Positions 1 to 64,000 of a DNA stretch of 64,000 nucleotides are shown here, piece by piece (position 1 is the stretch's first letter; the number at the start of each line of letters is the position of its first letter). Under the pieces are notes generated by a model that saw only the letters and a list, made by a program, of their open reading frames with translations, ran no database searches and had not been told where the DNA came from. A program made the position numbers and the translations under genes. This DNA is from Candidatus Poribacteria bacterium (lineage in GTDB: Bacteria; Poribacteria; WGA-4E; WGA-3G). Location: the NCBI GenBank assembly GCA_965261435.1, contig CBDHDL010000021.1, positions 4,379,950 to 4,443,949 of the forward strand, written 5' to 3'.

Positions 1-318
1 TTTGTTTAAGCAGAAGAAATCTATCTATATTCGGTCCCACCATTTGGTAGGCGATCAGTATATCCTCAATTGCATTTTCAGCAAGCATTTCTGCCTCACG
101 TAAAGTCGCACATTTATGCTTGAGAATCCCAGCGTCAAGTTCCATTGCAATTATTTCTGCAGTCTTATGGGTTTTGGCATGAGGTCTCAACTTAGAGACA
201 TTACCACCAACCGTAGTGATCGCTTGTTCTATATTCTGTCTAACAAGATCAAGGTACACAACAAGCGAAGGACTTGGTATAACTTCAACGTTCTGTATTA
301 GGTACTTCTTTTCCATAT
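1..318 (-). CDS. PLP-dependent alanine-racemase-N-like (D-threonine aldolase / D-serine deaminase-like DSD1 family) enzyme, N-terminal part (gene runs off the window start)
   Basis: Reverse-strand translation from the ATG at 318 gives MEKKYLIQNVEVIPSPSLVVYLDLVRQNIEQAITTVGGNVSKLRPHAKTHKTAEII... The 'RPHAKTHK' motif resembles the PLP-lysine motif of alanine-racemase-N-terminal-domain proteins. The ORF is open to position 1. Confidence 0.5.
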
Positions 319-397
319 CAGACTCTATTTATGAATAGCCAATTTTCCCAATGATGTATTAATAAACAACATTAGAGAAAATATGTAGTATTTTCAA

Positions 398-985
398 TTA
401 TTTCATACCATTAAACCGATTCATAGCTGTAAGAATATCTTCTTTAAGAATCGTTTCAACTGCATCTACGGCTCGAGAAACTACATTTTCAATTTCGTTC
501 TCTTCCTCATCTGAAAATTCTGAGAGTACATAATCAATTAAGTCTCCTACAGGTTCACCAATACCAATACGGATCCGGGGCACCTCATCTGTTCCCAAAC
601 GTTGAATGATTGAGTGCATACCTTTCTGTCCGCCATCACTACCTTTCTGTCTGATACGAAGTACACCTAATTCAATATAAACATCATCATATATCACGAT
701 GATATCTGAAAAAGCGATATCAAACCTGTTGACAAGTGGAGCCACCGCTGCGCCACTATTGTTCATATATGTCATCGGTTTGGCAAGAATAATATCCGAT
801 TTGTGCCAATTTGTCTGTATAACAAGTGAATTAAAAATCGAACTGACTTGTCCGTACTTTGTCTGTTGGTTCTTGTCCGTTAACTGTATTTTATCATAGA
901 TTGCATCAACCACGCGAAAACCGATGTTATGTTTCGTCTTGTGATAGCGAATTCCGGGATTACCTAATCCGACGATAAGCTTCAA
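398..985 (-). CDS. pth: peptidyl-tRNA hydrolase
   Basis: MKLIVGLGNPGIRYHKTKHNIGFRVVD... is the canonical Pth N-terminus (GLGNPG, HN.G) at the usual ~195 aa length. Confidence 0.9.
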   Translation of the reverse strand: MKLIVGLGNPGIRYHKTKHNIGFRVVDAIYDKIQLTDKNQQTKYGQVSSIFNSLVIQTNWHKSDIILAKPMTYMNNSGAAVAPLVNRFDIAFSDIIVIYDDVYIELGVLRIRQKGSDGGQKGMHSIIQRLGTDEVPRIRIGIGEPVGDLIDYVLSEFSDEEENEIENVVSRAVDAVETILKEDILTAMNRFNGMK

Positions 986-1027
986 GTTATGCTCCGTAAC
1001 AATTCAAAGAATAAAGGATTGTATATT

Positions 1028-1615
1028 TCAATCACGCAGAGGTTGTGATAAATCTATGTGACCACTTATCTCTTCTACCTCTTGTCCATCAATAAGTATC
1101 TGAATATACTTAATTTCATCAGGAAATGCGTCAAATACCGTCTTAAGAATTGCTGAAACAGTTATATATTCTGCCGTTGTTCCACCAATATGTCCACTTA
1201 CCAGGTGATGTGTAAAGTCAATATATGCTGTCTTCTGACTATCTATATAAACACCGTTTAGTGTTGTCCCTCGTGGAATTGGGTTTTGAAAGTTAGTAGG
1301 TGTCGCTTTTATCAATGCGGTGACTATACTCTTCAACCTACTAATTATATCACGATTTAGTTGAAGTTCCACTTTGTATGCCTTGGTCTCTAATGAATCT
1401 GGATCAAATAGAAATAAGTTCACTCGTTCAGGTTGAGGGAGTTGGTCAGATCGATTGGCAGTGTCAGGGAGTTTTGGTGGAGCATCAATAAACTCTGTCT
1501 GTTTGGAAGTAGCAATTAGCACGAGTGTAGCTGCAATTGCAATTACAATAACAACGAACGTGAAACCCCAAATCATGAAAAGTCTTGATTGGATGATCCG
1601 TTTTAGTATTTTCAC
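1028..1615 (-). CDS. membrane-anchored GerMN-domain protein
   Basis: N-terminal transmembrane helix, and the C-terminal region resembles GerMN (Gmad2) domain proteins. It sits beside a cell-wall amidase, as is common for this family. Confidence 0.45.
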   Translation of the reverse strand: MKILKRIIQSRLFMIWGFTFVVIVIAIAATLVLIATSKQTEFIDAPPKLPDTANRSDQLPQPERVNLFLFDPDSLETKAYKVELQLNRDIISRLKSIVTALIKATPTNFQNPIPRGTTLNGVYIDSQKTAYIDFTHHLVSGHIGGTTAEYITVSAILKTVFDAFPDEIKYIQILIDGQEVEEISGHIDLSQPLRD

Positions 1616-1706
1616 GATAATGCTCCAATGTACCCAAATTACAACGAAAGAAGAGCCAAAGCAACGAAGTTCTTTACAGAGATATAGGACTATACCGATT
1701 GTTTTT

Positions 1707-2867
1707 CTATTCTTCTTGATTGAGACCGGTTGTATCGGATGTATTGTGATGTTTTAGTGTGTAAGTTTTTAATGCACGTGTAATAGCAGTGGCAAGTTCG
1801 GTGATATGGTCTTGATTTGAGAGTAATGTTGCATCATCTATATTTGTAAGATAACCTAATTCTAACAGTATTGCTGGCATATATACTTCTGACAATGCTA
1901 TTATAGGGAATTCAGATATAGGTATAGGATTTGCTGCAATAAAATTCATCTCTTTCTGAAGAATTCCTGCGAATTCTTTACTCTTTATCAAAAAGTTGGA
2001 TTGAGTTCGGATGTTAAGACGTTTCTTTGCAAAAGCTGGCATAGCAGCAGTTCTGAATTGAAGTTGTCCGCTTGGATTGTTGACATAAATGTGCATGCCT
2101 TTATGTTTCTGTGAAAACGAAGCATTGCAGTGTAAACTTAGAAATAGCTCTCCTCTAAGTTGGTTAGAAGATTGAACTCGTTGAACGCGAGTCCTTTTAA
2201 TATCTTCACTCCGTGTAAGATTTATTTTGTAACCATACTGTTTACTAAGTTTCTGAATTTCTTGAGCAACCCTTAGGACTACATCTTTTTCAAGCAGTCC
2301 ATTTTGAGCTTTACATCCAACGTCGTCCTCACCACCGTGTCCTGGATCGATTACGATAATCCACTCTTGGTCGGTTTCTTCAGGATCGGAAATCCACGCA
2401 GTCTTGGGCATGAACCGTATTCTTTGAAGGTCTGGATTATAAAGTACTTCAATGTCATCAATACTTGGAAGAATCTCAGTAAAGAACTCTATTGGTAACA
2501 TGGGGTGCGTATTTATAGCGAGAGGAGGTTTTGAAAGTGTGAAAGTCTGATTATCAGCAGTGTTCTTTACAGTAGTATTACCTATACTGAAATCAAGTTC
2601 CTTCCCCTTGATTTTAATCTTTAGTTGTTTTCTTGGTCTATTGTAGAGTGTTGAGACATCCTCTTTAAAGATATCTTCTAATTCTTCAGCAGGAATGTAA
2701 ATTGATTCTTTATGTAATGTGTATACAACTTCAGTGAGGATGTTACCTTCTTTATCAACGAAACGCACGGTAGGTGCTTGTGCATTACCGTGCGTAAAAA
2801 ACGTAATATAAATGAGTGTTATGATAGGCAGGATTGTGAGTAAAGATTTTTCTCGCCGTAACCACAT
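1707..2867 (-). CDS. N-acetylmuramoyl-L-alanine amidase (Amidase_3, AmiC-like)
   Basis: Signal peptide present. 'IIVIDPGHGGEDDVG...LSLHCNAS' matches Amidase_3 zinc-binding motifs. Confidence 0.8.
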   Translation of the reverse strand: MWLRREKSLLTILPIITLIYITFFTHGNAQAPTVRFVDKEGNILTEVVYTLHKESIYIPAEELEDIFKEDVSTLYNRPRKQLKIKIKGKELDFSIGNTTVKNTADNQTFTLSKPPLAINTHPMLPIEFFTEILPSIDDIEVLYNPDLQRIRFMPKTAWISDPEETDQEWIIVIDPGHGGEDDVGCKAQNGLLEKDVVLRVAQEIQKLSKQYGYKINLTRSEDIKRTRVQRVQSSNQLRGELFLSLHCNASFSQKHKGMHIYVNNPSGQLQFRTAAMPAFAKKRLNIRTQSNFLIKSKEFAGILQKEMNFIAANPIPISEFPIIALSEVYMPAILLELGYLTNIDDATLLSNQDHITELATAITRALKTYTLKHHNTSDTTGLNQEE

Positions 2868-2874
2868 GTTTTAG

Positions 2875-3597
2875 TTATTCCGCGTCTTCGTCTTTACTGC
2901 GTCTACGTGAAATTAGCTCAGGTTCTGTTCTTTCTTCTTCTTCTTCGGTAGTATCTTCAGTTCCTTCTTCAGTTCCTTCACCTTCTTCGCCTTCCTCACC
3001 CTCTTCGCCTTCTTCAGGTTCTTCTACCTCTTCAATCTGTACCCGTGGGTGACTGACAGACACAATCATTCGGTTCGGTTCATCTAAGACTTCAATTTCT
3101 TCGTCCAATTCAATATCTTGAACATAGATGATGTCACCTACTTCCATGTTTGTCACATCAACAGTTATGTCGTTAGGCATAATTGCTGGTAGGCAATTAA
3201 GTGTTAAGTTCCGGAGAGGAAATTCAATTACACCGCCATCTTGAGCACCCGCAGGTGTACCAACCAATAGGAGCGGAACTGTGGAGGTCACAGGTTCATC
3301 TAAAGAGATGCGAACGAAATCAGCATGTAATAAAACATGCTTCTCTACCGGATCGCGTTGTATCTCTTTAATGAGAACTGGTTCAGTCCTACCCTCTTCA
3401 ACTTCTATGTTTATGATGACATTTTCACCATATTTTCTTAGGAACTGTTTGAACAAACGCTCATTGACCTGTAGTGCGATAGAGTCCTGTTTCCGTCCAT
3501 ACACGACCGCAGGTACATCGCCTGCCCGACGGATCGCCCGGGCGTTCTGTTTGCCAAATACATTCCTATGCTGAACTTCTAAGTTTGCTTGTTGCAT
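2875..3597 (-). CDS. rplY: 50S ribosomal protein L25 / general stress protein Ctc, with an acidic Glu/Gly-rich C-terminal tail
   Basis: MQQANLEVQHRNVFGKQNARAIRRAGDVPAVVYGRKQD is the L25/Ctc N-terminal domain. The last ~60 aa are poly-E/G ('EEGEEGEEGEEGEG'). Ctc lying next to pth and ispE is a conserved arrangement. Confidence 0.85.
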   Translation of the reverse strand: MQQANLEVQHRNVFGKQNARAIRRAGDVPAVVYGRKQDSIALQVNERLFKQFLRKYGENVIINIEVEEGRTEPVLIKEIQRDPVEKHVLLHADFVRISLDEPVTSTVPLLLVGTPAGAQDGGVIEFPLRNLTLNCLPAIMPNDITVDVTNMEVGDIIYVQDIELDEEIEVLDEPNRMIVSVSHPRVQIEEVEEPEEGEEGEEGEEGEGTEEGTEDTTEEEEERTEPELISRRRSKDEDAE

Positions 3598-3628
3598 TGT
3601 TCTTCAAAACCCTTAATCTAAAGTGAAA

Positions 3629-3700
3629 CAGGGCGGGTAGGATTCGAACCTACGCATGCAGGTTCCAAAGACCTGTGCCTTACCGCTTGGCCACCGCCCT
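3629..3700 (-). tRNA. tRNA-Gln (anticodon UUG)
   Basis: The reverse complement folds as a cloverleaf: acceptor AGGGCGG/CCGCCCT, anticodon stem CAGGT/ACCTG with loop CTTTGGA (anticodon TTG), T-arm GTAGG-TTCGAAT-CCTAC. CCA is not encoded. Confidence 0.8.
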
Positions 3701-4591
3701 TCAATTGTAAATATGCACGCCAACTGGACTGGTTTTTGTTGTCATGCAAAAACTATATGTACTATTGAAGTGTGTTTGACAACGATCAGCAGCTGAAATG
3801 TCTCGCATAAGAGCAAAAATGGTACTACCACTCCCTGACATCAAAGCACCTAAAGACCCAACTTGCGTAGAGAGTTGAGTTTTAAGTTCCAAAAGTACTG
3901 GATGCTTTGAAAAAACTGGTATTTCAAGGACATTAAATAAAGTGTTACCTATCCCGTCAATATCACCCTTCTCAACACAATTCTTAATAATTATACTTTC
4001 TTTTGTTTGCTTTGTCAAGGGAATATGCAAGTTGCTGAATATGTCAGCAGTGGATATAGGTAATCCAGGATTTATGAGCACGAGAGGAATGTCTGGGATT
4101 GATTGCAACGGAGTCAAAATGTCACCTATCCCAGTTCCAAATGCAGTGCCACCGAGTATGCAAAATGGGACATCAGCCCCTAAATATGAGCCAATATCCA
4201 TCAAAGTATCTATTCCGATTTTGAATGAAAACAACTCATTAATACCGAGTAGAACTGCAGCGGCATTCGCGCTGCCACCACCAAGACCAGCAGAAACAGG
4301 AATCCGTTTCTCAATCGATATCTCAACACCACTGAAACCCCCCACAATATCATTTAATGATTGTGCTGCTTTATAAGCAAGGTTCTTCTGTCCAGACGGT
4401 ACATCAGGATGATTACATTGAACTATTATACCTTTATTTGGTCGTTCAGATATGATTATATCATCATACAACCCAATGGACTGGAAAACAGTTTCAAGGT
4501 TGTGATAACCATCTTCACGCTTTCCGATGACATTGAGAAATAAATTTACTTTAGCATAGGCGCGTATACGTAAGTCCTGCAGTTTCCGCAT
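3701..4591 (-). CDS. ispE: 4-diphosphocytidyl-2-C-methyl-D-erythritol kinase
   Basis: 'RAYAKVNLFLNVIGKREDGYHNLETVFQSI' is the IspE / GHMP-kinase N-terminal signature, with GHMP motifs downstream (PVSAGLGGGSANAAA). Confidence 0.85.
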   Translation of the reverse strand: MRKLQDLRIRAYAKVNLFLNVIGKREDGYHNLETVFQSIGLYDDIIISERPNKGIIVQCNHPDVPSGQKNLAYKAAQSLNDIVGGFSGVEISIEKRIPVSAGLGGGSANAAAVLLGINELFSFKIGIDTLMDIGSYLGADVPFCILGGTAFGTGIGDILTPLQSIPDIPLVLINPGLPISTADIFSNLHIPLTKQTKESIIIKNCVEKGDIDGIGNTLFNVLEIPVFSKHPVLLELKTQLSTQVGSLGALMSGSGSTIFALMRDISAADRCQTHFNSTYSFCMTTKTSPVGVHIYN

Positions 4592-5460
4592 TAAGTTCCA
4601 TCTGACCCAAACAGTTCTGAAAATGGCATAATGTTAATATCCGAATCTAAGAAAGGATCAATATCAAATTTACTATCTGGAATTTCAACGTTTAATTCAA
4701 TCTTTCCGATATTCACAACAACTCTTGTTTGATCAGGTGGACGTTCAATTACGACTTTATGTGGTCTGAGTATTCCATCTACCCCGCCACCGCGATAGTT
4801 TGAGAAGAAAATCCTTTGCTGGAGTTTTCCCTTATCATTGAGGATACGCCATTCTGTGATATACGGATCATTACCACTTATCAATAGAGTGATGATTTCT
4901 GTATGGCCGACTTCTATTCCTGGACGGTAAACTATGAACTTACTACCAGAACCTTCTATTTTTAGATTCTCTATCCGACCGTCAAGAAATGGATTTGCAA
5001 ATATTGCACTTAATATATCTGAAACACGCAAATCTATACCAAAAATCTTATGCAATACACCATCAGATAATTTCCCCAAGTATCCTTCGTATTCATCCCA
5101 TAAAATCAGGAGAAATTGATCTCTGTTTGCAATTGCAGCTGCTCTGGGATCGTTGAAAGCACCTAATGCTTGTATATGTAAAAGATTAGAACCATCTTCA
5201 GTTTTCTTATACCATAGTAATTCACGCAGTTCTTCAGGATCTCGATTGGCTTCCTGAATGGAAACTTTCATCTCCTTGGTTTTTAAAGTACGCGTTAAAT
5301 CGTATCTAACTTGTAATGTTTCAAGATGCGGGAGAAATTCACCATGATCAATTGATGCAAAGTTACCGCCATTATTCTTAGCAGGATACTTGGTAGCACA
5401 ACTTGTTAGAGACAAGACTACTAAGAGTACAGAAAAAACTATTGCCAGTTGAAGTCTCAT
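4591..5460 (-). CDS. hypothetical lipoprotein (possibly LolA-like)
   Basis: Signal peptide with lipobox LTSC. No confident family assignment from sequence alone. Confidence 0.4.
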   Translation of the reverse strand: MRLQLAIVFSVLLVVLSLTSCATKYPAKNNGGNFASIDHGEFLPHLETLQVRYDLTRTLKTKEMKVSIQEANRDPEELRELLWYKKTEDGSNLLHIQALGAFNDPRAAAIANRDQFLLILWDEYEGYLGKLSDGVLHKIFGIDLRVSDILSAIFANPFLDGRIENLKIEGSGSKFIVYRPGIEVGHTEIITLLISGNDPYITEWRILNDKGKLQQRIFFSNYRGGGVDGILRPHKVVIERPPDQTRVVVNIGKIELNVEIPDSKFDIDPFLDSDINIMPFSELFGSDGT

Positions 5461-6650
5461 TAATAGACCTCTGACATAGATTTCTCAACTATGTTAACAG
5501 CTTCCTCCACATGTGCCGCATTGATGTTTAATGGAGGGAGGAATCGTAGCACATAGTCGTTAGTACATATTGTAACCAATCCGTTTTCAATACACTTTGT
5601 AGCAAGTGGCTTGGCATCCTCTTCCATCACCAGTCCTCGTAATAAACCTTTCCCGCGTACCTCTTTTATTGGATATTTGTCCTTAAGCTCCATAAGTCCG
5701 CCTGCCAAATAGTTCCCCATTTTCACAGCATTGACTGCAAGATTTTCTTCAAAAATCGTTTTGATGGTTGCGACCGCAGCGGCACTTGATAGGAAATTAC
5801 CGCCAAAAGTGGCTGCATGCGTACCAGGAACAAAACTATCAGCTACATTTTGCTTTGCTAACATTGCGCCGATTGGTACACCACTGCCAAGAGCCTTTGC
5901 CATTGTTATTACATCCGGCACTACTCCATAACTTTGGTAACCGAAGAATGTACCTAATCTCCCCATTGCAGTCTGGACTTCATCAAAAATAAGCAGCAGA
6001 TTGTGTTTATCGCAAAGTTCGCGCAACCCTTGAAGGTATCCATCGCTTGGAATATTCACTCCACCTTCAGACTGGATGGGTTCAACTAATAAAGCACAAG
6101 TCTTTTCACTGATAGCATTTTCAGTAGCCTCAAGGTCATCAAATGGAACATATTTAAATCCGTCCAACATCGGTTCAAAACCGATATGATATTTTGTCTG
6201 GGCTGTAGCAGTAATCGTAGCCATCGTTCTCCCATGAAATGAGTTATCCATTGTAATGATTTCATAGGAATCGTTTCTACCACTGTCTTTAGCGTATTTA
6301 CGCGCTATTTTTATCGCCGCTTCATTTGCTTCCGCACCACTATTACAGAAGAAACACTGATCCATATCTGAGTTTTCAATCAACAACTTTGCTAATTCTG
6401 CTTGTGGTTCAATATAGTATAAGTTAGAAGTATGTAGCACTTGACCTGCTTGTTCGCGTATTGCTTCAACAACTTTTGGGTGTGCATGTCCTAAGCCGTT
6501 GACAGCCAACCCGCCCAAGAAGTCAAGATACTTTTTTCCATCTGCATCCCAAAGGTAAGGTCCTTCACCTTTAACAAATGCTAAACTTCTATCACCATAA
6601 GTATTGATGATATATTTTGTTGCAACTGCTTTTATTTCTGATATTGTCAT
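5460..6650 (-). CDS. argD: class III PLP aminotransferase, acetylornithine aminotransferase-like
   Basis: 'GEGPYLWDADGKKYLDFLGGLAVNGLGHAHPKVVEAI...' and 'LIFDEVQTAMGRLG' are typical ArgD/class-III aminotransferase motifs. Confidence 0.75.
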   Translation of the reverse strand: MTISEIKAVATKYIINTYGDRSLAFVKGEGPYLWDADGKKYLDFLGGLAVNGLGHAHPKVVEAIREQAGQVLHTSNLYYIEPQAELAKLLIENSDMDQCFFCNSGAEANEAAIKIARKYAKDSGRNDSYEIITMDNSFHGRTMATITATAQTKYHIGFEPMLDGFKYVPFDDLEATENAISEKTCALLVEPIQSEGGVNIPSDGYLQGLRELCDKHNLLLIFDEVQTAMGRLGTFFGYQSYGVVPDVITMAKALGSGVPIGAMLAKQNVADSFVPGTHAATFGGNFLSSAAAVATIKTIFEENLAVNAVKMGNYLAGGLMELKDKYPIKEVRGKGLLRGLVMEEDAKPLATKCIENGLVTICTNDYVLRFLPPLNINAAHVEEAVNIVEKSMSEVY

Positions 6651-6701
6651 AAGTTATTCTCCTTGTTTCTGTCGCTTCATTTTAAAAAATATGATGCATT
6701 T

Positions 6702-7856
6702 TTACCAATTCGTATAGGAACCGTCATCTCTTTGATAGCCATGGGGCGGTCCATATTCCTGAGTAGTTACATTCTTTAGTGCTTCTTCGTTGAACTCAAT
6801 GCCAAGACCTGGTAATTCTGGAGGCAGTAAATAACCAGATTCAAATGGCACTTGCACAGGGAAAACATCTGTCAGAGATGACATCGGAGCACGTGGTAGT
6901 TCCTGCACGCCAACAAGTGACGAGGCTAAACAGAGATGTAGACACGCCGCAGTAGATACCGGACCAAGTGGATTGTGGGGTGCTAAATGGATATAATGTG
7001 TTTCACACCACCCAGCGATTTTTCGCGCTTCTGTCAGTCCACCTGCAATGCATAAATCTACACGACAGTAATCTAATAGATCCTCTTCAATGACTTCTCT
7101 GAAAGTCCATTTGCTATCAAACTGTTCTCCTACTGCAATCGGGACAGAGGTCTGTTGTCGCAGTCTTCTCAAACTCGCGGGATTCTCACTTCGAAGTGGA
7201 TCTTCTATAAAAAATGGATTGTAAGGTTCAACCATCTTACAGAAATCAAGACTATCCGCTGGATCAAGTCGAGTATGAACATCAACCAGGATGTTGATGT
7301 CATCCCCTAATGCTTCACGAACTGCCTTTACTTGTTCTAATCCATAAGCTACAGCGCGTCTCGGTTCAAAAGTACCTGAGCCACTACCGTCTGCTAATCC
7401 CCATCGTGCAAACTTCCAACCTGCTTCGTATGTTTGTCGACAACTTTCAACAAGTTGCTCAATTGATCCACCACCATTATGTGGATAACAGACTACCTTA
7501 TCCCTCGTCTGTCCACCTAACAATTCATATACAGGAACATTGAGTGCTTTTCCTTTGATGTCCCACAAAGCGATGTCAACAGCACTGACTGCTGCTGATT
7601 GAACTACACCGCCAGGGAAAAAACCGCCACGAAACATTACTTGCCATAGATGTTCAATTTGGAAGGGATTTGCCCCAATGAGAATTGGTTCAAACGAACG
7701 CACAACTTCAGCCAATGCAACTGCCCGTCGTCTAATTCCACCCTCACCGACACCGAAAATACCAGCATCAGTTTCAACTTTAACAAAGAAATGTCCAGAT
7801 GAGGAAACAAAAGACTTTACATTTGTGATTTTCATATAAGATTCCGATTTTACCAT
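6702..7856 (-). CDS. enolase-superfamily enzyme (mandelate racemase / muconate lactonizing enzyme family, sugar-acid dehydratase-like)
   Basis: The 'MKITNVKSFV...VKVETDAGIFGVGEGG' N-terminal capping domain and the barrel-domain acidic residues fit the MR/MLE family. Confidence 0.7.
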   Translation of the reverse strand: MVKSESYMKITNVKSFVSSSGHFFVKVETDAGIFGVGEGGIRRRAVALAEVVRSFEPILIGANPFQIEHLWQVMFRGGFFPGGVVQSAAVSAVDIALWDIKGKALNVPVYELLGGQTRDKVVCYPHNGGGSIEQLVESCRQTYEAGWKFARWGLADGSGSGTFEPRRAVAYGLEQVKAVREALGDDINILVDVHTRLDPADSLDFCKMVEPYNPFFIEDPLRSENPASLRRLRQQTSVPIAVGEQFDSKWTFREVIEEDLLDYCRVDLCIAGGLTEARKIAGWCETHYIHLAPHNPLGPVSTAACLHLCLASSLVGVQELPRAPMSSLTDVFPVQVPFESGYLLPPELPGLGIEFNEEALKNVTTQEYGPPHGYQRDDGSYTNW

Positions 7857-7863
7857 TCAACAG

Positions 7864-8682
7864 TTAAACTGCATCTAAAGTGGGTGTGTTGTCCTGACAA
7901 TAAACAGGTCGGAAGAGTGTCTGCCTCTTGAAGTGCATTTCTTCAACATGCATCGGATGAGGCTTCCATTTGTGCCATTTGTTACCAACGGTGTTATAGC
8001 AGTTGAAAATTGCGACACGATCATAAGTATCATCAGTCCATTTTGCACCTGTATGCGTAATCGCTTCAGTGAAAACTAACATTGAACCTGCTGGACAACT
8101 GTAATCTTCCCACAAGGGTGAAGTCCTGTCTGCTGTTGATTGTGGTGCAGGAAAAGCTCCTTTATGACTCCCGGTTAAGAACATTGTTCCTCCACCACCC
8201 TCTTTAACAGGATTGAGTTCCCAAACAACTCGAGTTAGACCACTATGTGCTCTGTCATGATGTAGGTGATAGGTATGTGAATTACCCGGAAAATTTAGCA
8301 TGCCACGACCACCGTGTGGACGGAAGTTATCGTGACCGTTTCCACGTATGGTAAGAAATGTACCCTCAAACCTAAAACCATAACAATTCTCATTAGAATA
8401 ACCCGATGTTAGGAATTCGTTCATGAAACCTAACACAACAGGATGATCTGTCAAGGATTCTAACGGACCACCGATTGAAGACCGATGATGTTCAGGAATT
8501 GTATCTGGTTCCTTCTGCAATTGATAACAGAACTCACGCATTTCTTTGGTTTCAGTTTCACTTAAGACACCTGGGAATAGAAGCCATCCGCGGGTATCAA
8601 ATAAGAAACGTTGCTCTTCCGAAAGTGGGATTGGTGGAAGATTATCAGCATTCGTCGTAGGATTTGGCATAGAATACTCCAA
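7864..8682 (-). CDS. Fe(II)/2-oxoglutarate dioxygenase, phytanoyl-CoA dioxygenase (PhyH)-like
   Basis: The 'HLHHD' H-x-D motif and overall size are similar to PhyH-family proteins, but the match is weaker than for the other two paralogs in this window. Confidence 0.45.
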   Translation of the reverse strand: MEYSMPNPTTNADNLPPIPLSEEQRFLFDTRGWLLFPGVLSETETKEMREFCYQLQKEPDTIPEHHRSSIGGPLESLTDHPVVLGFMNEFLTSGYSNENCYGFRFEGTFLTIRGNGHDNFRPHGGRGMLNFPGNSHTYHLHHDRAHSGLTRVVWELNPVKEGGGGTMFLTGSHKGAFPAPQSTADRTSPLWEDYSCPAGSMLVFTEAITHTGAKWTDDTYDRVAIFNCYNTVGNKWHKWKPHPMHVEEMHFKRQTLFRPVYCQDNTPTLDAV

Positions 8683-8734
8683 CTAATTTCATTCATTAGA
8701 TTTGCAAATTGAATTGTGTTATACATTCTAATTT

Positions 8735-9898
8735 CTATTTCTGTCCATATAATCGTTCAGTTTCTTGATTCAACCAAGTTCCATAATCTCGTGGCATTTC
8801 TTTTATTGGACCGAGTCCATGATCTTCGCGCCACTTAAGCAAAGGATGCTCACGATTTTTCTGCGGTAAATCTATCCGTTTTCCGTGAATCGCAGATTCA
8901 AAAATACCCATTAGTATCTCCATAACATGCCGTCCTTCTTCGCCACTGCACTCATGCTCGCGATCTTCATCAAGAGCATTCACATATTCATCAACAATAC
9001 AATAGTCGTCAGCATCTGCCCCTCTTTCTTTGTCAAAATGATCAGGAAAGATAGGAGTTAGTTTCTCCCAACGGTCATGAGTACCGTCTGGAATAAAATG
9101 TGGTGTAGGCAACCACCAAGATCCTCTGAGTTCAGACCAAAACAATCTACCTTCGCTTCCGTATAGTTCAAGAACATAAGCATCGCTACTAACTTTTGGA
9201 AAGCGCTGTTGTATTAATGTACCAGTAACATTCCCATCAAATTGCAGTGTTGAAGTAGTATATTCACCTACTACAGTCCCCATACCAGCGGGTGATGGAA
9301 TTACATCCTCAGGTATAAGTTGTCTACCACCAGCAGTTGCTTGTGTTACAATACTTCTACAGTGTCCACCGAAACGAAGCATATTGTTGACGACATGTGT
9401 TCCGATGTTCATAAGTCCGTATCCAGCATAATATCCTTTCCCACAAGCATACATATAACGCAATTCACCGATTTTTCCTTCATCAAGGAGCTTAGAAATT
9501 GCTTGCAAGGTTGGACTCACTCTACGTTGATGATGTACAACGATACGAGCATTTTTCTCTTTTGCTTTTGCCAATATAGCATCCGCTTGAACCAAATCAA
9601 CACACAAGGGTTTTTCAACTTCTATGTTCACACCATACTCAAGGACCCGCATACATAGAGGATAGTGCATCTCTGTCGCCGTGGGTATAGCAACAATATC
9701 TGGTGAAGTCTTCTGTATCATTTCATCTAAATCACTGAAATGCGTCGAGACATTAACTATCTTACCAAGTGCTTCTAACCTGTCCTTAACAAGGTCACAG
9801 AGTGCTACGATTTCAGTGCGCGGGTGTGCATAGTATGCTTTCGCTGCTGAAGTTCCTCTACTTCGGCATCCCAATATTGCAACGCGATAAGTCTTCAT
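8735..9898 (-). CDS. Gfo/Idh/MocA family NAD(P)-dependent oxidoreductase
   Basis: 'MKTYRVAILGCRSRGTSAAKAY...EIVALCD' is the Rossmann N-terminus. 'EKPL' motif present. Confidence 0.8.
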   Translation of the reverse strand: MKTYRVAILGCRSRGTSAAKAYYAHPRTEIVALCDLVKDRLEALGKIVNVSTHFSDLDEMIQKTSPDIVAIPTATEMHYPLCMRVLEYGVNIEVEKPLCVDLVQADAILAKAKEKNARIVVHHQRRVSPTLQAISKLLDEGKIGELRYMYACGKGYYAGYGLMNIGTHVVNNMLRFGGHCRSIVTQATAGGRQLIPEDVIPSPAGMGTVVGEYTTSTLQFDGNVTGTLIQQRFPKVSSDAYVLELYGSEGRLFWSELRGSWWLPTPHFIPDGTHDRWEKLTPIFPDHFDKERGADADDYCIVDEYVNALDEDREHECSGEEGRHVMEILMGIFESAIHGKRIDLPQKNREHPLLKWREDHGLGPIKEMPRDYGTWLNQETERLYGQK

Positions 9899-10088
9899 AG
9901 TTGTAAAACCAAATTCCTTTATTTATAAGCGTCAAATCACAATCAAAATTATATTTAATATTAACCTATTGTGCTGATGCTGTCAAGAATTTTGTTTTAT
10001 AAGCAAAAAATAATCTGATTATGCAACATTACACACCCACCGCCATTTTCCCTTTGACTCCCACCGCAAAACCTGCTAACATACCCCC

Positions 10089-10277
10089 ATGCCACAACTC
10101 AAGCTAAAACCGACTCACAAACCAGTCCGAGACTACTACGCCACTTTACAACAATACGAACAGCACGGTGTGACACACGAAGGCGCAGTCAGCGCGCCTT
10201 TTGAAACGTTTCGATTTTACCAGACGCAACAATATACAGTAGAAAAAATGTTACTATTTTTTATTGATATAGTATAA
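10089..10277 (+). pseudogene. N-terminal remnant (~41 aa) of a large Type IIG/ISP-like helicase/methylase restriction-modification enzyme
   Basis: 'KPTHKPVRDYYATLQQYEQHGVTHEGAVSAPFETF' resembles the conserved N-terminus of large N6-methylase RM fusion proteins. The frame then degenerates ('RFYQTQQYTVEKM...*') around 10212. A TTGACT-17-TAACAT promoter-like sequence lies just upstream. Confidence 0.4.
10253..10273 (+). repeat. 21-bp direct repeat ACTAyTTTTTATTGATATAGT (left copy)
   Basis: 20 of 21 nt identical to 14425-14445. The two copies bracket the RM pair, the IIG C-fragment and the GmrSD pseudogene. Confidence 0.75.
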
Positions 10278-10334
10278 TATGATAATGGATAATTGACTGA
10301 AGTCATTATCAAAAATGTCAAGTAGAGGGGAATT

Positions 10335-11252
10335 ATGTCAATACATAACAGCGAAAATAAAAAAACAGATCTTAATAGAGAAAGAAAAGTTAAGAACCGA
10401 AAAGAAAAAGAAGCCACTCGCGGAAAGCATTATTACGCAAATGCCAACGACTTTAGTAAGAAAAATAATCTGCTACCTGCCGAGTTTACAAATGAAATTA
10501 TCTGTGGCGATTCACAGGTCGTCCTCAAGCAACTACCAGACAATTGTATTGATCTTATTTTTACTTCACCACCCTACAATTTTGGATTGGATTACGAACA
10601 AACCGAAGATGCCTTTGCATGGGATTCCTACTTCAAGTTATTGTTCAGTATCTTTGACGAATGTATCAGAGTCCTAAAATATGGGGGACGGATAATCGTT
10701 AACGTTCAACCCTTATATTCAGACTATATCCCAACACATCATCTAATTTCACAGTACTTTATGCGTAAAAAACTGATATGGAAAGGTGAAATTTTGTGGG
10801 AAAAAAATCATTACAATTGTAAATATACTGCTTGGGGAAGTTGGAAAAGCCCGTCAAGTCCCTATTTAAAATATTCATGGGAATATTTGGAAATCTTTTG
10901 CAAAGGGTCTTTGAAAAAATCGGGTGATCCGAAAAATGCAGATATTGACGCTGATTCTTTCAAAGAGTGGGTATATGGAAAATGGACAATAGCACCTGAG
11001 CATAAGATGAAACAGTTTGGACATCCTGCTATGTTCCCTGAGGAATTAGCAGACCGAGTGCTGAAACTTTTCAGTTTCAAAGGGGATGTCATTTTAGATC
11101 CGTTTGCAGGTGTTGGAACAACCTGTCTTTCGGCACTAATGAATCAGCGTTGTTATTTGGGTATAGATATTTCACCAGAATACTGCGAAACTGCAGAAGA
11201 TAGGCTACGAATCTTGATTAGCGCACCTACATCTACAGAGTCTTGTTTGTAG
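10335..11252 (+). CDS. beta-class DNA N4-cytosine / N6-adenine methyltransferase (Type II modification methylase)
   Basis: Motif IV 'IFTSPPY' comes before motif I 'ILDPFAGVGTT' (the PF01555-type order). Lys-rich N-terminus. Confidence 0.8.
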   Translation: MSIHNSENKKTDLNRERKVKNRKEKEATRGKHYYANANDFSKKNNLLPAEFTNEIICGDSQVVLKQLPDNCIDLIFTSPPYNFGLDYEQTEDAFAWDSYFKLLFSIFDECIRVLKYGGRIIVNVQPLYSDYIPTHHLISQYFMRKKLIWKGEILWEKNHYNCKYTAWGSWKSPSSPYLKYSWEYLEIFCKGSLKKSGDPKNADIDADSFKEWVYGKWTIAPEHKMKQFGHPAMFPEELADRVLKLFSFKGDVILDPFAGVGTTCLSALMNQRCYLGIDISPEYCETAEDRLRILISAPTSTESCL

Positions 11253-11265
11253 ATAATACATCCAG

Positions 11266-12006
11266 ATGAACATCCAAATGAAACTTTTCGAAACAAACAA
11301 CAATTCAGAATATGGGTCAGTAGACAATTTGGATTATGAGTCAGTCGTAGATATCTATACAGATAGTATACATTCAATGTATACTATGACTGCAGGACAA
11401 ATTCGAGGCGCAAAAGGTGATCTTGTAGAAAATTTAGTTGATGTTATTGTCAAATTAGCATGGCATGAAATTGGCGGTGAGAAGGACCGGTTAGATATAA
11501 AAAAACACACAGGAAGAATTTCTATTGATGAAGACTATGTAGAAGCCCTAACGCCTGAATATGTTAGAGATCACATTGAACAGAATAAGGGTAAATATAT
11601 TTATAAAGTTGAACTTGATAGAGCGGTTGAGATAGACAATAAGATAATTTTAGGTATAGAATGTAAGTCCTATATAGAAAATGCAATGTTCAAAAGGACT
11701 TTAAAGGATTTTGAATTGATCGTGAAACTGCTTTATCCAGATTTGCTTTTTTGTGTGTTTCAATTTGAAAATAGTCTGGGAGGGGACTACGGAAAAGTAA
11801 GTGAACAAAGACAATTAGGAAGCGAATCAACACATACGTTACTTTCTCACACACCATCGGTAGATTTAGAAATTATAACACTTCTTGATGGTGATAGAAA
11901 ATCAGATAGGCCAATACATAAACGGGAATATTTTAAGGAACTTCCAGTGGAAAACATAGAAATTTGTGTAAATAAATTTAGGAATATACTTAAACCTTTT
12001 GTTTAG
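11266..12006 (+). CDS. putative Type II restriction endonuclease (PD-(D/E)xK-like), partner of the upstream methyltransferase
   Basis: It starts 14 bp after the MTase stop. 'KVELDRAVEIDNKIILGIECKSY' fits a D...(E)xK nuclease core. No other family signal. Confidence 0.4.
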   Translation: MNIQMKLFETNNNSEYGSVDNLDYESVVDIYTDSIHSMYTMTAGQIRGAKGDLVENLVDVIVKLAWHEIGGEKDRLDIKKHTGRISIDEDYVEALTPEYVRDHIEQNKGKYIYKVELDRAVEIDNKIILGIECKSYIENAMFKRTLKDFELIVKLLYPDLLFCVFQFENSLGGDYGKVSEQRQLGSESTHTLLSHTPSVDLEIITLLDGDRKSDRPIHKREYFKELPVENIEICVNKFRNILKPFV

Positions 12007-12011
12007 CTGAA

Positions 12012-12644
12012 AAAACTTTCCTTCCCTTCTACACCTACAACGAAAACGGTACAAACCCAAAAGAGAATATCACCGATTGGGCATTGGCAGAATTCCGAAA
12101 ACACTACGGTGATGATACCATCAGCAAGTGGGACATCTTCCACTATACCTACGGCATCCTGCACCATCCGGAATATCGGGAAAAGTATCAAGCGAACCTT
12201 AAGCGTGATCTGCCGCATATCCCGTTTGCACCAGATTTTTGGGGTTTTGCTAACGCAGGCGCACAATTAGCAGACATACACGTTAACTACGAGTCGCAAC
12301 CGAAATATGATGGTCTCAAATATATTGAAACACCAGACATGCCGATAGATTGGCGCGTTGAAAAGATGAAACTCTCTAAAGACAAAACGCAGTTGGTATA
12401 CAATGATTTCCTGACGATAGACGGTATTTCTGCGGAGGCGTTTGACTATCGACTCGGCACGCGTTCTGCGTTAGAGTGGATTGTAGATCAGTATCGCGTC
12501 AAAACGGATAAACGGAGCGGAATTGTGAACGATCCGAATCGTGCGGATCAGCCACGGTATATTGTGGATTTGATAGGGCGGGTTATCACCGTCAGTTTGC
12601 AGACGGTTGATATTGTGGGCGCATTACCAGATTTAGGTGTCTGA
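12012..12644 (+). pseudogene. C-terminal ~210 aa remnant of the Type IIG/ISP-like RM enzyme (MTase-C / target-recognition region)
   Basis: The frame opens at 11994 inside the end of the preceding gene. 'ENITDWALAEFRKHYGDDTISKWDIFHYTYGILHHPEYREKYQANLKRDLPHIPF' matches the conserved post-methylase region of PglX/MmeI/Type ISP enzymes. The middle of the ancestral gene is missing. Confidence 0.6.
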
Positions 12645-12660
12645 ATCGCGGATTTTCACA
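12383..12660 (+). repeat. direct repeat copy 1 (3' end of the Type IIG-like gene plus 13 bp past the stop)
   Basis: Read directly from the sequence: about 91% identical to 14458-14737, and near-identical over the last ~110 bp. Confidence 0.85.
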
Positions 12661-12743
12661 GATTTCGTAGGTTTTTGTTGGGTTTCGTAAACTCAACCTA
12701 TTGGTGTAAACTTAAGGAAATTAAATCCATTTTTGGATGTCTT

Positions 12744-12773
12744 CAGTCCGGTAGGGACGATATGTTTATAGAA
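12744..12773 (+). repeat. short repeat element GTAGGGACGATATGTTTATAGAAA (copy 1 of 3)
   Basis: 'cagtccggtagggacgatatgtttatagaaa'. The same ~24-nt core recurs at 50843 and 50930. It contains the small hairpin GTCC(C/G)GTAGGGAC. Confidence 0.7.
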
Positions 12774-12824
12774 AGGTTCCTTTGGTAATTTCAATTTATG
12801 TCATAAATGGTTTATTGCGAAATT

Positions 12825-14350
12825 TCATATCTTATCACACTTCGCCATGTTACATGGTCTGCATAGCAGGGTTAAATTTTCCCATTCAGTTAATCCTCCT
12901 TGAGAATAAGGTTTAATGTGATCAGACTCAAGCTGCCGAAAACCTGCCACTCCTGAGAAAACTTGATCGCAGTCTGGGCATACATATCCACCACGGTTAT
13001 GGTTTAAATTTCTGCGAAAATATGATTCCTTCCATTCTATTGGAAAATATCGACTCTGGGGATCACATGTCGGAAGATTAGGGGGTTGTGAACTCAAGAA
13101 AGATTCCTTATTTAACAATCTTTGATAAAAGAAGTTTTGCCATGTCGCATTGTGTTTTTTGTCCTCGTTTACCTCCCCAACGACCCCTCTGTTCTGGATA
13201 ACCACCTTCTGTGCTAAGCCACTTAGTTCCAGCCTGTCGAGGTGCTCGGATAAACCCACCTATTGCATCCCATGCATCATGACTCAGATTCTTAGGGTCA
13301 AGTTCCAATTCAACAGCGGAACCTATCAACAAGGCAGTTTGTTTATATTTATCAACGCTCACTCCTGACAATCCGCTTCCAAGTATTACTTCAATCCACT
13401 TAGCAAAATTTTCAAAATCCTTTTCAAGTCCATTTCCGTATGTAGGGAAAATATTTTCTTTATTTTTTGTGTCGGTAAATTGTAGCTGCGCACAAAAAGT
13501 ATCAAGTGCTTGTTCTGTAGAACCATTAAACGTCATTGCAAGATGTTTCATCGTATCGGGAGTTGAAATTAGGTTGTTCAATTTTTCTCTATGAGAGAAT
13601 GCAAGATACCACAGAAACATTGCTGACGGAGTTTGTCCTTTTGCCTGTGCTTTTCCATCCCACCAGTCAATCCAATATTGTTCGGCGGCAGGAAATTGTC
13701 CCCAAGGATTTTCAACACCCTTTTCACGAGCAGCTTGCTATCATTCGTTGAGCAGATGACGTATCTGCATAAATACCCGCGAGTCGCACAAAATAAACAG
13801 ACTTAGACTCGCTGTAATATGATAGCCTTATATCTTGGGCGGTTAGAGGTGTGCCCCCTTCGTTGATACGTCTGAATATCTCAAGTTTTGTCCCAAGATC
13901 CAGACGCGGTGGTAAGTAAATAATTGTAAGTGGATAATCATTAAAAACTGTTTTAAATTTCTCGGGAAGCTCCGAGAACTTTTTCCCACTATAGTGGACA
14001 CTTTGTGGCGAAAGATAGTTGATGTCATCATCTGCGTCTAAACTAAATTCATCGTTTTCAAATTTCCGAATTGTATTCAAACGTTGCTGTCCATCAATGA
14101 CTTCAATTTTACGACTCTCTTGATCTTCTAAAAAAAAGAGGGCAGGCGTTGTCAGATTATTCAATAACGATTCAATAAATAGAGATTCTTTCCGCTGATC
14201 CCACTGTTCTGCATCACGCTGGTAATCGGGAATGATAATTCGTTTATTCTTTACACGACTATAATTGTTTCTACATTCTCGCTTTGCGTTCGAGTCGCGT
14301 CGCTAACGATTGGGGCAATGTTTTCAACGTTTAAACTCTCTGTGCTCATA
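12825..14350 (-). pseudogene. GmrSD-like Type IV restriction endonuclease (DUF262 + HNH/DUF1524), broken into at least 3 frames
   Basis: The ATG at 14350 gives MSTESLNVENIAP...VV* and then shifts frame to 'KRIIIPDYQRDAEQWDQRKESLFIESLLNN...DGQQRLNTIRKFE' (DUF262 motifs). A middle piece spans 13108-13620. The C-terminal piece 12825-13259 carries the HNH motif 'DHIKPYSQGGLTEWENLTLLCRPCN'. A TTGACA-18-TATTAT promoter lies at 14381-14410 on the minus strand. Confidence 0.65.
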
Positions 14351-14380
14351 ATCCTCTCCATTATATAAATTTCTCTTTAT

Positions 14381-14410
14381 ATAATACTATCTCTGGTTAT
14401 CGTGTGTCAA
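14381..14410 (-). promoter_or_regulatory. sigma70-like promoter (TTGACA-18 nt-TATTAT) for the GmrSD-like gene
   Basis: Minus-strand reading: ttgacacacgataaccagagatagtattat. RBS ggagagg precedes the ATG at 14350. Confidence 0.5.
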
Positions 14411-14424
14411 TCAAAAAGTTGGAA

Positions 14425-14445
14425 CTACTTTTTATTGATATAGTG
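14425..14445 (+). repeat. 21-bp direct repeat ACTAyTTTTTATTGATATAGT (right copy)
   Basis: See left copy. This copy lies 12 bp before the duplicated IIG 3' end. Confidence 0.75.
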
Positions 14446-14457
14446 CAAATTATCTAA

Positions 14458-14737
14458 AGACAAAACGCAGTTGGTATACAACGATTTTCTGACAATAGCA
14501 GGTATTCCAGCGGAGGTGTTTACCTATCGGCTTGGCACGCGTTCTGCGTTAGAGTGGATTGTAGATCAGTATCGCGTCAAAATGGATAAACGCAGCGGTA
14601 TTGTGAACGATCCGAACCGCGCAGATCAGCCGCGGTATATTGTGGATTTGATAGGGCGGGTTATCACCGTCAGTTTGCAGACGGTTGATATTGTGGGCGC
14701 ATTACCAGATTTAGATGTCTGAATCTCGGATTAGGCG
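14458..14737 (+). repeat. direct repeat copy 2: a second, diverged copy of the last ~88 codons of the Type IIG-like gene, plus stop and 13 bp
   Basis: ORF 14471-14722 'MVYNDFLTIAGIPAEVFTYRLGTRSALEWIVDQYRVKMDKRSGIVNDPNRADQPRYIVDLIGRVITVSLQTVDIVGALPDLDV' matches the end of 12084-12644 with several substitutions. Confidence 0.85.
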
Positions 14738-15027
14738 GGTTTCACCAAATCAAAGGTATGAATTTCATTAGGCATTCCCTGGATTTATTGGATTCCCCAA
14801 ACTCAACCTAACCTACACACGAAACTTTGCACAAAGAATCAGGTGTTATGTTCATTTGTGATAAAAAGTGCCAAAAAACCGAAAACTAAATAACCCTGGG
14901 GTGTGTAAAGTTTTTGTCACAATATGATTCTGGTACATAAAGTTCTCGTCAATAGAAATGTGAAATTAGCAACCTTTTCTGTCCTTAGTTTACAGAGCAC
15001 CTAATGGTTATGAAAATACCTTGAAAT

Positions 15028-15110
15028 TCCCAAAACCCCCTTCCGCGTCTTCCGTGTTCTCCACGTAATCCGCCATTCAGACAAAAACGGTGACAATTAC
15101 AATACACACC
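15028..15110 (+). repeat. ~83-bp direct repeat, copy 1 (CAAAAACCCCCTTCCGCGTCTTCCGTGTTCTCC...TTCAGACAAA...ACACACCC)
   Basis: About 85% identical to 15224-15310. A third partial core (TAATCC-N5-TTCAGACAAA) at 15168-15189 gives ~100-bp periodicity. Confidence 0.75.
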
Positions 15111-15223
15111 CCTCTGGAGCTGCCGATTAAACCAAAATCCTCTTATCCTGTCTTTCCTGATAATCCTGGTTCAGACAAAGCACATCATCACACATAAATC
15201 CAAGTCATAATCAGAAACCTAAA

Positions 15224-15310
15224 ATACACAAAAACCCCCTTCCGCGTCTTCCGTGTTCTCCGCGATAATCCGCGATTCAGACAAATAGAGTGACAAAATA
15301 TTTACACACC
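15224..15310 (+). repeat. ~85-bp direct repeat, copy 2
   Basis: See copy 1. Confidence 0.75.
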
Positions 15311-15324
15311 CAAACCTTTACACA

Positions 15325-15358
15325 CTCTTGTGTTATAATGATTCTTGTGTTATAATGG
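15325..15358 (+). promoter_or_regulatory. tandemly duplicated extended -10 promoter elements (cTTGTGTTATAATg x2) upstream of the lipoprotein gene
   Basis: 'cttgtgttataatgattcttgtgttataatggg' contains two TGnTATAAT boxes 17 bp apart, ~60 bp upstream of the ATG at 15416. Confidence 0.5.
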
Positions 15359-15415
15359 GACACAGAACCCGACTGTGTGAAGTGCTAACGGTAATTATTT
15401 TGGAGGAAAAAACAA

Positions 15416-16027
15416 ATGATTAATCAGGTAGTTGACTGTAGAAAAAGCAGGAAACCTACAATGACATATAGAATTATCCTGATCTTCTGTGCTGCAATTC
15501 TATTTTATGGATGCAATCAAAATCAAAACAGTGATTTTGTAAAATTAGATGCTCCGTTGGAAGATTCTTTAAAGAAAATAACCCTCACTGTTCCAGATGA
15601 AGAGGACAAAGATGGAAAACCTTTGGAAATTACCGTTGGGGAAACACATAGCGGTAAGGCGGAATATTCAATTTCCGACGATGAAACAAGTGAGCTTGAA
15701 TATACTCTCTTGTCAAAACATGCAGTGGAAGGTAATAAGTATGTCTTTACGATTGCTTCCTATAGCTTTGGTGGTACAGGTACATTCTATTATCTAACTG
15801 CAGTTGATAAATCCACACTAAAGAGTGTCAATGAAGTTCTACTCGGAGATCGAGTAAGGATTAACAGTCTGAAGTTGGATTTACCGAATACCGATACTGT
15901 TACTGTCAACTATATGGACAGAGATACCGGAACTGCTTTTGCACAAGATCCTGATAAAGATGTAACAAAACTCTTTAGTATGGAGCAAACTAAACTAATT
16001 CAAATAGTGATTGAGAAGCTGGAATAG
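15416..16027 (+). CDS. hypothetical lipoprotein
   Basis: Signal peptide with lipobox 'LFYGC'. Preceded by GGAGG-like RBS 'ttggaggaaaaaacaa'. Confidence 0.5.
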   Translation: MINQVVDCRKSRKPTMTYRIILIFCAAILFYGCNQNQNSDFVKLDAPLEDSLKKITLTVPDEEDKDGKPLEITVGETHSGKAEYSISDDETSELEYTLLSKHAVEGNKYVFTIASYSFGGTGTFYYLTAVDKSTLKSVNEVLLGDRVRINSLKLDLPNTDTVTVNYMDRDTGTAFAQDPDKDVTKLFSMEQTKLIQIVIEKLE

Positions 16028-16270
16028 TTCAACCCAATAGACACGGTAGGTGCGGTTTCCTAACCGCACCGGATTCCACAAGAAACTGAAAATTACCCGA
16101 TTAAATTTTTAAACTTCATATTTGATTGAGAAGTTGGAATAATTCAATCTAATAATGCTTTGTCAAGTCATAAATGATTTGTATATCGGGCGGGGAAACC
16201 CCGCCCCTACGAACAGATCTACTCATCATTTGAGTGTAGACAGAACATTAGGATGGAATTTACCGGATGA

Positions 16271-17542
16271 TTACCATGTTCCATGCACAGGTGTTTCCAA
16301 TGCCTTCTCATATAGGTCTGACCATTCTTTTGTACCATCATCAAAAGTAAGTTCAAGCCGTGCTCCTGCAACATACGCCTCGCCGTTTCCAGCATTAAAA
16401 TAACTCAATCCATCACCAGCCATGTGGATACAACTGCCATCTGGATAAACTGCAGTTTTTATTATTCTCGGATGTGGGTGAATTGTGTATCCATCATCAT
16501 CCAATTCTTCTGATGGCACTCTATATTTTTCAATAGCATTCTCATCTAATTCAACACCTAAGCCAGGGACATCAGGTACAGAATGACAACCTTCTGTTAC
16601 TAGAATCGGTTCTGTCAGTAGATGATCACTGTAGAGATTTATGCAGGTAATTGCAGGCCAAGTTGCATGTGTCAGGACACTACCAAGGTGTGCTGCCCAA
16701 GTTGTCGTCAAACCGTTCCCAACTATCTGCAACCAGAACGGCATATCAGCTGCAGCACTGAGGTATCCATCATACATCGTCCGAGATTTACCGCCTCCAA
16801 TGACAAATCCATCACAGGCACCTTCACGAATAACAGTCGTATATGGCGGTGATCCGAAGTGCATTGCTATTGGACAGTCAACAACACTACGTATTGCATT
16901 ATTTCCTTCTACATCACCCTGGGGTATAGGAGATTCAAAAATTGCTACATTCGGGTGTGCGGCAAGTTTTTTCAATACTGGTATGGCAGTATCAGCATCG
17001 CGCAATGAACTGTTAGGATCCAAATCCAGTTTGAAGTCAGATGGAACAACTTCTGCCACTGCGTCTACCTGTTCAACAATATCCCACCATGGACGCGGTT
17101 TATTCTTAAAACTCGTATAGCCGTTCTCAACAGCCTCAGCAGCTTCTGCTGCCCAATTTTCCGGAGAAGAATCAATACTCCACCAAGAAATTGGTACATC
17201 ATCACGACACTTGTTCCCAAGAATTTGGTAAACGGGTACTTCCATGATCTTTCCAACAACATCAAAGAGTGCCATTTGCAAACCAGCACCCAAAGAATCA
17301 TCATTCATGAGTTCGGCAGGACTTTCTCCGAGAACGCGATTCACGCTGTTTTCTGACACGCGACTATAGGTATAATGAATTACAGTCTCACCCCAACCGA
17401 TATGTCCAGTATCTGTTGTAACCTTACACAATTCAAGTAGAGACCAGTTGTAAACTGTTGAGACACTTTGAGTCGTGATTTCTTGTTGACGCGGTGTAAA
17501 TGGAACATCAACTAAAGTACGTTCAATATTAGTAACTTTCAT
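16271..17542 (-). CDS. enolase-superfamily enzyme (MR/MLE family), extended 423-aa form
   Basis: N-terminal capping domain, a 'FKNK' KxK motif and a barrel-domain acidic triad pattern. Confidence 0.65.
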   Translation of the reverse strand: MKVTNIERTLVDVPFTPRQQEITTQSVSTVYNWSLLELCKVTTDTGHIGWGETVIHYTYSRVSENSVNRVLGESPAELMNDDSLGAGLQMALFDVVGKIMEVPVYQILGNKCRDDVPISWWSIDSSPENWAAEAAEAVENGYTSFKNKPRPWWDIVEQVDAVAEVVPSDFKLDLDPNSSLRDADTAIPVLKKLAAHPNVAIFESPIPQGDVEGNNAIRSVVDCPIAMHFGSPPYTTVIREGACDGFVIGGGKSRTMYDGYLSAAADMPFWLQIVGNGLTTTWAAHLGSVLTHATWPAITCINLYSDHLLTEPILVTEGCHSVPDVPGLGVELDENAIEKYRVPSEELDDDGYTIHPHPRIIKTAVYPDGSCIHMAGDGLSYFNAGNGEAYVAGARLELTFDDGTKEWSDLYEKALETPVHGTW

Positions 17543-17790
17543 AAAAGACTCCTTAAACAGTGAAATAATGACTTAGTAATATCAGAAGTAGTCGTAACAG
17601 GAATTTATCAGAGAATAAGACTGATGTCAAGGTGTGTTATAGCAAAGAATGTGAAAATTATTAAGCTTTAAGAACTTCGGCTTGCTGGTTTAGATAAGAA
17701 AGAAGCAAACATACCAAGATTGAACTATCAACAGGGTTATTTAGTTTTCGGTTTTTTTGGACTTTTTATCACACCTGTAAATATCAGTTG

Positions 17791-17870
17791 TAGGTCGGGT
17801 AGAGCGAAGCGAAACCCGACACATTTGGTTTCTGTCGGGTTTCGCTTCGCTCTACCCGACCTACGTTATT
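17791..17870. repeat. long perfect hairpin / palindromic element (32-bp arms GTAGGTCGGGTAGAGCGAAGCGAAACCCGACA, 11-nt loop)
   Basis: The arms are exact reverse complements. Each arm also contains GTCGGG...CCCGAC. Related to 47883-47963. Confidence 0.85.
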
Positions 17871-18075
17871 TACTATCAGTAATAGAGAGCAACTGATAAT
17901 TCTTAAAACTAAATAACCCTGAACTATCAAAATCCTATATTGACAGAATCCAAATTCTATGGTATTTTGCAGGAGTAGCAAATAGAAAAGGTGCTTTTAG
18001 GTAGGCAAGTAAATATCAACCGCAGAGCAGAATCATTAAGATCTGCCCTGCACATTGTTATAAAATTGTTAGGAT

Positions 18076-18594
18076 TTAGTTGTTCTCAGCACCATTATCA
18101 ATCCAATCTATGAATAGTTGGATATGTTCTGCGTTGAGTGGGTCACGGCCTATAGGCATTTGTGGTGGACTTGAGCCATCAATACGTTTTACAACAAGAC
18201 TCCCTTCAGCATCATCAGCCATGAATGCTGCTCCGCTATCGCCACCATTGCTGAAGGAGTCGTAGTCTGACAGGTCAAGACCACCCGCTGGTTGACCACC
18301 TACATGGCACCCAGCAAGAGCACAACTTTCAGCAAAAATTGGAAAGATATCGTTTTTAAAGGTAACAACAGGCGATACTGGTTCATCCGGGTCTTGTGGG
18401 GGTACATCAATTACTTGCTCATGATCATGATCGGTATGGTCATGATCATCAGGGTCGTCCATTTCAGATACCATATCAGTTGGAGGATCACCTTCATCAC
18501 CACAACCCATCATAAATCCTGTTAAGAGGATTAAAGCAATAGAAAACAACGAGAGGATGATAGCTATCAAACGATTTGAATCTATGTTTACCAA
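18076..18594 (-). CDS. secreted His/Asp-rich protein with a C-terminal PSCyt-like (planctomycete cytochrome-c-like) domain
   Basis: Signal/TM region, then the metal-binding-looking stretch 'DDPDDHDHTDHDHE'. The C-terminal 'FPIFAESCALAGCH...GGLDL...PPQMPIGRDPLNAEHIQLFIDWIDNGA' resembles PSCyt1, but with CX4CH instead of CXXCH. Confidence 0.4.
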   Translation of the reverse strand: MVNIDSNRLIAIILSLFSIALILLTGFMMGCGDEGDPPTDMVSEMDDPDDHDHTDHDHEQVIDVPPQDPDEPVSPVVTFKNDIFPIFAESCALAGCHVGGQPAGGLDLSDYDSFSNGGDSGAAFMADDAEGSLVVKRIDGSSPPQMPIGRDPLNAEHIQLFIDWIDNGAENN

Positions 18595-18675
18595 GATATT
18601 TACCTCCTTTGAGTGAATACTTGGGATAGTAATATAATTTGTTTATAGCATAACACTTAATGGAGAATAAGTCAA

Positions 18676-19620
18676 ATGAAAATACTTATCAACTCAAAGA
18701 TTACATCGGAACAACAGCATCAGATTGAAGATATTTCAGATTTGTTACAGATTGTAACTCCTAATAACTCTGCAGAAGCATTACAAGAAATTGTTGATAC
18801 GGATATAGTGTTCGGAGGATTTAACCGTTCTCTCTTTGAAAATGCACAACAGCTAAAATGGGTACAAGTTTGGGCAGCTGGGGTTGATGGTATCCTTTTC
18901 ACAGAATTCGTTGAAAGTGATATAATCCTTACCAGTGCAAAAGGATTTGTCGGTACACATTTGGCTGATCAAGCGTGGGGATTAATTCTCGGTCTAATTC
19001 GAGGTATAGGTCGGTCAGTCCGAGAAAGAACATGGGACAACAAAATGTCTATACGAAACGAGACTTGGGAACTTGGTGATAGAACACTTGGTATTATTGG
19101 ACTCGGAGGAACAGGGATTGAAGTTGCACGAAGAGCACAAGGTTTTGAAATGAATGTTATCGCCGTTGATCCTGAAACAATAGATCCCCCCTCATTCGTC
19201 CATGAAGTTTGGAAGATGGACAAACTTCATGCACTGCTCGCTCAGTCCGACATAGTCTGTATCTGTGCCCCATTGACACCTGAAACAAATGGACTGTTTG
19301 ATGATCTCGCATTCCAAAACATGCAATCACATGCACTCTTAATAAATGTCACACGCGGAAAAATCGTTGACGGACCCTCACTTCTACGTGCCTTGAGAAA
19401 TGCACAGATCGGTGGCGCAGGATTAGATGTTACTCCTGAAGAACCACTACCATCCGATAGTCCACTTTGGGATATGCCAAACGTGATCGTTACGCCTCAT
19501 GTCGCTGGTGGATCACCTCTTCGTATGGATCGAACAGTCTCACTTTTCTGTGACAATTTGGAACGGTTCCTGGTCGGTAAACCACTTCTTAGTGTTATTG
19601 ACAAACAGAAAGGATACTAA
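18676..19620 (+). CDS. D-isomer-specific 2-hydroxyacid dehydrogenase family protein
   Basis: NAD-binding 'GIIGLGGTGIEVARRAQGFEMNVIAVD' and the catalytic-domain order typical of the family. Confidence 0.8.
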   Translation: MKILINSKITSEQQHQIEDISDLLQIVTPNNSAEALQEIVDTDIVFGGFNRSLFENAQQLKWVQVWAAGVDGILFTEFVESDIILTSAKGFVGTHLADQAWGLILGLIRGIGRSVRERTWDNKMSIRNETWELGDRTLGIIGLGGTGIEVARRAQGFEMNVIAVDPETIDPPSFVHEVWKMDKLHALLAQSDIVCICAPLTPETNGLFDDLAFQNMQSHALLINVTRGKIVDGPSLLRALRNAQIGGAGLDVTPEEPLPSDSPLWDMPNVIVTPHVAGGSPLRMDRTVSLFCDNLERFLVGKPLLSVIDKQKGY

Positions 19621-19627
19621 ATTGACT

Positions 19628-20677
19628 TCAACTAATATCTGCGATTTTAACCAACTGTTTTCCGATATTACCACCTTTTAGCATACTAATGAATGCCGTA
19701 GGTGCTTGCTCAATACCACCGTCTGCAATTGTTTCTCTATATTTCAGTTTTCCTTGTTGTATCCATTCCGACATCTCTTTCAGTGCAACTTCATACCTGT
19801 CTGTAAATTCAAAGACGAGGAAACCCTCAATTCGTGCGCGTTGAGTTATCAGATGCCATAAGAACCGTGGTCCAGTTTCTGGGCTTTCTAAGTTATATTG
19901 CGAAATCTGACCGCAAATTACAACGCGTCCTTTTACTCTCAAATTAGGAAAAACTGCATCTGTAATCTGTCCACCAACATTGTCAAAATAGACATCAATT
20001 CCATCAGGACAAAGCTCAGATAACTTCGCATGATAGTTAGATACATCTTTGTAGTTAAAAGCTGCATCAAATCCAAGTTCATCAACGATATACGAAATCT
20101 TCTCATTTGTACCAGCAGAACCAACTACGCGACATCCTTTGATCTTCGCGATCTGACCTACGACTGATCCAACTGCTCCAGCAGCCCCTGAAACAAACAC
20201 GGTTTCTCCCTGCTGCAATTTCCCTACCTCAAGAAGTCCAAAATATGCTGTTAATCCTGGCATCCCCAAAATCCCAATGCCGGTTGAGATAGGGGCAATT
20301 GACGGATCAATTTTACGTAAACCGTCACCACCAGAAACACCATATTCTTGCCAACCGATGTTCGCATTTACTATATCACCAACCTCAAAATTTGGGTGTT
20401 TAGATTCAATGACTTCTGCAATAACACCACCAACCATCACTTCATTATGTTCAACATTCGCAGCATACGAGCGGGAAGCGTTCATACGTCCACGCATATA
20501 TGGATCAACTGAAAGATAGAGGGTTTTCAAAAGTACTTGTCCATTTTCAGGTTGTGGGATGGGTGTTTCAATAAGTTTGAAATCCGTTTCTTTTGGATAC
20601 CCAACAGGACGTTCAGCTAATGTTATTTGTCTATTCATACTAACTCCTATTATTGATTTGTACTGGGTCATTACCAT
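19628..20677 (-). CDS. NADP-dependent oxidoreductase, MDR family (YncB/CurA/LTB4-dehydrogenase-like)
   Basis: 'LAERPVGYPKETDFKLIETPIPQPENGQVLLKTLYLSVDPYMRGRM' is characteristic of this subfamily. 'GAAGAVGSVVGQIAK' is the cofactor site. Confidence 0.75.
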   Translation of the reverse strand: MVMTQYKSIIGVSMNRQITLAERPVGYPKETDFKLIETPIPQPENGQVLLKTLYLSVDPYMRGRMNASRSYAANVEHNEVMVGGVIAEVIESKHPNFEVGDIVNANIGWQEYGVSGGDGLRKIDPSIAPISTGIGILGMPGLTAYFGLLEVGKLQQGETVFVSGAAGAVGSVVGQIAKIKGCRVVGSAGTNEKISYIVDELGFDAAFNYKDVSNYHAKLSELCPDGIDVYFDNVGGQITDAVFPNLRVKGRVVICGQISQYNLESPETGPRFLWHLITQRARIEGFLVFEFTDRYEVALKEMSEWIQQGKLKYRETIADGGIEQAPTAFISMLKGGNIGKQLVKIADIS

Positions 20678-21365
20678 GAATTACCAACAGTTCGTGATTT
20701 GGCGAATCCCAATTAAAAACCTTGACGATAGGTACTATCACTCGAACAGCCAACCCGATTCGTCTCTTGTTTGATCTGTTTGCTTCAGAATGATGTAATG
20801 TACGTTCATTAAATAATACAAACTCTCCAGGTTGCATCTCCAGATTGACATAGTTGGATGCATCAATGAAATTTAGATCACCCATCAGACCGAATGCCAT
20901 ATCTGACGTAGCTTTAACATGCGGAATTACTTTTCGATGGGAACCCGGTACAATTTGCAGACAACTATTTTCAAGTGTTGCCGAATCTACTGCAATCCAT
21001 GCTGAAGCGATAATTGGTGGTTCCAGAGGCCAATAATTGAAATCTTGATGCCATGGAATCTCCTTCGCGCCAGGTTCCTTCACAAAAAAGTTTGTCCGCC
21101 AAAGCAACAAGTCGGGTCCATACAGACTCGCCATACGTTTAACGATAGATGGGTGCGTAGCAAGTTCATTTATCAACGGAAAATCAAGATGCCGATTATG
21201 TACCCTATTTTCATGATCAGGGGCATCCGTCTCAAGTATTTTCTCAATTTCAGGTTGCATCTTAATCATCTCATCAGAACTACAAAGAGTATAGGGTCCG
21301 AGATAACCTTGATGTCTAAAATGATCTATCTCATCTTGGCTTAACTTATGATTATGTGTTGCCAT
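20640..21365 (-). CDS. phytanoyl-CoA dioxygenase (PhyH) family Fe(II)/2OG dioxygenase
   Basis: The 'IPWHQDFNYWP' WHQD motif and a downstream His. Confidence 0.75.
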   Translation of the reverse strand: MATHNHKLSQDEIDHFRHQGYLGPYTLCSSDEMIKMQPEIEKILETDAPDHENRVHNRHLDFPLINELATHPSIVKRMASLYGPDLLLWRTNFFVKEPGAKEIPWHQDFNYWPLEPPIIASAWIAVDSATLENSCLQIVPGSHRKVIPHVKATSDMAFGLMGDLNFIDASNYVNLEMQPGEFVLFNERTLHHSEANRSNKRRIGLAVRVIVPIVKVFNWDSPNHELLVIHGNDPVQINNRS

Positions 21366-21390
21366 AGTCTTCTCCTATTATGGATTTTTT

Positions 21391-22986
21391 CTATTCAGAC
21401 TCAATCAACTTTTTCAAGATAGCATTCTTATCAGTTTTACCAACACTTGTCTTCGGTATTTCATCAACAGCAATAAATTCATCAGGTATCCAAAATTTTG
21501 GAAACTCACCGATAAGATGTTCAGTCAAAATCTTCGATAAATCTTCAATAGTGTTCTTTGAAAGTGCAACAACTGCAATTGGACGTTCACCCCATTGCTT
21601 ATCTGGGATCCCTAATACAGCAACATCTCTTACCATTGAATGTTGTAAAAGAACTGATTCTATTGCTGTTGTTGAAATAGATTCACCACCGCTTATAATT
21701 AGTGATTTCAGACGATCAACTATCTGCATATAACCATCACGGTTTACGGTCGCAATGTCTCCAGTTCTTAACCAACCATCTGTAGTAAAATATTTAGTGG
21801 AAGGTTTAGACTTATAGTACTTTCCAGTTGTCCAAGGGCTTCTGACTTGAACCTCTCCAATTGCTGCACCATCCCAAGGCAAAATACTACCCTCTTCTGT
21901 CACCAAACGGATTTGTACACCTGGAATGGGTCTACCCTGCATTGATTTGATACGGATCTTTTCCGTGTCTGGTAGGTGTTGATGTTCTCTTCGGAGAGTT
22001 GAGAATGTACCTGTCGGGCACATCTCTGTCATTCCCCAAGCATGTCTCACCTCAACACCGAGATCATTTTCATATACCTCAATAAGTTCTGATGGCATCT
22101 GTTCTCCACCGACTATTATTCTCCGTAATGAAGATACATCCTGCTTTCTTCTTTGCAATTCTGGCAAAAGCCTACCCCATAACGTTGGCACACCTGCAGA
22201 TATTGTAACTCCCGTTTCGGATATGAGATCTACCACACATTCAGAATCGCTTCCATGCAAGACAATATCCGCACCAACAAACATAGCCGCATAAGGGAGT
22301 CCCCATGACAATGCATGAAACATTGGAACAAGCGGTAAAACGACATCTGACTCAGCAATACCGAAGACCTCAGTCTGATTAACTGCTAATGTATGCAAGA
22401 ATACTGACCGGTGTGTGTAGACGACACCTTTTGGTTCACTACTTGTGCCGCTGGTATAACATAATGCTAATGCACAATTCTCGTCCTGAATATCTGGAAT
22501 ACAAATATCTTCAACTCCATCAAAACAATCTTCATATTCATGTATAAATCTTGCAGAATCATGAACTTCACCAGTGTTAAAATGGATTGATTTGATAGTA
22601 TCAACTTCCTTCTGCAATTCTGAAAACCTATCAAAGTATTGATCATCTACAAAAAAAAGTTTGTCTTCTGCTTGTTGAACTATTTTCAGTTGCTGCTTTG
22701 ACGACAAACGAACATTAATTGGATGGATCACGCCTCCTGCAGCAGGAATAGCATAAAATAACTCCAGATGTTGGTACGTATTTGAGGCAAAAGTAGCGAT
22801 TCTATCACCCTGTTTTATTTCCAAATTGCAAATTGCCTTCGCCAGATTTACAACACGCTGACAGAATGTTGTGTAGTTGCATGAATATATCTTACCGTTA
22901 GGCAATAAAGTGTAGACGTTTTTGTCACCGTGTAGACTGCGGACGTGTTCAAAGATTAGATTCAGTGATAAAGGATAATTCAACAT
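21391..22986 (-). CDS. AMP-dependent synthetase/ligase (acyl-CoA synthetase)
   Basis: 'YTSGTSSEPKGV' AMP-binding motif. 'GWLRTGDIA' and 'GGESIS' downstream motifs. Confidence 0.8.
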   Translation of the reverse strand: MLNYPLSLNLIFEHVRSLHGDKNVYTLLPNGKIYSCNYTTFCQRVVNLAKAICNLEIKQGDRIATFASNTYQHLELFYAIPAAGGVIHPINVRLSSKQQLKIVQQAEDKLFFVDDQYFDRFSELQKEVDTIKSIHFNTGEVHDSARFIHEYEDCFDGVEDICIPDIQDENCALALCYTSGTSSEPKGVVYTHRSVFLHTLAVNQTEVFGIAESDVVLPLVPMFHALSWGLPYAAMFVGADIVLHGSDSECVVDLISETGVTISAGVPTLWGRLLPELQRRKQDVSSLRRIIVGGEQMPSELIEVYENDLGVEVRHAWGMTEMCPTGTFSTLRREHQHLPDTEKIRIKSMQGRPIPGVQIRLVTEEGSILPWDGAAIGEVQVRSPWTTGKYYKSKPSTKYFTTDGWLRTGDIATVNRDGYMQIVDRLKSLIISGGESISTTAIESVLLQHSMVRDVAVLGIPDKQWGERPIAVVALSKNTIEDLSKILTEHLIGEFPKFWIPDEFIAVDEIPKTSVGKTDKNAILKKLIESE

Positions 22987-23004
22987 TATCGGTTTCCTTG
23001 TTGG

Positions 23005-23307
23005 TTATTCCTCTATGTTGTTAATTCTGAACAACTCCGAAAGAGTTGGTGGTGGGTTTATTAGTTCTGCTATTGCATTATATAATCTGGTTTTACTGTC
23101 TATCGTATAAAGCAAAAACCATAGTAATAATGAAAATTCTAGCGTAATTGGATAAATGTACGACATTAAAAACTTTAATCCTATTGATAGGAGTACAATT
23201 ATGACAAACTCAAGTAAGTTCAAAAAAAGCATAGGTTTCCTTGTCGGTTGACGAGGATTCCTAACCTCGTCGGTTGGGGTTTTATGATTTCTACTACTAC
23301 TCTGCAA
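23005..23307 (-). CDS. hypothetical small membrane protein
   Basis: ORF with two predicted TM helices. No homology signal. Confidence 0.25.
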   Translation of the reverse strand: MQSSSRNHKTPTDEVRNPRQPTRKPMLFLNLLEFVIIVLLSIGLKFLMSYIYPITLEFSLLLWFLLYTIDSKTRLYNAIAELINPPPTLSELFRINNIEE

Positions 23308-23325
23308 TGCACATTAGTAAGAATG

Positions 23326-23625
23326 TCAATTTGACACCTCTTGGGTTGGTGCTGGTGAGGGAGGTTCTTCGTCTATGTATCCTAAAACCTTGTCTATACC
23401 ATCTTGCAGTTCAATGATATATACGAATTTGTTGCCTTGCCCTTTAAAGCGTGGGAGTTTCAGGGTTTGCATTGGATTGCATGATTCAAAGTGTTTTTCT
23501 ATGACGTTGTGGTTGTGCCTCTTCATTTCATGTTCCATGCTCTGACAAAATGTGTCCATTATTTCTAATCCGGTATCAAGTTGGTAGGAATCATGCTTTT
23601 TCAATCCGTGTTCAGTTTGTATCAT
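23326..23625 (-). CDS. hypothetical protein
   Basis: ORF only. Confidence 0.25.
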   Translation of the reverse strand: MIQTEHGLKKHDSYQLDTGLEIMDTFCQSMEHEMKRHNHNVIEKHFESCNPMQTLKLPRFKGQGNKFVYIIELQDGIDKVLGYIDEEPPSPAPTQEVSN

Positions 23626-23924
23626 TGTACCGTATCTTTGTTCTTTCTTTACTTTGGATTTTTATGCGGTTTCCTATCAACTCTGTATTGTAAAAATCCT
23701 AATATTGGACTGATGCACCACTTAGTTTAGCATAAAACTTAAGAAAGATGTTAAAGATTCAGCATTTACTGATGCAGATCTGTACTCTTTTAATTTAAAC
23801 TCACATTCCAAAATGTATTCGGTAACTAATTTTATTTGCATTTTCATATAATTTCAAAGCATAATTATATTATTCAGAGTGGTGTGACGATGAATATCAG
23901 GGTTCATCTAATCTGCTTTATTTT

Positions 23925-26768
23925 ATGAAAGTTTTCAAATTAGAAAATAATCCTAAGGAGTTAATAATGCCAATTTCAATGAATAATAGGTATCAATGGT
24001 TTTTTGTCGTATTACTCATCGGCATCATATCATTAGTACCCTTGACCGCCTATGCAAATTCGCTTAAGGTTGTTGTTGAAGATCAGAATGGTAATCCTGT
24101 GTCATCAGCAAATGTCGTCATTGGGACTGAAGAAAAGACAACGGATGATAACGGTACAACAATGTTTGATGAAGTAACAGGTACACAAGCAGTACAAATT
24201 ACTGCACTCGGTTTTTCAAGTAGTCGTGTAAACATTACTGCTGGACAGGAAGAGGTAAGAGTTGTGCTTGCACCATTGCAAACAATTGAATCCGTAGTGG
24301 TTGTTGGTACACGTAGTATTGGACGTAGAGCGTTGCAAGCACCAGTACCGATTGAAGTCGTTGAGAAAGAACAGCTGAGCTTAACTGGACAATCTGAAAC
24401 TGGACGAATACTACAGATGTTAGTACCATCCTTTAATTTCCCGAGTTCATCCATTAGTGATGGAACTGATGCGTTGCGACCAGCAACTTTGCGAGGTTTG
24501 GGGCCAGATCAAACATTGGTTCTTATAAATGGAAAACGAAGACATAAGAGTGCATTACTACACGTCAATACTTCTGTTGGACGTGGAACGGCTGGAACGG
24601 ATTTTAACGCGATTCCTTCATCTGCTATCAAGAGAATTGAAGTACTGCGCGACGGTGCAGCCGCTCAATACGGGTCTGATGCAATCGCGGGGGTAATAAA
24701 CATCGTGCTTAAGGATGATGTTGAAACCGGCGACGCAAACTTCTATTGGGGACAAAACTATGAGGGTGATGGAGATACGTGGATAGGAAACGCAAATTAC
24801 GGATTGAAAGTTGGCAAATCAGGTTACCTCAATCTCACTGCCGAATGGCGCGACAGATACCGCACAAACCGGGCAGGACTATCAGGAAACCAACAATATG
24901 GATTGGTTGAGAGAGATGTTTGGGAAAAAATTGGTGAAGATCCACCCGGTGACCCAATAGAAACAACTGAAATTGAAAATGAAGATGGGACTGTGACAAA
25001 GATACTGAAATGGTATGATCCGCGTGAATATACATTTGACCGTCAGAACTTCCGTATTGGGGATGCAGATTCCGCACAGAAAGTCGGATTTTACAACTTT
25101 GGTTTGCCAATTACACCTGGAGTTGAACTGTATTCATTTGGAGGATATTCAACACGTCAGAACAACAGTGCAGGGTTTTATCGTAGAGCAAACCAGACCG
25201 AAAGAACAGTTACTGAAATCTATCCTGATGGATTCCTACCGGAAATTAATACTGATATAGAAGATGTTTCACTCGCTTTAGGTGTTTCATGGACACACGA
25301 AGCAACTGAGCTAAATGTAGATGTCAGTTTAAATCACGGATTGAACACATTTGACTTTTTTATCTCAAATTCCATGAATGCTACCTATGGTGCGGCAAGT
25401 CCTACCGAAGCAGATGCTGGTGGATTTGAACTCTCTCAAACAGCGTTTAACGTTGATGTTACCTATCCATTAGAATTTCAAACATCGCTCATTAACTTAG
25501 CAGGTGGTATAGAATTTAGACGCGAAGGATATGGTATACATGCAGGTGAACAGGTCTCTTGGAATGACGCAGGACTTGGCGTAGAAGGTGCTGCTAAAGG
25601 TATACAAGTTTTTCCTGGTTTTAAACCTGAGAATGAAGTAGATGAAAGCAGAACCAATATCGCAGGTTATGCTGATTTTGAATCATATCTGAGTGGAGAA
25701 CCTGGTAGCGGCTTGCTCGTAGGGGCTGCAGTTCGCGGGGAACAATATAGTGATTTTGGGTCAACCATTACTGGTAAAGCAACTGCACGCTATGACCTAA
25801 TGCAACAAGTTGCCGTTCGTGCCGCAGGAAGCACCGGTTTCCGTGCTCCTTCTCTCCAACAACAGTATTTCAATAACATCAGTACACAATTCAAACGAGA
25901 CGAAGACACTGGTGAACAGATAGCTCTTGAAGTTGGTACTTTCCGTAATGACAGTGAAGCAGCACGCGCACTCGGAATTCCAGATTTAAAACAGGAAACT
26001 GCTTTCAACGTTTCCGCTGGTGTTGTGTTAAAACCAGTTGATAGATTGTGGTTCACAGTAGATGGGTTCCTCATTCAGATAGATGATCGCATTGTTCTTA
26101 GCGGTAGCTTTAGTGCTGAAAACGTTGAGGGGTTAACAGAAGCTGGGGCAAGTAGTGCACAGGTCTTCACAAATGTAGCACAAACGCGAACACAAGGTGT
26201 TGATGTTGCGGCTGGATATTTACACGCTTTCGAAAATGAATCACTGCTAAATTTGAAGGCAGCATTTACTTTTGCAGACACAGAAGTTATCGGCGATGTG
26301 GATGCACCAGAGATTCTTGTTGGGTTGGAAAATACGCTTTTCCCATCACAAGAACGATCTATGATTGAAGAATGGCAGCCAAACACACGGATAAACATTA
26401 GTGCTGATTACATAGTCGGCGACCTGACAATTGGTGGGGCATTGCGATACTTCGGAGAATATACCGTACAGGAAGGGAGTGGAGAAGAACCTGCACGTCA
26501 AACCTACGGTGGTAAGTGGTTGACGGATATACAAGGGAACTATCAATTGAATGAAGGTCTTTCACTAACAATCGGTGCAAACAATATCTTAGATCAATTA
26601 CCAGATCCAAATAATGATGATATGAATGGAGCACGAGCAGGAACATTAGAAGACGGAACTGGAACTGTCATCGTCGATTCACCTGGAGTGTTCACATATT
26701 CAAGAAGATCTGCTCCGTTTGGTTTCAACGGTGGTTTATACTATGCGAAATTGACCTATAGTTTTTAA
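23925..26768 (+). CDS. TonB-dependent outer-membrane receptor with an N-terminal carboxypeptidase-regulatory-like domain
   Basis: Signal peptide. 'VVVEDQNGNPVSSANVVIG' is a CarbopepD_reg-like domain. The plug has 'DALRPATLRGLG...LVLINGKRRH'. C-terminal '...YAKLTYSF' ends in an aromatic residue. Confidence 0.85.
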   Translation: MKVFKLENNPKELIMPISMNNRYQWFFVVLLIGIISLVPLTAYANSLKVVVEDQNGNPVSSANVVIGTEEKTTDDNGTTMFDEVTGTQAVQITALGFSSSRVNITAGQEEVRVVLAPLQTIESVVVVGTRSIGRRALQAPVPIEVVEKEQLSLTGQSETGRILQMLVPSFNFPSSSISDGTDALRPATLRGLGPDQTLVLINGKRRHKSALLHVNTSVGRGTAGTDFNAIPSSAIKRIEVLRDGAAAQYGSDAIAGVINIVLKDDVETGDANFYWGQNYEGDGDTWIGNANYGLKVGKSGYLNLTAEWRDRYRTNRAGLSGNQQYGLVERDVWEKIGEDPPGDPIETTEIENEDGTVTKILKWYDPREYTFDRQNFRIGDADSAQKVGFYNFGLPITPGVELYSFGGYSTRQNNSAGFYRRANQTERTVTEIYPDGFLPEINTDIEDVSLALGVSWTHEATELNVDVSLNHGLNTFDFFISNSMNATYGAASPTEADAGGFELSQTAFNVDVTYPLEFQTSLINLAGGIEFRREGYGIHAGEQVSWNDAGLGVEGAAKGIQVFPGFKPENEVDESRTNIAGYADFESYLSGEPGSGLLVGAAVRGEQYSDFGSTITGKATARYDLMQQVAVRAAGSTGFRAPSLQQQYFNNISTQFKRDEDTGEQIALEVGTFRNDSEAARALGIPDLKQETAFNVSAGVVLKPVDRLWFTVDGFLIQIDDRIVLSGSFSAENVEGLTEAGASSAQVFTNVAQTRTQGVDVAAGYLHAFENESLLNLKAAFTFADTEVIGDVDAPEILVGLENTLFPSQERSMIEEWQPNTRINISADYIVGDLTIGGALRYFGEYTVQEGSGEEPARQTYGGKWLTDIQGNYQLNEGLSLTIGANNILDQLPDPNNDDMNGARAGTLEDGTGTVIVDSPGVFTYSRRSAPFGFNGGLYYAKLTYSF

Positions 26769-26800
26769 GCAAAACTTGCTTCATATGTTGAATAATTTAG

Positions 26801-26831
26801 GCGCGGATTCATATTTCGCGCCTTTTTATAT
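26801..26831 (+). terminator. putative rho-independent terminator
   Basis: ggcgcg-(11 nt)-cgcgcc followed by ttttta, immediately after the TonB receptor stop. Confidence 0.45.
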
Positions 26832-26886
26832 TGAAACTATTCTTGCAAAGTGATAAATTAAATCAGATGTTATCAAGATTTGAATA

Positions 26887-27468
26887 TTGAAAGGAGTAAA
26901 AATGAGAAAGAAAAAGATTGTTACATGTCTTGCGTTACTTGTATTCTCTATTGCAGCAATAATCACTATTCGTTCAGTTGATAGTCAGGAAGATATGGTC
27001 AAGCGTGGAAAATATCTTGTAGATGCAGTTGCAGCTTGCGGATTTTGTCATACACCTCGTGTCCGAGCAGAATATGATATGAATATGTATCTTGCAGGAC
27101 ACCCATCGGAAGCACCATTTCCACGATATAATTTCGATAATATGAGGGGACAAGACATCCTTATTTTATCCTCCACTAAGTTAAGTGCATTTTCTGGTCC
27201 ATTTGGATCGAGTTTTGCAACAAATCTAACACCAGATAAAGAGACGGGATTAGGGGAATGGACTGAGAAGATGTTTATTGATGCAATGCGGACTGGAAAA
27301 CACCAAGGTAATCCAGATAATCGTAGTATCTTTCCTCCGATGCCATTCAAGCATTATGCACAAATGACTGATGCCGATCTAAAGGCGATCTGGGCATACC
27401 TTAAATCCATTAAACCTATCAAGAATGATGTAAATCCAGTCTTAAATAGATTTGGAAGGCCTTTTTAA
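26887..27468 (+). CDS. mono-heme c-type cytochrome
   Basis: Signal/TM anchor. 'AACGFCHTP' is a CXXCH heme-binding motif. The spacing is typical of class I cytochrome c. Confidence 0.7.
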   Translation: MKGVKMRKKKIVTCLALLVFSIAAIITIRSVDSQEDMVKRGKYLVDAVAACGFCHTPRVRAEYDMNMYLAGHPSEAPFPRYNFDNMRGQDILILSSTKLSAFSGPFGSSFATNLTPDKETGLGEWTEKMFIDAMRTGKHQGNPDNRSIFPPMPFKHYAQMTDADLKAIWAYLKSIKPIKNDVNPVLNRFGRPF

Positions 27469-27527
27469 TTGTTTTTATTAACGAAACTATCTAAACTCAA
27501 TAACGTAAAACGGAGAATCCCAAAATA

Positions 27528-28592
27528 ATGCCATCAAAAGAGAAGCAAATACGTGTTGCTGTCGTGGGAATGGGCATCGGAATACCTAACGGTTCCGCCC
27601 TTTCACGCAATGCAAGAGGAAAAGTTGTTGCATTATGTGACCTTGACGAAGACCGTATGAAAGGTTTCGCAAAAGATTTGCCCGGAAAAATAAAGCTTTA
27701 TACGGATTACAAAGAAATGTGTAAAGATACAAACATAGATGCAGTTTTCGTTGGAACACCAAATCAGTGGCATGTACCGGTAGCACTTGAAGCAGTCCAG
27801 AACGGAAAACATGTCATGGTAACAAAACCTTTAGCAGATTCTGAGGATGCTGCAAAACAGTTGGTAGCTGAAGCCGAAGAAGCGGGTTTAGTAAATATGA
27901 TGTCTTTATCAACACGTTTCGGTCATAGCTGCCAACACCTCGGAGATCTTGCCAGAGAAAACTATTTCGGTGATATATATTATGCACGCGCACGAAGTGT
28001 TCGACGCAGTGGTATACCCGCATGGAATCTCGGATTCATTCAGAAAGGAGGCGGGGCATTTAGGGACATGGGTGTCCATGTACTTGATGCTGTTTGGTGG
28101 ATAATGGGTATGCCAAAACCAGTCGCTGTCCTTGGTGCTGCAGGAGCAAAATTCGGTCCAAAAGGTCTCGGTTATTGGAACCGTTCAAAACCACCTAAGT
28201 CAACTTATGAAAAGTATGATTCTGACGATTATGCTGGTGGATTCATCACATTTGAGAATGGTGTGGGTTTGCAAGTTGAAAGTTTTTGGGCATCACATCA
28301 ACCAGGAGAATTTCAGATAGAACTATTTGGTACAGAGGCAGGGGCAACACTGAGTCCGCTCAAAGCGTATAAGACGGATAAGGAAGGTGAGTTTGAAGAC
28401 ATTGATCTTAAATTACCAAAGAATAAGTATAATGAAGCTTGGGATGCTATCGCAGATCACTTTATTGAATGTATTTTAGATGGTGTAGAATGTAAAGCAC
28501 CACTTCGACACGGACTTATCGTTCAACAGATGATGGAAGGTCTACTCAAAAGCGGAGAAACTGGACGAGAGGTAGAAATTAAGGCAGATTAA
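27528..28592 (+). CDS. Gfo/Idh/MocA family oxidoreductase
   Basis: 'IRVAVVGMGIG...' N-terminal Rossmann fold. 'VTKPLA' motif present. Confidence 0.8.
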   Translation: MPSKEKQIRVAVVGMGIGIPNGSALSRNARGKVVALCDLDEDRMKGFAKDLPGKIKLYTDYKEMCKDTNIDAVFVGTPNQWHVPVALEAVQNGKHVMVTKPLADSEDAAKQLVAEAEEAGLVNMMSLSTRFGHSCQHLGDLARENYFGDIYYARARSVRRSGIPAWNLGFIQKGGGAFRDMGVHVLDAVWWIMGMPKPVAVLGAAGAKFGPKGLGYWNRSKPPKSTYEKYDSDDYAGGFITFENGVGLQVESFWASHQPGEFQIELFGTEAGATLSPLKAYKTDKEGEFEDIDLKLPKNKYNEAWDAIADHFIECILDGVECKAPLRHGLIVQQMMEGLLKSGETGREVEIKAD

Positions 28593-28594
28593 AT

Positions 28595-29296
28595 ATGAGT
28601 GTAAATATATCATCACTGAAGGAAGAGTTTACACAGAAAGGTTTCGCTATTGTACCGAATCTGTTTTCACGAAGCGAAGTTCAACAGCTTAAGATCGAAT
28701 GCATTGATATTTTGAAGGCAGTGAAAGCGGAAACAGGACATGAGGCAGGACACGGGGTGCATGTTGGGTTAGCAGCGCGAAGTACTGTCTTTCAAAATGC
28801 AGTCTGTGATGAACGTCTCCTTGATGTTTTGGAGGAGATTCTCTCACCAAACATTGAATTCCTAAGTGATAAAGTCGTTTTTAAAAGTCATTCAATGAAC
28901 TTTGCAAGTCCTTGGCATCAAGACTGGCACTATTGGCACGGTGCACACAAATACTCTATCTGGGTTGCACTTGATGATGCAACCGTCGAAAACGGGTGTC
29001 TAAAGTTATTTCCTGGTTCTCATAATTCTGCAATTGTTCACGATGGAGATGCAAGTGATGGACACGGATTTGGAAATCGTTTACGTCCTGACTCTGTTGA
29101 CGAGAGTCTCGCAATCACTGCAGAACTGGAAGCAGGAGGAGCAGTCTTCTTTCATGATCTTACCTTACACGCAAGCCATCCAAACATCTCCGGTGAAGAA
29201 CGATGGGTATGGATTCCAACGTATCGTGATGCTAAGGCTGAAGATAGTGAATATCCATGGGCAGTCGCTGCCAAAGTTGTCCGTGGTAAGAAGTAA
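28595..29296 (+). CDS. phytanoyl-CoA dioxygenase (PhyH) family dioxygenase
   Basis: 'SPWHQDWHYW' motif. Begins 3 bp after the upstream stop, so likely operonic. Confidence 0.75.
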   Translation: MSVNISSLKEEFTQKGFAIVPNLFSRSEVQQLKIECIDILKAVKAETGHEAGHGVHVGLAARSTVFQNAVCDERLLDVLEEILSPNIEFLSDKVVFKSHSMNFASPWHQDWHYWHGAHKYSIWVALDDATVENGCLKLFPGSHNSAIVHDGDASDGHGFGNRLRPDSVDESLAITAELEAGGAVFFHDLTLHASHPNISGEERWVWIPTYRDAKAEDSEYPWAVAAKVVRGKK

Positions 29297-29452
29297 TTGA
29301 TTCAGAAAACAATACCTGTTACAATGAACTCTTCTTAAAGCGCAGTCTACTGATCTCGATCTATTCTGTAAGAACGATATCTGTATCACGACTGTTTGTC
29401 TTTATCAGAAGAATCCTTGTAAACAAAATAACTGATTTGTTAGTGAGGAATT

Positions 29453-30307
29453 ATGTTTAAAAACCTAAGTACAGGAGCAATTGGTATTCACGCAAATATG
29501 AAAGAGGGATTAGCGTTAGCCAAAAATGCAGGATTTGAAGGGTTGGACCTAAATATAGGTGAAGCACACCAACTTGCTGAAGAACACTCTGTTGACTATG
29601 TTAATGATCTATGGCAAGAAGCAGATATAAAAATGGGAGGATGGGGTTTTGGGGTGAACTGGCGCGGTTCTGATGCAGATTACTACGCAGGCTTAGCACA
29701 GTTACCCGCACGTGCAGAACTTGCCGCAAAACTCGGTTGTTACCGATCTACTACCGTCGTTGGACCTGCCTCAAACGATATAACATTCAAGGAGAATTGG
29801 GATTTCTCTGTCAAACGTCTACGTCCAGTCGCTGAAATCCTTAACGAATATAATCATTCTATTGGGCTTGAATTCATCGGGCCTGCGACAAGTCGTAAGT
29901 CTGCTAAACATCTTTTCACCTATTCTATGGATGCAATGTTAGGACTGGCAGCTGCTATAGGAACAGGTAATGTAGGTTTGCTTTTTGATACTTGGCATTG
30001 GTACACATGTCGTTCAACAGTTGACGATGTGCGAAAACTTTCCGCGACAGATGTCGTTTATGTACACATCAATGATGCTCCCGCGGGGATTGATCCTTAT
30101 GAACAGATTGACAACATCCGTTGTCTTCCAGCAGAGACAGGAGTAATTCCACTCACTGAACTAATCAAAATACTCTCAGAAATTGGTTATGATGGACCAG
30201 TCACACCAGAACCGTTCAGTAAAAAAGTGAACGATATGGAACCCTCAGATGCTGCAAAAGCAACAGCAGAATCTCTTAATCAAGTCTGGGATAATGCGGG
30301 ATTATAA
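29453..30307 (+). CDS. sugar phosphate isomerase/epimerase (xylose-isomerase-like TIM barrel)
   Basis: AP_endonuc_2/TIM-barrel pattern ('LEFIGPA...', 'HINDAP'). Confidence 0.65.
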   Translation: MFKNLSTGAIGIHANMKEGLALAKNAGFEGLDLNIGEAHQLAEEHSVDYVNDLWQEADIKMGGWGFGVNWRGSDADYYAGLAQLPARAELAAKLGCYRSTTVVGPASNDITFKENWDFSVKRLRPVAEILNEYNHSIGLEFIGPATSRKSAKHLFTYSMDAMLGLAAAIGTGNVGLLFDTWHWYTCRSTVDDVRKLSATDVVYVHINDAPAGIDPYEQIDNIRCLPAETGVIPLTELIKILSEIGYDGPVTPEPFSKKVNDMEPSDAAKATAESLNQVWDNAGL

Positions 30308-30336
30308 ATCTATTTTCTAATGACTAAAAGGGAAAC

Positions 30337-31143
30337 GTGCAATTAATCAATAAAGAGAACATCCTTGCAATGACACATAGTTGGGAAGGGGATCGATTTC
30401 CTGATGGTCGTCCTCGTGTTCCTGATGACATCATTAAACGCATGAAAGCTATAAGTATTGAACAAGCATGGGGTGTTTTAAACGGAAATGGCTATAAGTT
30501 TCAATTTGCTGGTGATTGGGTAAATTTACATCCAGATAGAATTTTGGTCGGTAGAGCTGTTACATGTGCTTTCGTTCCAATACGTCCGGATCTAAACGAT
30601 GCTGTATCAACACAAGGTGAAAAGGACAAACGTGTTGGAGGACAGAATTCCTGGGTAATTGACACACTCGTTCAAGATGATGTTATTGTGGTTGACCTCT
30701 TTGGAAAAGTAAAAGATGGGACGTTTGCAGGTGATAATTTAGGAAATTCAATATACGCAAAAACTGGGACTGGTATGGTAATAGATGGAGGAATCCGTGA
30801 TTTAGATGGTATCTATGAGTTACCTAATTTCGCCACTTTTGTTAGAGGCGTTGATCCTACCGGTATCGCTAATGTAACATTAACCGGTATTAACATACCA
30901 ATACGCATAGGTGAAGCGACCGTTTTACCGGGGGATATTGTTTTGGGTAGACGAGGTGGTGTAATCTTTATTCCTCCGCACTTTGCACAGCAGGTGGTTG
31001 AGAGAGGGGAAGAGGTACAACTACGTGATCGATTCGGTCATCAACGATTACGTGAAGGTATATACACCCCTGGAGAGATAGATCGTAAATGGTCAGAAGA
31101 AATTGAGAAGGACTTTATTGACTGGAAGACTGCACAGGAATAG
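30337..31143 (+). CDS. RraA-family protein (4-hydroxy-4-methyl-2-oxoglutarate aldolase / oxaloacetate decarboxylase-like)
   Basis: 'DDVIVVDLFG...AGDNLGNSIYAKTGTGMVIDGGIRDLDGI' matches the RraA/MenG-like pattern. Confidence 0.55.
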   Translation: MQLINKENILAMTHSWEGDRFPDGRPRVPDDIIKRMKAISIEQAWGVLNGNGYKFQFAGDWVNLHPDRILVGRAVTCAFVPIRPDLNDAVSTQGEKDKRVGGQNSWVIDTLVQDDVIVVDLFGKVKDGTFAGDNLGNSIYAKTGTGMVIDGGIRDLDGIYELPNFATFVRGVDPTGIANVTLTGINIPIRIGEATVLPGDIVLGRRGGVIFIPPHFAQQVVERGEEVQLRDRFGHQRLREGIYTPGEIDRKWSEEIEKDFIDWKTAQE

Positions 31144-31179
31144 TATGCTATCAAGTATTAATGACAAAGGAATTGTATA

Positions 31180-31890
31180 TTGCGAGACTATGCAAGTATA
31201 ATTGAGAGAGTAAATCAATTACCCTATCCAGTGATTGAAATTGGAAAGATAGGGGATCTGCCAATATTTCAACTTAAAATTGAATCCATTTCTGATTCAT
31301 ACCAGGACATTCTAATCACCGCAGGAATACACGGAGATGAACCCGCCGGTGTTGAGGCAGCTTTACAATTTGTAGAACGTGACGTTTCTAAACTACAAGA
31401 AGATTTTAGTTTCCTTGTAATCCCTTGTATTAACCCTTACGGTTTTGTTCATGATATGCGTGAAAACTGTGAAGGTGAAGACATTAATCGCGCATTTGAG
31501 AAGGATAATGTTGAAGAGTCAGAAGTCGTAAAATGCACTTTAAATGGAAAACAGTTTGCATTTTCAGTAGATTTTCATGAAGACTATGATGCAAAAGGAT
31601 TTTATCTTTATGAAGGTAATCGGAATCAGCAATATATAGGTCCTAAACTTGTTAGAGCTTGTCTATCAATGGGTCAACTTGATCCTGATGATCCAGGTAA
31701 GGATGCACCTGAGATTTCTAAAGGTGTTTATAGAGTTGCTGAGCATTGGGGGACACAAGGTTTAGCACCGTACCTATTGCATCATCATAGTGCACATGTA
31801 CTGATCTCTGAAACTCCGACAATTTGGAATCTCCAGCAACGCGTTGACTTACATTTAACTTTATTGGATACCGTCTTGACACTGATTTGA
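31180..31890 (+). CDS. succinylglutamate desuccinylase / aspartoacylase (AstE/AspA, M14-like zinc hydrolase) family protein
   Basis: 'ILITAGIHGDEPAGVEAAL' zinc-binding H..E motif. 'DFHED' downstream. Confidence 0.7.
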   Translation: MRDYASIIERVNQLPYPVIEIGKIGDLPIFQLKIESISDSYQDILITAGIHGDEPAGVEAALQFVERDVSKLQEDFSFLVIPCINPYGFVHDMRENCEGEDINRAFEKDNVEESEVVKCTLNGKQFAFSVDFHEDYDAKGFYLYEGNRNQQYIGPKLVRACLSMGQLDPDDPGKDAPEISKGVYRVAEHWGTQGLAPYLLHHHSAHVLISETPTIWNLQQRVDLHLTLLDTVLTLI

Positions 31891-31905
31891 ATGAAAGGAT
31901 TTTGA

Positions 31906-33165
31906 ATGGATTCAGATGAGATTATCTCAAATGTGAATACCGCTTCACATCCATCAGAACTGAAAATTACCGACATGCGAATTGTCAGAACGCAGGTGGG
32001 TGGACCTATCCTTAGATTGGACACAAATCAGGATATACATGGTCTTGGAGAAGTGCGTGATGGGGGAAGTCCAACCTACGCTCTGATGCTGAAAAGTCGC
32101 ATCATCGGTGAAAATCCGTGCAATGTTGACAAAATATTTCGTAAGATAAAACAGTTCGGACACCACGCGAGACAAGGGGGAGGTGTCTGTGGAATCGAAA
32201 TGGCGCTAATGGATTTAGCAGGAAAAGCCTATGGTGTTCCATGTTACCAACTTGCAGGTGGAAAATTCAGAGACAAAATAAGATGTTATAGTGATACTCC
32301 TTCTTTAAAAGATGCAGAACAAATGGGGAAAAAACTCCAGGAACGCATTGACAAAGGATTCACATTTTTGAAAATGGATGTAGGTATTGGACTACTTAGC
32401 GGTATCCCGGGGACACTATCAGCACCTGAAGGAAACCTAAGTTCACATAATCTTAAGCATCCTTTTACAGGTATCAGACTGACAGAAAAAGGCATCAACA
32501 TTCTCTGTGAATATGTAGAAACTGTCAGAGAAATAATTGGATATGAAGTACCGCTTGCTGTGGATCATTTCGGTCATATCGGAATTGAAGATTGTATCCG
32601 ACTTGCAAGGTCATTGGAAAAATACAATCTTGCTTGGTTAGAGGATATGGTGCCGTGGCAATATACAGATCAATATGTACGTCTTTCAAACTCCTGTGCC
32701 ACCCCAATCTGTACAGGAGAGGATATCTACTGCAAAGAGGATTTTTTACCACTGTTTGAAAATAGAGCTATCGCAATTTGTCATCCTGATATAGCAACCT
32801 CGGGGGGCATACTGGAAACAAAGAAGATTGGTGATCTTGCGGAAGAACACGGTATTGCAATGGCACTACACATGGCAGGAACACCTGTATGTGCAATGGC
32901 AAGTGTTCATTGTGCTGCAGCAACATCTAATTTTATGGTCTTAGAAAATCATTCTGTAGACAATCCATGGTGGGATGAAATGGTGACCGGATTACCAAAT
33001 CCTATTATCCAAGATGGATACATTGAAGTACCTGAAACACCCGGATTAGGAATTGAACTCAACGAAGAAATAATCAAAGCACATCTTCATTCGGATGAAG
33101 AAGGTTATTTCTTGCCTACAACAGAATGGGATAACGAACGTTCACATGATAGGTTGTGGAGTTAG
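31906..33165 (+). CDS. enolase-superfamily enzyme (MR/MLE family)
   Basis: Capping domain 'LKITDMRIVRTQVGGPILRLDTNQDIHGLGE'. The barrel has 'FLKMDVG', 'LAVDHFG', 'WLEDMV' and 'CTGED'. Its stop (TAG 33163-33165) overlaps the stop of the convergent cassette gene. Confidence 0.75.
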   Translation: MDSDEIISNVNTASHPSELKITDMRIVRTQVGGPILRLDTNQDIHGLGEVRDGGSPTYALMLKSRIIGENPCNVDKIFRKIKQFGHHARQGGGVCGIEMALMDLAGKAYGVPCYQLAGGKFRDKIRCYSDTPSLKDAEQMGKKLQERIDKGFTFLKMDVGIGLLSGIPGTLSAPEGNLSSHNLKHPFTGIRLTEKGINILCEYVETVREIIGYEVPLAVDHFGHIGIEDCIRLARSLEKYNLAWLEDMVPWQYTDQYVRLSNSCATPICTGEDIYCKEDFLPLFENRAIAICHPDIATSGGILETKKIGDLAEEHGIAMALHMAGTPVCAMASVHCAAATSNFMVLENHSVDNPWWDEMVTGLPNPIIQDGYIEVPETPGLGIELNEEIIKAHLHSDEEGYFLPTTEWDNERSHDRLWS

Positions 33166-33734
33166 GTTAGGCCCCTCGCTTTTAGCAGGACATTTGCTAA
33201 ATTTCTTTCATCATTACATTTGCTTTTACTAATGACATATTCACTACCATTAAATCTAATTTTTTCATGCATTAGTTTCCTATATTGTGATTTGTGAGTA
33301 CCACTACCGTGGAATAGAACAGGCACACAAGTTATAATGATCTTTGCTGGAACAACACTTTTCGCGTAATCAGCGCCGCCACGTAGTTGATCTGCCACAT
33401 CTTTTGCGCTTTTAAAAGTACCACCTTTGTTTTCGATTAAAACTATAACAAGTTGATCGCTGTTCGGACAGATGTAAAAGAGTATTTTGTCACAATGTTT
33501 CCCAGTACTTCCACGTGCATTAAAAGCAAGATCAACATCCACTACTACACGCTCAATTGGTAGTCCACTCATGTCAACACTACATTTATTGCTACTGCAG
33601 GAAGATGTTAGATTTTCTTCACCTACCCTCCTTCGTATTTCATTGAGAGTTTCACTCATTTTTATTTTCTGCGTCCTCATTAAGGAATTGCCGTTCAAGA
33701 TCAACGAAAGTATTATATAAGTGATCAGCAACAT
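33162..33734 (-). CDS. small protein with a PD-(D/E)xK-like nuclease motif; putative effector of cassette 1
   Basis: 'RVVVDVDLAF...CDKILFYICPNSDQLVIVLIENKGG' is a D...ExK core. Its start overlaps the ATPase 3' end by ~80 bp. Its paralog at 35325-35873 has the same architecture. Confidence 0.45.
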   Translation of the reverse strand: MLLITYIILSLILNGNSLMRTQKIKMSETLNEIRRRVGEENLTSSCSSNKCSVDMSGLPIERVVVDVDLAFNARGSTGKHCDKILFYICPNSDQLVIVLIENKGGTFKSAKDVADQLRGGADYAKSVVPAKIIITCVPVLFHGSGTHKSQYRKLMHEKIRFNGSEYVISKSKCNDERNLANVLLKARGLT

Positions 33735-35121
33735 CTTCGTAATCTTTCGGCTCTATACCTTCAATGCGATCAAAAGGTATCTCTTCTACAGGTTTATTAG
33801 ATTGAAACCACCATACACCTACTTCTTCTTTTTGCAATTTGTATGGTATTGCACCCGATTCACCATTGTGTTCTTTCAGTTCACCTTCACGAATTAGATT
33901 GGCGATTTGCTGAAGAAGCCAATCGCTATGCGTTGTTATTATCACACGAACTCCAGCTCGGACCAATCGCGCAAGTGCAACAGCAACCTGTGTTTGTGCC
34001 CTTGGATGCAGATGCGCTTCAGGTTCTTCAATGATGAGTGTATCACCAGGATTAACTAAACTTCGAAGGAATATTACTAAGGGGGTAAGTTCTGATACCA
34101 TTGAGGATGTCCTATTCATCTGTATTGCTTGTTTTGAGTGTTTTGGACAGAAAATGAACTGTGGATATCCGACACCAGCATGTCTGTTTACCATTATTTC
34201 CCCTTGCAAGACCTCGTTTTCGAGTATTTTTGATATTTCAGTTATTTCACTTGAAGACCGTTCACGATCATTGTAATTGATGATATGTTTGAGAAAATCC
34301 GCGATCACGCCAGTAAGCATGGAAATTTCTTGTGAGTGTGCCAATCCAGAACGAGTCGCACGATCCACAAGGCCACTTGTTATTACGCCATGTGTTTCCA
34401 TAATTCCACCTTGAATAGAAGGTAGAAAAAATGTATGGTGTCTTGGCAATTCCGACATTGAAATGCCTAATCGTGAAACTAATTCCAATATATCTGCTTC
34501 ATCTTTTGACTTGTCATTATTGCAGTAAGTAAAGACCATATCTTCGTTAATTTTCTTATTCGTAATGATACCAGACGCAGAACTATAACAATTTATAGAC
34601 CACAGAAATTGGCTCTCATCACTAATTCTTACCTCAAAATTCATCTCATCTTCAGAATTATTCGTGAATCTTCTCAATTCTTCTATGAATTCAAGGTCAA
34701 AACACCTTTTGAGTTCGGTTTCAATCACTTTCGAATTTTCCATATCATCTTTCAACAGTTTCTTAACTATCTGAGGTAAATCTGAAAACTTGAATGTTCT
34801 TCCTATAGTATAGAGTTTGTGAAATGCATCATGAATTTCTTTTTTCACACTGTTTGGATTTGGTACGGATTGATCCTGACCGATGTATTTGGATTCAAAA
34901 CTATGTGGAGTAAAGGGTATCCAAGGAATTCTTGAAAATCCCTCAAATGTCTGTTGTAATGCATAGATTAGAGTAGCAAGATATGTCTTACCAGTATTGC
35001 TTTCACCGACAAACACCGTCAGTGGACGCAAATCTATCTCTGCCTTCTCAATTGGTCCAAAGTTCTCTACTGCTATGTTGATGTTTAGGGGTTTTTGCGC
35101 TATCTCTTCGTGCATTGGCAA
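33652..35121 (-). CDS. ABC-type (AAA_15/AAA_21-like, OLD/PtuA/AriA-like) ATPase of cassette 1
   Basis: Walker A 'VFVGESNTGKTYL'; Q-loop region; 'SSMVSELTPL' signature-like; Walker B/D-loop 'TLIIEEPEAHLHPRAQ'; H-loop 'IITTHSDW'. 489 aa. Confidence 0.75.
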   Translation of the reverse strand: MPMHEEIAQKPLNINIAVENFGPIEKAEIDLRPLTVFVGESNTGKTYLATLIYALQQTFEGFSRIPWIPFTPHSFESKYIGQDQSVPNPNSVKKEIHDAFHKLYTIGRTFKFSDLPQIVKKLLKDDMENSKVIETELKRCFDLEFIEELRRFTNNSEDEMNFEVRISDESQFLWSINCYSSASGIITNKKINEDMVFTYCNNDKSKDEADILELVSRLGISMSELPRHHTFFLPSIQGGIMETHGVITSGLVDRATRSGLAHSQEISMLTGVIADFLKHIINYNDRERSSSEITEISKILENEVLQGEIMVNRHAGVGYPQFIFCPKHSKQAIQMNRTSSMVSELTPLVIFLRSLVNPGDTLIIEEPEAHLHPRAQTQVAVALARLVRAGVRVIITTHSDWLLQQIANLIREGELKEHNGESGAIPYKLQKEEVGVWWFQSNKPVEEIPFDRIEGIEPKDYEDVADHLYNTFVDLERQFLNEDAENKNE

Positions 35122-35147
35122 TTCTCCTTTTCAACGTGTATGTAGAC

Positions 35148-35181
35148 TCTATTATACACGAAAAAAAGGGTAACTGCAAGG
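35148..35181 (-). promoter_or_regulatory. near-consensus sigma70 promoter (TTGCAG-17-TATAAT) driving cassette 1
   Basis: Minus-strand reading: cttgcagttaccctttttttcgtgtataatagag, ~30 bp upstream of the ATPase ATG. Conserved at 37308-37341. Confidence 0.6.
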
Positions 35182-35217
35182 TATGAGAATAGGGAATCAC
35201 CAACATGCGTGTTGGCC

Positions 35218-35328
35218 AAACTCAACGAAGAAGTAATCAAAGCACATCTTCACTCGGATGAAGATGGTTATTTCTTGCCTACAACAGATTGGGATTATGA
35301 ACGTTCACATGATAGGTTGTGGAGTTAA
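35218..35328 (+). repeat. ~108-bp diverged copy (~95% identity) of the 3' end of the enolase-superfamily gene (33058-33165)
   Basis: 'ctcaacgaagaagtaatcaaagcacatcttcactcggatgaagatggttatttcttgcctacaacagattgggattatgaacgttcacatgataggttgtggagttaa' versus 33058-33165. The stop overlap with the cassette-2 small gene is the same as at the 33162-33165 junction. Confidence 0.85.
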
Positions 35329-35873
35329 CTTAATAGTTTCTTCTGTAGTATCTTAGATAATTTTCCCCCGCAGCGGGCAGTAATAATTTCAGACGAGATA
35401 CCTTGAAAACTTATTTGTGATTTGATTTTTCTTAGATGTCTTATTTCGGCTCTACTTAAATGATTGTGATACAATATGGGAATGAAAATTGTTTTGATTC
35501 CTGATGAAACAAAACTTGCTGCATAAGCCGCTCCACTTTTTAATTGCATGACAGCCTTATCTGCCTCGGCATTCTTTCCACCTTTGAGTTCTATTGCTAC
35601 AACAACTAGTCTTTCGGATGAATCAAAATAAAAAATAATGCATTCACATTGACTCTTGCTTTGTTGTCCATGTGGAAATACTTTATCTAAATCTACTACA
35701 ACCCGTTCATTTTCTGATACTCCTGTCAAACCTACACTACAATTCCCTCTTTTGAATGAATTTTTTAAAAACAAGCTCTCTTTACCGATCTGTCCTCTTA
35801 TATTCTCTAATACCTCACTCTTGTTCACTCGTGTTAGCTCCTGCATTTTCTCTGAGTGAGGAACGAAGGTCAA
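35325..35873 (-). CDS. small protein with a PD-(D/E)xK-like nuclease motif; putative effector of cassette 2
   Basis: 'RVVVDLDKVF...CECIIFYFDSSERLVVVAIELKGGKN'. Likely true start at the internal Met (MQELTRVNK...). Overlaps the ATPase 3' end. Confidence 0.45.
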   Translation of the reverse strand: MTFVPHSEKMQELTRVNKSEVLENIRGQIGKESLFLKNSFKRGNCSVGLTGVSENERVVVDLDKVFPHGQQSKSQCECIIFYFDSSERLVVVAIELKGGKNAEADKAVMQLKSGAAYAASFVSSGIKTIFIPILYHNHLSRAEIRHLRKIKSQISFQGISSEIITARCGGKLSKILQKKLLS

Positions 35874-37278
35874 CAGAATGATTGTAGAGATCCTCTGCTA
35901 CATTTCCATAGTCAGGTGGTTCTATTCCATTAACAAGATCAAATTTAATCTCCTCTACAGGTTTGTCAGCATGAAACCACCATGCACCAACTTCTTCAGC
36001 AGTCAAATAAGTCGATGAATCTTGTTGTTTCTGCTCCATTCTCATCAATTCACCCTCGCGAACTAAATTACTAATTTGTTCAAGAAACCAATCACTATGT
36101 GTTGTAATTATAACACGAACTCCAGCTCGGACCAATCTCGAAAGTGCAATGGCAACCTGGGTTTGGGCTCTCGGATGCAGATGTGCTTCAGGTTCTTCAA
36201 TGATCAGTGTATCTCCGCATTTTACATATCTTCGCAGATACAAGACTAAAGGAGTAAGTTCTGATACCATTGAAGAGCATTGACTCATTCGAAGTGCAAT
36301 TTCTGATTGTTTTGGATAGTAGAGATACTCAGGATAACTAACTCCAGCAGGCTTGTTTATTTCAATTCTTCCTTGCAAGACTTCGGTTTCAAGGTATTTA
36401 GCAATGAAATCTATCTTATCTGATAAACCTCTAACTTCGTTATAATTGACGATCTGATTCAGAAAATCTACAATCATTCCCGAAAAAGTTGGTATTTCAG
36501 GGTAAAGTTCAAGTCCGACTTTAGTTGTCCGATTGTAGAGAGCCATAGTAATAATACCATGACTTTGCATGATACCACTTCGCGCAGCAGGTAGGTAGTG
36601 TGAACTTTTTTCTTCTCTTCTGTCTATTCGAAATATTCTTCTAAATTCGTCAAAATCAAGCGGCTCATGTCTACTTTTTCTGTTATCAGTATTAATAACC
36701 ATATCTCCGTTAATCAAACCGTATGCTGTGCTACCTGTCCCATTGTTCTGCATATCAAATGACCATAGAGTTTGGTTAACGTCACTAATATTTAGTGAGA
36801 AACTTAAAACATTGTTTGAGTCTCTTGCTGACCGAATTATCTCTGAAATTGTTTCTAAATCGTAATAGAGTCTAAGTTTCTCTTCAATAGAATCAGTTCT
36901 ATTAAGATCGGATTCCAACATAGTACGCACGCGCTCAGGTAAATCTGAGAATTTGAAGGGACGTCCATGAGTGTTTAATTTCTCAAGAATCTCAAAAATT
37001 TCTCTATCAAGTTTTTCCTGGTTTGATACTTTCCGAGCAACTGGACGGTAAGTAAAAGCTATATTTGATTGTAAACGGTGTGACGATGGAAATTGTGTGA
37101 AACCATCAAAACTTTTATGCAATGAATGAATTAGAGTAGCAAGATATGTCTTACCAGTATTGCTTTCACCGACAAACACCGTCAGTGGACGCAGATCTAT
37201 ATCTGCCTTCTCAATCGGTCCGAAGTTTTCAACTGATATGTTGATTTTAAGGGGTTTTTGATCTTTCTCTTCGTGCAC
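35815..37278 (-). CDS. ABC-type (AAA_15/AAA_21-like) ATPase of cassette 2; paralog of 33652-35121
   Basis: Same motifs ('VFVGESNTGKTYL', 'TLIIEEPEAHLHPRAQ', 'IITTHSDW'). N- and C-terminal thirds are ~90% identical at nucleotide level to cassette 1; the middle is diverged. Confidence 0.75.
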   Translation of the reverse strand: MHEEKDQKPLKINISVENFGPIEKADIDLRPLTVFVGESNTGKTYLATLIHSLHKSFDGFTQFPSSHRLQSNIAFTYRPVARKVSNQEKLDREIFEILEKLNTHGRPFKFSDLPERVRTMLESDLNRTDSIEEKLRLYYDLETISEIIRSARDSNNVLSFSLNISDVNQTLWSFDMQNNGTGSTAYGLINGDMVINTDNRKSRHEPLDFDEFRRIFRIDRREEKSSHYLPAARSGIMQSHGIITMALYNRTTKVGLELYPEIPTFSGMIVDFLNQIVNYNEVRGLSDKIDFIAKYLETEVLQGRIEINKPAGVSYPEYLYYPKQSEIALRMSQCSSMVSELTPLVLYLRRYVKCGDTLIIEEPEAHLHPRAQTQVAIALSRLVRAGVRVIITTHSDWFLEQISNLVREGELMRMEQKQQDSSTYLTAEEVGAWWFHADKPVEEIKFDLVNGIEPPDYGNVAEDLYNHSVDLRSSLRENAGANTSEQE

Positions 37279-37307
37279 TGCTAATCCTCCTTTACAAGGT
37301 GGAAGTA

Positions 37308-37341
37308 GATTCTATTATACACGAAAAATAGGGTAACTGCA
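37308..37341 (-). promoter_or_regulatory. near-consensus sigma70 promoter (TTGCAG-17-TATAAT) driving cassette 2
   Basis: 'ccttgcagttaccctatttttcgtgtataatagaatc' on the minus strand; paralogous to 35148-35181. Confidence 0.6.
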
Positions 37342-37359
37342 AGGTATGAGAATAGGAAA

Positions 37360-38328
37360 TTATATCAACGAAACAATCCTTTGATATAGATGTGGAACAG
37401 TGACAGAAAAGTCACCGGAAATATGATAACTTTCTCCACCATCCTTTACTGTTCGTATAAGGATAGTTTTCTTTGGTCGGTGATAGTAATGTGCATCAGT
37501 AGGATTCCCTTCATCCTGAAAATCTGGAAAATCTATGAGATCAAAATTCGCTGTTGTAAATTTTCGTATCTCTTCACCATCCTGTGCTGCAATGTTCCGT
37601 GCCATAGATAAACTCTTCAAATAAACTTCAGGTCCCATTACTGCAGAACCCAAATTAAGAAAGACACCACCTTCTAACTTTGAAATAGTCTCCGCGAAAA
37701 TCAGGAAGTCTCTGCCTGATGTCCAACCGATTGCAGCAAAATCTGCTGCAGGATGCTGATCAGTAATGTCAAATCCAATACCCTTATGGACAGTAATAGG
37801 TACTCCTAAACGATAGGCTGCAGCAAATATGCTCACTTCAAGATGAGGAAATTGAATTTTACTTTCTTGATTCTGTATGAGTCGTCCAATAGCATGACCA
37901 TAACCAATTTTGTCTTGGTGACCTCTAATTATTGCCTCATTCAAATACCTTCCTGTCTCTTCCCAGTTACCGAATTTCCCATCACGTATATAAACTTCAA
38001 CATCTTCAAGCGTTGCCCCTATATGTGCCATCTCAAAATCGTGTATCGCACATGCACCATTTGTTGCAATGTGGGTAATCATACCACGTTTCATTAGATC
38101 AATTATAAAGCGTGAATTACCACGACGCATCACATGTGCACCCATCATCCAAACAACCTGTTTTCTGTTCTGATAGGCTTTGACAATACATTCAGCGACG
38201 ATGTTGAGTCGTTCATTTTCATAACGTGGAATGTCACCATCTAACGCATAGATGTGTTCCACAGTCATCTTGTGTTTACGTTGCGATAGCGGTAGAATTG
38301 TAAGGTGAGAACGATCCAAGTAAGACAT
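37360..38328 (-). CDS. hypothetical protein, possibly deoxyhypusine-synthase-like (DHS-like NAD-binding fold)
   Basis: 'VWMMGAHVMRRGNSRFIIDLMKRGMITHIATNGACAIHDFE' is loosely reminiscent of DHS-family motifs. Weak assignment. Confidence 0.3.
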   Translation of the reverse strand: MSYLDRSHLTILPLSQRKHKMTVEHIYALDGDIPRYENERLNIVAECIVKAYQNRKQVVWMMGAHVMRRGNSRFIIDLMKRGMITHIATNGACAIHDFEMAHIGATLEDVEVYIRDGKFGNWEETGRYLNEAIIRGHQDKIGYGHAIGRLIQNQESKIQFPHLEVSIFAAAYRLGVPITVHKGIGFDITDQHPAADFAAIGWTSGRDFLIFAETISKLEGGVFLNLGSAVMGPEVYLKSLSMARNIAAQDGEEIRKFTTANFDLIDFPDFQDEGNPTDAHYYHRPKKTILIRTVKDGGESYHISGDFSVTVPHLYQRIVSLI

Positions 38329-38367
38329 GAACTCAGTATATAACTATAAGGATGGATAGAGAAAGTA

Positions 38368-41300
38368 TCATTCCCGAAACTTGTGCGAAAGTATCTTTGA
38401 CATACCAGCTTGTTCCATTGTTACACCATACATCACATCGGCGATCTCTGTAGTTCGATTGTTATGTGTAATAATTACAAACTGAGTGTTTTCGGAGTAC
38501 GCATTGATTAGATTTGAGAATCGCAAAACATTCGCTTCATCAAGTGCAGCGTCAACTTCATCAAGAACACAGAAAGGACTCGGTTTTAATTTGTAAACGG
38601 CAAAGAGTAATCCAATGGCTACAAGCGAACGCTCACCACCAGATAATTGTGTGATACTCTGTGGACGTTTCCCCGGAGGTCGCGCAATGATGTCTATACC
38701 AGATTCAAGTATATCTGATTCATCAGTTAACCTTAATTCTGTTTCTCCTCCACCGAAGAGTTGTGTAAATACTTCTTGAAAGTTAACTTTTACGATTTCA
38801 AACGACTTTAGGAACTCATCACGTGAAGTTTGGTTGATTTTCTTAATCGCTTGTTCTGTTGAGTGAATGGCATGTACAATATCATCACGTTGCTCAACTT
38901 GGTAATCTAATCTCTTTTGATGTTCTTTATGTGCTTCTATTGCTTTTAAATTTACTGGTCCTAATGCTGAAATTTCTGCTTTTAGTTTTTCAATTCTATC
39001 CATCAGATCAATTTCATCAAGTTCCAAACTTGCAAGTGCTGAAGATTTAGCTTCGTTTTCAGTATCATCATGATCAGAATCTGTCTTCTGTAATTCATCT
39101 ATAGACACTTGATACTTATCAAGAATACGATTTGTTATGTTTTTCAGTTGCATCTCAAGCTGCGTCGTTCTGACCTCAAGCTTCCTTCGATCCCGATTCT
39201 GTCTATCGAACTGATTTCGAGTCTTGCGTATTTCTTTCTGAAGATTCTCAATTTCCTGAAGTAGTGTTTCTCGATCCTCTTTTAATTCATCTAATTTTGC
39301 TTCTGCTTCTGCGCGATCCCCTTCAATCTGCAAAAATTCTCTTTGTGCTGCTTCTATTTTCTCTGATATATCGTGTTTTGATTGTTCATCAGAATCTATG
39401 ATCGCTTGTTGTTCTTCAATGATCTTAAGGATTTGCTGGTGTTGTTCATCAAAGTTAGAAATCTCCACTGTCATACTTTCAATCCTTTGGCGTTGTCCGG
39501 CAAGAAAGATTTCAACGCTTTGACATCTTTCTGTAACATCTTCAAGTTTACGCGTATCACTCTCCATCTGTTCAGACACCCTTTGAATCCAACGTTCTTT
39601 CTGATTCCGTTGTTTTGTCATTTCCTCAATTTCAGTTTTAAGTGTTTCGTATTCTGCACGTGTTGATTCAAACTTTTCCTGAAGTTCAAAGTTCTGTTTC
39701 TCTAATGCATTCAGTGCATTTCTTAGTCTTGTGATATTGTTGTCGGCTTGTTCAATATCTTTTAGGATTCCTGTCTTTTCAATCTGTTTGTCCTGTAATT
39801 GTCCAACAAGTTTTTGTCTGACAATTTGAGAATCGGCGATTATTGATGCATAAGACTTACTTTCTCTGTCCTTCTGATTCACAATTTTCTCTAACTCAAC
39901 AATCTTATCCTGAAGTCCTTCAAGTTCACGTGCGCGACGTAATAAACCACTCTTCTTTTTGTCGTTATATCCACCTGTAATATCCCCTAATGTGTTTATG
40001 AGTTCACCTTCAATTGTAACCAATCTGGCATTATGGCGAAATCTCTTAGTTAGTGCGATTGCATCATCAAGGTTTTCAATGACAAGCGTATTCCCCAATA
40101 AATGTTGTATAGCAATCTCGTAAATATAATCATACTCAACTAATTCTTCTGCAATACCGACTACACCAGGTTCATCAAGTAGTTTATCATCAGAGAATGT
40201 TCTACGTCGAAGGGTATCAAGTGGAAGGAAGGTAACGATACCGGCGCGATGCTTCTTTAGAAAGTCAATCCCACCTCTAACATCCTGAGCAGTTTCCGCA
40301 ATCACATTTTGGATTCGACTACCAAGAGCAACTTCAATCGCAACTTCAAAATCAGTATCCGTATTTATCAACTCTGCAACGACACCACAAATCCCGCTAA
40401 ATTGCTCAGGATAATGCTCTTTCGCTTGCATAATAGCACGAACACCAGCGTAATATCCTTCATAGGTTGATTGTAATTGCTCTAACGATCTATATAGAGA
40501 AGTACTACTTCCTAATTTCTCTTGGTAACCGCGCATCTCGGAATCTATTTTTCGCAGGGCATTTTCCGTTTCCTTTATTTTTTCTTCAATCTTTTCCTTT
40601 TCAGTAGTAATCTGGATTATTTCTGACTCAATTTTTGTTGCAGAACTTTGGATGACTTCCCTTTCATCTGTTGCTGTATTCAATTCTAATTTCAGCGATT
40701 CAGTGTTTTCTTGAAGTTTGTCAAGACTGTCCTGTGAGTTTTTAACACTGTCTTCTATTGATGATCGTCTATTTTCACGTTTAGACAGTTCTAAAGTAAT
40801 TTCCTGCATTTCAGTCTGAGCATTCTGAATAGACTGTTTAGTCTTTTCAACACTCGATGTTAATTCATTTAAGACCTGTCTACGAGCAGATAAACGACTA
40901 TCTTCAATCTTCAATGAAGACTCCAGCTTTTTCTGTTCTTGAATTCGTTGGCGTTTAAGAGACTGCAAGTCAGTAAGCTCACTATTTCTTTCTTCAAGTG
41001 CCTGTATTGCCCTCTGTCTCTGTTGATTAATATTCAGTTGTCGTTCTTTTTCAAGGACTATCTGTCTTTCAACTGTCTCACTTTTCTTGTTTATCTCTCT
41101 GATTTCTTCTTCAGCAGCAGATATCGCAGCGTCAAGTTCTGCTCTTCTATGGGTCTCACTCTCAATTTTCTCATCTGATTCTTGTATATGTTGATTTGCA
41201 TCGGAAACTTCGTTTTGAATAGCATCTAATTTTTTCTGTAATTCGTTATAATCCGAGGCATGTTGTGCATAGTTGCGATATGCTGAACCGAGTTCTAATT

Positions 41301-41970
41301 GTTTAAGTTCCTCTTTTAAGGATTGACTGTGCTCTGCTTGTTCTGCTTGTTCCTTAAGTGATAAATTCTCACGTTCTAATTCTTGAATAACATCATTGAT
41401 GCGAACTAAGTTTTGTTTTGTTGCTTCTAATTTTCGAATAGCAGTTTTTCTGTTATGCTTATATTTTGTGATACCTGCTACTTCATCAAATAGGAAACGT
41501 CTTTCCTCTGGACGAACGTTGAGAATCAAATCTATTTTACTTTGTTCCATAACAGAGTAAGCATCAACACCTACACCTGTATCCATAAAGAGTTCACTGA
41601 TATCTCTCAGTCTACAAGGAGTTTTATTTATTAGATAACTGCTCTCTCCATCACGAGTTAACTGTCGACATACCTCAACTTCTGGTGTTTCAAGAGAAAG
41701 ATTTTGGGTTATATTTGTAAATGAAAGAGTTACTGTTGCTTTCTGAGCGGGTTTAAAGTTTGCACCACCGTTAAACAGTAAGTCACGCATATTTGTAGAA
41801 CGAAGCGCACGTGCGCTCTGTTCACCAAGTACCCAACGTATTGCATCTGAGACGTTGCTTTTACCACATCCGTTTGGACCAACAATAGCAGTAATTCCGG
41901 GCTCAAGGATCAACTCAACCTCTTCAGCAAAACTTTTAAATCCACTAATTTTGATGCTTTTTAAATGCAA
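38368..41970 (-). CDS. smc: chromosome segregation protein SMC
   Basis: 'MHLKSIKISGFKSFAEEVELILEPGITAIVGPNGCGKSNVSDAIRWVLGEQS' is the Walker A head. 1200 aa with long coiled coils, a hinge, and the C-terminal 'LSGGERSLVAIGLLFA...VLDEVDAALD'. Confidence 0.9.
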   Translation of the reverse strand: MHLKSIKISGFKSFAEEVELILEPGITAIVGPNGCGKSNVSDAIRWVLGEQSARALRSTNMRDLLFNGGANFKPAQKATVTLSFTNITQNLSLETPEVEVCRQLTRDGESSYLINKTPCRLRDISELFMDTGVGVDAYSVMEQSKIDLILNVRPEERRFLFDEVAGITKYKHNRKTAIRKLEATKQNLVRINDVIQELERENLSLKEQAEQAEHSQSLKEELKQLELGSAYRNYAQHASDYNELQKKLDAIQNEVSDANQHIQESDEKIESETHRRAELDAAISAAEEEIREINKKSETVERQIVLEKERQLNINQQRQRAIQALEERNSELTDLQSLKRQRIQEQKKLESSLKIEDSRLSARRQVLNELTSSVEKTKQSIQNAQTEMQEITLELSKRENRRSSIEDSVKNSQDSLDKLQENTESLKLELNTATDEREVIQSSATKIESEIIQITTEKEKIEEKIKETENALRKIDSEMRGYQEKLGSSTSLYRSLEQLQSTYEGYYAGVRAIMQAKEHYPEQFSGICGVVAELINTDTDFEVAIEVALGSRIQNVIAETAQDVRGGIDFLKKHRAGIVTFLPLDTLRRRTFSDDKLLDEPGVVGIAEELVEYDYIYEIAIQHLLGNTLVIENLDDAIALTKRFRHNARLVTIEGELINTLGDITGGYNDKKKSGLLRRARELEGLQDKIVELEKIVNQKDRESKSYASIIADSQIVRQKLVGQLQDKQIEKTGILKDIEQADNNITRLRNALNALEKQNFELQEKFESTRAEYETLKTEIEEMTKQRNQKERWIQRVSEQMESDTRKLEDVTERCQSVEIFLAGQRQRIESMTVEISNFDEQHQQILKIIEEQQAIIDSDEQSKHDISEKIEAAQREFLQIEGDRAEAEAKLDELKEDRETLLQEIENLQKEIRKTRNQFDRQNRDRRKLEVRTTQLEMQLKNITNRILDKYQVSIDELQKTDSDHDDTENEAKSSALASLELDEIDLMDRIEKLKAEISALGPVNLKAIEAHKEHQKRLDYQVEQRDDIVHAIHSTEQAIKKINQTSRDEFLKSFEIVKVNFQEVFTQLFGGGETELRLTDESDILESGIDIIARPPGKRPQSITQLSGGERSLVAIGLLFAVYKLKPSPFCVLDEVDAALDEANVLRFSNLINAYSENTQFVIITHNNRTTEIADVMYGVTMEQAGMSKILSHKFRE

Positions 41971-42072
41971 AAGATGCCTCCTACAAGATTATCATTGGAA
42001 TCTGACACTTATATTAACGCTTTATTATCTTGTATTTAACCTATTATCTATTACGAATAAAGTCTGATAAGG

Positions 42073-42876
42073 TTACAATTCTGCGATTGGAGTTCGCGCA
42101 AGTGTCAACACATCAACCTCCGTTGGATCAGCACTCCAAAGTACATTCACGGCTTCACTCACTGTAGCACCTGTGGTGAATACATCATCAAAAAGAAGAA
42201 TCTTCTTACCTTGAATCTGCTCTTCATTAGATAATTCAAAGGCACCAATAATATTTTGCAAACGTTTGTCCCTATCAAGACTACTCTGTGGTGAGGTGTT
42301 CCTTCTCCGAATTAGCACATCTGTGCTAACTTCTACTTTATGCTTTTTTGAGATGCCTTTGGATAGGATATAGGATTGGTTAAAACCACGTTCATTCAAA
42401 CGCTGCTTATGGATTGGTATCGGTATGATGTAATCATAATCAGCAATGTTACAATCTGATGGGATATTATTGATTATTATCTGTATAAGAAACTTTGCTA
42501 AGTATATCCGTCTTTCAAATTTGAAAAGATGTATTGCCTGCTGTAATGCTCCTTCATAAAAAGCAATCGTTCGTAGCTTACCAAAACGTGGTGGTTTGTC
42601 ATTACAGTCAGCACATGTACCGTTTATCTTTGGTGTACCGCATAAATCACACCACGGTTGTAAGACAAAATCTATGTTATTCCAACATTTATCACACATA
42701 TATGGAACAGTCTCAAGGCCAATCTGATTCTTGCAGATTCGACATTGGGTTGGATAGAGGAAATTTATAGCGGTGTTGATTGTCTGATGAAGAATATCTG
42801 ATCGTAATAACATAAAAATGTAACTCGTTATTTTAGAGTGCAGAATTACTTTAACATAAGTAGGATAAGTTGTCAA
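42073..42876 (-). CDS. comF: ComF-family phosphoribosyltransferase-domain protein
   Basis: N-terminal Cys4 zinc ribbon (CRICKN...CDKCW...CDLCG...CADC). C-terminal PRTase motif 'KKILLFDDVFTTGATVSEA'. Confidence 0.7.
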   Translation of the reverse strand: MTTYPTYVKVILHSKITSYIFMLLRSDILHQTINTAINFLYPTQCRICKNQIGLETVPYMCDKCWNNIDFVLQPWCDLCGTPKINGTCADCNDKPPRFGKLRTIAFYEGALQQAIHLFKFERRIYLAKFLIQIIINNIPSDCNIADYDYIIPIPIHKQRLNERGFNQSYILSKGISKKHKVEVSTDVLIRRRNTSPQSSLDRDKRLQNIIGAFELSNEEQIQGKKILLFDDVFTTGATVSEAVNVLWSADPTEVDVLTLARTPIAEL

Positions 42877-42959
42877 GATGGTTAATTCCTATATTTTATC
42901 CCTTTTTTCAAGCATTAATTCTCATTACATGCTATGATATGGATTAAGAAAACAGAACC

Positions 42960-43754
42960 ATGAAGAAAATCATTCTTATCACTTGTCTATTGATATTATC
43001 TATAGTTAGTGTCATCTTCCTATACCATTATAGAGTTGAAACTGATTATCGTCATCATACAACGTTGAGTGATACACCATTTTCGCACGACCTATTCAAT
43101 CAGGTGCTGCAAGAAAACGTTGTTAGGAATTTGGTTGATTACACAAACATAAAAGAGAATCCAAAGAATTTTGAGGACTATTTAGACATATTGGCAAGTG
43201 CAGAACCAAATCAGATGTCTTTTTACGAACAGATGGCATTTTGGATAAATGCTTACAATGCACTTATCATCAAAGGTGTAATTGACCACTATCCAACAAA
43301 GAGCGTGCGAAGAGTTAAACTCTTTGGTGGTTTTTTCTCGCGTCTTAAGTTCAATGTGGCAGGTGAAATGTATACACTCAATCAGATAGAACACGACATC
43401 ATCAGGAAAGAATATGTTGATGCACGAGTCCACTTCGCGCTCGTATGTGCATCTAATAGTTGTCCGCCATTAGGAGATTCTGTCTTTCTACCAGATCAAA
43501 TTGAGGAACAGTTAGAGGAAGTTACGCTGAAATTTATATCCAACTCAGAAAAGGTTAGGTTAGATCGTGATAACCACATAGTATTTCTCTCAAAGATTTT
43601 CAAATGGTATAAAGAAGATTTTACTGAAGGATATGATGGAGTAAAGGATTTTCTCGCTGATTACCTACCACAAGAAGACGCTGATTTTGTATTAAGGGAA
43701 GATGTCAAGATTCAGTATTTAGATTATGATTGGTCACTTAATGACAAAAAATAG
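42960..43754 (+). CDS. DUF547-domain protein
   Basis: 'MAFWINAYNALIIKGVIDHYP' and 'HFALVCASNSCPPL' are DUF547 hallmarks. N-terminal TM/signal. Confidence 0.7.
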   Translation: MKKIILITCLLILSIVSVIFLYHYRVETDYRHHTTLSDTPFSHDLFNQVLQENVVRNLVDYTNIKENPKNFEDYLDILASAEPNQMSFYEQMAFWINAYNALIIKGVIDHYPTKSVRRVKLFGGFFSRLKFNVAGEMYTLNQIEHDIIRKEYVDARVHFALVCASNSCPPLGDSVFLPDQIEEQLEEVTLKFISNSEKVRLDRDNHIVFLSKIFKWYKEDFTEGYDGVKDFLADYLPQEDADFVLREDVKIQYLDYDWSLNDKK

Positions 43755-43799
43755 AAAGGTGATATGTCGGTAATTTCTTGATGCCGACATTGAATAAAT

Positions 43800-44834
43800 A
43801 TGATTAATACCGCTGTTATTGGTTATGGATACGCTGGTCGTGCATTTCATTCCTATCTTATCGGTTTAGCAGATGGGTTGAATTTACATGCAATCGCAAC
43901 ACGAAATGAAGAACGTAGGGAAGCTGCACGGGAAGCCTATCCTAACGCAAAGATATATAACACAATTGATGAAGTCATAGCAGATGATGCTATTGACCTC
44001 GTCGTTTTGGCAACTCCACACGACACCCATGCAGAACTTGGTATTAAAGCAATGGACGCAGGGAAACACCTTGTCACAGACAAAATCATTGCAATGAACA
44101 CTGCAGAAGTCGATGCTATGATTGAGTCAAGTGAACGTAACGATGTCATGTTAAGCGTTTTCCACAATCGCCGATGGGATTGGGACTACCTAACAGTGAA
44201 AAAAGTCATCGCTGATGGTTTGCTCGGAACACCATACCTATTTCAAGTAGGAATCATGCGGTACGGAGCACCAGGCGGTTGGCGGGGTGTCAAGAACCAG
44301 AGTGGCGGAATCCTATATGATTGGCCTGCACATTTCGTGGATCAAGCATTGCAATTCGGTGAAGTACCTGTGGAATCCGTTTACTGTGATATTCATTACA
44401 ACACAAAATGGGATACAGACATTGGTAATTATGGAAATCTATACATAAAATTTGAGAATGATCTCAGGTATCAAATTGAGATTAGCAATCTATCTAAGGC
44501 AGAGAAACCCCGTTGGTATGTAATCGGTGATGAAGGCGGTCTAATTAAATATGGCTTGGACCCACAAGAAGGTCCAATGCGTGATGGTGATATAGACTCC
44601 GCAGAAGAAGACCCGGCAAATTATGCTAAAGTCTGGACTGAAGCTGGTGGTGAAAGACGTGAACTTGTCATAGAAAGTGTGCGCGGTACTTGGAAGTCTT
44701 ACTATCAAAATATATCTGATGTATTAAACAGTGGTGCAGAATTGGTTGTCAAACCGGAAGAAATGCGGAGAGTCATGCAGGTTTATGATGCTGCAATGGA
44801 ATCCGCAGAAACTGGTCAAGCAGTCCAATTTTAG
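43800..44834 (+). CDS. Gfo/Idh/MocA family oxidoreductase
   Basis: 'MINTAVIGYGYAGRAFH' N-terminal Rossmann fold. 'TDKIIA' motif present. Confidence 0.8.
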   Translation: MINTAVIGYGYAGRAFHSYLIGLADGLNLHAIATRNEERREAAREAYPNAKIYNTIDEVIADDAIDLVVLATPHDTHAELGIKAMDAGKHLVTDKIIAMNTAEVDAMIESSERNDVMLSVFHNRRWDWDYLTVKKVIADGLLGTPYLFQVGIMRYGAPGGWRGVKNQSGGILYDWPAHFVDQALQFGEVPVESVYCDIHYNTKWDTDIGNYGNLYIKFENDLRYQIEISNLSKAEKPRWYVIGDEGGLIKYGLDPQEGPMRDGDIDSAEEDPANYAKVWTEAGGERRELVIESVRGTWKSYYQNISDVLNSGAELVVKPEEMRRVMQVYDAAMESAETGQAVQF

Positions 44835-44954
44835 TTCCTTTCTGTTGGATTTCATCGCATTCTTGTGAATTGAGGGAATGATTCATCGCTTATGTTCCTA
44901 CTGAGGGCACCTACCTGACTGCATCTAAGTCTGTATTGTACATATACCAGTTTC

Positions 44955-47747
44955 ATGTTGACTTATATTTTGAGGTATACAGTGAAAAAAGCAACATATT
45001 TTCTGCTAATTCAAGTACTCGTCTTTGTATTCTCTTTATCCATTACATTTGGAGAAGATCCATCAAATTGGCATTTACCTGACGGTACAATAGCACGTCT
45101 TGGTAAAGGTAACATCAATAAAATCCAATATTCTCCAGACGGTAAAATCTTGGCTGCGGCAACAGATATAGGAATCTGGTTATATGAAACAGATACATAT
45201 AAAGAAATTGCTTTGCTCGGTGCCCATACTGAAAGTATTAAGACTATAGATTTTAGTGCTGATGGCAGTATACTTGCTTATGATAGTTCTACAAAGGTTG
45301 TATTATGGGATATGGTGAAGCAATCCCAAAAATCAGTCATAGAAGTTTCTAATGATAGGGATGAACTCTGTGTGGCAATTAGTCCTGATGGAAAAACAAT
45401 TGCGTGTGGATCTTATTATGGGACGACAAATCTATATGATGTAGATACAGGTATAATGAAAGCAACATATAGCAGCGAACATAATGTTACGGGTGTAGAT
45501 TTCAGTCCTGATGGTCAATTTCTACTCATAGAAGACACTGACAGTTTAAGAAGTAAATCAATTAGTTTACGCAACGTTTTGACAGGTAAAGAAATCCACA
45601 GTATAAACGTGTCTGATGATGATGTAAACGGTGTTGCGTTTAGTCCGGATGGAAAACTTATTGCATCCACAGGTGAGAAAAAAGATCAACTCTTATTGTG
45701 GAATGCAGAACATGCTTCAGACGATGAACAGAAAAAGATAGTATATTGTTACACATCGTACAGCTTGACATTTAGTCCGGATAGTAAAATGCTTGCTATT
45801 GGACAGTTAGGTGAAGTTTCACTCATTGATCCGAATACTGGCAAACGAATCGGATTCCACACTCCAAATACTGAAGAAGTCATCAGTGTTGCATTTAGTC
45901 CAGATGGCAAAACGCTTGCAAGTGCCACCGACCATCAAATCTATTTATGGGATATTGTCAGGGCACAACCGATAGCTACTTTTAACTCTGAAAGTGATAA
46001 GAATGTAAAAAGTATAGCAATTAGTCCTGATGGCAGTATTATTGCAAGCGGCGGATTTGACGACAGTTTAACACTATGGGATGCTGTAACCAGAGTTAAG
46101 AAGAACAAATTTGAATTTGAAACAGGTGCTGTCAATAATATTGCATTCTCACCAAACGGCAATACAGTTGCAGTTGCAACAAAAGGGGTTGTGCATTTAT
46201 TGGATAGACCTACAGGACAGATGAACCCCTTACGACTTCCACATTTAGGTAGAATTTTTAGTTTGATGTATAGTCCGGATGGGAAAACTCTTGCTTGTAG
46301 TGGTCACAACGGTTTAGTAATCATAATTGATGTTGCTACAGGTAAACAGAGGATGACATTGCGGGGACATGATGATAACGTCAATAGAGTAGTATTTAAT
46401 CCAGAAGGCACTCTACTTGCATCTGGCGGAGACGATGAAAAAGTCATTCTGTGGGACGCTATGACTGGAGAAAAACTACACGTGCACACTGCTTATGATT
46501 CTGAAGTCTGGAGTCTAACATTCAGTCCTGATGGAAACACGATTGCAGTTGGTGGAAGAAGTTATAAAATCGGTCTTTTGGATGTCAAAACGCATGAATA
46601 TTCTAAGATTTCAGACAGAATATCCTCAATAACAGACATGTCATATAGCTCCGATGGAAAAAGTTTAGTAACTTCAAGCATGCGTGGATTACACTTGTGG
46701 GATATGGAAAAAGGAAGGACGATAGCAGCATTTATCGGACACGAAGGCACTGTTACATGTGCAAGATTTAATCCTATAGACGGATCAATCGTCAGTGGAG
46801 GGGTAGATGGAACAGTACGTATGTGGAACAGCATAGGTGGAGGATTCAGAGACATTGCAATAGGTTTCATTGAAGATGTCTCAAGTGTTGCCTACCATCC
46901 AGATGGAAAAACTTTCGCAACGACCGGCGGAAAACATGCTGTAAGACTATGGGATTCAACAACCAATCAACTAAAATCTGTATTTGGATGGGAATGGGCA
47001 CCACAAACAATCGCTTTTAGTCCTAACGGCAATCAGATAGCAACTGCTGGATTGTCAGACGAGGTTAGATTATGGGATGCAAATACAGGAGAACAACTTG
47101 CTGTATTTAAAGAACATACAAAGGCTATTGAAAGTCTTGATTTTAGTCCTGATGGAAAAACTATCGTAAGTGGTGATCGAGATGGATTGGTTGTGATTTG
47201 GGATTTAACCAAGAATGAACAACTCCATATCTTTAAGGGACATCAGAGAGGAAACCGCATTAACTTCTATGAATGGGTAAATGGTGTAGCATTTACTCCT
47301 GATGGACAAAAACTTGCTACTGCAAGTCATGAAGTAATCTTGCTGTGGAACACCACTGATAGAGAATACATAGAAATCAAAGCGGAAAAACCTGGAAATC
47401 AATGTATTGACATCCACCCTTATGGAAGTCTACTTGCTGTTGGCCACTATGATGGAGTCTTTTTGTGGCATGCGACAACTGGCAAGAAAATTGCAAAATT
47501 AGAAGGACACAGCGGCACGGTAATTTCTGTTGCTTTTAGTCCTGATGCAAGATTCCTTGCCAGTGGTGGAGGGGGTTCTGACAATAAGATAATCCTATGG
47601 GATATCACAACGACTCAGGAAATCACTAAATTGTCTGGACATACAGACGGCGTCAGATCTGTTGCATTCAATCCGGATGGTAACACGCTCGTAAGTGGCA
47701 GTTGGGATGGAACAGCACTTATATGGGATATTTCTAAATACAGGTAG
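44955..47747 (+). CDS. WD40/beta-propeller repeat protein (930 aa, ~20 repeats), secreted or membrane-anchored
   Basis: N-terminal hydrophobic segment. Iterated '(A)FSPDGKTLAS...LWD' WD-repeat units throughout. Confidence 0.8.
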   Translation: MLTYILRYTVKKATYFLLIQVLVFVFSLSITFGEDPSNWHLPDGTIARLGKGNINKIQYSPDGKILAAATDIGIWLYETDTYKEIALLGAHTESIKTIDFSADGSILAYDSSTKVVLWDMVKQSQKSVIEVSNDRDELCVAISPDGKTIACGSYYGTTNLYDVDTGIMKATYSSEHNVTGVDFSPDGQFLLIEDTDSLRSKSISLRNVLTGKEIHSINVSDDDVNGVAFSPDGKLIASTGEKKDQLLLWNAEHASDDEQKKIVYCYTSYSLTFSPDSKMLAIGQLGEVSLIDPNTGKRIGFHTPNTEEVISVAFSPDGKTLASATDHQIYLWDIVRAQPIATFNSESDKNVKSIAISPDGSIIASGGFDDSLTLWDAVTRVKKNKFEFETGAVNNIAFSPNGNTVAVATKGVVHLLDRPTGQMNPLRLPHLGRIFSLMYSPDGKTLACSGHNGLVIIIDVATGKQRMTLRGHDDNVNRVVFNPEGTLLASGGDDEKVILWDAMTGEKLHVHTAYDSEVWSLTFSPDGNTIAVGGRSYKIGLLDVKTHEYSKISDRISSITDMSYSSDGKSLVTSSMRGLHLWDMEKGRTIAAFIGHEGTVTCARFNPIDGSIVSGGVDGTVRMWNSIGGGFRDIAIGFIEDVSSVAYHPDGKTFATTGGKHAVRLWDSTTNQLKSVFGWEWAPQTIAFSPNGNQIATAGLSDEVRLWDANTGEQLAVFKEHTKAIESLDFSPDGKTIVSGDRDGLVVIWDLTKNEQLHIFKGHQRGNRINFYEWVNGVAFTPDGQKLATASHEVILLWNTTDREYIEIKAEKPGNQCIDIHPYGSLLAVGHYDGVFLWHATTGKKIAKLEGHSGTVISVAFSPDARFLASGGGGSDNKIILWDITTTQEITKLSGHTDGVRSVAFNPDGNTLVSGSWDGTALIWDISKYR

Positions 47748-47882
47748 TTCTACTTTATTGGATTTATTGAGAAACAAGATAAACTGTTCAAATTATGGTC
47801 AATACTGTCCAAATTGTGACATAGTGTGTGATATTGAGATTGTTTAATGTTATAACACTTGTGGACTGTCCAATCTTAACTT

Positions 47883-47963
47883 GTAGGTCGGGTAGAGGAA
47901 CGAAACCCGACATGATAGACATAATCATTACGTGTCGGGTTTCGTTCCTCTACCCGACCTACT
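47883..47963. repeat. long perfect hairpin / palindromic element (30-bp arms GTAGGTCGGGTAGAGGAACGAAACCCGACA, 20-nt loop); paralog of 17791-17870
   Basis: The arms are exact reverse complements. They differ from the 17791 copy by compensatory changes on both arms (CGAAGCG versus GAACG). Confidence 0.85.
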
Positions 47964-48058
47964 TATTTAGTCTGGACTATCCATTAGACATTATACTGTT
48001 TTCGCTTTTGGCATCAGATTTGCTCAGACATGAGCACATACATTAGAGGAGATACAAA

Positions 48059-49180
48059 ATGAAAATCAAAAAACGGTTTGGAATTATCATCGTATTTATG
48101 TCGCTCATAACGACTGTGACAGTTTTCGCACACCAACATGCGGAAGATGCTTCAACTAAATATGACGAATTAAACAAACGTGTCATCACCAGTATTGACA
48201 AAGGATTAGAGTGGTTAAAAGGTGAACAGGGAGAAGATGGGTTATTTGCCGATCATCCTGGGATAACAGCACTTACTATCACTGCTTTTTTACGACACCC
48301 AGAAGGAAAATACAGTGAAGAAAAACATCCTTTTATTCAGAAAGCACTAAAACGATTAGTTGACATGCAACAGGAAAACGGTGCAATCTACGATATTAGT
48401 AAACAACCCGCTCTGCCAAACTACAACACCTCTATTTCAGTGTTGGCACTTTCTTCAACAAAAAATCCGAAATATGATGAAGTCATAAGAAAGGCACAAG
48501 GTTTCATTAAAAGCTTACAAGTACAAGATGAAGAGAGTGAATATTACGGTGGCATCGGTTACGGTAGTCGTGAATCAGTCCATGATCTGTCAAACCTAAA
48601 CCTTGCAATACAAGCCTTAAAGGAAAGTGGTTCAGATGACGATGAAGTCTGGAAAAAAGCAGTCAAGTTTTTAGAACGGACACAGAACCGTAGTGAAAGT
48701 AATGACCAGTCATGGGCTGGGAACGACGGCGGTTTTATCTATTCACCAGATGGTGAAAGCAAAGCAGGAGTTGACAAAGAAGGAAAACCCCGCTCTTATG
48801 CAAGTATGACTTATGCCGGTTTACTAAGTTTTATCTACGCGAATGTTGACAAGGATGATGACCGTGTCAAGGCTGCTGTTCAGTGGATTGGAAGACATTT
48901 CACAATTGAAGAAAACTACGGCATGGGGGCACAAGGTCTTTACTATAACTATCATACAATGGCTAAGGCATTAAGACTATACGGCAAAGATATCATCATG
49001 GATGCGAAAGGTGTATCCCACGATTGGTATCAAGAACTCGCGGAGAAATTAATCAACGTACAGAAACCTGAAGGCTTTTGGGCGAATGAGAATAGTCGCT
49101 GGATGGAAGCACTTCCTGTACTGGCAACCAGTTATGCCATTCTATCTCTTGATACAGCCTACTACAAAAAGAAGAAATAA
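48059..49180 (+). CDS. secreted hypothetical protein (possible prenyltransferase / squalene-oxidase-like repeat fold)
   Basis: Signal peptide. Low-confidence repeat-fold resemblance only. Confidence 0.3.
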   Translation: MKIKKRFGIIIVFMSLITTVTVFAHQHAEDASTKYDELNKRVITSIDKGLEWLKGEQGEDGLFADHPGITALTITAFLRHPEGKYSEEKHPFIQKALKRLVDMQQENGAIYDISKQPALPNYNTSISVLALSSTKNPKYDEVIRKAQGFIKSLQVQDEESEYYGGIGYGSRESVHDLSNLNLAIQALKESGSDDDEVWKKAVKFLERTQNRSESNDQSWAGNDGGFIYSPDGESKAGVDKEGKPRSYASMTYAGLLSFIYANVDKDDDRVKAAVQWIGRHFTIEENYGMGAQGLYYNYHTMAKALRLYGKDIIMDAKGVSHDWYQELAEKLINVQKPEGFWANENSRWMEALPVLATSYAILSLDTAYYKKKK

Positions 49181-49195
49181 TTAACAACTCCTTAG

Positions 49196-49228
49196 GAAAA
49201 GGCGGATCTTAGTATCCGCCTTTTTTAT
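49196..49228 (+). terminator. rho-independent terminator
   Basis: aaaaggcggat-cttagt-atccgcctttttt, 16 bp after the stop. Confidence 0.75.
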
Positions 49229-49328
49229 TTGCATAATCGATTCAACACAAAAGACGAAATAAACTAATTCTTCTCAATGACGTTTAACATGTGTTTTTTT
49301 GTGTTTTATAGAAAGTTGAGAAGGTTGT

Positions 49329-50630
49329 ATGAGTTTATTTGATGGATTCTCAATCGGTATAGCAGCAATTCGCGCAAATAAAATGCGATCACTGCTTACA
49401 ATACTCGGAATAATCATCGGAATAGCGGCTGTCCTTGCAATGATAGCCATAGGGGATGGAGCAAAAGAAATCGTATTACAAGATGCACAAAAACTCGGAG
49501 GTGCAAACCAATTTACAATTTATCGTCGGTCACACAAAAAACTCGGAAAACACAACATTCCAATCAGAACGAAAGAATATCTGAATTATGATGATGTACT
49601 CGCGATTGAGACAGAATGTCCAACGGTTCGAAATGTGACACCACGTATTAGAGATTGGAAAGGTGCTTTGATTTTAGGCCCCAATGGAGGACAAACACGG
49701 GCAGGGTATAATGGTGTAGATACTGCATTTCATACTGCCTTGGACTGGAAAGTAAAAGTAGGTCGATTTATCACTGACGAAGATGTCATTAATGCAATGA
49801 CAGTTTGTGTACTCGGCTCAGAAGTTGCATCGGATCTCTTTGGAACAAAATCCCCGTTGGGTGAAGAGATAAAAATAGTCAGAAATGTTAGATACTATAA
49901 TCAACACGGTAAGAGACGCACAAGAAGAATTACTGAGAGATTTACAGTTGTCGGAACAATGATTTCGCGCGGAAGAAGTCTAAGGTTCGGATGGAGCTTT
50001 GACAGCATGGTCTTTTTCCCAATTACAACGACACAAGAACGATTTACAGGAGATGATAAGATTCAGGAGATTGTCGTCTATGCAAACTCTGTGGAAAACG
50101 TACCTAACGCTGTTAGAGAAGTAAAGGAAGTAATCCGAAATCGACACAAAGGTGAGGACAACTTTGTCAAAATATATGAGATGCGTAAAGGTATAAGACA
50201 ATTAGAGAAAATAAGCAAAATGATTAAAATCGCACTCGGGAGTATTGCGGGTTTTTCGTTGCTTGTTGGCGGTATTGGAATAATGAACATGATGCTTGTT
50301 GCTGTAACAGAACGCACACGTGAAATCGGTCTTAGAAAAGCACTCGGTGCAAAACCTCTTGACATAATTTACCAATTCCTTTCTGAGTCTGTGACGATGT
50401 GTGTCATAGGCGGCATTATCGGTATCTGTTTAGGTACAATTGTTGCTGAAGGAATGTCAGTTATCGCTGTCAGAATAGCAAAATTAGTACCAGAATGGCC
50501 CTCAGTCGTTTCTCCACAATGGATTTTCATGTCTGTCTTATTCTCTGCTGTGGTCGGAATATCCTTCGGTTTGTATCCTGCCATCAAAGCGTCAATGTTA
50601 CCTCCGATTGAAGCACTGAGAAAAGAATAA
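49329..50630 (+). CDS. MacB/FtsX-family ABC transporter permease (MacB_PCD + FtsX domains), paralog 1
   Basis: 'AIRANKMRSLLTILGIIIGIAAVLAMIAIGDGAKEIV' is the N-terminal TM1. 'TERTREIGLRKALGAK' is the conserved cytoplasmic motif. Four TM helices. Confidence 0.8.
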   Translation: MSLFDGFSIGIAAIRANKMRSLLTILGIIIGIAAVLAMIAIGDGAKEIVLQDAQKLGGANQFTIYRRSHKKLGKHNIPIRTKEYLNYDDVLAIETECPTVRNVTPRIRDWKGALILGPNGGQTRAGYNGVDTAFHTALDWKVKVGRFITDEDVINAMTVCVLGSEVASDLFGTKSPLGEEIKIVRNVRYYNQHGKRRTRRITERFTVVGTMISRGRSLRFGWSFDSMVFFPITTTQERFTGDDKIQEIVVYANSVENVPNAVREVKEVIRNRHKGEDNFVKIYEMRKGIRQLEKISKMIKIALGSIAGFSLLVGGIGIMNMMLVAVTERTREIGLRKALGAKPLDIIYQFLSESVTMCVIGGIIGICLGTIVAEGMSVIAVRIAKLVPEWPSVVSPQWIFMSVLFSAVVGISFGLYPAIKASMLPPIEALRKE

Positions 50631-50842
50631 AACACTTATCAAAATTACACACCTACCGAATATATTCGTATATTTACCATAAAACCATAAACCATCTCAA
50701 TTTTACACGTCTAAAATTTAATACAAACAAAGTTGTAATTCTAAACTGATAGTAACGACTTGTGCTAAATAACTTATTGTACAATTTTTTTCACATAAGT
50801 CCAATATTCAGTGAGTTTTCCTTATGACAGATAGGTTCTTTA

Positions 50843-50872
50843 GTCCCGTAGGGACGATATGTTTATAGAAAA
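50843..50872 (+). repeat. short repeat element GTAGGGACGATATGTTTATAGAAA (copy 2)
   Basis: 'agtcccgtagggacgatatgtttatagaaaaa'. Confidence 0.7.
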
Positions 50873-50929
50873 ACATTGAATACCCTCTCTTCAGTCCCGA
50901 CAAATGCCAAACGCGCATTTGGCGTTGAT

Positions 50930-50955
50930 TTGGTAGGGACGATATGTTTATAACA
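50930..50955 (+). repeat. short repeat element (copy 3, truncated)
   Basis: 'tggtagggacgatatgtttataacatt'. A palindrome gccaaacgcgcatttggcg lies between copies 2 and 3. Confidence 0.65.
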
Positions 50956-51105
50956 TTAAGTCCACGTGTGTGAAAAGGATACAAACAAATTGTTAACTAA
51001 CACAACTCATGATAATAGTATAATTAGCAGAAATTTCACTTTGAATAATTTATACAGTTGGCAATTCTTATCTGTCAAATTACGCCAATACCTTGGTACA
51101 ATTAA

Positions 51106-52408
51106 ATGAGAGTATTTGAAGCATTAGTTGTTGGTCTTACTGCAATTCGTTCAAATAAGATGCGATCATTGCTAACAATGCTTGGTATTATCATCGGTGT
51201 TGCTTCCGTTCTGGCAATGATTTCCATTGGTGATGGTGCTAAGGAAATCGTCATGCGCGATGCACAAAAACTCGGTGGTGCAAACCAATTCACAATCTAT
51301 CGGACATGGCATAAACAGGTCGGAACTCGGTGGGTGAGAATTCGTAGCAATGAATACATGAAGTACGGTGATGTATTGGCAATAGCAAGCTGAATGTCCC
51401 TCTGTAAAGGCAGTGGCTCCAAGAATACCTGAATGGAGAGGGACTTTAATTGAAGCATCAAGAGGAAGACAAATGCGCGCCGGATATAATGGTGTAGATG
51501 CAACATATCATACAGCAATGGATTGGAAGGTACAAGAAGGCAGATTTATCACAGACGAAGAAGTTGAAAATGCTTCAAGTGTTTGTGTACTCGGTGATGA
51601 GGTCGCTACTGCACTATTTGGTGAAGAATCCCCTATTGGACAAGAAATAAAAATTGCACGAGGAGATGGACGTTATGACAGATGGGGGAGAAGAGACAAC
51701 AAGAGACACACAGAACGTTTTACTGTCGTAGGTACTATGACACGCAGAGGTAGAAGTCTAAGATTCGGATGGAGCTACGATTTCCTCGTCTTTATGCCAT
51801 TAACAACTACACAAGAACGATTCACTGGTGACGACAGAATTCAAGATATTGTCGTCTATGCAAATACTGTTGAAGATGTGCCAAAAGCAATCGAAGAAGT
51901 CAAAGCAGTCATCCGTAAACGTCATAGAAATCAAGACGACTTCATCAGGGTTTTTGATATGCGGCAAGGTATGGCACAATTAGAGAAAATCAGCAAAGTC
52001 ATAAAGATCGCACTGGGTAGCATTGCAGGTTTCTCGCTACTTGTAGGAGGAATCGGGATAATGAATATGATGCTTGTCGCTGTAACAGAACGCACACGTG
52101 AGATAGGACTACGTAAAGCATTAGGTGCTACACGGTTAGATATTCTGACCCAATTCTTAATGGAAGCTGTATTCATGTGTGGTTTAGGTGGGTTAATAGG
52201 TGTATTTGTCGGTATATTTGCAGGCCAAGGCATGGCAATACTTGCAGTGAAGATCGCCAAGATTGTCCCTGAATGGCCCTCCGTTGTTTCCACAGAATGG
52301 GTATTAATATCTATCGCATTCTCCGCAGTAATAGGAATCTCATTCGGTCTGTATCCAGCAATAAAAGCCTCAGTACTTTCCCCCATAGAAGCATTGCGGA
52401 CAGAGTAA
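51106..52408 (+). pseudogene. MacB/FtsX-family permease paralog 2, interrupted by a +1 frameshift near 51390-51412
   Basis: ORFs 51106-51393 and 51413-52408 together align colinearly with paralogs 1 and 3. There is one extra nucleotide in 'gcaatagcaagctgaatgtcc' relative to paralog 3's 'gcaattgaagcagaatgtcc'. Confidence 0.65.
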
Positions 52409-52552
52409 TAAACCTGAATCAGAATTCAACGTCAAAAATCAATAAAATCCATAAGAAAGAAGTTAATAACATTTCCCGAACCTTTTTGACAAATTTCTGT
52501 CTTAATTTCATGTATAAAAGTATCTTCTTTTTGTCGAAATTGGAGACATGAA

Positions 52553-53854
52553 ATGCGCTTTTTTGAAGGATTTTCAGTCGGATTATCTGCAATCCGAAGC
52601 AACAAACTCCGATCATTGTTGACAATGCTTGGAATCATCATTGGAGTCGCTTCTGTCCTTGCTATGATATCAATCGGAGATGGGGCAAAAGAAATCGTAC
52701 TACAAGATGCACAAAAATTAGGTGGAGTCAACCAATTTACTATGTTTCGGAGCAGCTATAGACGTGTCGGAAGTCGATGGATGCCGAACAGAAGCAACGA
52801 ACACTTTGAGCTTGATGATGTGTTAGCAATTGAAGCAGAATGTCCTTCTGTGAAGGTCGCTGTGCCAAGAATACCAGAATGGCGTGGCGTCCTTATTCAG
52901 ACGAATGACGGTTCTGAAATTCGCAGCGGTTACAACGGAGTCAATCATTCATTCTCCGATGCTATGGATTGGGACATTCAAGAAGGAAGATTCATATCAG
53001 AAGAAGATATTGAAAATAAGGAAAAAGTCTGTGTTATTGGAACTGAAGTTGCATTAAACCTCTTCGGAACCAAATCACCTTTAGATAAAGAAATAAAAAT
53101 TGGTAGAGGTGGCGACCGATATGACAGGTGGGGAAGAAGAGATAAGGCTCGGATTGCTGAACGATTCACTGTGATAGGGGTCATGAATCCACGGGGTAGA
53201 AGTCTACGATTCGGATGGAACCTTGACGATATGGTATTTATGCCTCTTACAACAGCACAGGAACGTTTTACTGGTAACGACTATATTTCAATGCTTTCGG
53301 TTCATGCAAATACCGTTGAGGAAGTGCCGAAAGCAATAGAAGAAGTAAAGGAAGTAATAAGAAAACGACACAACAATCAGGATGATTTCTTTGATGTCAG
53401 AGATATGCGTGAGGGTATGGCACAATTAGAAAAAATTAGTAAAGTCATTAAAATTGCCTTGGGGAGTATAGCAGGTTTCTCGCTACTTGTCGGTGGGATC
53501 GGTATCATGAATATGATGTTGGTAGCAGTAACTGAACGGACACGTGAGATAGGACTGCGAAAAGCTCTCGGAGCAAAACGACTTGATATATTGATACAGT
53601 TCTTGATTGAATCTATCGCAATGTGCCTTATCGGCGGTGCAATTGGAGTAGGCGTAGGAATGCTCGCCGGTGAAGGTATGGCAGTGCTTGCAGTCAACAT
53701 CGTAAAAATGGTTCCTGAATGGCCCTCTGTCATTTCCATGCAGTGGATTATTATTTCAGTGTCTTTTTCCGCTTTAATAGGGATTTCTTTTGGCCTATAT
53801 CCAGCTCTGAAAGCATCAGCACTATCACCAATTGAAGCGCTAAGAACAGAATAA
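52553..53854 (+). CDS. MacB/FtsX-family ABC transporter permease, paralog 3
   Basis: Same architecture and motifs as paralog 1. Confidence 0.8.
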   Translation: MRFFEGFSVGLSAIRSNKLRSLLTMLGIIIGVASVLAMISIGDGAKEIVLQDAQKLGGVNQFTMFRSSYRRVGSRWMPNRSNEHFELDDVLAIEAECPSVKVAVPRIPEWRGVLIQTNDGSEIRSGYNGVNHSFSDAMDWDIQEGRFISEEDIENKEKVCVIGTEVALNLFGTKSPLDKEIKIGRGGDRYDRWGRRDKARIAERFTVIGVMNPRGRSLRFGWNLDDMVFMPLTTAQERFTGNDYISMLSVHANTVEEVPKAIEEVKEVIRKRHNNQDDFFDVRDMREGMAQLEKISKVIKIALGSIAGFSLLVGGIGIMNMMLVAVTERTREIGLRKALGAKRLDILIQFLIESIAMCLIGGAIGVGVGMLAGEGMAVLAVNIVKMVPEWPSVISMQWIIISVSFSALIGISFGLYPALKASALSPIEALRTE

Positions 53855-53866
53855 TTGGAGAGGTAT

Positions 53867-55183
53867 ATGAACCTTTTTGAATGTATTATTTTAGGAGTTA
53901 CAAGTCTCAGACGCAACCCACTTCGGTCAAGTTTGACAATATTGGGAATAATTGTCGGTGTTGGTTCTGTAGTAAGTATGGTATCTGTAGGGGATGGTTC
54001 AGCCGCAATGGTGTTGCGTGAAATTGAACGTACAGGTGGAACAAAAATCGTCGAAATCTACAAAGATGATTGGGATAGACAATCTGGCACATTAAGCCGT
54101 GCGGCGGGTCAAGCTGTTCGTGGAAAAAGCCGATGGCGGAGAAACCGTGCTGAACATCTGGAAACTGACGATGCATTTGAAATCTGGAGAAACGCCAGCG
54201 GCGTGGTTAATGTTGTCGCAGAAGATGATATGCCAGGTTGGAGCGTCAGCTATAAAGGACGTAGAAAAGAATCGCGTATTGTTGCATCAACGGCTGGATA
54301 CGATAGATCCTATAATTGGTATACCGCATACGGGAGATTCTTCAATGCAGATGAGGTCGAATCAGCAAGTAGTGTAGCGGTAATCGGTTCAAAAATCGCT
54401 GAAGAAGTTTTTATTAATGAGGATCCGGTAGGAAAAGAAATCAAAGCCTCAAGACCCTCTTACTGGCGGGGAAGGAGCGGGTTGTATGAAGTACGTCTAA
54501 AAGTTATCGGAGTTATGGAAGAAAAAGGAGACGCAATGGATACAACCGGATGGGATGATAGGTTCATAATTCCAATCACAACCCTACAAGACCGATTTAA
54601 AGGACGACAGGATGTTGAAAGAATTCGAGTAGAAGCAATAGATGTAGATACTATTCCACGAGTCATAGAAGATGCAAAACATATTTTAGGGAGAATACAT
54701 AAGAATTCTGGTGAGGAATATAACTATTGGACAGCAACTGAAGAATTAGCGACAGCAAATAAAGTCGGGTTAGTTATGAAAGCGCTCATGGGAGGTATCG
54801 CAGGTATTGCCTTAATGGTTGCTGGAATCGGAGTAATGAATATCATGCTTGTATCCGTAACAGATCGCACACAGGAAATCGGACTACGTAAAGCATTAGG
54901 GGCAACTTTCAACGATATCATTACACAATTCCTTATTGAGGCATCCGTCTTAACCTTGGCAGGTGGCATTCTTGGGTCTTTCTTAGGAATCTTTATGGGT
55001 AAAGGCACTGCAGCTCTCATTTCAAAATTTGTATGGGAAGGGAGTAACTGGCCCTCTGTTGTTTCATTTGAAACTATGTTCATAGCTTTGCTTGTCTCAG
55101 TTGCAATCGGTGTGTTCTTCGGTCTTTATCCTGCACATAAAGCTGCAAAACTTACACCTGTAGAAGCATTGCGATCCGATTAA
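53867..55183 (+). CDS. MacB/FtsX-family ABC transporter permease, divergent paralog 4
   Basis: ATG at 53867 preceded by the ggagag RBS. 'TDRTQEIGLRKALGAT' motif. FtsX C-terminal domain. Confidence 0.75.
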   Translation: MNLFECIILGVTSLRRNPLRSSLTILGIIVGVGSVVSMVSVGDGSAAMVLREIERTGGTKIVEIYKDDWDRQSGTLSRAAGQAVRGKSRWRRNRAEHLETDDAFEIWRNASGVVNVVAEDDMPGWSVSYKGRRKESRIVASTAGYDRSYNWYTAYGRFFNADEVESASSVAVIGSKIAEEVFINEDPVGKEIKASRPSYWRGRSGLYEVRLKVIGVMEEKGDAMDTTGWDDRFIIPITTLQDRFKGRQDVERIRVEAIDVDTIPRVIEDAKHILGRIHKNSGEEYNYWTATEELATANKVGLVMKALMGGIAGIALMVAGIGVMNIMLVSVTDRTQEIGLRKALGATFNDIITQFLIEASVLTLAGGILGSFLGIFMGKGTAALISKFVWEGSNWPSVVSFETMFIALLVSVAIGVFFGLYPAHKAAKLTPVEALRSD

Positions 55184-55287
55184 ATCCTGTTTTTGTAAAA
55201 AATGTAGAAAGTCATAAAACACAATGAAATGAGAAAATGAATAGGTGTCAAAACTCATACCATTTCATCTTTTAGGAGGAAAAGACT

Positions 55288-57174
55288 TTGAGAAAATTAA
55301 TTATTACTGTTGCTATCATCGTTGTACTTGTGGGGGCGGTCGGTTGGGTTGTTCTGAGTCGTGGCAAAAACGGCGCAGATACGCAAGTCACCCAAAAAAT
55401 TGAGGTGGCAAAACTTGGTGATTTTCGAAACACCATACGCGCTACCGGAAATTTAGAACCACTCCTTGATGTGGAAGTTAAATCAAATGTTGACGGGGAA
55501 GTAGTTGAGCTGCTTGTAAAAGATGGAGACTTTGTAGAAAAAGACCAAATCTTAGTTAAATTAGACCCTGAAATATATCAAGAAGAACAGAAACAAGCAA
55601 AGGCAGATGTAAACGCTGCAGCAGCACAACTCAAGCAAGCAGAATTAAATATAGAACTCAAGAAAGATCGCTTAAACAGTGATCTCACTCAGAAAGAAGC
55701 TGCTGTTAAAATCGCAAGAGCAAATTTGGAAACAGTGAAAGCTACAACCCTAACTCAAGTTAGTAGTGCTGAAACTAATCTACAAGCAACAAGAAATGAG
55801 TTGGAGCAAGATAAGATCGCAGTAGAACAAGCAAATATTTCACTTGAACAAGCTAACCTTACTCTCACAGAATATGAGACCTCATTAGCATCCGCAAAGG
55901 TTTCTTTAGACACAGCAAAGTCAGAATATGATAGAAACAAATCTTTATTTGATGAAGAATTAGTATCCAAAAAATCTTTGGAAGATGCAGAATCTCGCCA
56001 CGCGAGTGCAGACTCAGCATACAAGAATGCTAATAAACGTGTAGAATCACAAAAGAAAACAATAGTTTCGCAAGAACGAACTATTCTTGCAAGAAAAACG
56101 GGTATAAAAACACGTGAATCACAACTGGAATACCAGAAACTGAGTTTAGAAAATTTGAAGAAAATGCGGAAGAAATCTGAAGAAGAGAGTCAGATTCGTC
56201 TGGATAACGCAGTAACACAATTGCAGGAACTCAATCTCACCATCGACAATGAAAAACTACATACTGAACAATCAAGAGTTAGTGCTGACGCAAATTTACT
56301 TCGCAGACAAAGTAGTTTGAAGAATCAAGAAGAACGTCTTGAATGGACAGTAATAAAAGCTCCTATGACCGGAACAGTTACGCAACTGGTTATTGAAGAA
56401 GGAGAAATTGTCACTTCTGGACGCTCAGCATTTTCACAAAGTCCACCCATAATGACAATTGCAGACCTATCAAGAATGGTTGTAAAAACCTTCATAAATG
56501 AAGTTGATATGGAAAGGCTTGAAGAAGGACAGACAGCAGATATCAAAGTTGATGCGTTTCAGACGCACAAATTCAAGGGTAAAGTATATGAGATCTCACC
56601 CAGTGGACGACAACAAGACAACATCATCTCCTTTGAAGTGATGATCGAAGTTGATGACACTTCTGGAGATATTCGACCAGGAATGAGTGCTGATGTTGAC
56701 ATCATTACTTATGAAGAAAAGAACGTCTTGCTTGTACCGATAGATGCCGTTATATCAAAGAATTCTGCCACCGTTGTAGCACAGGTCGGTAACACTTCTC
56801 CCTTCAAAGTTGACAAAAGGGTTGAAATGCAAACAATCAGCGAAAAAATATTCTACGGCACAATAAAAAGTATCGCAAATGGAAGTGTTACTATTGACTT
56901 AGATGCTAAGCAACGCGGAATAATGCCAGGACCAGCAACTGTTTCTCTCTTAATAAATGGCGATAAGAAAGCTGATGGTGTCGAAGCACAAATTAGTATC
57001 TCAAAGGGTAAGTTCGTCATGTTAGACAAAGGTGATGGTAGTAAAGGTATTGAAACGCCTATTGAGACAGGTATGCAAAACGAAACCGAAGTGATTGTCA
57101 AGAGCGGGATTACTGATGGTGACAGAGTTATACTTCAACGCAGACAAAGATCACAAGGCGGCTGGGGTAAATAA
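55288..57174 (+). CDS. efflux periplasmic adaptor (HlyD/MacA-like membrane fusion protein) with a long coiled-coil hairpin
   Basis: N-terminal TM anchor. Biotinyl/lipoyl-like 'ILVKLDP'. ~250 aa of coiled coil. C-terminal beta-barrel/MP domain. Confidence 0.8.
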   Translation: MRKLIITVAIIVVLVGAVGWVVLSRGKNGADTQVTQKIEVAKLGDFRNTIRATGNLEPLLDVEVKSNVDGEVVELLVKDGDFVEKDQILVKLDPEIYQEEQKQAKADVNAAAAQLKQAELNIELKKDRLNSDLTQKEAAVKIARANLETVKATTLTQVSSAETNLQATRNELEQDKIAVEQANISLEQANLTLTEYETSLASAKVSLDTAKSEYDRNKSLFDEELVSKKSLEDAESRHASADSAYKNANKRVESQKKTIVSQERTILARKTGIKTRESQLEYQKLSLENLKKMRKKSEEESQIRLDNAVTQLQELNLTIDNEKLHTEQSRVSADANLLRRQSSLKNQEERLEWTVIKAPMTGTVTQLVIEEGEIVTSGRSAFSQSPPIMTIADLSRMVVKTFINEVDMERLEEGQTADIKVDAFQTHKFKGKVYEISPSGRQQDNIISFEVMIEVDDTSGDIRPGMSADVDIITYEEKNVLLVPIDAVISKNSATVVAQVGNTSPFKVDKRVEMQTISEKIFYGTIKSIANGSVTIDLDAKQRGIMPGPATVSLLINGDKKADGVEAQISISKGKFVMLDKGDGSKGIETPIETGMQNETEVIVKSGITDGDRVILQRRQRSQGGWGK

Positions 57175-57284
57175 GCAGAATACTTATTTCCATGCATCAA
57201 TACGATACTGTGCACAACACCGAAACCGTTTGGGATTTCGGTGTTGATTACTTTAATCACACTCTTAGTTGACAATAGATGTAT

Positions 57285-58079
57285 TTACAACGCAATCACC
57301 TGTCCATCATAAGCAAGGTATGCATTATCTGGAAGTTCAATGTCCTGTTCAGCGCACTGATCCTTAAAATACCTATGATCAAGACGATGCATAATGTGAG
57401 TAAAATAAGTCTCTTTCGGTTTTAGTCTATGACTGATCTCTAATGCTTGTCCTACTGATTGATGCGTTGGATGTCCTGGATTAAAGCTCAATGCATCAAT
57501 CACCAACACGTCTATGCCTTCAAGAAAACTATAAGATGATTCTGGCAAGAATTTAACATCGGGTATATACCCAAAGTTGTCAATCCTATACCCGAATGTG
57601 TCGATAGTACTATGCTCAACAGTGATAGGGGTTATATCAAAACCGTGTAATTGAAACCTACCCTCAACAACATTTGGTAGAAGGTGGCCAACACCACCCC
57701 CTTGAAATGTCTCTTTTGTAAACATATAATCGTAATTGCGCTGTAGGATTTTGAGCGTCTGTTCAGGACCATAAATTGGCATATCAACTCCCTGCTTTCT
57801 GCAAGGCATGACAATATCGTTTGTACCGCTTATATGGTCAGAATGACAGTGTGTATAGATGACAGCATCAATCCATTCAATACTGTTCTTATTTATCTGA
57901 TCCATGAAGTTTGGACCAAGGTCGAATTGTAGATGTTTTCCGTCCTTTTCAATATGAATTGATGAACGAGTTCGGTAGTTTTTTGATCCGACTTGCATTG
58001 CATCTTGACAAGTCTCACATTGACATTTATACTCAGGTACACCCGTTGAAGTTCCTGAACCTAATATCGTAATCTTCAT
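57285..58079 (-). CDS. MBL-fold metallo-hydrolase (PhnP/PqqB-like)
   Basis: 'ILGSGTSTGVP', the 'HCHSDH' HxHxDH motif, and the overall beta-lactamase fold pattern. Confidence 0.7.
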   Translation of the reverse strand: MKITILGSGTSTGVPEYKCQCETCQDAMQVGSKNYRTRSSIHIEKDGKHLQFDLGPNFMDQINKNSIEWIDAVIYTHCHSDHISGTNDIVMPCRKQGVDMPIYGPEQTLKILQRNYDYMFTKETFQGGGVGHLLPNVVEGRFQLHGFDITPITVEHSTIDTFGYRIDNFGYIPDVKFLPESSYSFLEGIDVLVIDALSFNPGHPTHQSVGQALEISHRLKPKETYFTHIMHRLDHRYFKDQCAEQDIELPDNAYLAYDGQVIAL

Positions 58080-58118
58080 CCACTATGATTCCTTTCAATA
58101 ATTAGGATCAACTTTACA

Positions 58119-59378
58119 TTATCCCAAGGCATCGTCAACTTTATTGATTGCTGCAGCCATCAATCTTGCATGTTCCTCCTGCATATTCACATTAAATCCA
58201 AATCGTAATGCACGTCCCAGAATAGACAAAGTCTGCGGACACATATCCCGTGAATACTCAACTTCACCTTTATATCTTGGATCACTCCAGGGATAACCTG
58301 CCTTATTAGGTGAATGTTTAAACAGAATTGAATCCCAATATGTGTATATATGTCTGTCAGGGAATCCTTCGTTGTAAGCAGTACCGGCACCTAAACCTTC
58401 TGCTCTCAGTGCTTCAGTATATTTCTGCGCAAGTTCTTTGTCTCTAACTATAATAGCAGCACTTATCCCACACTCACCAGCCGGATCGTCAACGTGCTGT
58501 CGTACATAACCTTTAGGATTATCTGAGAGCTCGGACAAGAATGCTTTCTTAATTAAACGAGTATGTCCAAGAATATCGTCCAACTTAGACAATTGTACAC
58601 GTGCAATTGCACCCAATATCTCACCAGCGCGATAGGTCTGACAAGAGAAAGGATCGTTCTGCCACTCCGAGCCACTCATCCACATAGGTAAACCAGGTTC
58701 AGATGCAAAGGCAGCACGTTCATAAGTGTCATAGTCATCAGAGAAGAATAAACCACCTTCTCCACACGTTATCACCTTATAGTAGTTGAGACTCCAAGCG
58801 CCAGCATCTCCCCAAGTACCAGCATACTTTCCTTGATATTGTCCCCCGACACATTGGCAACAATCTTCAACAACTTTTAGGTTGTGATCTTTTGCAATGG
58901 TAAGTATCTCTTCCACTCGACATGGAACACCTTGCATGTGTACTGGTAATATCGCCTTAGTATGTGGGGTTATTTTTCGTTCTACATCTGCGGGATCTAA
59001 CCCAAGTGATTCATCAATTTCTGCAATTATCGGTATTGCACCGACACCCACAATTGCCGCTGCAGTTGCAATAAAGGTATACCCGGGTAATATCACCTCA
59101 TCACCAGGCCCGATACCCACACCTGTAAGTGCACATATAATTGCAGATGTGCCAGAATTCACCATTAATGCATGCTTTACACCAAGTCTTGCAGCAGCTT
59201 CTTGTTCAAAAGCTGCAACATTAGAATCTTCAACAAAACGAAAAAGTTTACCGGTCCGCAACACCTCGGTCACAGCATCAATTTCTCTCTCATCAATTAC
59301 ACTCGGTCCATGCATTCCTCCAGGAATAGATTCACTGATAATAGGAGTTCCACCATCTACTGCTAAACGCTCAGACAT
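58119..59378 (-). CDS. DegT/DnrJ/EryC1/StrS-family PLP-dependent aminotransferase (sugar/cyclitol aminotransferase)
   Basis: 'VNSGTSAIICAL' and the rest fit the family. Probable start at MSERLAVDGG; the ORF track extends 23 codons further to 59447. Confidence 0.75.
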   Translation of the reverse strand: MSERLAVDGGTPIISESIPGGMHGPSVIDEREIDAVTEVLRTGKLFRFVEDSNVAAFEQEAAARLGVKHALMVNSGTSAIICALTGVGIGPGDEVILPGYTFIATAAAIVGVGAIPIIAEIDESLGLDPADVERKITPHTKAILPVHMQGVPCRVEEILTIAKDHNLKVVEDCCQCVGGQYQGKYAGTWGDAGAWSLNYYKVITCGEGGLFFSDDYDTYERAAFASEPGLPMWMSGSEWQNDPFSCQTYRAGEILGAIARVQLSKLDDILGHTRLIKKAFLSELSDNPKGYVRQHVDDPAGECGISAAIIVRDKELAQKYTEALRAEGLGAGTAYNEGFPDRHIYTYWDSILFKHSPNKAGYPWSDPRYKGEVEYSRDMCPQTLSILGRALRFGFNVNMQEEHARLMAAAINKVDDALG

Positions 59379-59697
59379 CTTTCGCCTCCAAATCAATTCA
59401 CTCATCAGACTTTGCCATACTTTAAACCATACACCCATTTTTGTCAAGGTGATTCTCTTTGATTCATTAAATGATGCATATATCTTCTCTTGACTATCCT
59501 ACAAGACCTCAAACATTTAAAGTCATAGAACCATATAATGAAAACCACGGATATTACCGTTTGTGAAAATTTCTAAGCAAAGAGGTAAAAAACAGAACAC
59601 TCTTGATACACTACAATTTTATATTGACAGTGAACAACAACATTGGTATCATATCGGATTAGTATAGCAAAACAACAGTTGACTCAGGAGCAAGCGA

Positions 59698-60708
59698 ATG
59701 AAGGGTAAACAGATCATAATACCAGAACAGCGGAAAGCAACACTTGAGGATTTTGAGTTGGATGAAAACTTAGCACCAAACCAAATTCTGCTTAAGACAC
59801 ATTATAGTCTGATAAGTCCAGGCACTGAAGGAGCAGGATATACAGGTTTGCAATCTGGTACGCGATATCCACACGGATCAGGTTATACCGCATTTGGAGA
59901 AGTACTAAAGGTTGGTGAACAGGTTACAAAGTGTGAAGCAGGTGATTATGCATTCTGTTACAGTTCACATGCATCTGTTGTCAAAACTGCATCGGTGATG
60001 CTTACATTTAAATCCCCATTAGAAATTAATCCAAAACTTATACCATTTATCAGAATGGCAACTGTGGCAATGACATCACTCCGAGTGTCATCAGCAGAAT
60101 TCGGTGATAGTATTGTCATTATCGGTTTAGGTTTAGTAGGTAATTCTGCATCTCAATTGTTCAACATAGCAGGAATGAATGTCATCAGCATAGAAAAAGT
60201 TCCAGAACGTATCGAAATCGCACGCAAATGTGGTATAAAACATCTAATAAACCCTGAGGATGTAGATGCTGTTGAAACCGTCAAAGAAATAACAGATGGT
60301 CGTAAAGCAGAAGTTTCGGTTGAAGCTATTGGGAATCCACGACTTGTTGAATTGGCATATCAGACAACTCGGACAAAAGGGGAAGTCATCCTACTCGGAT
60401 CACCTCGTGGGGAATACATCACGAATGCAACAGATTTACTCAATTACACGCATCTAATCGGATTAGGAGCCATCACATTACGTAGCGCACATGAATGGGT
60501 ATATCCTACAATGCATTCTGGTGAATCCAAACATTCTCTTGAACGAAATTCACAGATCGTATATTCATTGATGAAGGAAGGCAAGTTCAAAGTACAGGAA
60601 TTACTGACGCACGTCATAAATCCTAAAGATGCACAATCCGCCTATGATGGCTTATCAGACAAAAAGAATGAATACTTAGGTGTCATTATGGATTGGACTC
60701 AGATCTAA
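59698..60708 (+). CDS. MDR-family (alcohol/polyol dehydrogenase-like) oxidoreductase
   Basis: GroES-like N-domain and Rossmann 'IIGLGLVGNSASQL'. No clear catalytic-zinc GHE, so a non-classical member. Confidence 0.6.
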   Translation: MKGKQIIIPEQRKATLEDFELDENLAPNQILLKTHYSLISPGTEGAGYTGLQSGTRYPHGSGYTAFGEVLKVGEQVTKCEAGDYAFCYSSHASVVKTASVMLTFKSPLEINPKLIPFIRMATVAMTSLRVSSAEFGDSIVIIGLGLVGNSASQLFNIAGMNVISIEKVPERIEIARKCGIKHLINPEDVDAVETVKEITDGRKAEVSVEAIGNPRLVELAYQTTRTKGEVILLGSPRGEYITNATDLLNYTHLIGLGAITLRSAHEWVYPTMHSGESKHSLERNSQIVYSLMKEGKFKVQELLTHVINPKDAQSAYDGLSDKKNEYLGVIMDWTQI

Positions 60709-60815
60709 GAGTAGTAGGTACACTCCGTTTGCCGTTCTGCAACATTTGAATCATAAATTAGCAAAATATATTCCAAAAATTAGCATAAGTTTAGATACTT
60801 CAAGAAAATCAATCT

Positions 60816-61313
60816 ATGAAAACCCTCCTCATCCTCCGCCATGCCAAATCAAGTTGGGACAATCCAGACCTTGCGGATTATGATCGGCCTCTCAACAAAC
60901 GTGGTAAACGTGACGCGCCACGCATGGGTAAACATATATTTGAACAAGGTTTAGTACCAGATCAAATTCTCACTTCATCTGCAAAACGTGCAAGAAAGAC
61001 AGCAAACAAAATCGCGAAAGCATGCAGTTTTGCCGGAAAAATCAAACGGATAGACAAATTCTACCATGCACCACTCGGTGTATATTTAGAAACATTACAG
61101 ACAGTTTCAGAGAAGCATCAATGCGTTATGGTAGTAGGTCACAATCCCACAATGGAACTACTTGTAAGGCAGCTGACCAGAGAAATTGCAACAATGCCAA
61201 CTGCTGCGCTGGCACATATCGAACTTCCAATACAGAATTGGAGATTACTTGATATAAATACCAGAGGAATACTGGTCAATTTATGGAAACCAAAAACACT
61301 CTTCACCGAATAA
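60816..61313 (+). CDS. sixA: phosphohistidine phosphatase SixA (histidine phosphatase family)
   Basis: 'LLILRHAKSSWDNPDLADYDRPLNKRGKRDA' is the RHG-type catalytic motif. ~165 aa. Confidence 0.75.
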   Translation: MKTLLILRHAKSSWDNPDLADYDRPLNKRGKRDAPRMGKHIFEQGLVPDQILTSSAKRARKTANKIAKACSFAGKIKRIDKFYHAPLGVYLETLQTVSEKHQCVMVVGHNPTMELLVRQLTREIATMPTAALAHIELPIQNWRLLDINTRGILVNLWKPKTLFTE

Positions 61314-62683
61314 TTTCTACTTCAATACAGCATACATTACTGCTATCTTTTACTATATTCCTACTGCTACAATTTACTATTGCATCGGAGCAAACATTCG
61401 TTACTACTGCAAAGGATGGACAACTATTTCCTATAGCGGCAAGTGATGGACAAGGAGGTGTCATAGTCATGTGGGAAGACTATCGCACAGGTAAAGATTG
61501 GGATGTATACGCACAAAGATTAAGTGCAACAGATAGTTCACTATGGAAACAGAACGGTATTCCCATTTCAATAGCAGATAGAAATCAACGTCGTCTACGA
61601 ATGACAGGTAATGATACACATGCTATCACTGTCTGGAATGACAAACGGGGGAGCAGCAGCTGGGATATCTATGCACAAGCGGTAGACTTTGAGGGTAAAG
61701 TCTTGTGGCAGAAGGACGGAATCCCTGTCTGTACGAATAGTGCTGACCAATCTACACAAGCAATTATGAGCGATGGTGATGGAGGTGCAGTCTTTGTATG
61801 GGAGGATGAACGACGCAGTTCTGAATTTCAAGACTTATATATCCAACGAATCAATTCAGCAGGATTACCTATGTGGAAATCGGACGGTATTCCTGTCTAC
61901 ACATCAGAATCCTTACAGAGCAATCCGAATTTGATTCCCGACAAATCTGGTGGGTTTTATGTCGTATGGTGGGATGTCATCGGCTATGAATCATGGCATA
62001 TTATGGTATATAGACTCTCTTTAGATTCAACACCTATTTGGGATGAACCTATATCTGTAACCCCTAAAGAAAAAATGCACGGTGAACCACGAGTCGTCGC
62101 AGATGGTGAAGGTGGAATCATTATTGTCTGGCAAATATACGATAACTTCATAAATGATCAACTATATACACAACGAATCTCATCTGATGGAAAGAAACTA
62201 TGGGGAGAATCTGAAATCTCAATTTGTACGGAAGAAGGAATACAGAAGAATGCTGCAATTGTCAGTGATGGCAAAGGTGGTATTATTGCTGTATGGCGTG
62301 ATGAACGGGATATATATTCCGATCTTTATATGCAACATATACAAGCTGATGGAATGATAGCGTGGGAAAAAGATGGTATCCCACTATGCATCGTCGGAGG
62401 ACATCAAGACCAACCATTTATAGTTAAATCCAATGATGAACAGTTCTTCATAGCATGGTTAGATTTCAGAGGTGATTTCGGTGAGAAAAGTAAACATGCC
62501 ATCTATTGTCAAAAGATAGATATAAGTGGCAATCTACTATGGAATGAAGATGGTGTTCCCGTATCCACAAGTGATGGTGAGCATTTCCCACCTTATGTTG
62601 TTTCCGTTGGCAATGGACAGTGTGTTGTAATTTGGAGTAATAGTAATCAAGACAATGGTGATATATATCTCAAACGATTTTAA
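61283..62683 (+). CDS. secreted protein built from ~8 tandem ~52-aa repeats (DG.GG.I.VW.D.R....D.Y.Q.I...G...W...GIP)
   Basis: N-terminal hydrophobic signal. The repeat unit can be read directly from the translation. Confidence 0.4.
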   Translation: METKNTLHRIISTSIQHTLLLSFTIFLLLQFTIASEQTFVTTAKDGQLFPIAASDGQGGVIVMWEDYRTGKDWDVYAQRLSATDSSLWKQNGIPISIADRNQRRLRMTGNDTHAITVWNDKRGSSSWDIYAQAVDFEGKVLWQKDGIPVCTNSADQSTQAIMSDGDGGAVFVWEDERRSSEFQDLYIQRINSAGLPMWKSDGIPVYTSESLQSNPNLIPDKSGGFYVVWWDVIGYESWHIMVYRLSLDSTPIWDEPISVTPKEKMHGEPRVVADGEGGIIIVWQIYDNFINDQLYTQRISSDGKKLWGESEISICTEEGIQKNAAIVSDGKGGIIAVWRDERDIYSDLYMQHIQADGMIAWEKDGIPLCIVGGHQDQPFIVKSNDEQFFIAWLDFRGDFGEKSKHAIYCQKIDISGNLLWNEDGVPVSTSDGEHFPPYVVSVGNGQCVVIWSNSNQDNGDIYLKRF

Positions 62684-62687
62684 GAAT

Positions 62688-63641
62688 CTATTTTTTCCTG
62701 CGCCACCAACGTTTCTGTTCTTGATACCCATTTAGTAGTTTAGAAATTACTTTGTTCTGTTTCTCCAATCTGAGTACTTTCTCACATGCTTCAATGACTC
62801 TGTCTTTCATGCCATCATCACCTGTTTCTTTATATATATTGTGATAACTCTCCGCCACAGCACTGTGAAATGCAACAGCATCTATCTCTTTTGGTAAGTC
62901 AGTTGAAAGTTCGTTAATTTCGCTTACAGCCTTGCTCCATTCCTCAAGTGCAGCATGACATATCACTTTTTGATACAGTGGTAGCAATTGAGAACTGTCC
63001 AACCAAATTGCCTGATCCAAACATTCAACGGCTTCCGCAAACGCCAAATTGTCAATATGTAGTCTCGCCAGTTCAGTATAAAAAACATACAATCCGCTAT
63101 CTGTTATGGAATAAAGTTCAGCACTGTTATCCGCTAACCATCCTTTCTCTATAAGAAACTCAATAGCAGTATTTCTTTCATCCTCTGTTATACTAATATC
63201 TGACAACAGATGTTTTGCAACTGCAGCGTTAGGAAATATCTTTGTCCGACTTTTCATTAGCGGATATGCCTGCGTAGGCTTATCCATTGACAAGAGTTTG
63301 ATACCGGTGGCAATTCGAAAAAGTGAGACAATCTGATCACTATTTTTCCTTGACATCTGGTCAGCAATTGTGTCTCTATTTTCAGCAAAGTGTTCGTTTA
63401 GACTGTCAATAGACTTGCGTATATCAATGTTATGCGGATCGTGTTGGTGTGCTTGTGACAGAAACTTTTGAGCAGCGAAAAGTTCATCCCATTCTCTATA
63501 GATTTCTCCCAAACGATATGTTGCAATGGCAAGCGTCTCAGATTCTGATCCGTCCCGAATTAGATCTTCATACACTTGAATTGCTTGAGGAATTCGCTGT
63601 TCAGTCTCTAAAGTTTGCGCTCGACTAAGTAAATCTGACAT
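62688..63641 (-). CDS. TPR-like repeat protein
   Basis: Helical-repeat pattern with TPR-like A/Y/L periodicity. No catalytic motif. Confidence 0.45.
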   Translation of the reverse strand: MSDLLSRAQTLETEQRIPQAIQVYEDLIRDGSESETLAIATYRLGEIYREWDELFAAQKFLSQAHQHDPHNIDIRKSIDSLNEHFAENRDTIADQMSRKNSDQIVSLFRIATGIKLLSMDKPTQAYPLMKSRTKIFPNAAVAKHLLSDISITEDERNTAIEFLIEKGWLADNSAELYSITDSGLYVFYTELARLHIDNLAFAEAVECLDQAIWLDSSQLLPLYQKVICHAALEEWSKAVSEINELSTDLPKEIDAVAFHSAVAESYHNIYKETGDDGMKDRVIEACEKVLRLEKQNKVISKLLNGYQEQKRWWRRKK

Positions 63642-63738
63642 CTTGTATGGTCAAACCTGTTTGTGAATTATGTAAATTGACATTGGAAAAGAAAAAACTT
63701 AACAAGTCAATTCATTGATACTGACAAGTACCAATGGA

Positions 63739-64000
63739 TTAAGCAATAACATCATGAGTTGTTTTAAAGTGTAGTTTTGCGACCTTACCAAGTGCTTCTT
63801 TTCCATGCATTCTGACAAAGCCTCTACCTGCTTCTTTAACTTGATATGCACCTCTTGGTAAGTCAATATCATAAGTGTTTGATAAAAACTGAATTTCAGT
63901 CAAAAAAGTATCTCGTGCAATTATGGATGCAGCTGCAACCGCAATATCTCTCTCGGCATTGGTTACCTGTTTAATTCGCAATTCTTGATTTCTCAATAAT
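63739..64000 (-). CDS. rnhB: ribonuclease HII, C-terminal part (gene continues beyond the window end)
   Basis: 'NAERDIAVAAASIIARDTFLTEIQFLSNTYDIDLPRGAYQVKEAGRGF' matches the RNase HII C-terminal region. The ORF is open at 64000. Confidence 0.7.
   Translation of the reverse strand, partial: LLRNQELRIKQVTNAERDIAVAAASIIARDTFLTEIQFLSNTYDIDLPRGAYQVKEAGRGFVRMHGKEALGKVAKLHFKTTHDVIA

Follow-up and report, generated by a model that had tools for sequence, protein, structure and literature searches.

We consider it the most probable reading (about 60 %) that a 109-bp copy of the end of an enolase-superfamily gene, found between two tandem cassettes, is a scar of general recombination between allelic cassettes or strain variants and not the mark of a new site-specific insertion system. 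The locus does not reveal a new recombination system, and the cassette pair belongs among known kinds of system.

The window, a stretch of 64,000 nucleotides in which all positions below are counted, comes from Candidatus Poribacteria, an uncultivated sponge symbiont. The conserved left anchor of the array is an MR_MLE enolase-superfamily gene (31906..33165, + strand; Pfam MR_MLE_C 1e-51, plus MR_MLE_N), and its stop codon (TAG, 33163-65) overlaps that of the small gene of cassette 1 (TTA on the + strand, 33162-64). Cassette 1 consists of this small gene (type T1; 33162..33677, - strand) and an ABC-type (AAA_15) ATPase gene (33652..35115, - strand). The ATG of the latter at 35115, after an AAGGAG Shine-Dalgarno, was read from the sequence; the longest ORF begins at 35121. 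The promoter and right end of unit 1 follow (35151..35197, - strand), with the -10 TATAAT at 35156-35151, a 17-nt spacer and the -35 TTGCAG at 35179-35174. Cassette 2 is built in the same way from a small gene (type T2; 35325..35828, - strand), an AAA_15 ATPase gene (35815..37278, - strand) and a promoter region (37279..37359, - strand; -10 at 37319-37314, -35 at 37342-37337) reaching right up to the stop codon of the gene that follows. This downstream gene (37360..38328, - strand, 322 aa) forms the right flank and had no Pfam match above threshold.

The two ATPases share 51 % amino acid identity and match Pfam AAA_15 (1e-27 and 2e-23) as well as the PADLOC profile PD-T4-4_A (1e-40 and 4e-37); that of cassette 1 also matches PDC-M47A (3.5e-32) and AriA (5e-30). 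Walker A (GESNTGKT), Walker B (LIIEEPE) and H-loop (THS) motifs are visible in the alignment. The small proteins, T2 being 35 % identical to T1, are predicted to have a PD-(D/E)xK nuclease fold. When their homologues were compared with the nuclease profiles, PDC-M47B was weakly matched by about 24 of 34 (best E-value 9e-5), and three PD-T4-4_B profiles were each weakly matched by a single homologue (E-value ~0.003-0.005; 1-3 of 34 homologues). The cassettes resemble the PD-T4-4/WonAB/PDC-M47 nuclease-NTPase defence pairs, and this homology suggests a defence function.

An earlier note on this DNA had described a diverged copy of the gene end between the cassettes, and the copy proved to be real. 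Positions 33056-33164 and 35219-35327 are identical at 103 of 109 bases (94.5 %) in an ungapped match (BLASTN within the window, E-value 2e-45), and BLASTN found no third copy in the window. The left copy, E3'a (33056..33165, + strand), is the functional last 109 bp and stop codon of the enolase gene. The right copy, E3'b (35219..35328, + strand), is an orphan and is non-coding because it has no upstream reading frame. It ends in a TAA (35326-28) that overlaps the stop of the second small ORF (35325-27) with the same 2-base offset as at the left copy. The described order of gene end, cassette 1, gene-end copy and cassette 2 was likewise confirmed; cassette 1 alone has gene-end copies on both sides, and none follows cassette 2. 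Seven differences separate E3'b from E3'a, mostly private to E3'b and mostly non-synonymous. E3'b is nearest to the window's own lineage (94.5 % identity, compared with 69-86 % in other species), so that its source is this lineage or one closely related to it, although the interiors of the two cassettes diverged long ago (35 % and 51 % amino acid identity). A terminator role for the hairpin at 35245-35266 in the gene-end copy was rejected, as terminator-like sites were as many as in shuffled sequences; its palindrome is due to His-Leu-His codons and is also present in empty-site species. No relevant Rfam family was found in 30-40 kb.

The tandem is head-to-tail with a register of 2163 bp, and each unit runs from the enolase 3' end, which is the 109-bp repeat and the left edge, through the small gene and the AAA_15 ATPase to the promoter. 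Identity between the units is a mosaic, with ends at 86-100 % and interiors at about 50 %. Besides the repeat, the units resemble each other in a second block, over the ATPase N-terminus and promoter (34925-35197 and 37088-37360; 86 %, with ~60 nt at 100 %). The third is a conserved ATPase patch (~33890-34040, core roughly 85-90 %), containing the Walker B/H-loop coding stretch which we call patch X (LIIEEPEAHLHP...ITTHSDW; 33916..34016, - strand; cassette 2 partner 36085-36185). The remainder of the two units is ~50 % identical. No single-step model would cleanly predict that the promoter/N-terminal blocks (86 %) resemble each other less than the two gene-end copies do (94.5 %). Between unit 1 and the gene-end copy lies the junction J (CACCAACATGCGTGTTGGCCA, 35198..35218), 21 nt of unique sequence with a CCAACA/TGTTGG palindrome, presumed to be an illegitimate join. 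J was not found elsewhere in the window at up to 3 mismatches, and its similarity to the right flank of relative L163 was not significant (p = 0.16).

A Pfam scan of all window ORFs of at least 150 aa, except an obvious 1200-aa SMC gene, detected no integrase, transposase or tyrosine/serine recombinase in or beside the element, as the earlier note had said. An IS200/IS605-TnpB element or other transposon was rejected, as no transposase or TnpB is present in the window. An IS605 OrfB-like ORF occurs in the unrelated strain L168, inside a neighbouring peptidase gene and not at the cassette border. An integron cassette was dismissed on account of the cassette's own conserved -35/-10, a 6-bp palindrome confined to J and no IntI, and a tRNA target because the sole tRNA (3629-3700) is far off. 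In the case of an integrase island at a gene 3' end, direct repeats are present (for cassette 1 only), and the candidate failed for want of a recombinase and of att boundaries reproduced in independent loci.

Next to the enolase gene, related genomes carry varying numbers of cassettes. Enolase orthologues with 86-91 % amino acid identity marked ~50 Poribacteria loci, many with conserved upstream synteny, which is kept in ~20 species. The site after enolase in these ~50 related species is empty, holds one T1 or one T2 cassette, or holds a T1+T2 tandem; since empty, single and double states all occur, as the comparison of loci called for in the earlier note has brought out, the arrangement is not invariant. 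Occupancy is patchy, and sites in the same surroundings can be empty. The nuclease type is discordant with the enolase tree, sister species L003 and L007 differing in type, and T1 and T2 are each ~60-65 % identical in amino acids to their counterparts in other species. The combination of conserved flank, variable occupancy and no mobility genes is that of a core-gene-flanked defence hotspot. A defence island downstream of enolase in another clade was considered and set aside; judged from sequence alone, its variable genes look mostly of LRR/TPR type and unlike defence genes.

These loci bear directly on the interpretation of the earlier note, iterated site-specific integration at a fixed core with the incoming element bringing its own copy of the target end. 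In such a scheme a circular cassette would carry an attP mimicking the enolase 3' end, with the core near the stop codon, and the recombinase would be encoded elsewhere or be an activity of the cassette's own proteins. The structure and the diverged gene-end copy, which the extra DNA does bear, stood; the 109-bp direct repeats of the target end bracketing cassette 1 look like those of islands that restore a 3' end, cassette ends are sharp in several contexts, and two sister species differ by a clean 2.1-kb indel directly at the stop codon, bordered on either side by the direct repeat GAATAT (L016). The iterated, site-specific part did not hold. There are two gene-end copies, not three, and therefore at most one joining event is recorded. 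The core is not fixed at the stop codon: among ten species with a single enolase-adjacent cassette whose junction was read, seven have a small gene ending 3-12 nt past the enolase stop, and overall stop-to-stop spacing varies from -4 to +12 nt. Nor does the cassette inherently bear the target end, as no gene-end copy accompanies the cassettes located at other sites in L027, L028 and L164 (the last judged from its gene map only) or the other tandem (L166/L167/L168). In another clade, the cassette stays linked to the right-hand LamG/TPP block and not to enolase, and viral contigs yielded no relatives. With no recombinase in 64 kb, and with a single-cassette relative (L161) that crossed over inside the ATPase gene and not at the repeat or proposed core, we regard site-specific integration as very unlikely.

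The other T1+T2 tandem occurs in one distant lineage (L166/L167/L168) and has the same order, with T1 proximal and T2 distal. This hints that a tandem may be ancestral; gene conversion or some later event would then be required to explain a gene-end copy that looks young. An ancient T1+T2 tandem with its gene-end copy, inherited from the ancestor of the clade and maintained by gene conversion, would make the single-cassette species collapses; L161 indeed resembles a one-unit collapse. The ~60-65 % identity of T1 and T2 to their counterparts fits long parallel inheritance, and the ATPases of the other tandem lineage are strongly homogenised (92-97 % alike over aligned stretches). Such a history is nevertheless improbable. 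Smith-Waterman comparisons detected no decayed gene-end remnant in the L166/L167/L168 spacers (scores no better than shuffles), conversion would have had to rescue a 109-bp fragment of no function again and again, and the private changes of the copy, most of them non-synonymous, have the appearance of recent decay. A second gene-end copy was also not found among the enolase-anchored Poribacteria loci L001-L049.

For tracing recombination between allelic cassettes there were only three close relatives, two of them on short contigs. Exact protein matches were found for neither of the small proteins, nor for the enolase, ATPase 2 or the product of the downstream gene, and in genomes and metagenomes the enolase protein had no match above 91 % amino acid identity; the useful relatives were found through homologues of the small protein and the ATPase sensor part. 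Switch points were located by comparing L161, L162 and L163 with each of the two cassettes by sliding identity, plus protein alignment. L161 has the same flanks as the window on both sides, being the only relative that shares the downstream gene, and a single cassette, which is cassette-1-like (~90 %) to ~34016 and cassette-2-like (~88-90 %) from ~36185. Compared with the window, L161 is shorter by precisely one unit, and its switch falls within patch X. L163 is the reciprocal chimera, its T2 module being ~92 % identical to cassette 2 and its sensor part ~85 % identical to cassette 1, and L162 changes to a third sensor type at patch X. The locus thus has the features that define a tandem or displacement array, namely units in register, a unique J and a recombinant shorter by one unit.

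The preferred reading, general recombination between alleles, may be set out as follows. A compact two-gene, self-promoted cassette, with the ATPase gene followed by that of the small predicted nuclease, lies convergent to the conserved enolase-superfamily gene. The two nuclease types of the clade, T1 and T2, and its several ATPase sensor-part types would be old alleles that are shuffled by homologous recombination at the enolase end, at Walker-B patch X and at the ATPase N-terminus plus promoter. The window genome holds two such cassettes in tandem, and the orphan gene end and J would be the scar of the joining event. The donor would be the same locus of a closely related strain with its own enolase 3' end, which is why the incoming DNA would bear a gene end. 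The joining would have taken a single homologous crossover, placed in the enolase gene or in patch X, and a single illegitimate join at J (35198-35218), and would either have pushed the resident unit downstream or have co-integrated a circularised unit. Displacement arrays arising by homology-facilitated illegitimate recombination have precedent (PMC5361080). We infer the direction of the event (gain here and not collapse in L161) and its exact path, and L161 could instead descend from an older tandem that collapsed. An allele carrying the J sequence, as expected of the donor, was not found, and the illegitimate join is therefore deduced from one junction only.

Duplication of one resident unit in situ (33056 to promoter end), followed by piecemeal allele replacement, was also weighed and appears unlikely. 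It would proceed by microhomology slippage or template switching, possibly between TCAACGAA at 33059 and at 37365. This 8-mer occurs on the + strand at 33059, 33701, 35222 and 37365, where 1.3 occurrences per strand are expected for the whole window; it is locally over-represented, standing at the start of the repeat and again 5 nt past the array end, within the downstream gene (37365-37372). CAACGAA, which the earlier note placed in the junction at 37342-37362, lies outside it at 37366-37372, in the last codons of this gene. The palindrome of J is a fold-back typical of template-switch junctions, E3'b and the tail of the small gene in cassette 2, taken together, look like the left end of the T1 allele in L161, and module replacement at patch X is demonstrably frequent. 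Duplication in situ, however, needs at least three events and predicts near-identical promoter blocks, whereas 86 % is seen and the N-terminal coding part within that block is 15-20 % diverged. The right site of L161 reads CTAACGAA in place of TCAACGAA, and the ~18 extra nt at the junction are not predicted by a simple microhomology join.

An assembly artefact, with T1 and T2 strain haplotypes of a mixed population stitched in tandem, is hardly credible. Both allele types do co-occur in related populations, and no second assembly of the window species was found. Haplotype merging, however, makes neither a unique 21-nt join nor an abrupt break midway through a conserved gene, and natural tandems are known in other genomes. 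The source contig of 4.83 Mb also suggests a long-read assembly, and such reads would span the 4.3-kb array.

The right end of the cassette was compared in 16 aligned cassettes. The -35/-10 hexamers are kept upstream of the ATPase in most of them, and similarity ends 10-20 nt past the -35; in cassette 1, cassette 2 and L163 the homology ends at the identical nucleotide after GAGAATAGG. This shared breakpoint could also mean a discrete mobile unit; in our view it reflects the almost complete lack of spare DNA between genes. That the cassette is a discrete integrase-free mobile unit, running from just past the -35 box to the stop codon and circularising and re-inserting beside enolase or at other sites, driven by an activity of the ATPase-nuclease pair it encodes or by a distant host factor, seems to us quite improbable. 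Were it true, a real attachment-site reaction would have produced the gene-end copy and J, and the GAGAATAGG breakpoints in three contexts and the L016 GAATAT repeat would be footprints.

Read as allelic recombination, the locus would be a clean natural example of an anti-phage locus diversifying without mobile-element machinery. Old nuclease-NTPase alleles would be kept in the lineage and re-assorted at the conserved Walker-B patch, which separates the ATPase sensor part from the ATPase C-terminus and nuclease module. The reciprocal chimeras suggest co-evolving protein parts and hint at ATPase-nuclease docking. Occasional tandem stacking would leave behind a datable scar in the form of a stub of the adjacent gene, and the displacement-array logic of Rhs/T6SS toxin loci would extend to a defence locus of an uncultivated sponge symbiont.

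Among known anti-phage systems, the nearest are PD-T4-4, WonAB and the 'OLD-ABC ATPase + novel REase' (Vassallo 2022; PMC12137116; bioRxiv 10.1101/2025.07.10.664194), together with the PADLOC candidate PDC-M47. As in PD-T4-4 and WonAB, an ABC/AAA_15 ATPase gene is followed in one operon by an overlapping small gene for a PD-(D/E)xK-fold nuclease. Unlike in PD-T4-4, the cassette nuclease is only marginally related by sequence (PD-T4-4_B, E-value ~0.003), and unlike in these systems the host is an uncultivated symbiont and the defence role is predicted from homology. With integrase islands at gene 3' ends (tRNA/tmRNA-type att), the locus shares the target 3'-end direct repeats that bracket cassette 1. 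The locus differs from these islands and from integron cassettes in lacking an integrase, a conserved core and any attC-like site, in having boundaries that other genomes do not repeat, and in having a cassette with its own promoter. The Pseudomonas aeruginosa cDHS (PMC10250203) similarly combines a fixed site by core genes, variable occupancy (empty, one, two) and no mobility genes, whereas our locus holds one system family in many allelic forms instead of many unrelated systems, and exchange also takes place inside the ATPase gene. Close analogues are the Rhs/CDI 'C-terminal displacement' orphan arrays and the Vibrio cholerae T6SS effector-immunity displacement (PMC5361080). In those arrays, homology within a conserved gene anchors the incoming allelic DNA, whose other end is joined illegitimately and with no recombinase, and the resident module is pushed downstream with a stub of the conserved gene in front (PMC5361080). 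The present array differs from them in that the stub comes from an unrelated convergent housekeeping gene and not from a toxin gene, what has been displaced is an entire defence operon with its own promoter, which probably still functions, and one displacement step is recorded.

The enolase-superfamily (MR_MLE) gene occupies 31906-33165 on the forward strand and is followed by two tandem cassettes on the reverse strand, each consisting of an ATPase gene and a predicted small nuclease gene. Cassette 1 comprises a small ORF (33162-33677) and an ATPase (33652-35115/35121), and cassette 2 a small ORF (35325-35828) and an ATPase (35815-37278). When the end of the enolase gene was compared with the rest of the window using BLASTN, 33056-33164 was found again at 35219-35327 (103 of 109 bases identical, ungapped; E = 2e-45) and no third copy was observed. 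The forward-strand stops, TAG at 33163-65 and TAA at 35326-28, each show an identical two-base overlap with the stop of the adjoining reverse-strand small gene. The structure described in the earlier note was thus correct, apart from the motif CAACGAA, which had been placed at 37342-37362 and actually falls at 37366-72, among the final codons of the next gene downstream.

The repeated gene end marks where, on the left, a complete tandem (head-to-tail, 2163-bp register) starts, and identity along the unit forms a mosaic. The gene ends share 94.5 % identity, while the small genes are only ~50 % identical in nucleotides (35 % in amino acids). Patch X, a conserved Walker-B stretch of the ATPase gene (33916-34016 vs 36085-36185), exhibits about 85-90 % identity, slightly above any between-species pair there. 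The remaining ATPase is ~50 % identical in nucleotides (51 % overall in amino acids), and the ATPase N-terminus and promoter (34925-35197 vs 37088-37360) reach 86 %, with ~60 nt identical and well above the between-species level. One rival explanation is an ancient tandem homogenised through gene conversion. Between the two units, the promoter/N-terminal blocks have diverged more than the gene-end copies have, a contrast that fits no single-step model neatly.

Unit 1 and the gene-end copy are separated by the 21-nt junction J (35198-35218; CACCAACATGCGTGTTGGCCA), a sequence that occurs nowhere else in the window and includes a short palindrome. The 8-mer TCAACGAA is over-represented locally; a rival explanation is in-situ duplication between copies of this 8-mer, followed by module replacement. 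Cassette 1, cassette 2 and the related locus L163 all lose their homology to one another at the same nucleotide after GAGAATAGG. We attributed this shared endpoint to a lack of spare intergenic DNA, but it gives a little room to a discrete mobile unit, as the rival of a true mobile cassette would propose.

Three close relatives were the most informative. L161, a 14-kb metagenome scaffold ~88 % identical to the window, shares both flanks and carries a single cassette. By sliding identity, it is cassette-1-like (~90 %) from the enolase gene via the small gene and ATPase C-terminus to ~34016, and cassette-2-like (88-90 %) from ~36185 onward, promoter and downstream gene included. It thus corresponds to the window with precisely one unit removed and switches within patch X; the tandem may also be the older state and L161 its collapse product. 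L163 shows the reciprocal combination (small-gene type T2 module ~92 % identical to cassette 2, sensor part ~85 % to cassette 1), and L162, which at about 92-98 % identity is closest to the window, resembles cassette 1 as far as patch X, beyond which it carries a third sensor type. Because all three switch there, the Walker-B patch is a recurrent recombination point, and it divides the ATPase sensor part from a module of ATPase C-terminus and nuclease.

Other differences from L161 were observed. A 98-nt element at 16153-16250 is 95 % identical to L161 7632-7729 (reverse complement) but its position is not the same in the two sequences: in L161 it precedes the SMC gene, a site at which the window lacks any such element. 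Possibly this is a dispersed repeat of small size. A 930-aa WD40-repeat gene (44955-47747) is missing from the orthologous L161 position, where the alignment jump from 44868 to 47754 spans only ~100 nt; the two close relatives thus differ by an indel of this eukaryote-like repeat protein. The window also contains two more MR_MLE paralogues (6702-7856 and 16271-17542, both reverse strand) amid many sugar-acid and oxidoreductase genes, and a decayed restriction/defence cluster (10335-14722) of apparent pseudogene remnants between non-coding stretches. The latter includes an N6_N4 DNA methylase (10335-11252), two Type ISP C-terminal fragments (12084-12644 and 14471-14722) and, on the reverse strand, an HNH ORF (12825-13259) and a GmrSD N-terminal fragment (13724-14164).

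Across Candidatus Poribacteria, to which this genome belongs, the enolase orthologue was found at 86-91 % amino acid identity in ~50 loci from as many species, many of them with upstream synteny kept. One cassette lies directly 3' of the gene in 12 species, and the site is empty despite the same downstream genes in several comparisons (L032 vs L003/L007/L029/L048; L014 and L010 vs L016; L002 vs L005). Between the sister species L016 and L010, the difference is a clean 2.1-kb cassette indel immediately after the enolase stop (11264-13391 vs 11264-11294); GAATAT is present at both ends of the L016 cassette and a similar GAAC once in L010, so that microhomology deletion or target duplication could account for it. 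The small genes belong to two old types, T1 (cassette-1-like) and T2 (cassette-2-like), whose distribution is discordant with the enolase tree; the sister species L003 and L007, for example, differ in type. Stops overlap in some species only, with a gap of 3-12 nt in 7 of the 10 single-cassette species in which the junction was inspected. In another clade the cassette lies within a variable region (L027, L028), and in L164 and L169 it is linked to the right-hand neighbours (LamG-LamG-TPP block), away from enolase. No second gene-end copy was found among the enolase-anchored loci L001-L049. An assembly artefact is a further rival explanation for the tandem in the window.

A T1+T2 tandem in the same order as the window is present in one other lineage (L166, L167 and L168), with ATPases 92-97 % identical to each other over aligned stretches and no gene-end copy found in the inter-cassette spacer. 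A 199-nt deletion in the L166 and L168 spacers (vs L167) takes out the -35 region of the proximal cassette promoter, and the L166 proximal ATPase is additionally split by a frameshift; one cassette of this tandem is thus decaying. In L168, an IS605 OrfB-like ORF (locus 7256-8065) has been inserted into the M14 peptidase gene beside the enolase gene; the co-sampled strain L167 has this peptidase gene intact.

Seven sites distinguish the orphan gene end (35219-35328) from the functional one, as many as distinguish L162 and fewer than distinguish L161. Since these differences are few and lineage-specific residues are common to both copies (other species are 69-86 % identical), the source of the copy was this lineage or one closely related to it; the adjoining cassette interiors are ancient alleles. 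Most changes private to the copy are non-synonymous, which is what a fragment lacking a reading frame should show. The copy also contains a perfect 8-bp hairpin (35245-35266, counterpart 33082-33101; CATCTTCA...TGAAGATG) with T-rich tails on both strands, in which one private substitution repairs a mismatch of the functional copy. Although the hairpin looks like a terminator, it was rejected as one, as the terminator scan performed no better than chance and the palindrome stems from His-Leu-His codons.

The earlier note had interpreted this structure as iterated site-specific integration at a fixed core by the enolase stop codon, with no integrase or transposase in the window. That absence held in a scan of every ORF of 150 aa or longer, the obvious SMC gene excepted, and no TnpB was found in the 64 kb either. 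Together with the distribution and junctions in relatives, it argues against such integration; the note's interpretation is supported in part, for its structure, whereas neither the fixed-core mechanism nor its iteration was retained. General recombination joining two allelic units of one locus is the reading with the best support. This would require a single homologous crossover, located either in the enolase gene or in patch X, plus an illegitimate join at J. Homology-facilitated illegitimate recombination might have brought in a linear fragment of another strain's DNA, displacing the resident unit together with its gene end downstream, as has been proposed for orphan arrays at Rhs and T6SS loci (PMC5361080). 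Alternatively, a circularised L163-like unit might have co-integrated into an L161-like chromosome by a single crossover at patch X, which reproduces the window structure exactly. Both variants fit.

What makes the locus interesting is mainly that modules are shuffled at the Walker-B patch and that related strains carry reciprocal chimeras. Judged by homology, it is a putative PD-T4-4/WonAB-like defence pair at a core-gene-flanked hotspot, probably stacked by recombination. All of these are known kinds, including the displacement-type scar, which resembles those of Rhs and T6SS orphan arrays.

What the first reader, a model, noticed from the sequence alone, without database searches (positions are those of the whole stretch)
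33652..37278. Mosaic divergence between the two ATPase paralogs: termini conserved at nucleotide level, central region hypervariable
The first ~60 codons (compare 34975-35121 with 37131-37278) and the Walker-B/H-loop region (compare 33900-34040 with 36060-36200) are ~85-93% identical at the DNA level. The central ~250 codons are almost unalignable, and the small partner proteins are only ~30% identical. This pattern suggests gene conversion or recombination of a conserved ATPase chassis with swappable sensor/specificity segments and effectors.
Basis: seen in the sequence. Interest (0 to 1): 0.6.

Follow-up and report, generated by a model that had tools for sequence, protein, structure and literature searches.

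The report
Recombining tandem ATPase-nuclease defence cassettes
Two neighbouring, very different copies of a two-gene candidate phage-defence module (an ABC-type ATPase plus a small nuclease-like partner) in a sponge-symbiont genome share short, nearly identical stretches at the ATPase motifs, and related genomes show these stretches are where the variable middle of the ATPase and the tail-plus-nuclease unit get exchanged between versions.

Summary
The mosaic is real. In correct register the 5' block is 90% identical (132/147 nt) and the Walker-B/H-loop block 85% (120/141). The middle is 20-50% identical in amino acids, and the small partners about 30-36%.

Two causes are superimposed:
- **Family-wide constraint.** The A1/A2 identity profile tracks the conservation profile of 84 other family members (r=0.88). 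Most of the protein-level mosaic is therefore an ordinary conserved ABC head with hypervariable inserts.
- **Recombination.** The paralogs share a 64-nt exact tract at Walker A (p=5e-5), an 88% identical non-coding promoter, and a 94.5% identical copy of the neighbouring gene's 3' end in the spacer. The 5' block groups by genome; the tail plus partner groups by type.

Related Poribacteria genomes carry reassorted versions. L083 is A2-like up to codon ~380 and A1-tail plus S1-like after it. L063 equals L007 except for a swapped insert.

The system is a WonAB / PD-T4-4 / PDC-M47-like ABC ATPase plus PD-(D/E)xK-like partner. Its function is inferred by analogy.

The true C-terminus is not conserved, and the Walker-B similarity in this window is mainly purifying selection.

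The parts
35815..37278 (-). A2: ABC-type (AAA_15) ATPase of the upstream cassette, 487 aa, GTG start
   Evidence: ORF. Pfam AAA_15 1.7e-23. PADLOC PD-T4-4_A 3.8e-37 and PDC-M47A 4.3e-31. Motifs GESNTGKT 37147-37170, TLIIEEPE 36187-36210, TTHSD 36091-36105.
35325..35828 (-). S2: small partner (167 aa, GTG start, overlaps the A2 end by 14 nt), 'type 2' PD-(D/E)xK-like protein
   Evidence: Weak PADLOC PDC-M47B hit, 1.9e-4. 62-67% identical to the L001-upstream and L061 partners but only 36% to S1.
33652..35115 (-). A1: ABC-type (AAA_15) ATPase of the downstream cassette, 487 aa, ATG start (= P0001)
   Evidence: Pfam AAA_15 1.1e-27. PADLOC PD-T4-4_A 1.3e-40. AlphaFold model pTM 0.79 matches PtuA, SMC, Rad50 and OLD heads. 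Motifs GESNTGKT 34984-35007, LPSIQGG 34405-34425, SSMVSEL 34087-34107, TLIIEEPE 34018-34041, TTHSD 33922-33936.
33162..33659 (-). S1: small partner (165 aa = P0121, overlaps the A1 end by 8 nt), 'type 1' PD-(D/E)xK-like protein
   Evidence: Model pLDDT 92. Weak but consistent Foldseek hits to restriction-endonuclease folds: FokI, HamA, Can2, BamHI. Invariant D43, E76-x-K78, Q91, H117; D57 >=90%. PDC-M47B hit 1.8e-4.
34937..35197 (-). 5' homology block of cassette 1: promoter (-35 TTGCAG 35174-35179, -10 TATAAT 35151-35156), RBS GGAG 35124-35127, and the first ~58 codons including Walker A
   Evidence: 87% identical over 261 nt to 37100-37360. The non-coding part is 72/82 identical.
37100..37360 (-). 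5' homology block of cassette 2 (promoter -35 37337-37342, -10 37314-37319, RBS 37287-37290, codons 1-~58). Its upstream end abuts the stop codon of the 322-aa gene.
34967..35030 (-). 64-nt tract exactly identical to 37130-37193 (codons LRPLTVFVGESNTGKTYLATLI): a gene-conversion tract
   Evidence: Permutation p = 5e-5. In this tract the paralog differs at 2 nt, against 7 or more for any of 85 other family members.
37130..37193 (-). Partner copy of the 64-nt exact tract, in A2
34111..34944 (-). A1 Insert 1 + Insert 2 (residues ~58-335): the hypervariable middle and putative sensing module
   Evidence: Family-wide conservation is 0.11-0.5 here. The best identity of Insert 1 to any other cassette at the same chromosomal site is 33%.
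36280..37107 (-). A2 Insert 1 + Insert 2 (residues ~58-333)
   Evidence: 80-86% amino-acid identity to the L083 ATPase, whose tail and partner are type 1.
33876..34100 (-). A1 conserved core block (signature, Walker B, D-loop, H-loop). It is the recombination breakpoint zone in L083.
   Evidence: 182/225 nt identical to 36045-36269. Same-codon fraction 0.60 vs 0.55 background. L083 max-chi2 breakpoint at codon 380.
36045..36269 (-). A2 conserved core block
33655..33875 (-). A1 C-terminal tail (residues ~414-487), type-specific and co-inherited with S1
   Evidence: Tail vs small-protein identity: Mantel r = 0.65, p = 0.0005 at this chromosomal site. 84% identical to the L083 tail, 43% to the A2 tail.
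35818..36044 (-). A2 C-terminal tail (residues ~412-487), type-specific and co-inherited with S2
   Evidence: 68% identical to the L001-upstream tail, 43% to the A1 tail.
35219..35327 (+). Copy of the last 36 codons of the neighbouring MR_MLE gene, left in the spacer after S2. It marks the end of the 2163-nt tandem unit.
   Evidence: 94.5% identical to 33056-33164. Local alignment z = 56.
33056..33164 (+). Genuine 3' end of the MR_MLE gene (31906-33165), convergent with S1 and overlapping it by 4 nt

Best explanation
**What it is.** The window holds two stacked alleles of one candidate defence locus. Each cassette is a promoter, an ABC-type ATPase and a translationally coupled small PD-(D/E)xK-like protein. 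This is the WonAB / PD-T4-4 / PDC-M47 kind of two-gene system.

**Context.** The locus sits beside a conserved MR_MLE gene in a clade of sponge-symbiont Poribacteria, and it carries very different cassette versions in different genomes.

**Modules.** The cassette behaves as linked modules:
- promoter plus Walker-A block;
- Insert 1 and Insert 2 (hypervariable, probably the trigger-recognising part);
- signature / Walker-B / H-loop block;
- C-terminal tail plus small nuclease. These are inherited together, probably because the tail docks the nuclease, as modelled for WonA/WonB.

**How the mosaic arises.** The two conserved ATPase blocks are kept alike in all alleles by purifying selection. They therefore offer enough sequence identity for homologous recombination between otherwise unalignable alleles. 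In the window this has produced a 2163-nt tandem unit whose ends are young and whose interior is ancient. The young ends are the promoter plus N-block at 87%, a 64-nt exact conversion tract, and a copied MR_MLE fragment at 94.5%. The interior is saturated at synonymous sites, and each type has its own relatives in other genomes.

**Evidence elsewhere.** The same blocks are the breakpoints of insert swaps and tail-plus-effector swaps in other genomes.

**Shown vs inferred.** Shown: the mosaic, the conversion tract, the phylogenetic incongruence, and the recombinant alleles with their breakpoints. Inferred: anti-phage function, abortive-infection mechanism, sensor role of the inserts, tail-nuclease docking, and the order of events that built the tandem.
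For: - **Architecture and family.** (ATPase; small protein). The ATPase-then-small-protein operon is kept in nearly all of 82 related loci.
- **Family-wide conservation profile.** It explains the amino-acid mosaic: r = 0.88.
- **Conversion.** The 64-nt exact run has p = 5e-5. L001 and L015 tandem pairs have 67 and 70 nt runs, p = 0.002 and 5e-5. Non-tandem same-genome pairs have 8-20 nt. In the tract the paralog differs at 2 nt, against 7 or more for all others.
- **Non-coding similarity.** Promoter 88% identical. MR_MLE fragment 94.5%.
- **Incongruence.** The 5' block groups by genome; the tail plus small gene groups by type.
- **Recombinants.** For L083, informative sites are 370:50 for A2 left of codon 380 and 36:325 right of it. 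L083's flanks and both halves are all ~88-90% identical to the window. L063 vs L007 vs L061 shows a clean insert replacement. There are 19 pairs with small protein >= 75% but Insert 1 <= 50%, and 5 pairs of the reverse kind. Breakpoints cluster at the block edges.
- **Linkage.** Small vs tail r = 0.65 (p = 0.0005); small vs Insert 1 r = 0.02.
- **Ancient alleles, not fast in-situ divergence.** dN/dS is 0.1-0.32 in the cassette, with dS no higher than in the flanks.
- **Functional analogy.** WonAB needs both genes. WonB is a PD-(D/E)xK variant predicted to bind the dimerised C-terminal extensions of WonA. Defence is abortive through a translation block (PMC12137116).
Against: - In the window itself the Walker-B block shows no excess synonymous identity over background, or over the syntenic copy in L002. 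Recombination there is seen only in other genomes.
- L083 is a 14-kb short-read metagenome scaffold seen once. An assembler skipping the loop between two repeated blocks of a tandem would give the same chimera.
- L001, which has the same type-2 then type-1 order, has no detectable MR_MLE fragment in its spacer (z = 1.9). The history of the tandem is therefore unresolved.
- The nuclease fold assignment rests on weak Foldseek scores (E >= 0.045) plus a motif.
- The small proteins do not reach PADLOC's PD-T4-4_B model and only weakly reach PDC-M47B.
- No phage-defence experiment exists for this family.
Confidence: 0.75

Rival explanations
1. Purifying selection alone. The two ATPases are old paralogs. 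The mosaic only reflects strong constraint on the nucleotide-binding motifs and weak constraint on the inserts, with no recombination between them.
For: The A1/A2 sliding identity tracks the family conservation profile (r = 0.88). A1's N and core blocks are as similar in amino acids to unrelated genomes' copies (83%, 75%) as to A2 (81%, 72%). The Walker-B block same-codon fraction is 0.60 against 0.55 background.
Against: It cannot explain several observations:
- the 64-nt exact tract (p = 5e-5);
- the 88% identical non-coding promoter;
- the 94.5% copy of a neighbouring gene's end;
- within-genome clustering of the 5' block in two genomes;
- the restriction of long exact tracts to tandem pairs.
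Confidence: 0.1
2. Recent in-situ tandem duplication followed by very fast diversifying selection. The whole 2163-nt unit was duplicated recently. The inserts, tail and partner then diverged rapidly under positive selection, while the ends stayed similar.
For: The structure is a perfect tandem unit with a copied MR_MLE fragment at 94.5% and promoters at 88%. Insert 1 has the highest dN/dS of the cassette (0.32).
Against: - Synonymous sites in the middle are near saturation (same-codon 0.55 vs 0.41 expected at saturation).
- S2 and the A2 tail have closer relatives in other genomes (62-68%) than in the sister cassette (36-43%), and likewise for S1 and the A1 tail.
- dN/dS is below 1 everywhere, and the cassette dS is not above flank dS in the window-L083 comparison.
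Confidence: 0.07
3. Independent arrival of two unrelated cassettes at a defence hotspot, for example by a mobile element. The similarity of the ends then comes from the common insertion site or a shared vector sequence, with no exchange between cassettes.
For: The same MR_MLE-adjacent site holds one or two cassettes of very different sequence in 13 other loci. The family is spread over many phyla of sponge symbionts.
Against: No integrase, transposase or repeat boundaries flank the cassettes. The exact tract lies inside the coding sequence at Walker A, not at a boundary. In L001 the homogenised region covers 85 codons of the core block. Recombinant alleles show exchange within the genes.
Confidence: 0.05
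4. Assembly artefact. The chimeric alleles, or the tandem itself, are products of metagenome assembly across repeats or strain mixtures.
For: L083 and L084 are short metagenome contigs seen once. A collapsed tandem loop would give exactly L083's structure.
Against: - The window's proteins are on a 4.83-Mb contig.
- L001 and L002 are on 5.9-Mb contigs.
- Reassorted pairs occur among records titled chromosome or on megabase-scale contigs: L063/L061, and L057/L054/L048.
- An internal insert replacement flanked by 98-100% identity (L063 vs L007) is not a loop collapse.
Confidence: 0.03

Closest known systems
WonAB of Vibrio cholerae WASA-1 prophage ('OLD-ABC ATPase + novel REase' operons; PMC12137116)
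   Same: A two-gene operon in the order ABC ATPase then small protein. The ATPase carries Walker A, an R-containing Q-loop position, Walker B and H-loop at comparable spacing: K43/R235/E364/H396 here against K34/R182/E300/H333 in WonA. The small partner has a PD-(D/E)xK-type motif (K78 here, K71 in WonB). The ATPase has a C-terminal extension, which in WonA is predicted to bind the nuclease; here the tail co-varies with the partner (r = 0.65). [quoted passage not shown]
   Different: This ATPase is ~490 aa with larger inserts. The locus is chromosomal and beside housekeeping genes, not in a prophage. No experimental data exist. The allelic reassortment and tandem stacking described here are not reported for WonAB.
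PD-T4-4 (E. coli; Vassallo et al. 2022, PMC9519451; classed as a PD-(D/E)xK nuclease-NTPase system in bioRxiv 10.1101/2025.07.10.664194)
   Same: It is the best PADLOC match for both ATPases (PD-T4-4_A, 1.3e-40 and 3.8e-37). It has the same nuclease plus P-loop NTPase two-gene logic.
   Different: Neither window small protein matches PD-T4-4_B. Only 1 of 27 family members does, at 2e-4. The ATPase match comes in two stretches and skips much of the insert region.
PDC-M47 (PADLOC candidate system)
   Same: Both components match: PDC-M47A at 3.5e-32 and 4.3e-31. PDC-M47B is the only PADLOC family hit by the small proteins (1.8e-4 and 1.9e-4; 15 of 27 members, best 2.5e-6).
   Different: The B match is weak and limited to ~40-80 residues around the catalytic core. 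PDC-M47 is itself only a computational candidate.
PARIS (AriA/AriB), Septu/retron PtuAB, Gabija, OLD
   Same: All have a related ABC ATPase head: AriA HMM 4.8e-30, and Foldseek matches to PtuA, OLD, SMC and Rad50 heads. All follow the sensor-ATPase plus nuclease-effector logic.
   Different: The effector here is a small stand-alone restriction-endonuclease-like protein, not a TOPRIM (AriB, GajA, OLD) or HNH (PtuB) nuclease.
Concerted evolution and domain reassortment in clustered immune genes (e.g. plant and fungal NLR clusters; my own knowledge, not tested here)
   Same: A conserved nucleotide-binding module, hypervariable recognition parts, tandem copies, and gene conversion or unequal crossing-over creating new combinations.
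   Different: This is a bacterial chromosome with a different ATPase class and much shorter homology blocks (tens of nucleotides). Exchange occurs among strains at a single site as well as between tandem copies.

Membership tests
ABC ATPase (AAA_15 / OLD-SMC-like head) | [quoted passage not shown] | tested here: met
   GESNTGKT, LPxxRxG, SSMVSEL, TLIIEEPE, AHLHP and TTHSD are found in both proteins. Pfam AAA_15 1e-27 and 2e-23. The model matches PtuA, SMC, Rad50 and OLD heads at E ~1e-10.
WonAB-type 'ABC ATPase + REase-fold nuclease' system | Two-gene operon: ATPase followed by a small stand-alone nuclease | tested here: met
   Overlapping genes (8 and 14 nt) in both cassettes. The pair is kept in nearly all of 82 related loci.
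WonAB-type 'ABC ATPase + REase-fold nuclease' system | Partner has a PD-(D/E)xK nuclease fold with conserved acidic residues and lysine | tested here: inconclusive
WonAB-type 'ABC ATPase + REase-fold nuclease' system | Sequence homology to WonA / WonB | not testable with these tools
   Only accession numbers are given in PMC12137116, and the sequences are not in any searchable collection here. tblastn of A1 against plasmids found nothing.
WonAB-type 'ABC ATPase + REase-fold nuclease' system | Nuclease docks on the ATPase C-terminal extension | not testable with these tools
   No complex prediction was available. Indirect support: tail and partner are co-inherited (Mantel r = 0.65, p = 0.0005) while the inserts are not (r = 0.02).
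WonAB-type 'ABC ATPase + REase-fold nuclease' system | Protects against phage; both genes and catalytic residues required | not testable with these tools
   This needs experiments.
PD-T4-4 (PADLOC definition) | PD-T4-4_A and PD-T4-4_B models both matched by adjacent genes | tested here: not met
   The A model is matched strongly (1.3e-40, 3.8e-37). The B model is not matched by S1 or S2, and by only 1 of 27 relatives at 2.3e-4.
PDC-M47 (PADLOC candidate) | PDC-M47A and PDC-M47B models both matched by adjacent genes | tested here: inconclusive
   A: 3.5e-32 and 4.3e-31. B: 1.8e-4 and 1.9e-4, partial coverage; 15 of 27 relatives match, best 2.5e-6. PADLOC's own cut-offs are not known to me.
PARIS / Gabija / OLD / Septu | Effector is a TOPRIM (AriB, GajA, OLD) or HNH (PtuB) nuclease | tested here: not met
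   The small partners have no Pfam domain, no PADLOC hit other than PDC-M47B, and a restriction-endonuclease-like model.
Gene conversion / concerted evolution between tandem paralogs | Paralogs within a genome more alike than same-type copies between genomes, in a bounded tract | tested here: met
   5' block: 0.86 (window) and 0.83 (L001) within genomes, against 0.60-0.64 between genomes. The reverse holds for the tail plus partner.
Gene conversion / concerted evolution between tandem paralogs | Excess identity at synonymous and non-coding sites in the tract | tested here: met
   A 20-codon identical run vs 7.2 expected, p = 5e-5. Promoter 72/82 identical. Not met for the Walker-B block of the window (0.60 vs 0.55), but met there in L001.
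Intragenic recombination between alleles (module reassortment) | Recombinant sequences with two identifiable parents and a sharp breakpoint | tested here: met
   L083: 370:50 vs 36:325 informative sites, chi2 = 472, breakpoint at codon 380. L063 equals L007 (98-100%) outside the insert and L061 (84-98%) inside it. Formal GARD, 3SEQ or RDP tests were not run.

The most novel reading that the evidence does not exclude
The conserved Walker-A and Walker-B/H-loop coding blocks act as recombination linkers of a combinatorial bacterial immune locus. At one fixed chromosomal site in Poribacteria, recognition inserts and tail-plus-nuclease effector units from deeply diverged alleles are repeatedly reassorted. 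This happens by homologous recombination between strains, and between tandemly stacked copies, which serve as intermediates and as sources of chimeras such as L083. It gives the population many sensor-effector combinations, much as clustered NLR genes evolve in eukaryotes.
Probability: 0.45. Interest if true: 0.65.

Novelty: new member of a known kind. Interest (0 to 1): 0.5.

Why it matters
ABC-ATPase plus nuclease pairs are among the commonest bacterial defence designs: PARIS, Septu, Gabija, Lamassu, WonAB and PD-T4-4. How their specificity diversifies is mostly inferred from domain catalogues.

This locus offers a natural, well-resolved example. It has one chromosomal site, many alleles, identifiable parents and recombinants, and breakpoints at the ATPase motifs. 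It also makes two testable predictions:
- The inserts set what is recognised.
- The C-terminal tail sets which nuclease is used.

It further shows that a large, unnamed family of small nuclease-like partners (about 1200 clusters at 50% identity) is widespread in sponge symbionts of many phyla.

The underlying system type and the idea of modular exchange are not new, so this is a useful case study rather than a new principle.

Tried and rejected
- **Fast in-situ divergence.** I first suspected that the cassettes diverge much faster than their flanks (flanks 87-92% amino-acid identity, cassette 55-60%). The window-L083 comparison rejected this: dS is no higher than in the flanks and dN/dS is 0.1-0.32. 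The difference reflects old alleles, not rapid mutation.
- **Conversion at Walker B in the window.** I tested whether this block is a conversion tract. It is not detectably so.
- **MR_MLE fragment in L001.** I looked for one in L001's spacer to date the tandem. It was not significant (z = 1.9).
- **Exact-sequence look-ups.** Look-ups of A2 and P0001 found no contig.
- **Other searches.** Rfam found nothing in the locus. tblastn of A1 against plasmids found nothing. The Krishnan et al. 2020 ABC-ATPase survey could not be read. A literature search for prior reports of such recombination in anti-phage ATPases found none in the held library, which is not proof of absence.

Full report
**Anatomy.** The finding spans two cassettes on the minus strand.
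- The upstream cassette is ATPase A2 (35815-37278) and small protein S2 (35325-35828).
- The downstream cassette is ATPase A1 (33652-35115; the ORF list starts it at TTG 35121, but the database protein P0001 and the ribosome-binding site point to the ATG at 35115) and small protein S1 (33162-33659).
- In each cassette the small gene overlaps the ATPase stop, by 14 and 8 nt.
- Upstream lie a 322-aa gene and SMC. Downstream, convergent and overlapping S1 by 4 nt, lies an MR_MLE-family gene (31906-33165).

**Checking the observation.**
- A1 and A2 are 50% identical overall. The profile is very uneven:

| Alignment columns (30-codon windows) | Amino-acid identity | Nucleotide identity |
|---|---|---|
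| 1-60 | 73-93% | 80-92% |
| 61-300 | 20-50% | 39-61% |
| 346-405 | 80-93% | 76-89% |
| last ~75 | 43-63% | 49-70% |

- The partners are 29-36% identical.
- The mosaic is therefore real.
- Two corrections apply. The true C-terminus is not conserved. The 5' block runs 82 nt further upstream into non-coding DNA at 88% identity, with identical TTGCAG-17 nt-TATAAT promoters and GGAG ribosome-binding sites.

**How much is simple constraint.** I collected 82 related loci from species-representative genomes, plus syntenic loci found by exact-protein look-up.
- Nearly all carry the same ATPase-then-small-protein pair.
- The sliding identity of A1 vs A2 correlates with the family-wide conservation profile of the other 84 ATPases at r = 0.88.
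- At the amino-acid level, A1's N block and core block are as similar to copies in other genomes as to A2.
- The protein-level mosaic is thus the generic profile of this family: a conserved ABC head split by hypervariable inserts.
- On the AlphaFold model (pTM 0.79), the head matches PtuA, SMC, Rad50 and OLD heads. The variable part corresponds to the regions between Walker A and the LPxxRxG position, and between that and the signature motif. The WonAB paper calls these Insert 1 and Insert 2.

**What constraint cannot explain.**
1. **An exact tract.** 34967-35030 is identical to 37130-37193: 64 nt, or 20 consecutive identical codons against 7.2 expected. The permutation test, which holds the amino-acid pattern fixed, gives p = 5e-5. 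In this tract A2 differs from A1 at 2 nt, counted over the bounding codons. The next best of 85 family members differs at 7, and the median is 16.
2. **A conserved promoter.** The non-coding promoter is 88% identical.
3. **A copied gene end.** 35219-35327, the spacer after S2, is a 94.5% copy of the last 36 codons of the MR_MLE gene at 33056-33164. The locus is therefore a tandem repeat of a 2163-nt unit. The unit consists of the MR_MLE 3' end, the small gene, the ATPase and the promoter. Its upstream end abuts the stop codon of the 322-aa gene.
4. **An ancient interior.**
   - Among identical residues in the middle, only 55% use the same codon, against 41% expected at saturation.
   - S2 and the A2 tail are closer to the upstream cassette of L001 (64% and 68%) than to S1 and the A1 tail (36% and 43%).
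   - S1 and the A1 tail are closer to L001-downstream, L002, L003, L005 and L083.
   - The ends of the unit are young and the interior is old.

**Concerted evolution.**
- Identity matrices for the 5' block (-85 to +180) group sequences by genome: window pair 0.86 and L001 pair 0.83, against 0.60-0.64 for same-type copies across the two genomes.
- Matrices for the tail plus small gene group sequences by type: 0.67-0.72 across genomes against 0.54-0.56 within genomes.
- All three tandem pairs I found (window, L001, L015) have exact runs of 64, 67 and 70 nt. These are the maxima of their overall-identity classes among 3655 pairs. Ten pairs in the same genome but at different loci have 8-20 nt.
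- In L001 the homogenised region also covers about 85 codons of the Walker-B block.
- In the window the Walker-B block shows no such excess (same-codon 0.60 vs 0.55 background). It is as close to L002's as to A2's.

**Recombinant alleles.** Thirteen other loci have a cassette next to an MR_MLE homologue that is 87-97% identical in amino acids to the window's, so this is one chromosomal site with many alleles.
- **L083.**
  - It has the window's SMC, 322-aa gene and MR_MLE context with a single cassette.
  - From the promoter to ATPase codon ~380 it matches A2 at 82-98% nt. From there to the end of the small gene it matches the A1 tail and S1 at 90-98%.
  - Informative sites are 370:50 left of the breakpoint and 36:325 right of it (max chi2 = 472).
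  - Flanks and both halves are all ~88-90% identical to the window.
  - This is the product expected from unequal homologous recombination between A2 and A1 in the Walker-B/H-loop block of a window-like tandem.
  - Because L083 is a short-read scaffold seen once, an assembly that skipped the repeat loop is a possible alternative.
- **L063, L007 and L061.** L063 (record titled chromosome 1) is 98-100% identical to L007 upstream, in the N block, and from the core block through the small gene. Its ~650-nt insert region is 40-62% like L007 and 84-98% like L061. L061's partner is only 33% identical to L063's.
- **Across all cassettes.** Among 79 cassettes there are 19 pairs with partner >= 75% but Insert 1 <= 50%, 5 pairs of the reverse kind, and only 6 concordantly similar pairs. 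Several discordant pairs are on megabase-scale contigs or records titled chromosome.
- **Breakpoint positions.** Identity profiles place the breakpoints just after the Walker-A helix, just before the signature/Walker-B block, and just after the H-loop.
- **Linkage at the MR_MLE site.** Partner identity correlates with tail identity (Mantel r = 0.65, p = 0.0005) but not with Insert 1 (r = 0.02) or the N block (r = 0.05). Insert 1 and Insert 2 correlate with each other (r = 0.46).

**Not fast mutation.** Between the window and L083, flanking genes have dN/dS 0.04-0.08 and dS 0.49-0.56. The cassette segments have dN/dS 0.10-0.32 (highest in Insert 1) and dS 0.29-0.57. The large distances between alleles are therefore old variation that is reshuffled, not rapid in-place divergence.

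**What the system is.**
- **ATPases.** Both match Pfam AAA_15 and AAA_21. In PADLOC they match PD-T4-4_A best (1e-40), then PDC-M47A, AriA and NsnB.
- **Small proteins: database matches.** They have no Pfam or NCBIfam match. Their only PADLOC match is a weak one to PDC-M47B (2e-4; 15 of 27 relatives, best 2.5e-6).
- **Small proteins: model and motifs.**
  - The S1 model is confident (pLDDT 92) with an alpha-beta-beta-beta-alpha-beta core.
  - E76-x-K78 is invariant at the end of the third strand.
  - D57 precedes the second strand (E in S2).
  - D43, Q91, H117 and three cysteines are also invariant.
- **Small proteins: fold.** Foldseek's best PDB matches are restriction-endonuclease-fold proteins (FokI, HamA, Can2, BspD6I, BamHI), but at weak scores.
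- **Family size.** The profile finds 1221 cluster representatives at E <= 1e-3. All that carry a name are called hypothetical.
- **Host range.** The family occurs mainly in Candidatus Poribacteria. It also occurs in Latescibacterota, Caldilineaceae, Acidobacteriota, Nitrospirales, Spirochaetia, and Alpha- and Gammaproteobacteria MAGs.

**Likely function (inferred).** The closest studied system is WonAB (PMC12137116).
- It is an ABC ATPase plus a PD-(D/E)xK-variant protein, and both are required.
- ATPase and nuclease motifs are essential.
- Defence is abortive, through translation arrest without genomic DNA degradation.
- By analogy, I propose that each cassette here forms an ATPase dimer whose inserts recognise a phage-derived cue and whose tails hold the cognate nuclease. 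The tail-partner co-inheritance fits this; nothing else about function was tested.

**History of the tandem (inferred, unresolved).** Two routes are possible.
- An unequal exchange between two chromosomes carrying different alleles at this site.
- A duplication followed by replacement of one copy's interior through recombination in the promoter/N block and the MR_MLE fragment.

L001 has the same type order but no detectable MR_MLE fragment. The tandem may therefore be old and kept partly homogenised, or it may have arisen more than once.

**Verdict.** Most of the amino-acid mosaic is ordinary constraint. In this window only the 5' block (promoter to Walker A) shows direct evidence of conversion. 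The system is a new, unnamed member of a known kind of defence module. Its value is as a clear natural example of module reassortment at ATPase motifs.

Noticed in passing
L050:8160-8744 (OZ241378.1, Poribacteria chromosome): The family ATPase is interrupted exactly between 'RVGVRVII' and 'TTHSDW' (the H-loop) by about 585 nt. The insertion has no long ORF, an internal TTGACA...TATAAT promoter-like site, hairpins, and similar short repeats (CCCAAT.CTTTAG.TTTGGGA) near both ends. It has no Rfam match and no copy in the other loci. It could be an intron-like or miniature mobile element targeting the conserved motif.
   Followed up: partly
L015:10817-10843: A 26-nt copy of the ATPase segment encoding 'LIYALH' (the end of the conserved N block) lies downstream of the second cassette. 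It matches both ATPases of that tandem (92-96%) and looks like a scar of a further recombination or a lost third cassette.
   Followed up: partly
L007 and L063 (different Poribacteria genomes, both MR_MLE-adjacent): The cassettes are 98-100% identical at the DNA level (small protein 99%, a 132-nt exact run) except for the insert region, which is only ~27% identical in amino acids. This implies a very recent insert replacement, or recent transfer of the rest of the cassette.
   Followed up: yes
window 33162-33659 (S1) and its family alignment A2: Cysteines C26, C56 and C148 and histidine H117 are invariant, and C21 and C111 are at least 90% conserved. This suggests a metal-binding site in the small nuclease-like protein. 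It is not part of the canonical PD-(D/E)xK motif.
   Followed up: no
window 33082-33103 and 35245-35266: A 22-nt hairpin (CATCTTCAyTCGGATGAAGAwG) sits inside the MR_MLE 3' coding end, and again in its spacer copy, where it is flagged as terminator-like on both strands. It may act as a bidirectional terminator between the convergent genes and between the two cassettes.
   Followed up: no
loci L003-L082: The family is concentrated in MAGs whose taxa (Poribacteria, Latescibacterota, Caldilineaceae, Acidobacteriota, Nitrospirales, Spirochaetia, Alpha- and Gammaproteobacteria) I recognise as typical sponge symbionts. Several genomes carry two or three copies at separate loci. This suggests cross-phylum spread within one habitat.
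   Followed up: partly
L001:6067-7335: The upstream ATPase of L001's tandem is only 422 aa. It lacks about 60 residues of Insert 1 relative to the others, as do L061 and L063 (413-420 aa). Insert 1 therefore varies in length as well as sequence.
   Followed up: no
L084 (2-kb Logan contig): Its ATPase has a core, tail and partner about 90% identical to the window's A1/S1. Its insert region is only 20-50% identical to A1 and also unlike A2. This is another apparent insert swap on the type-1 background.
   Followed up: partly
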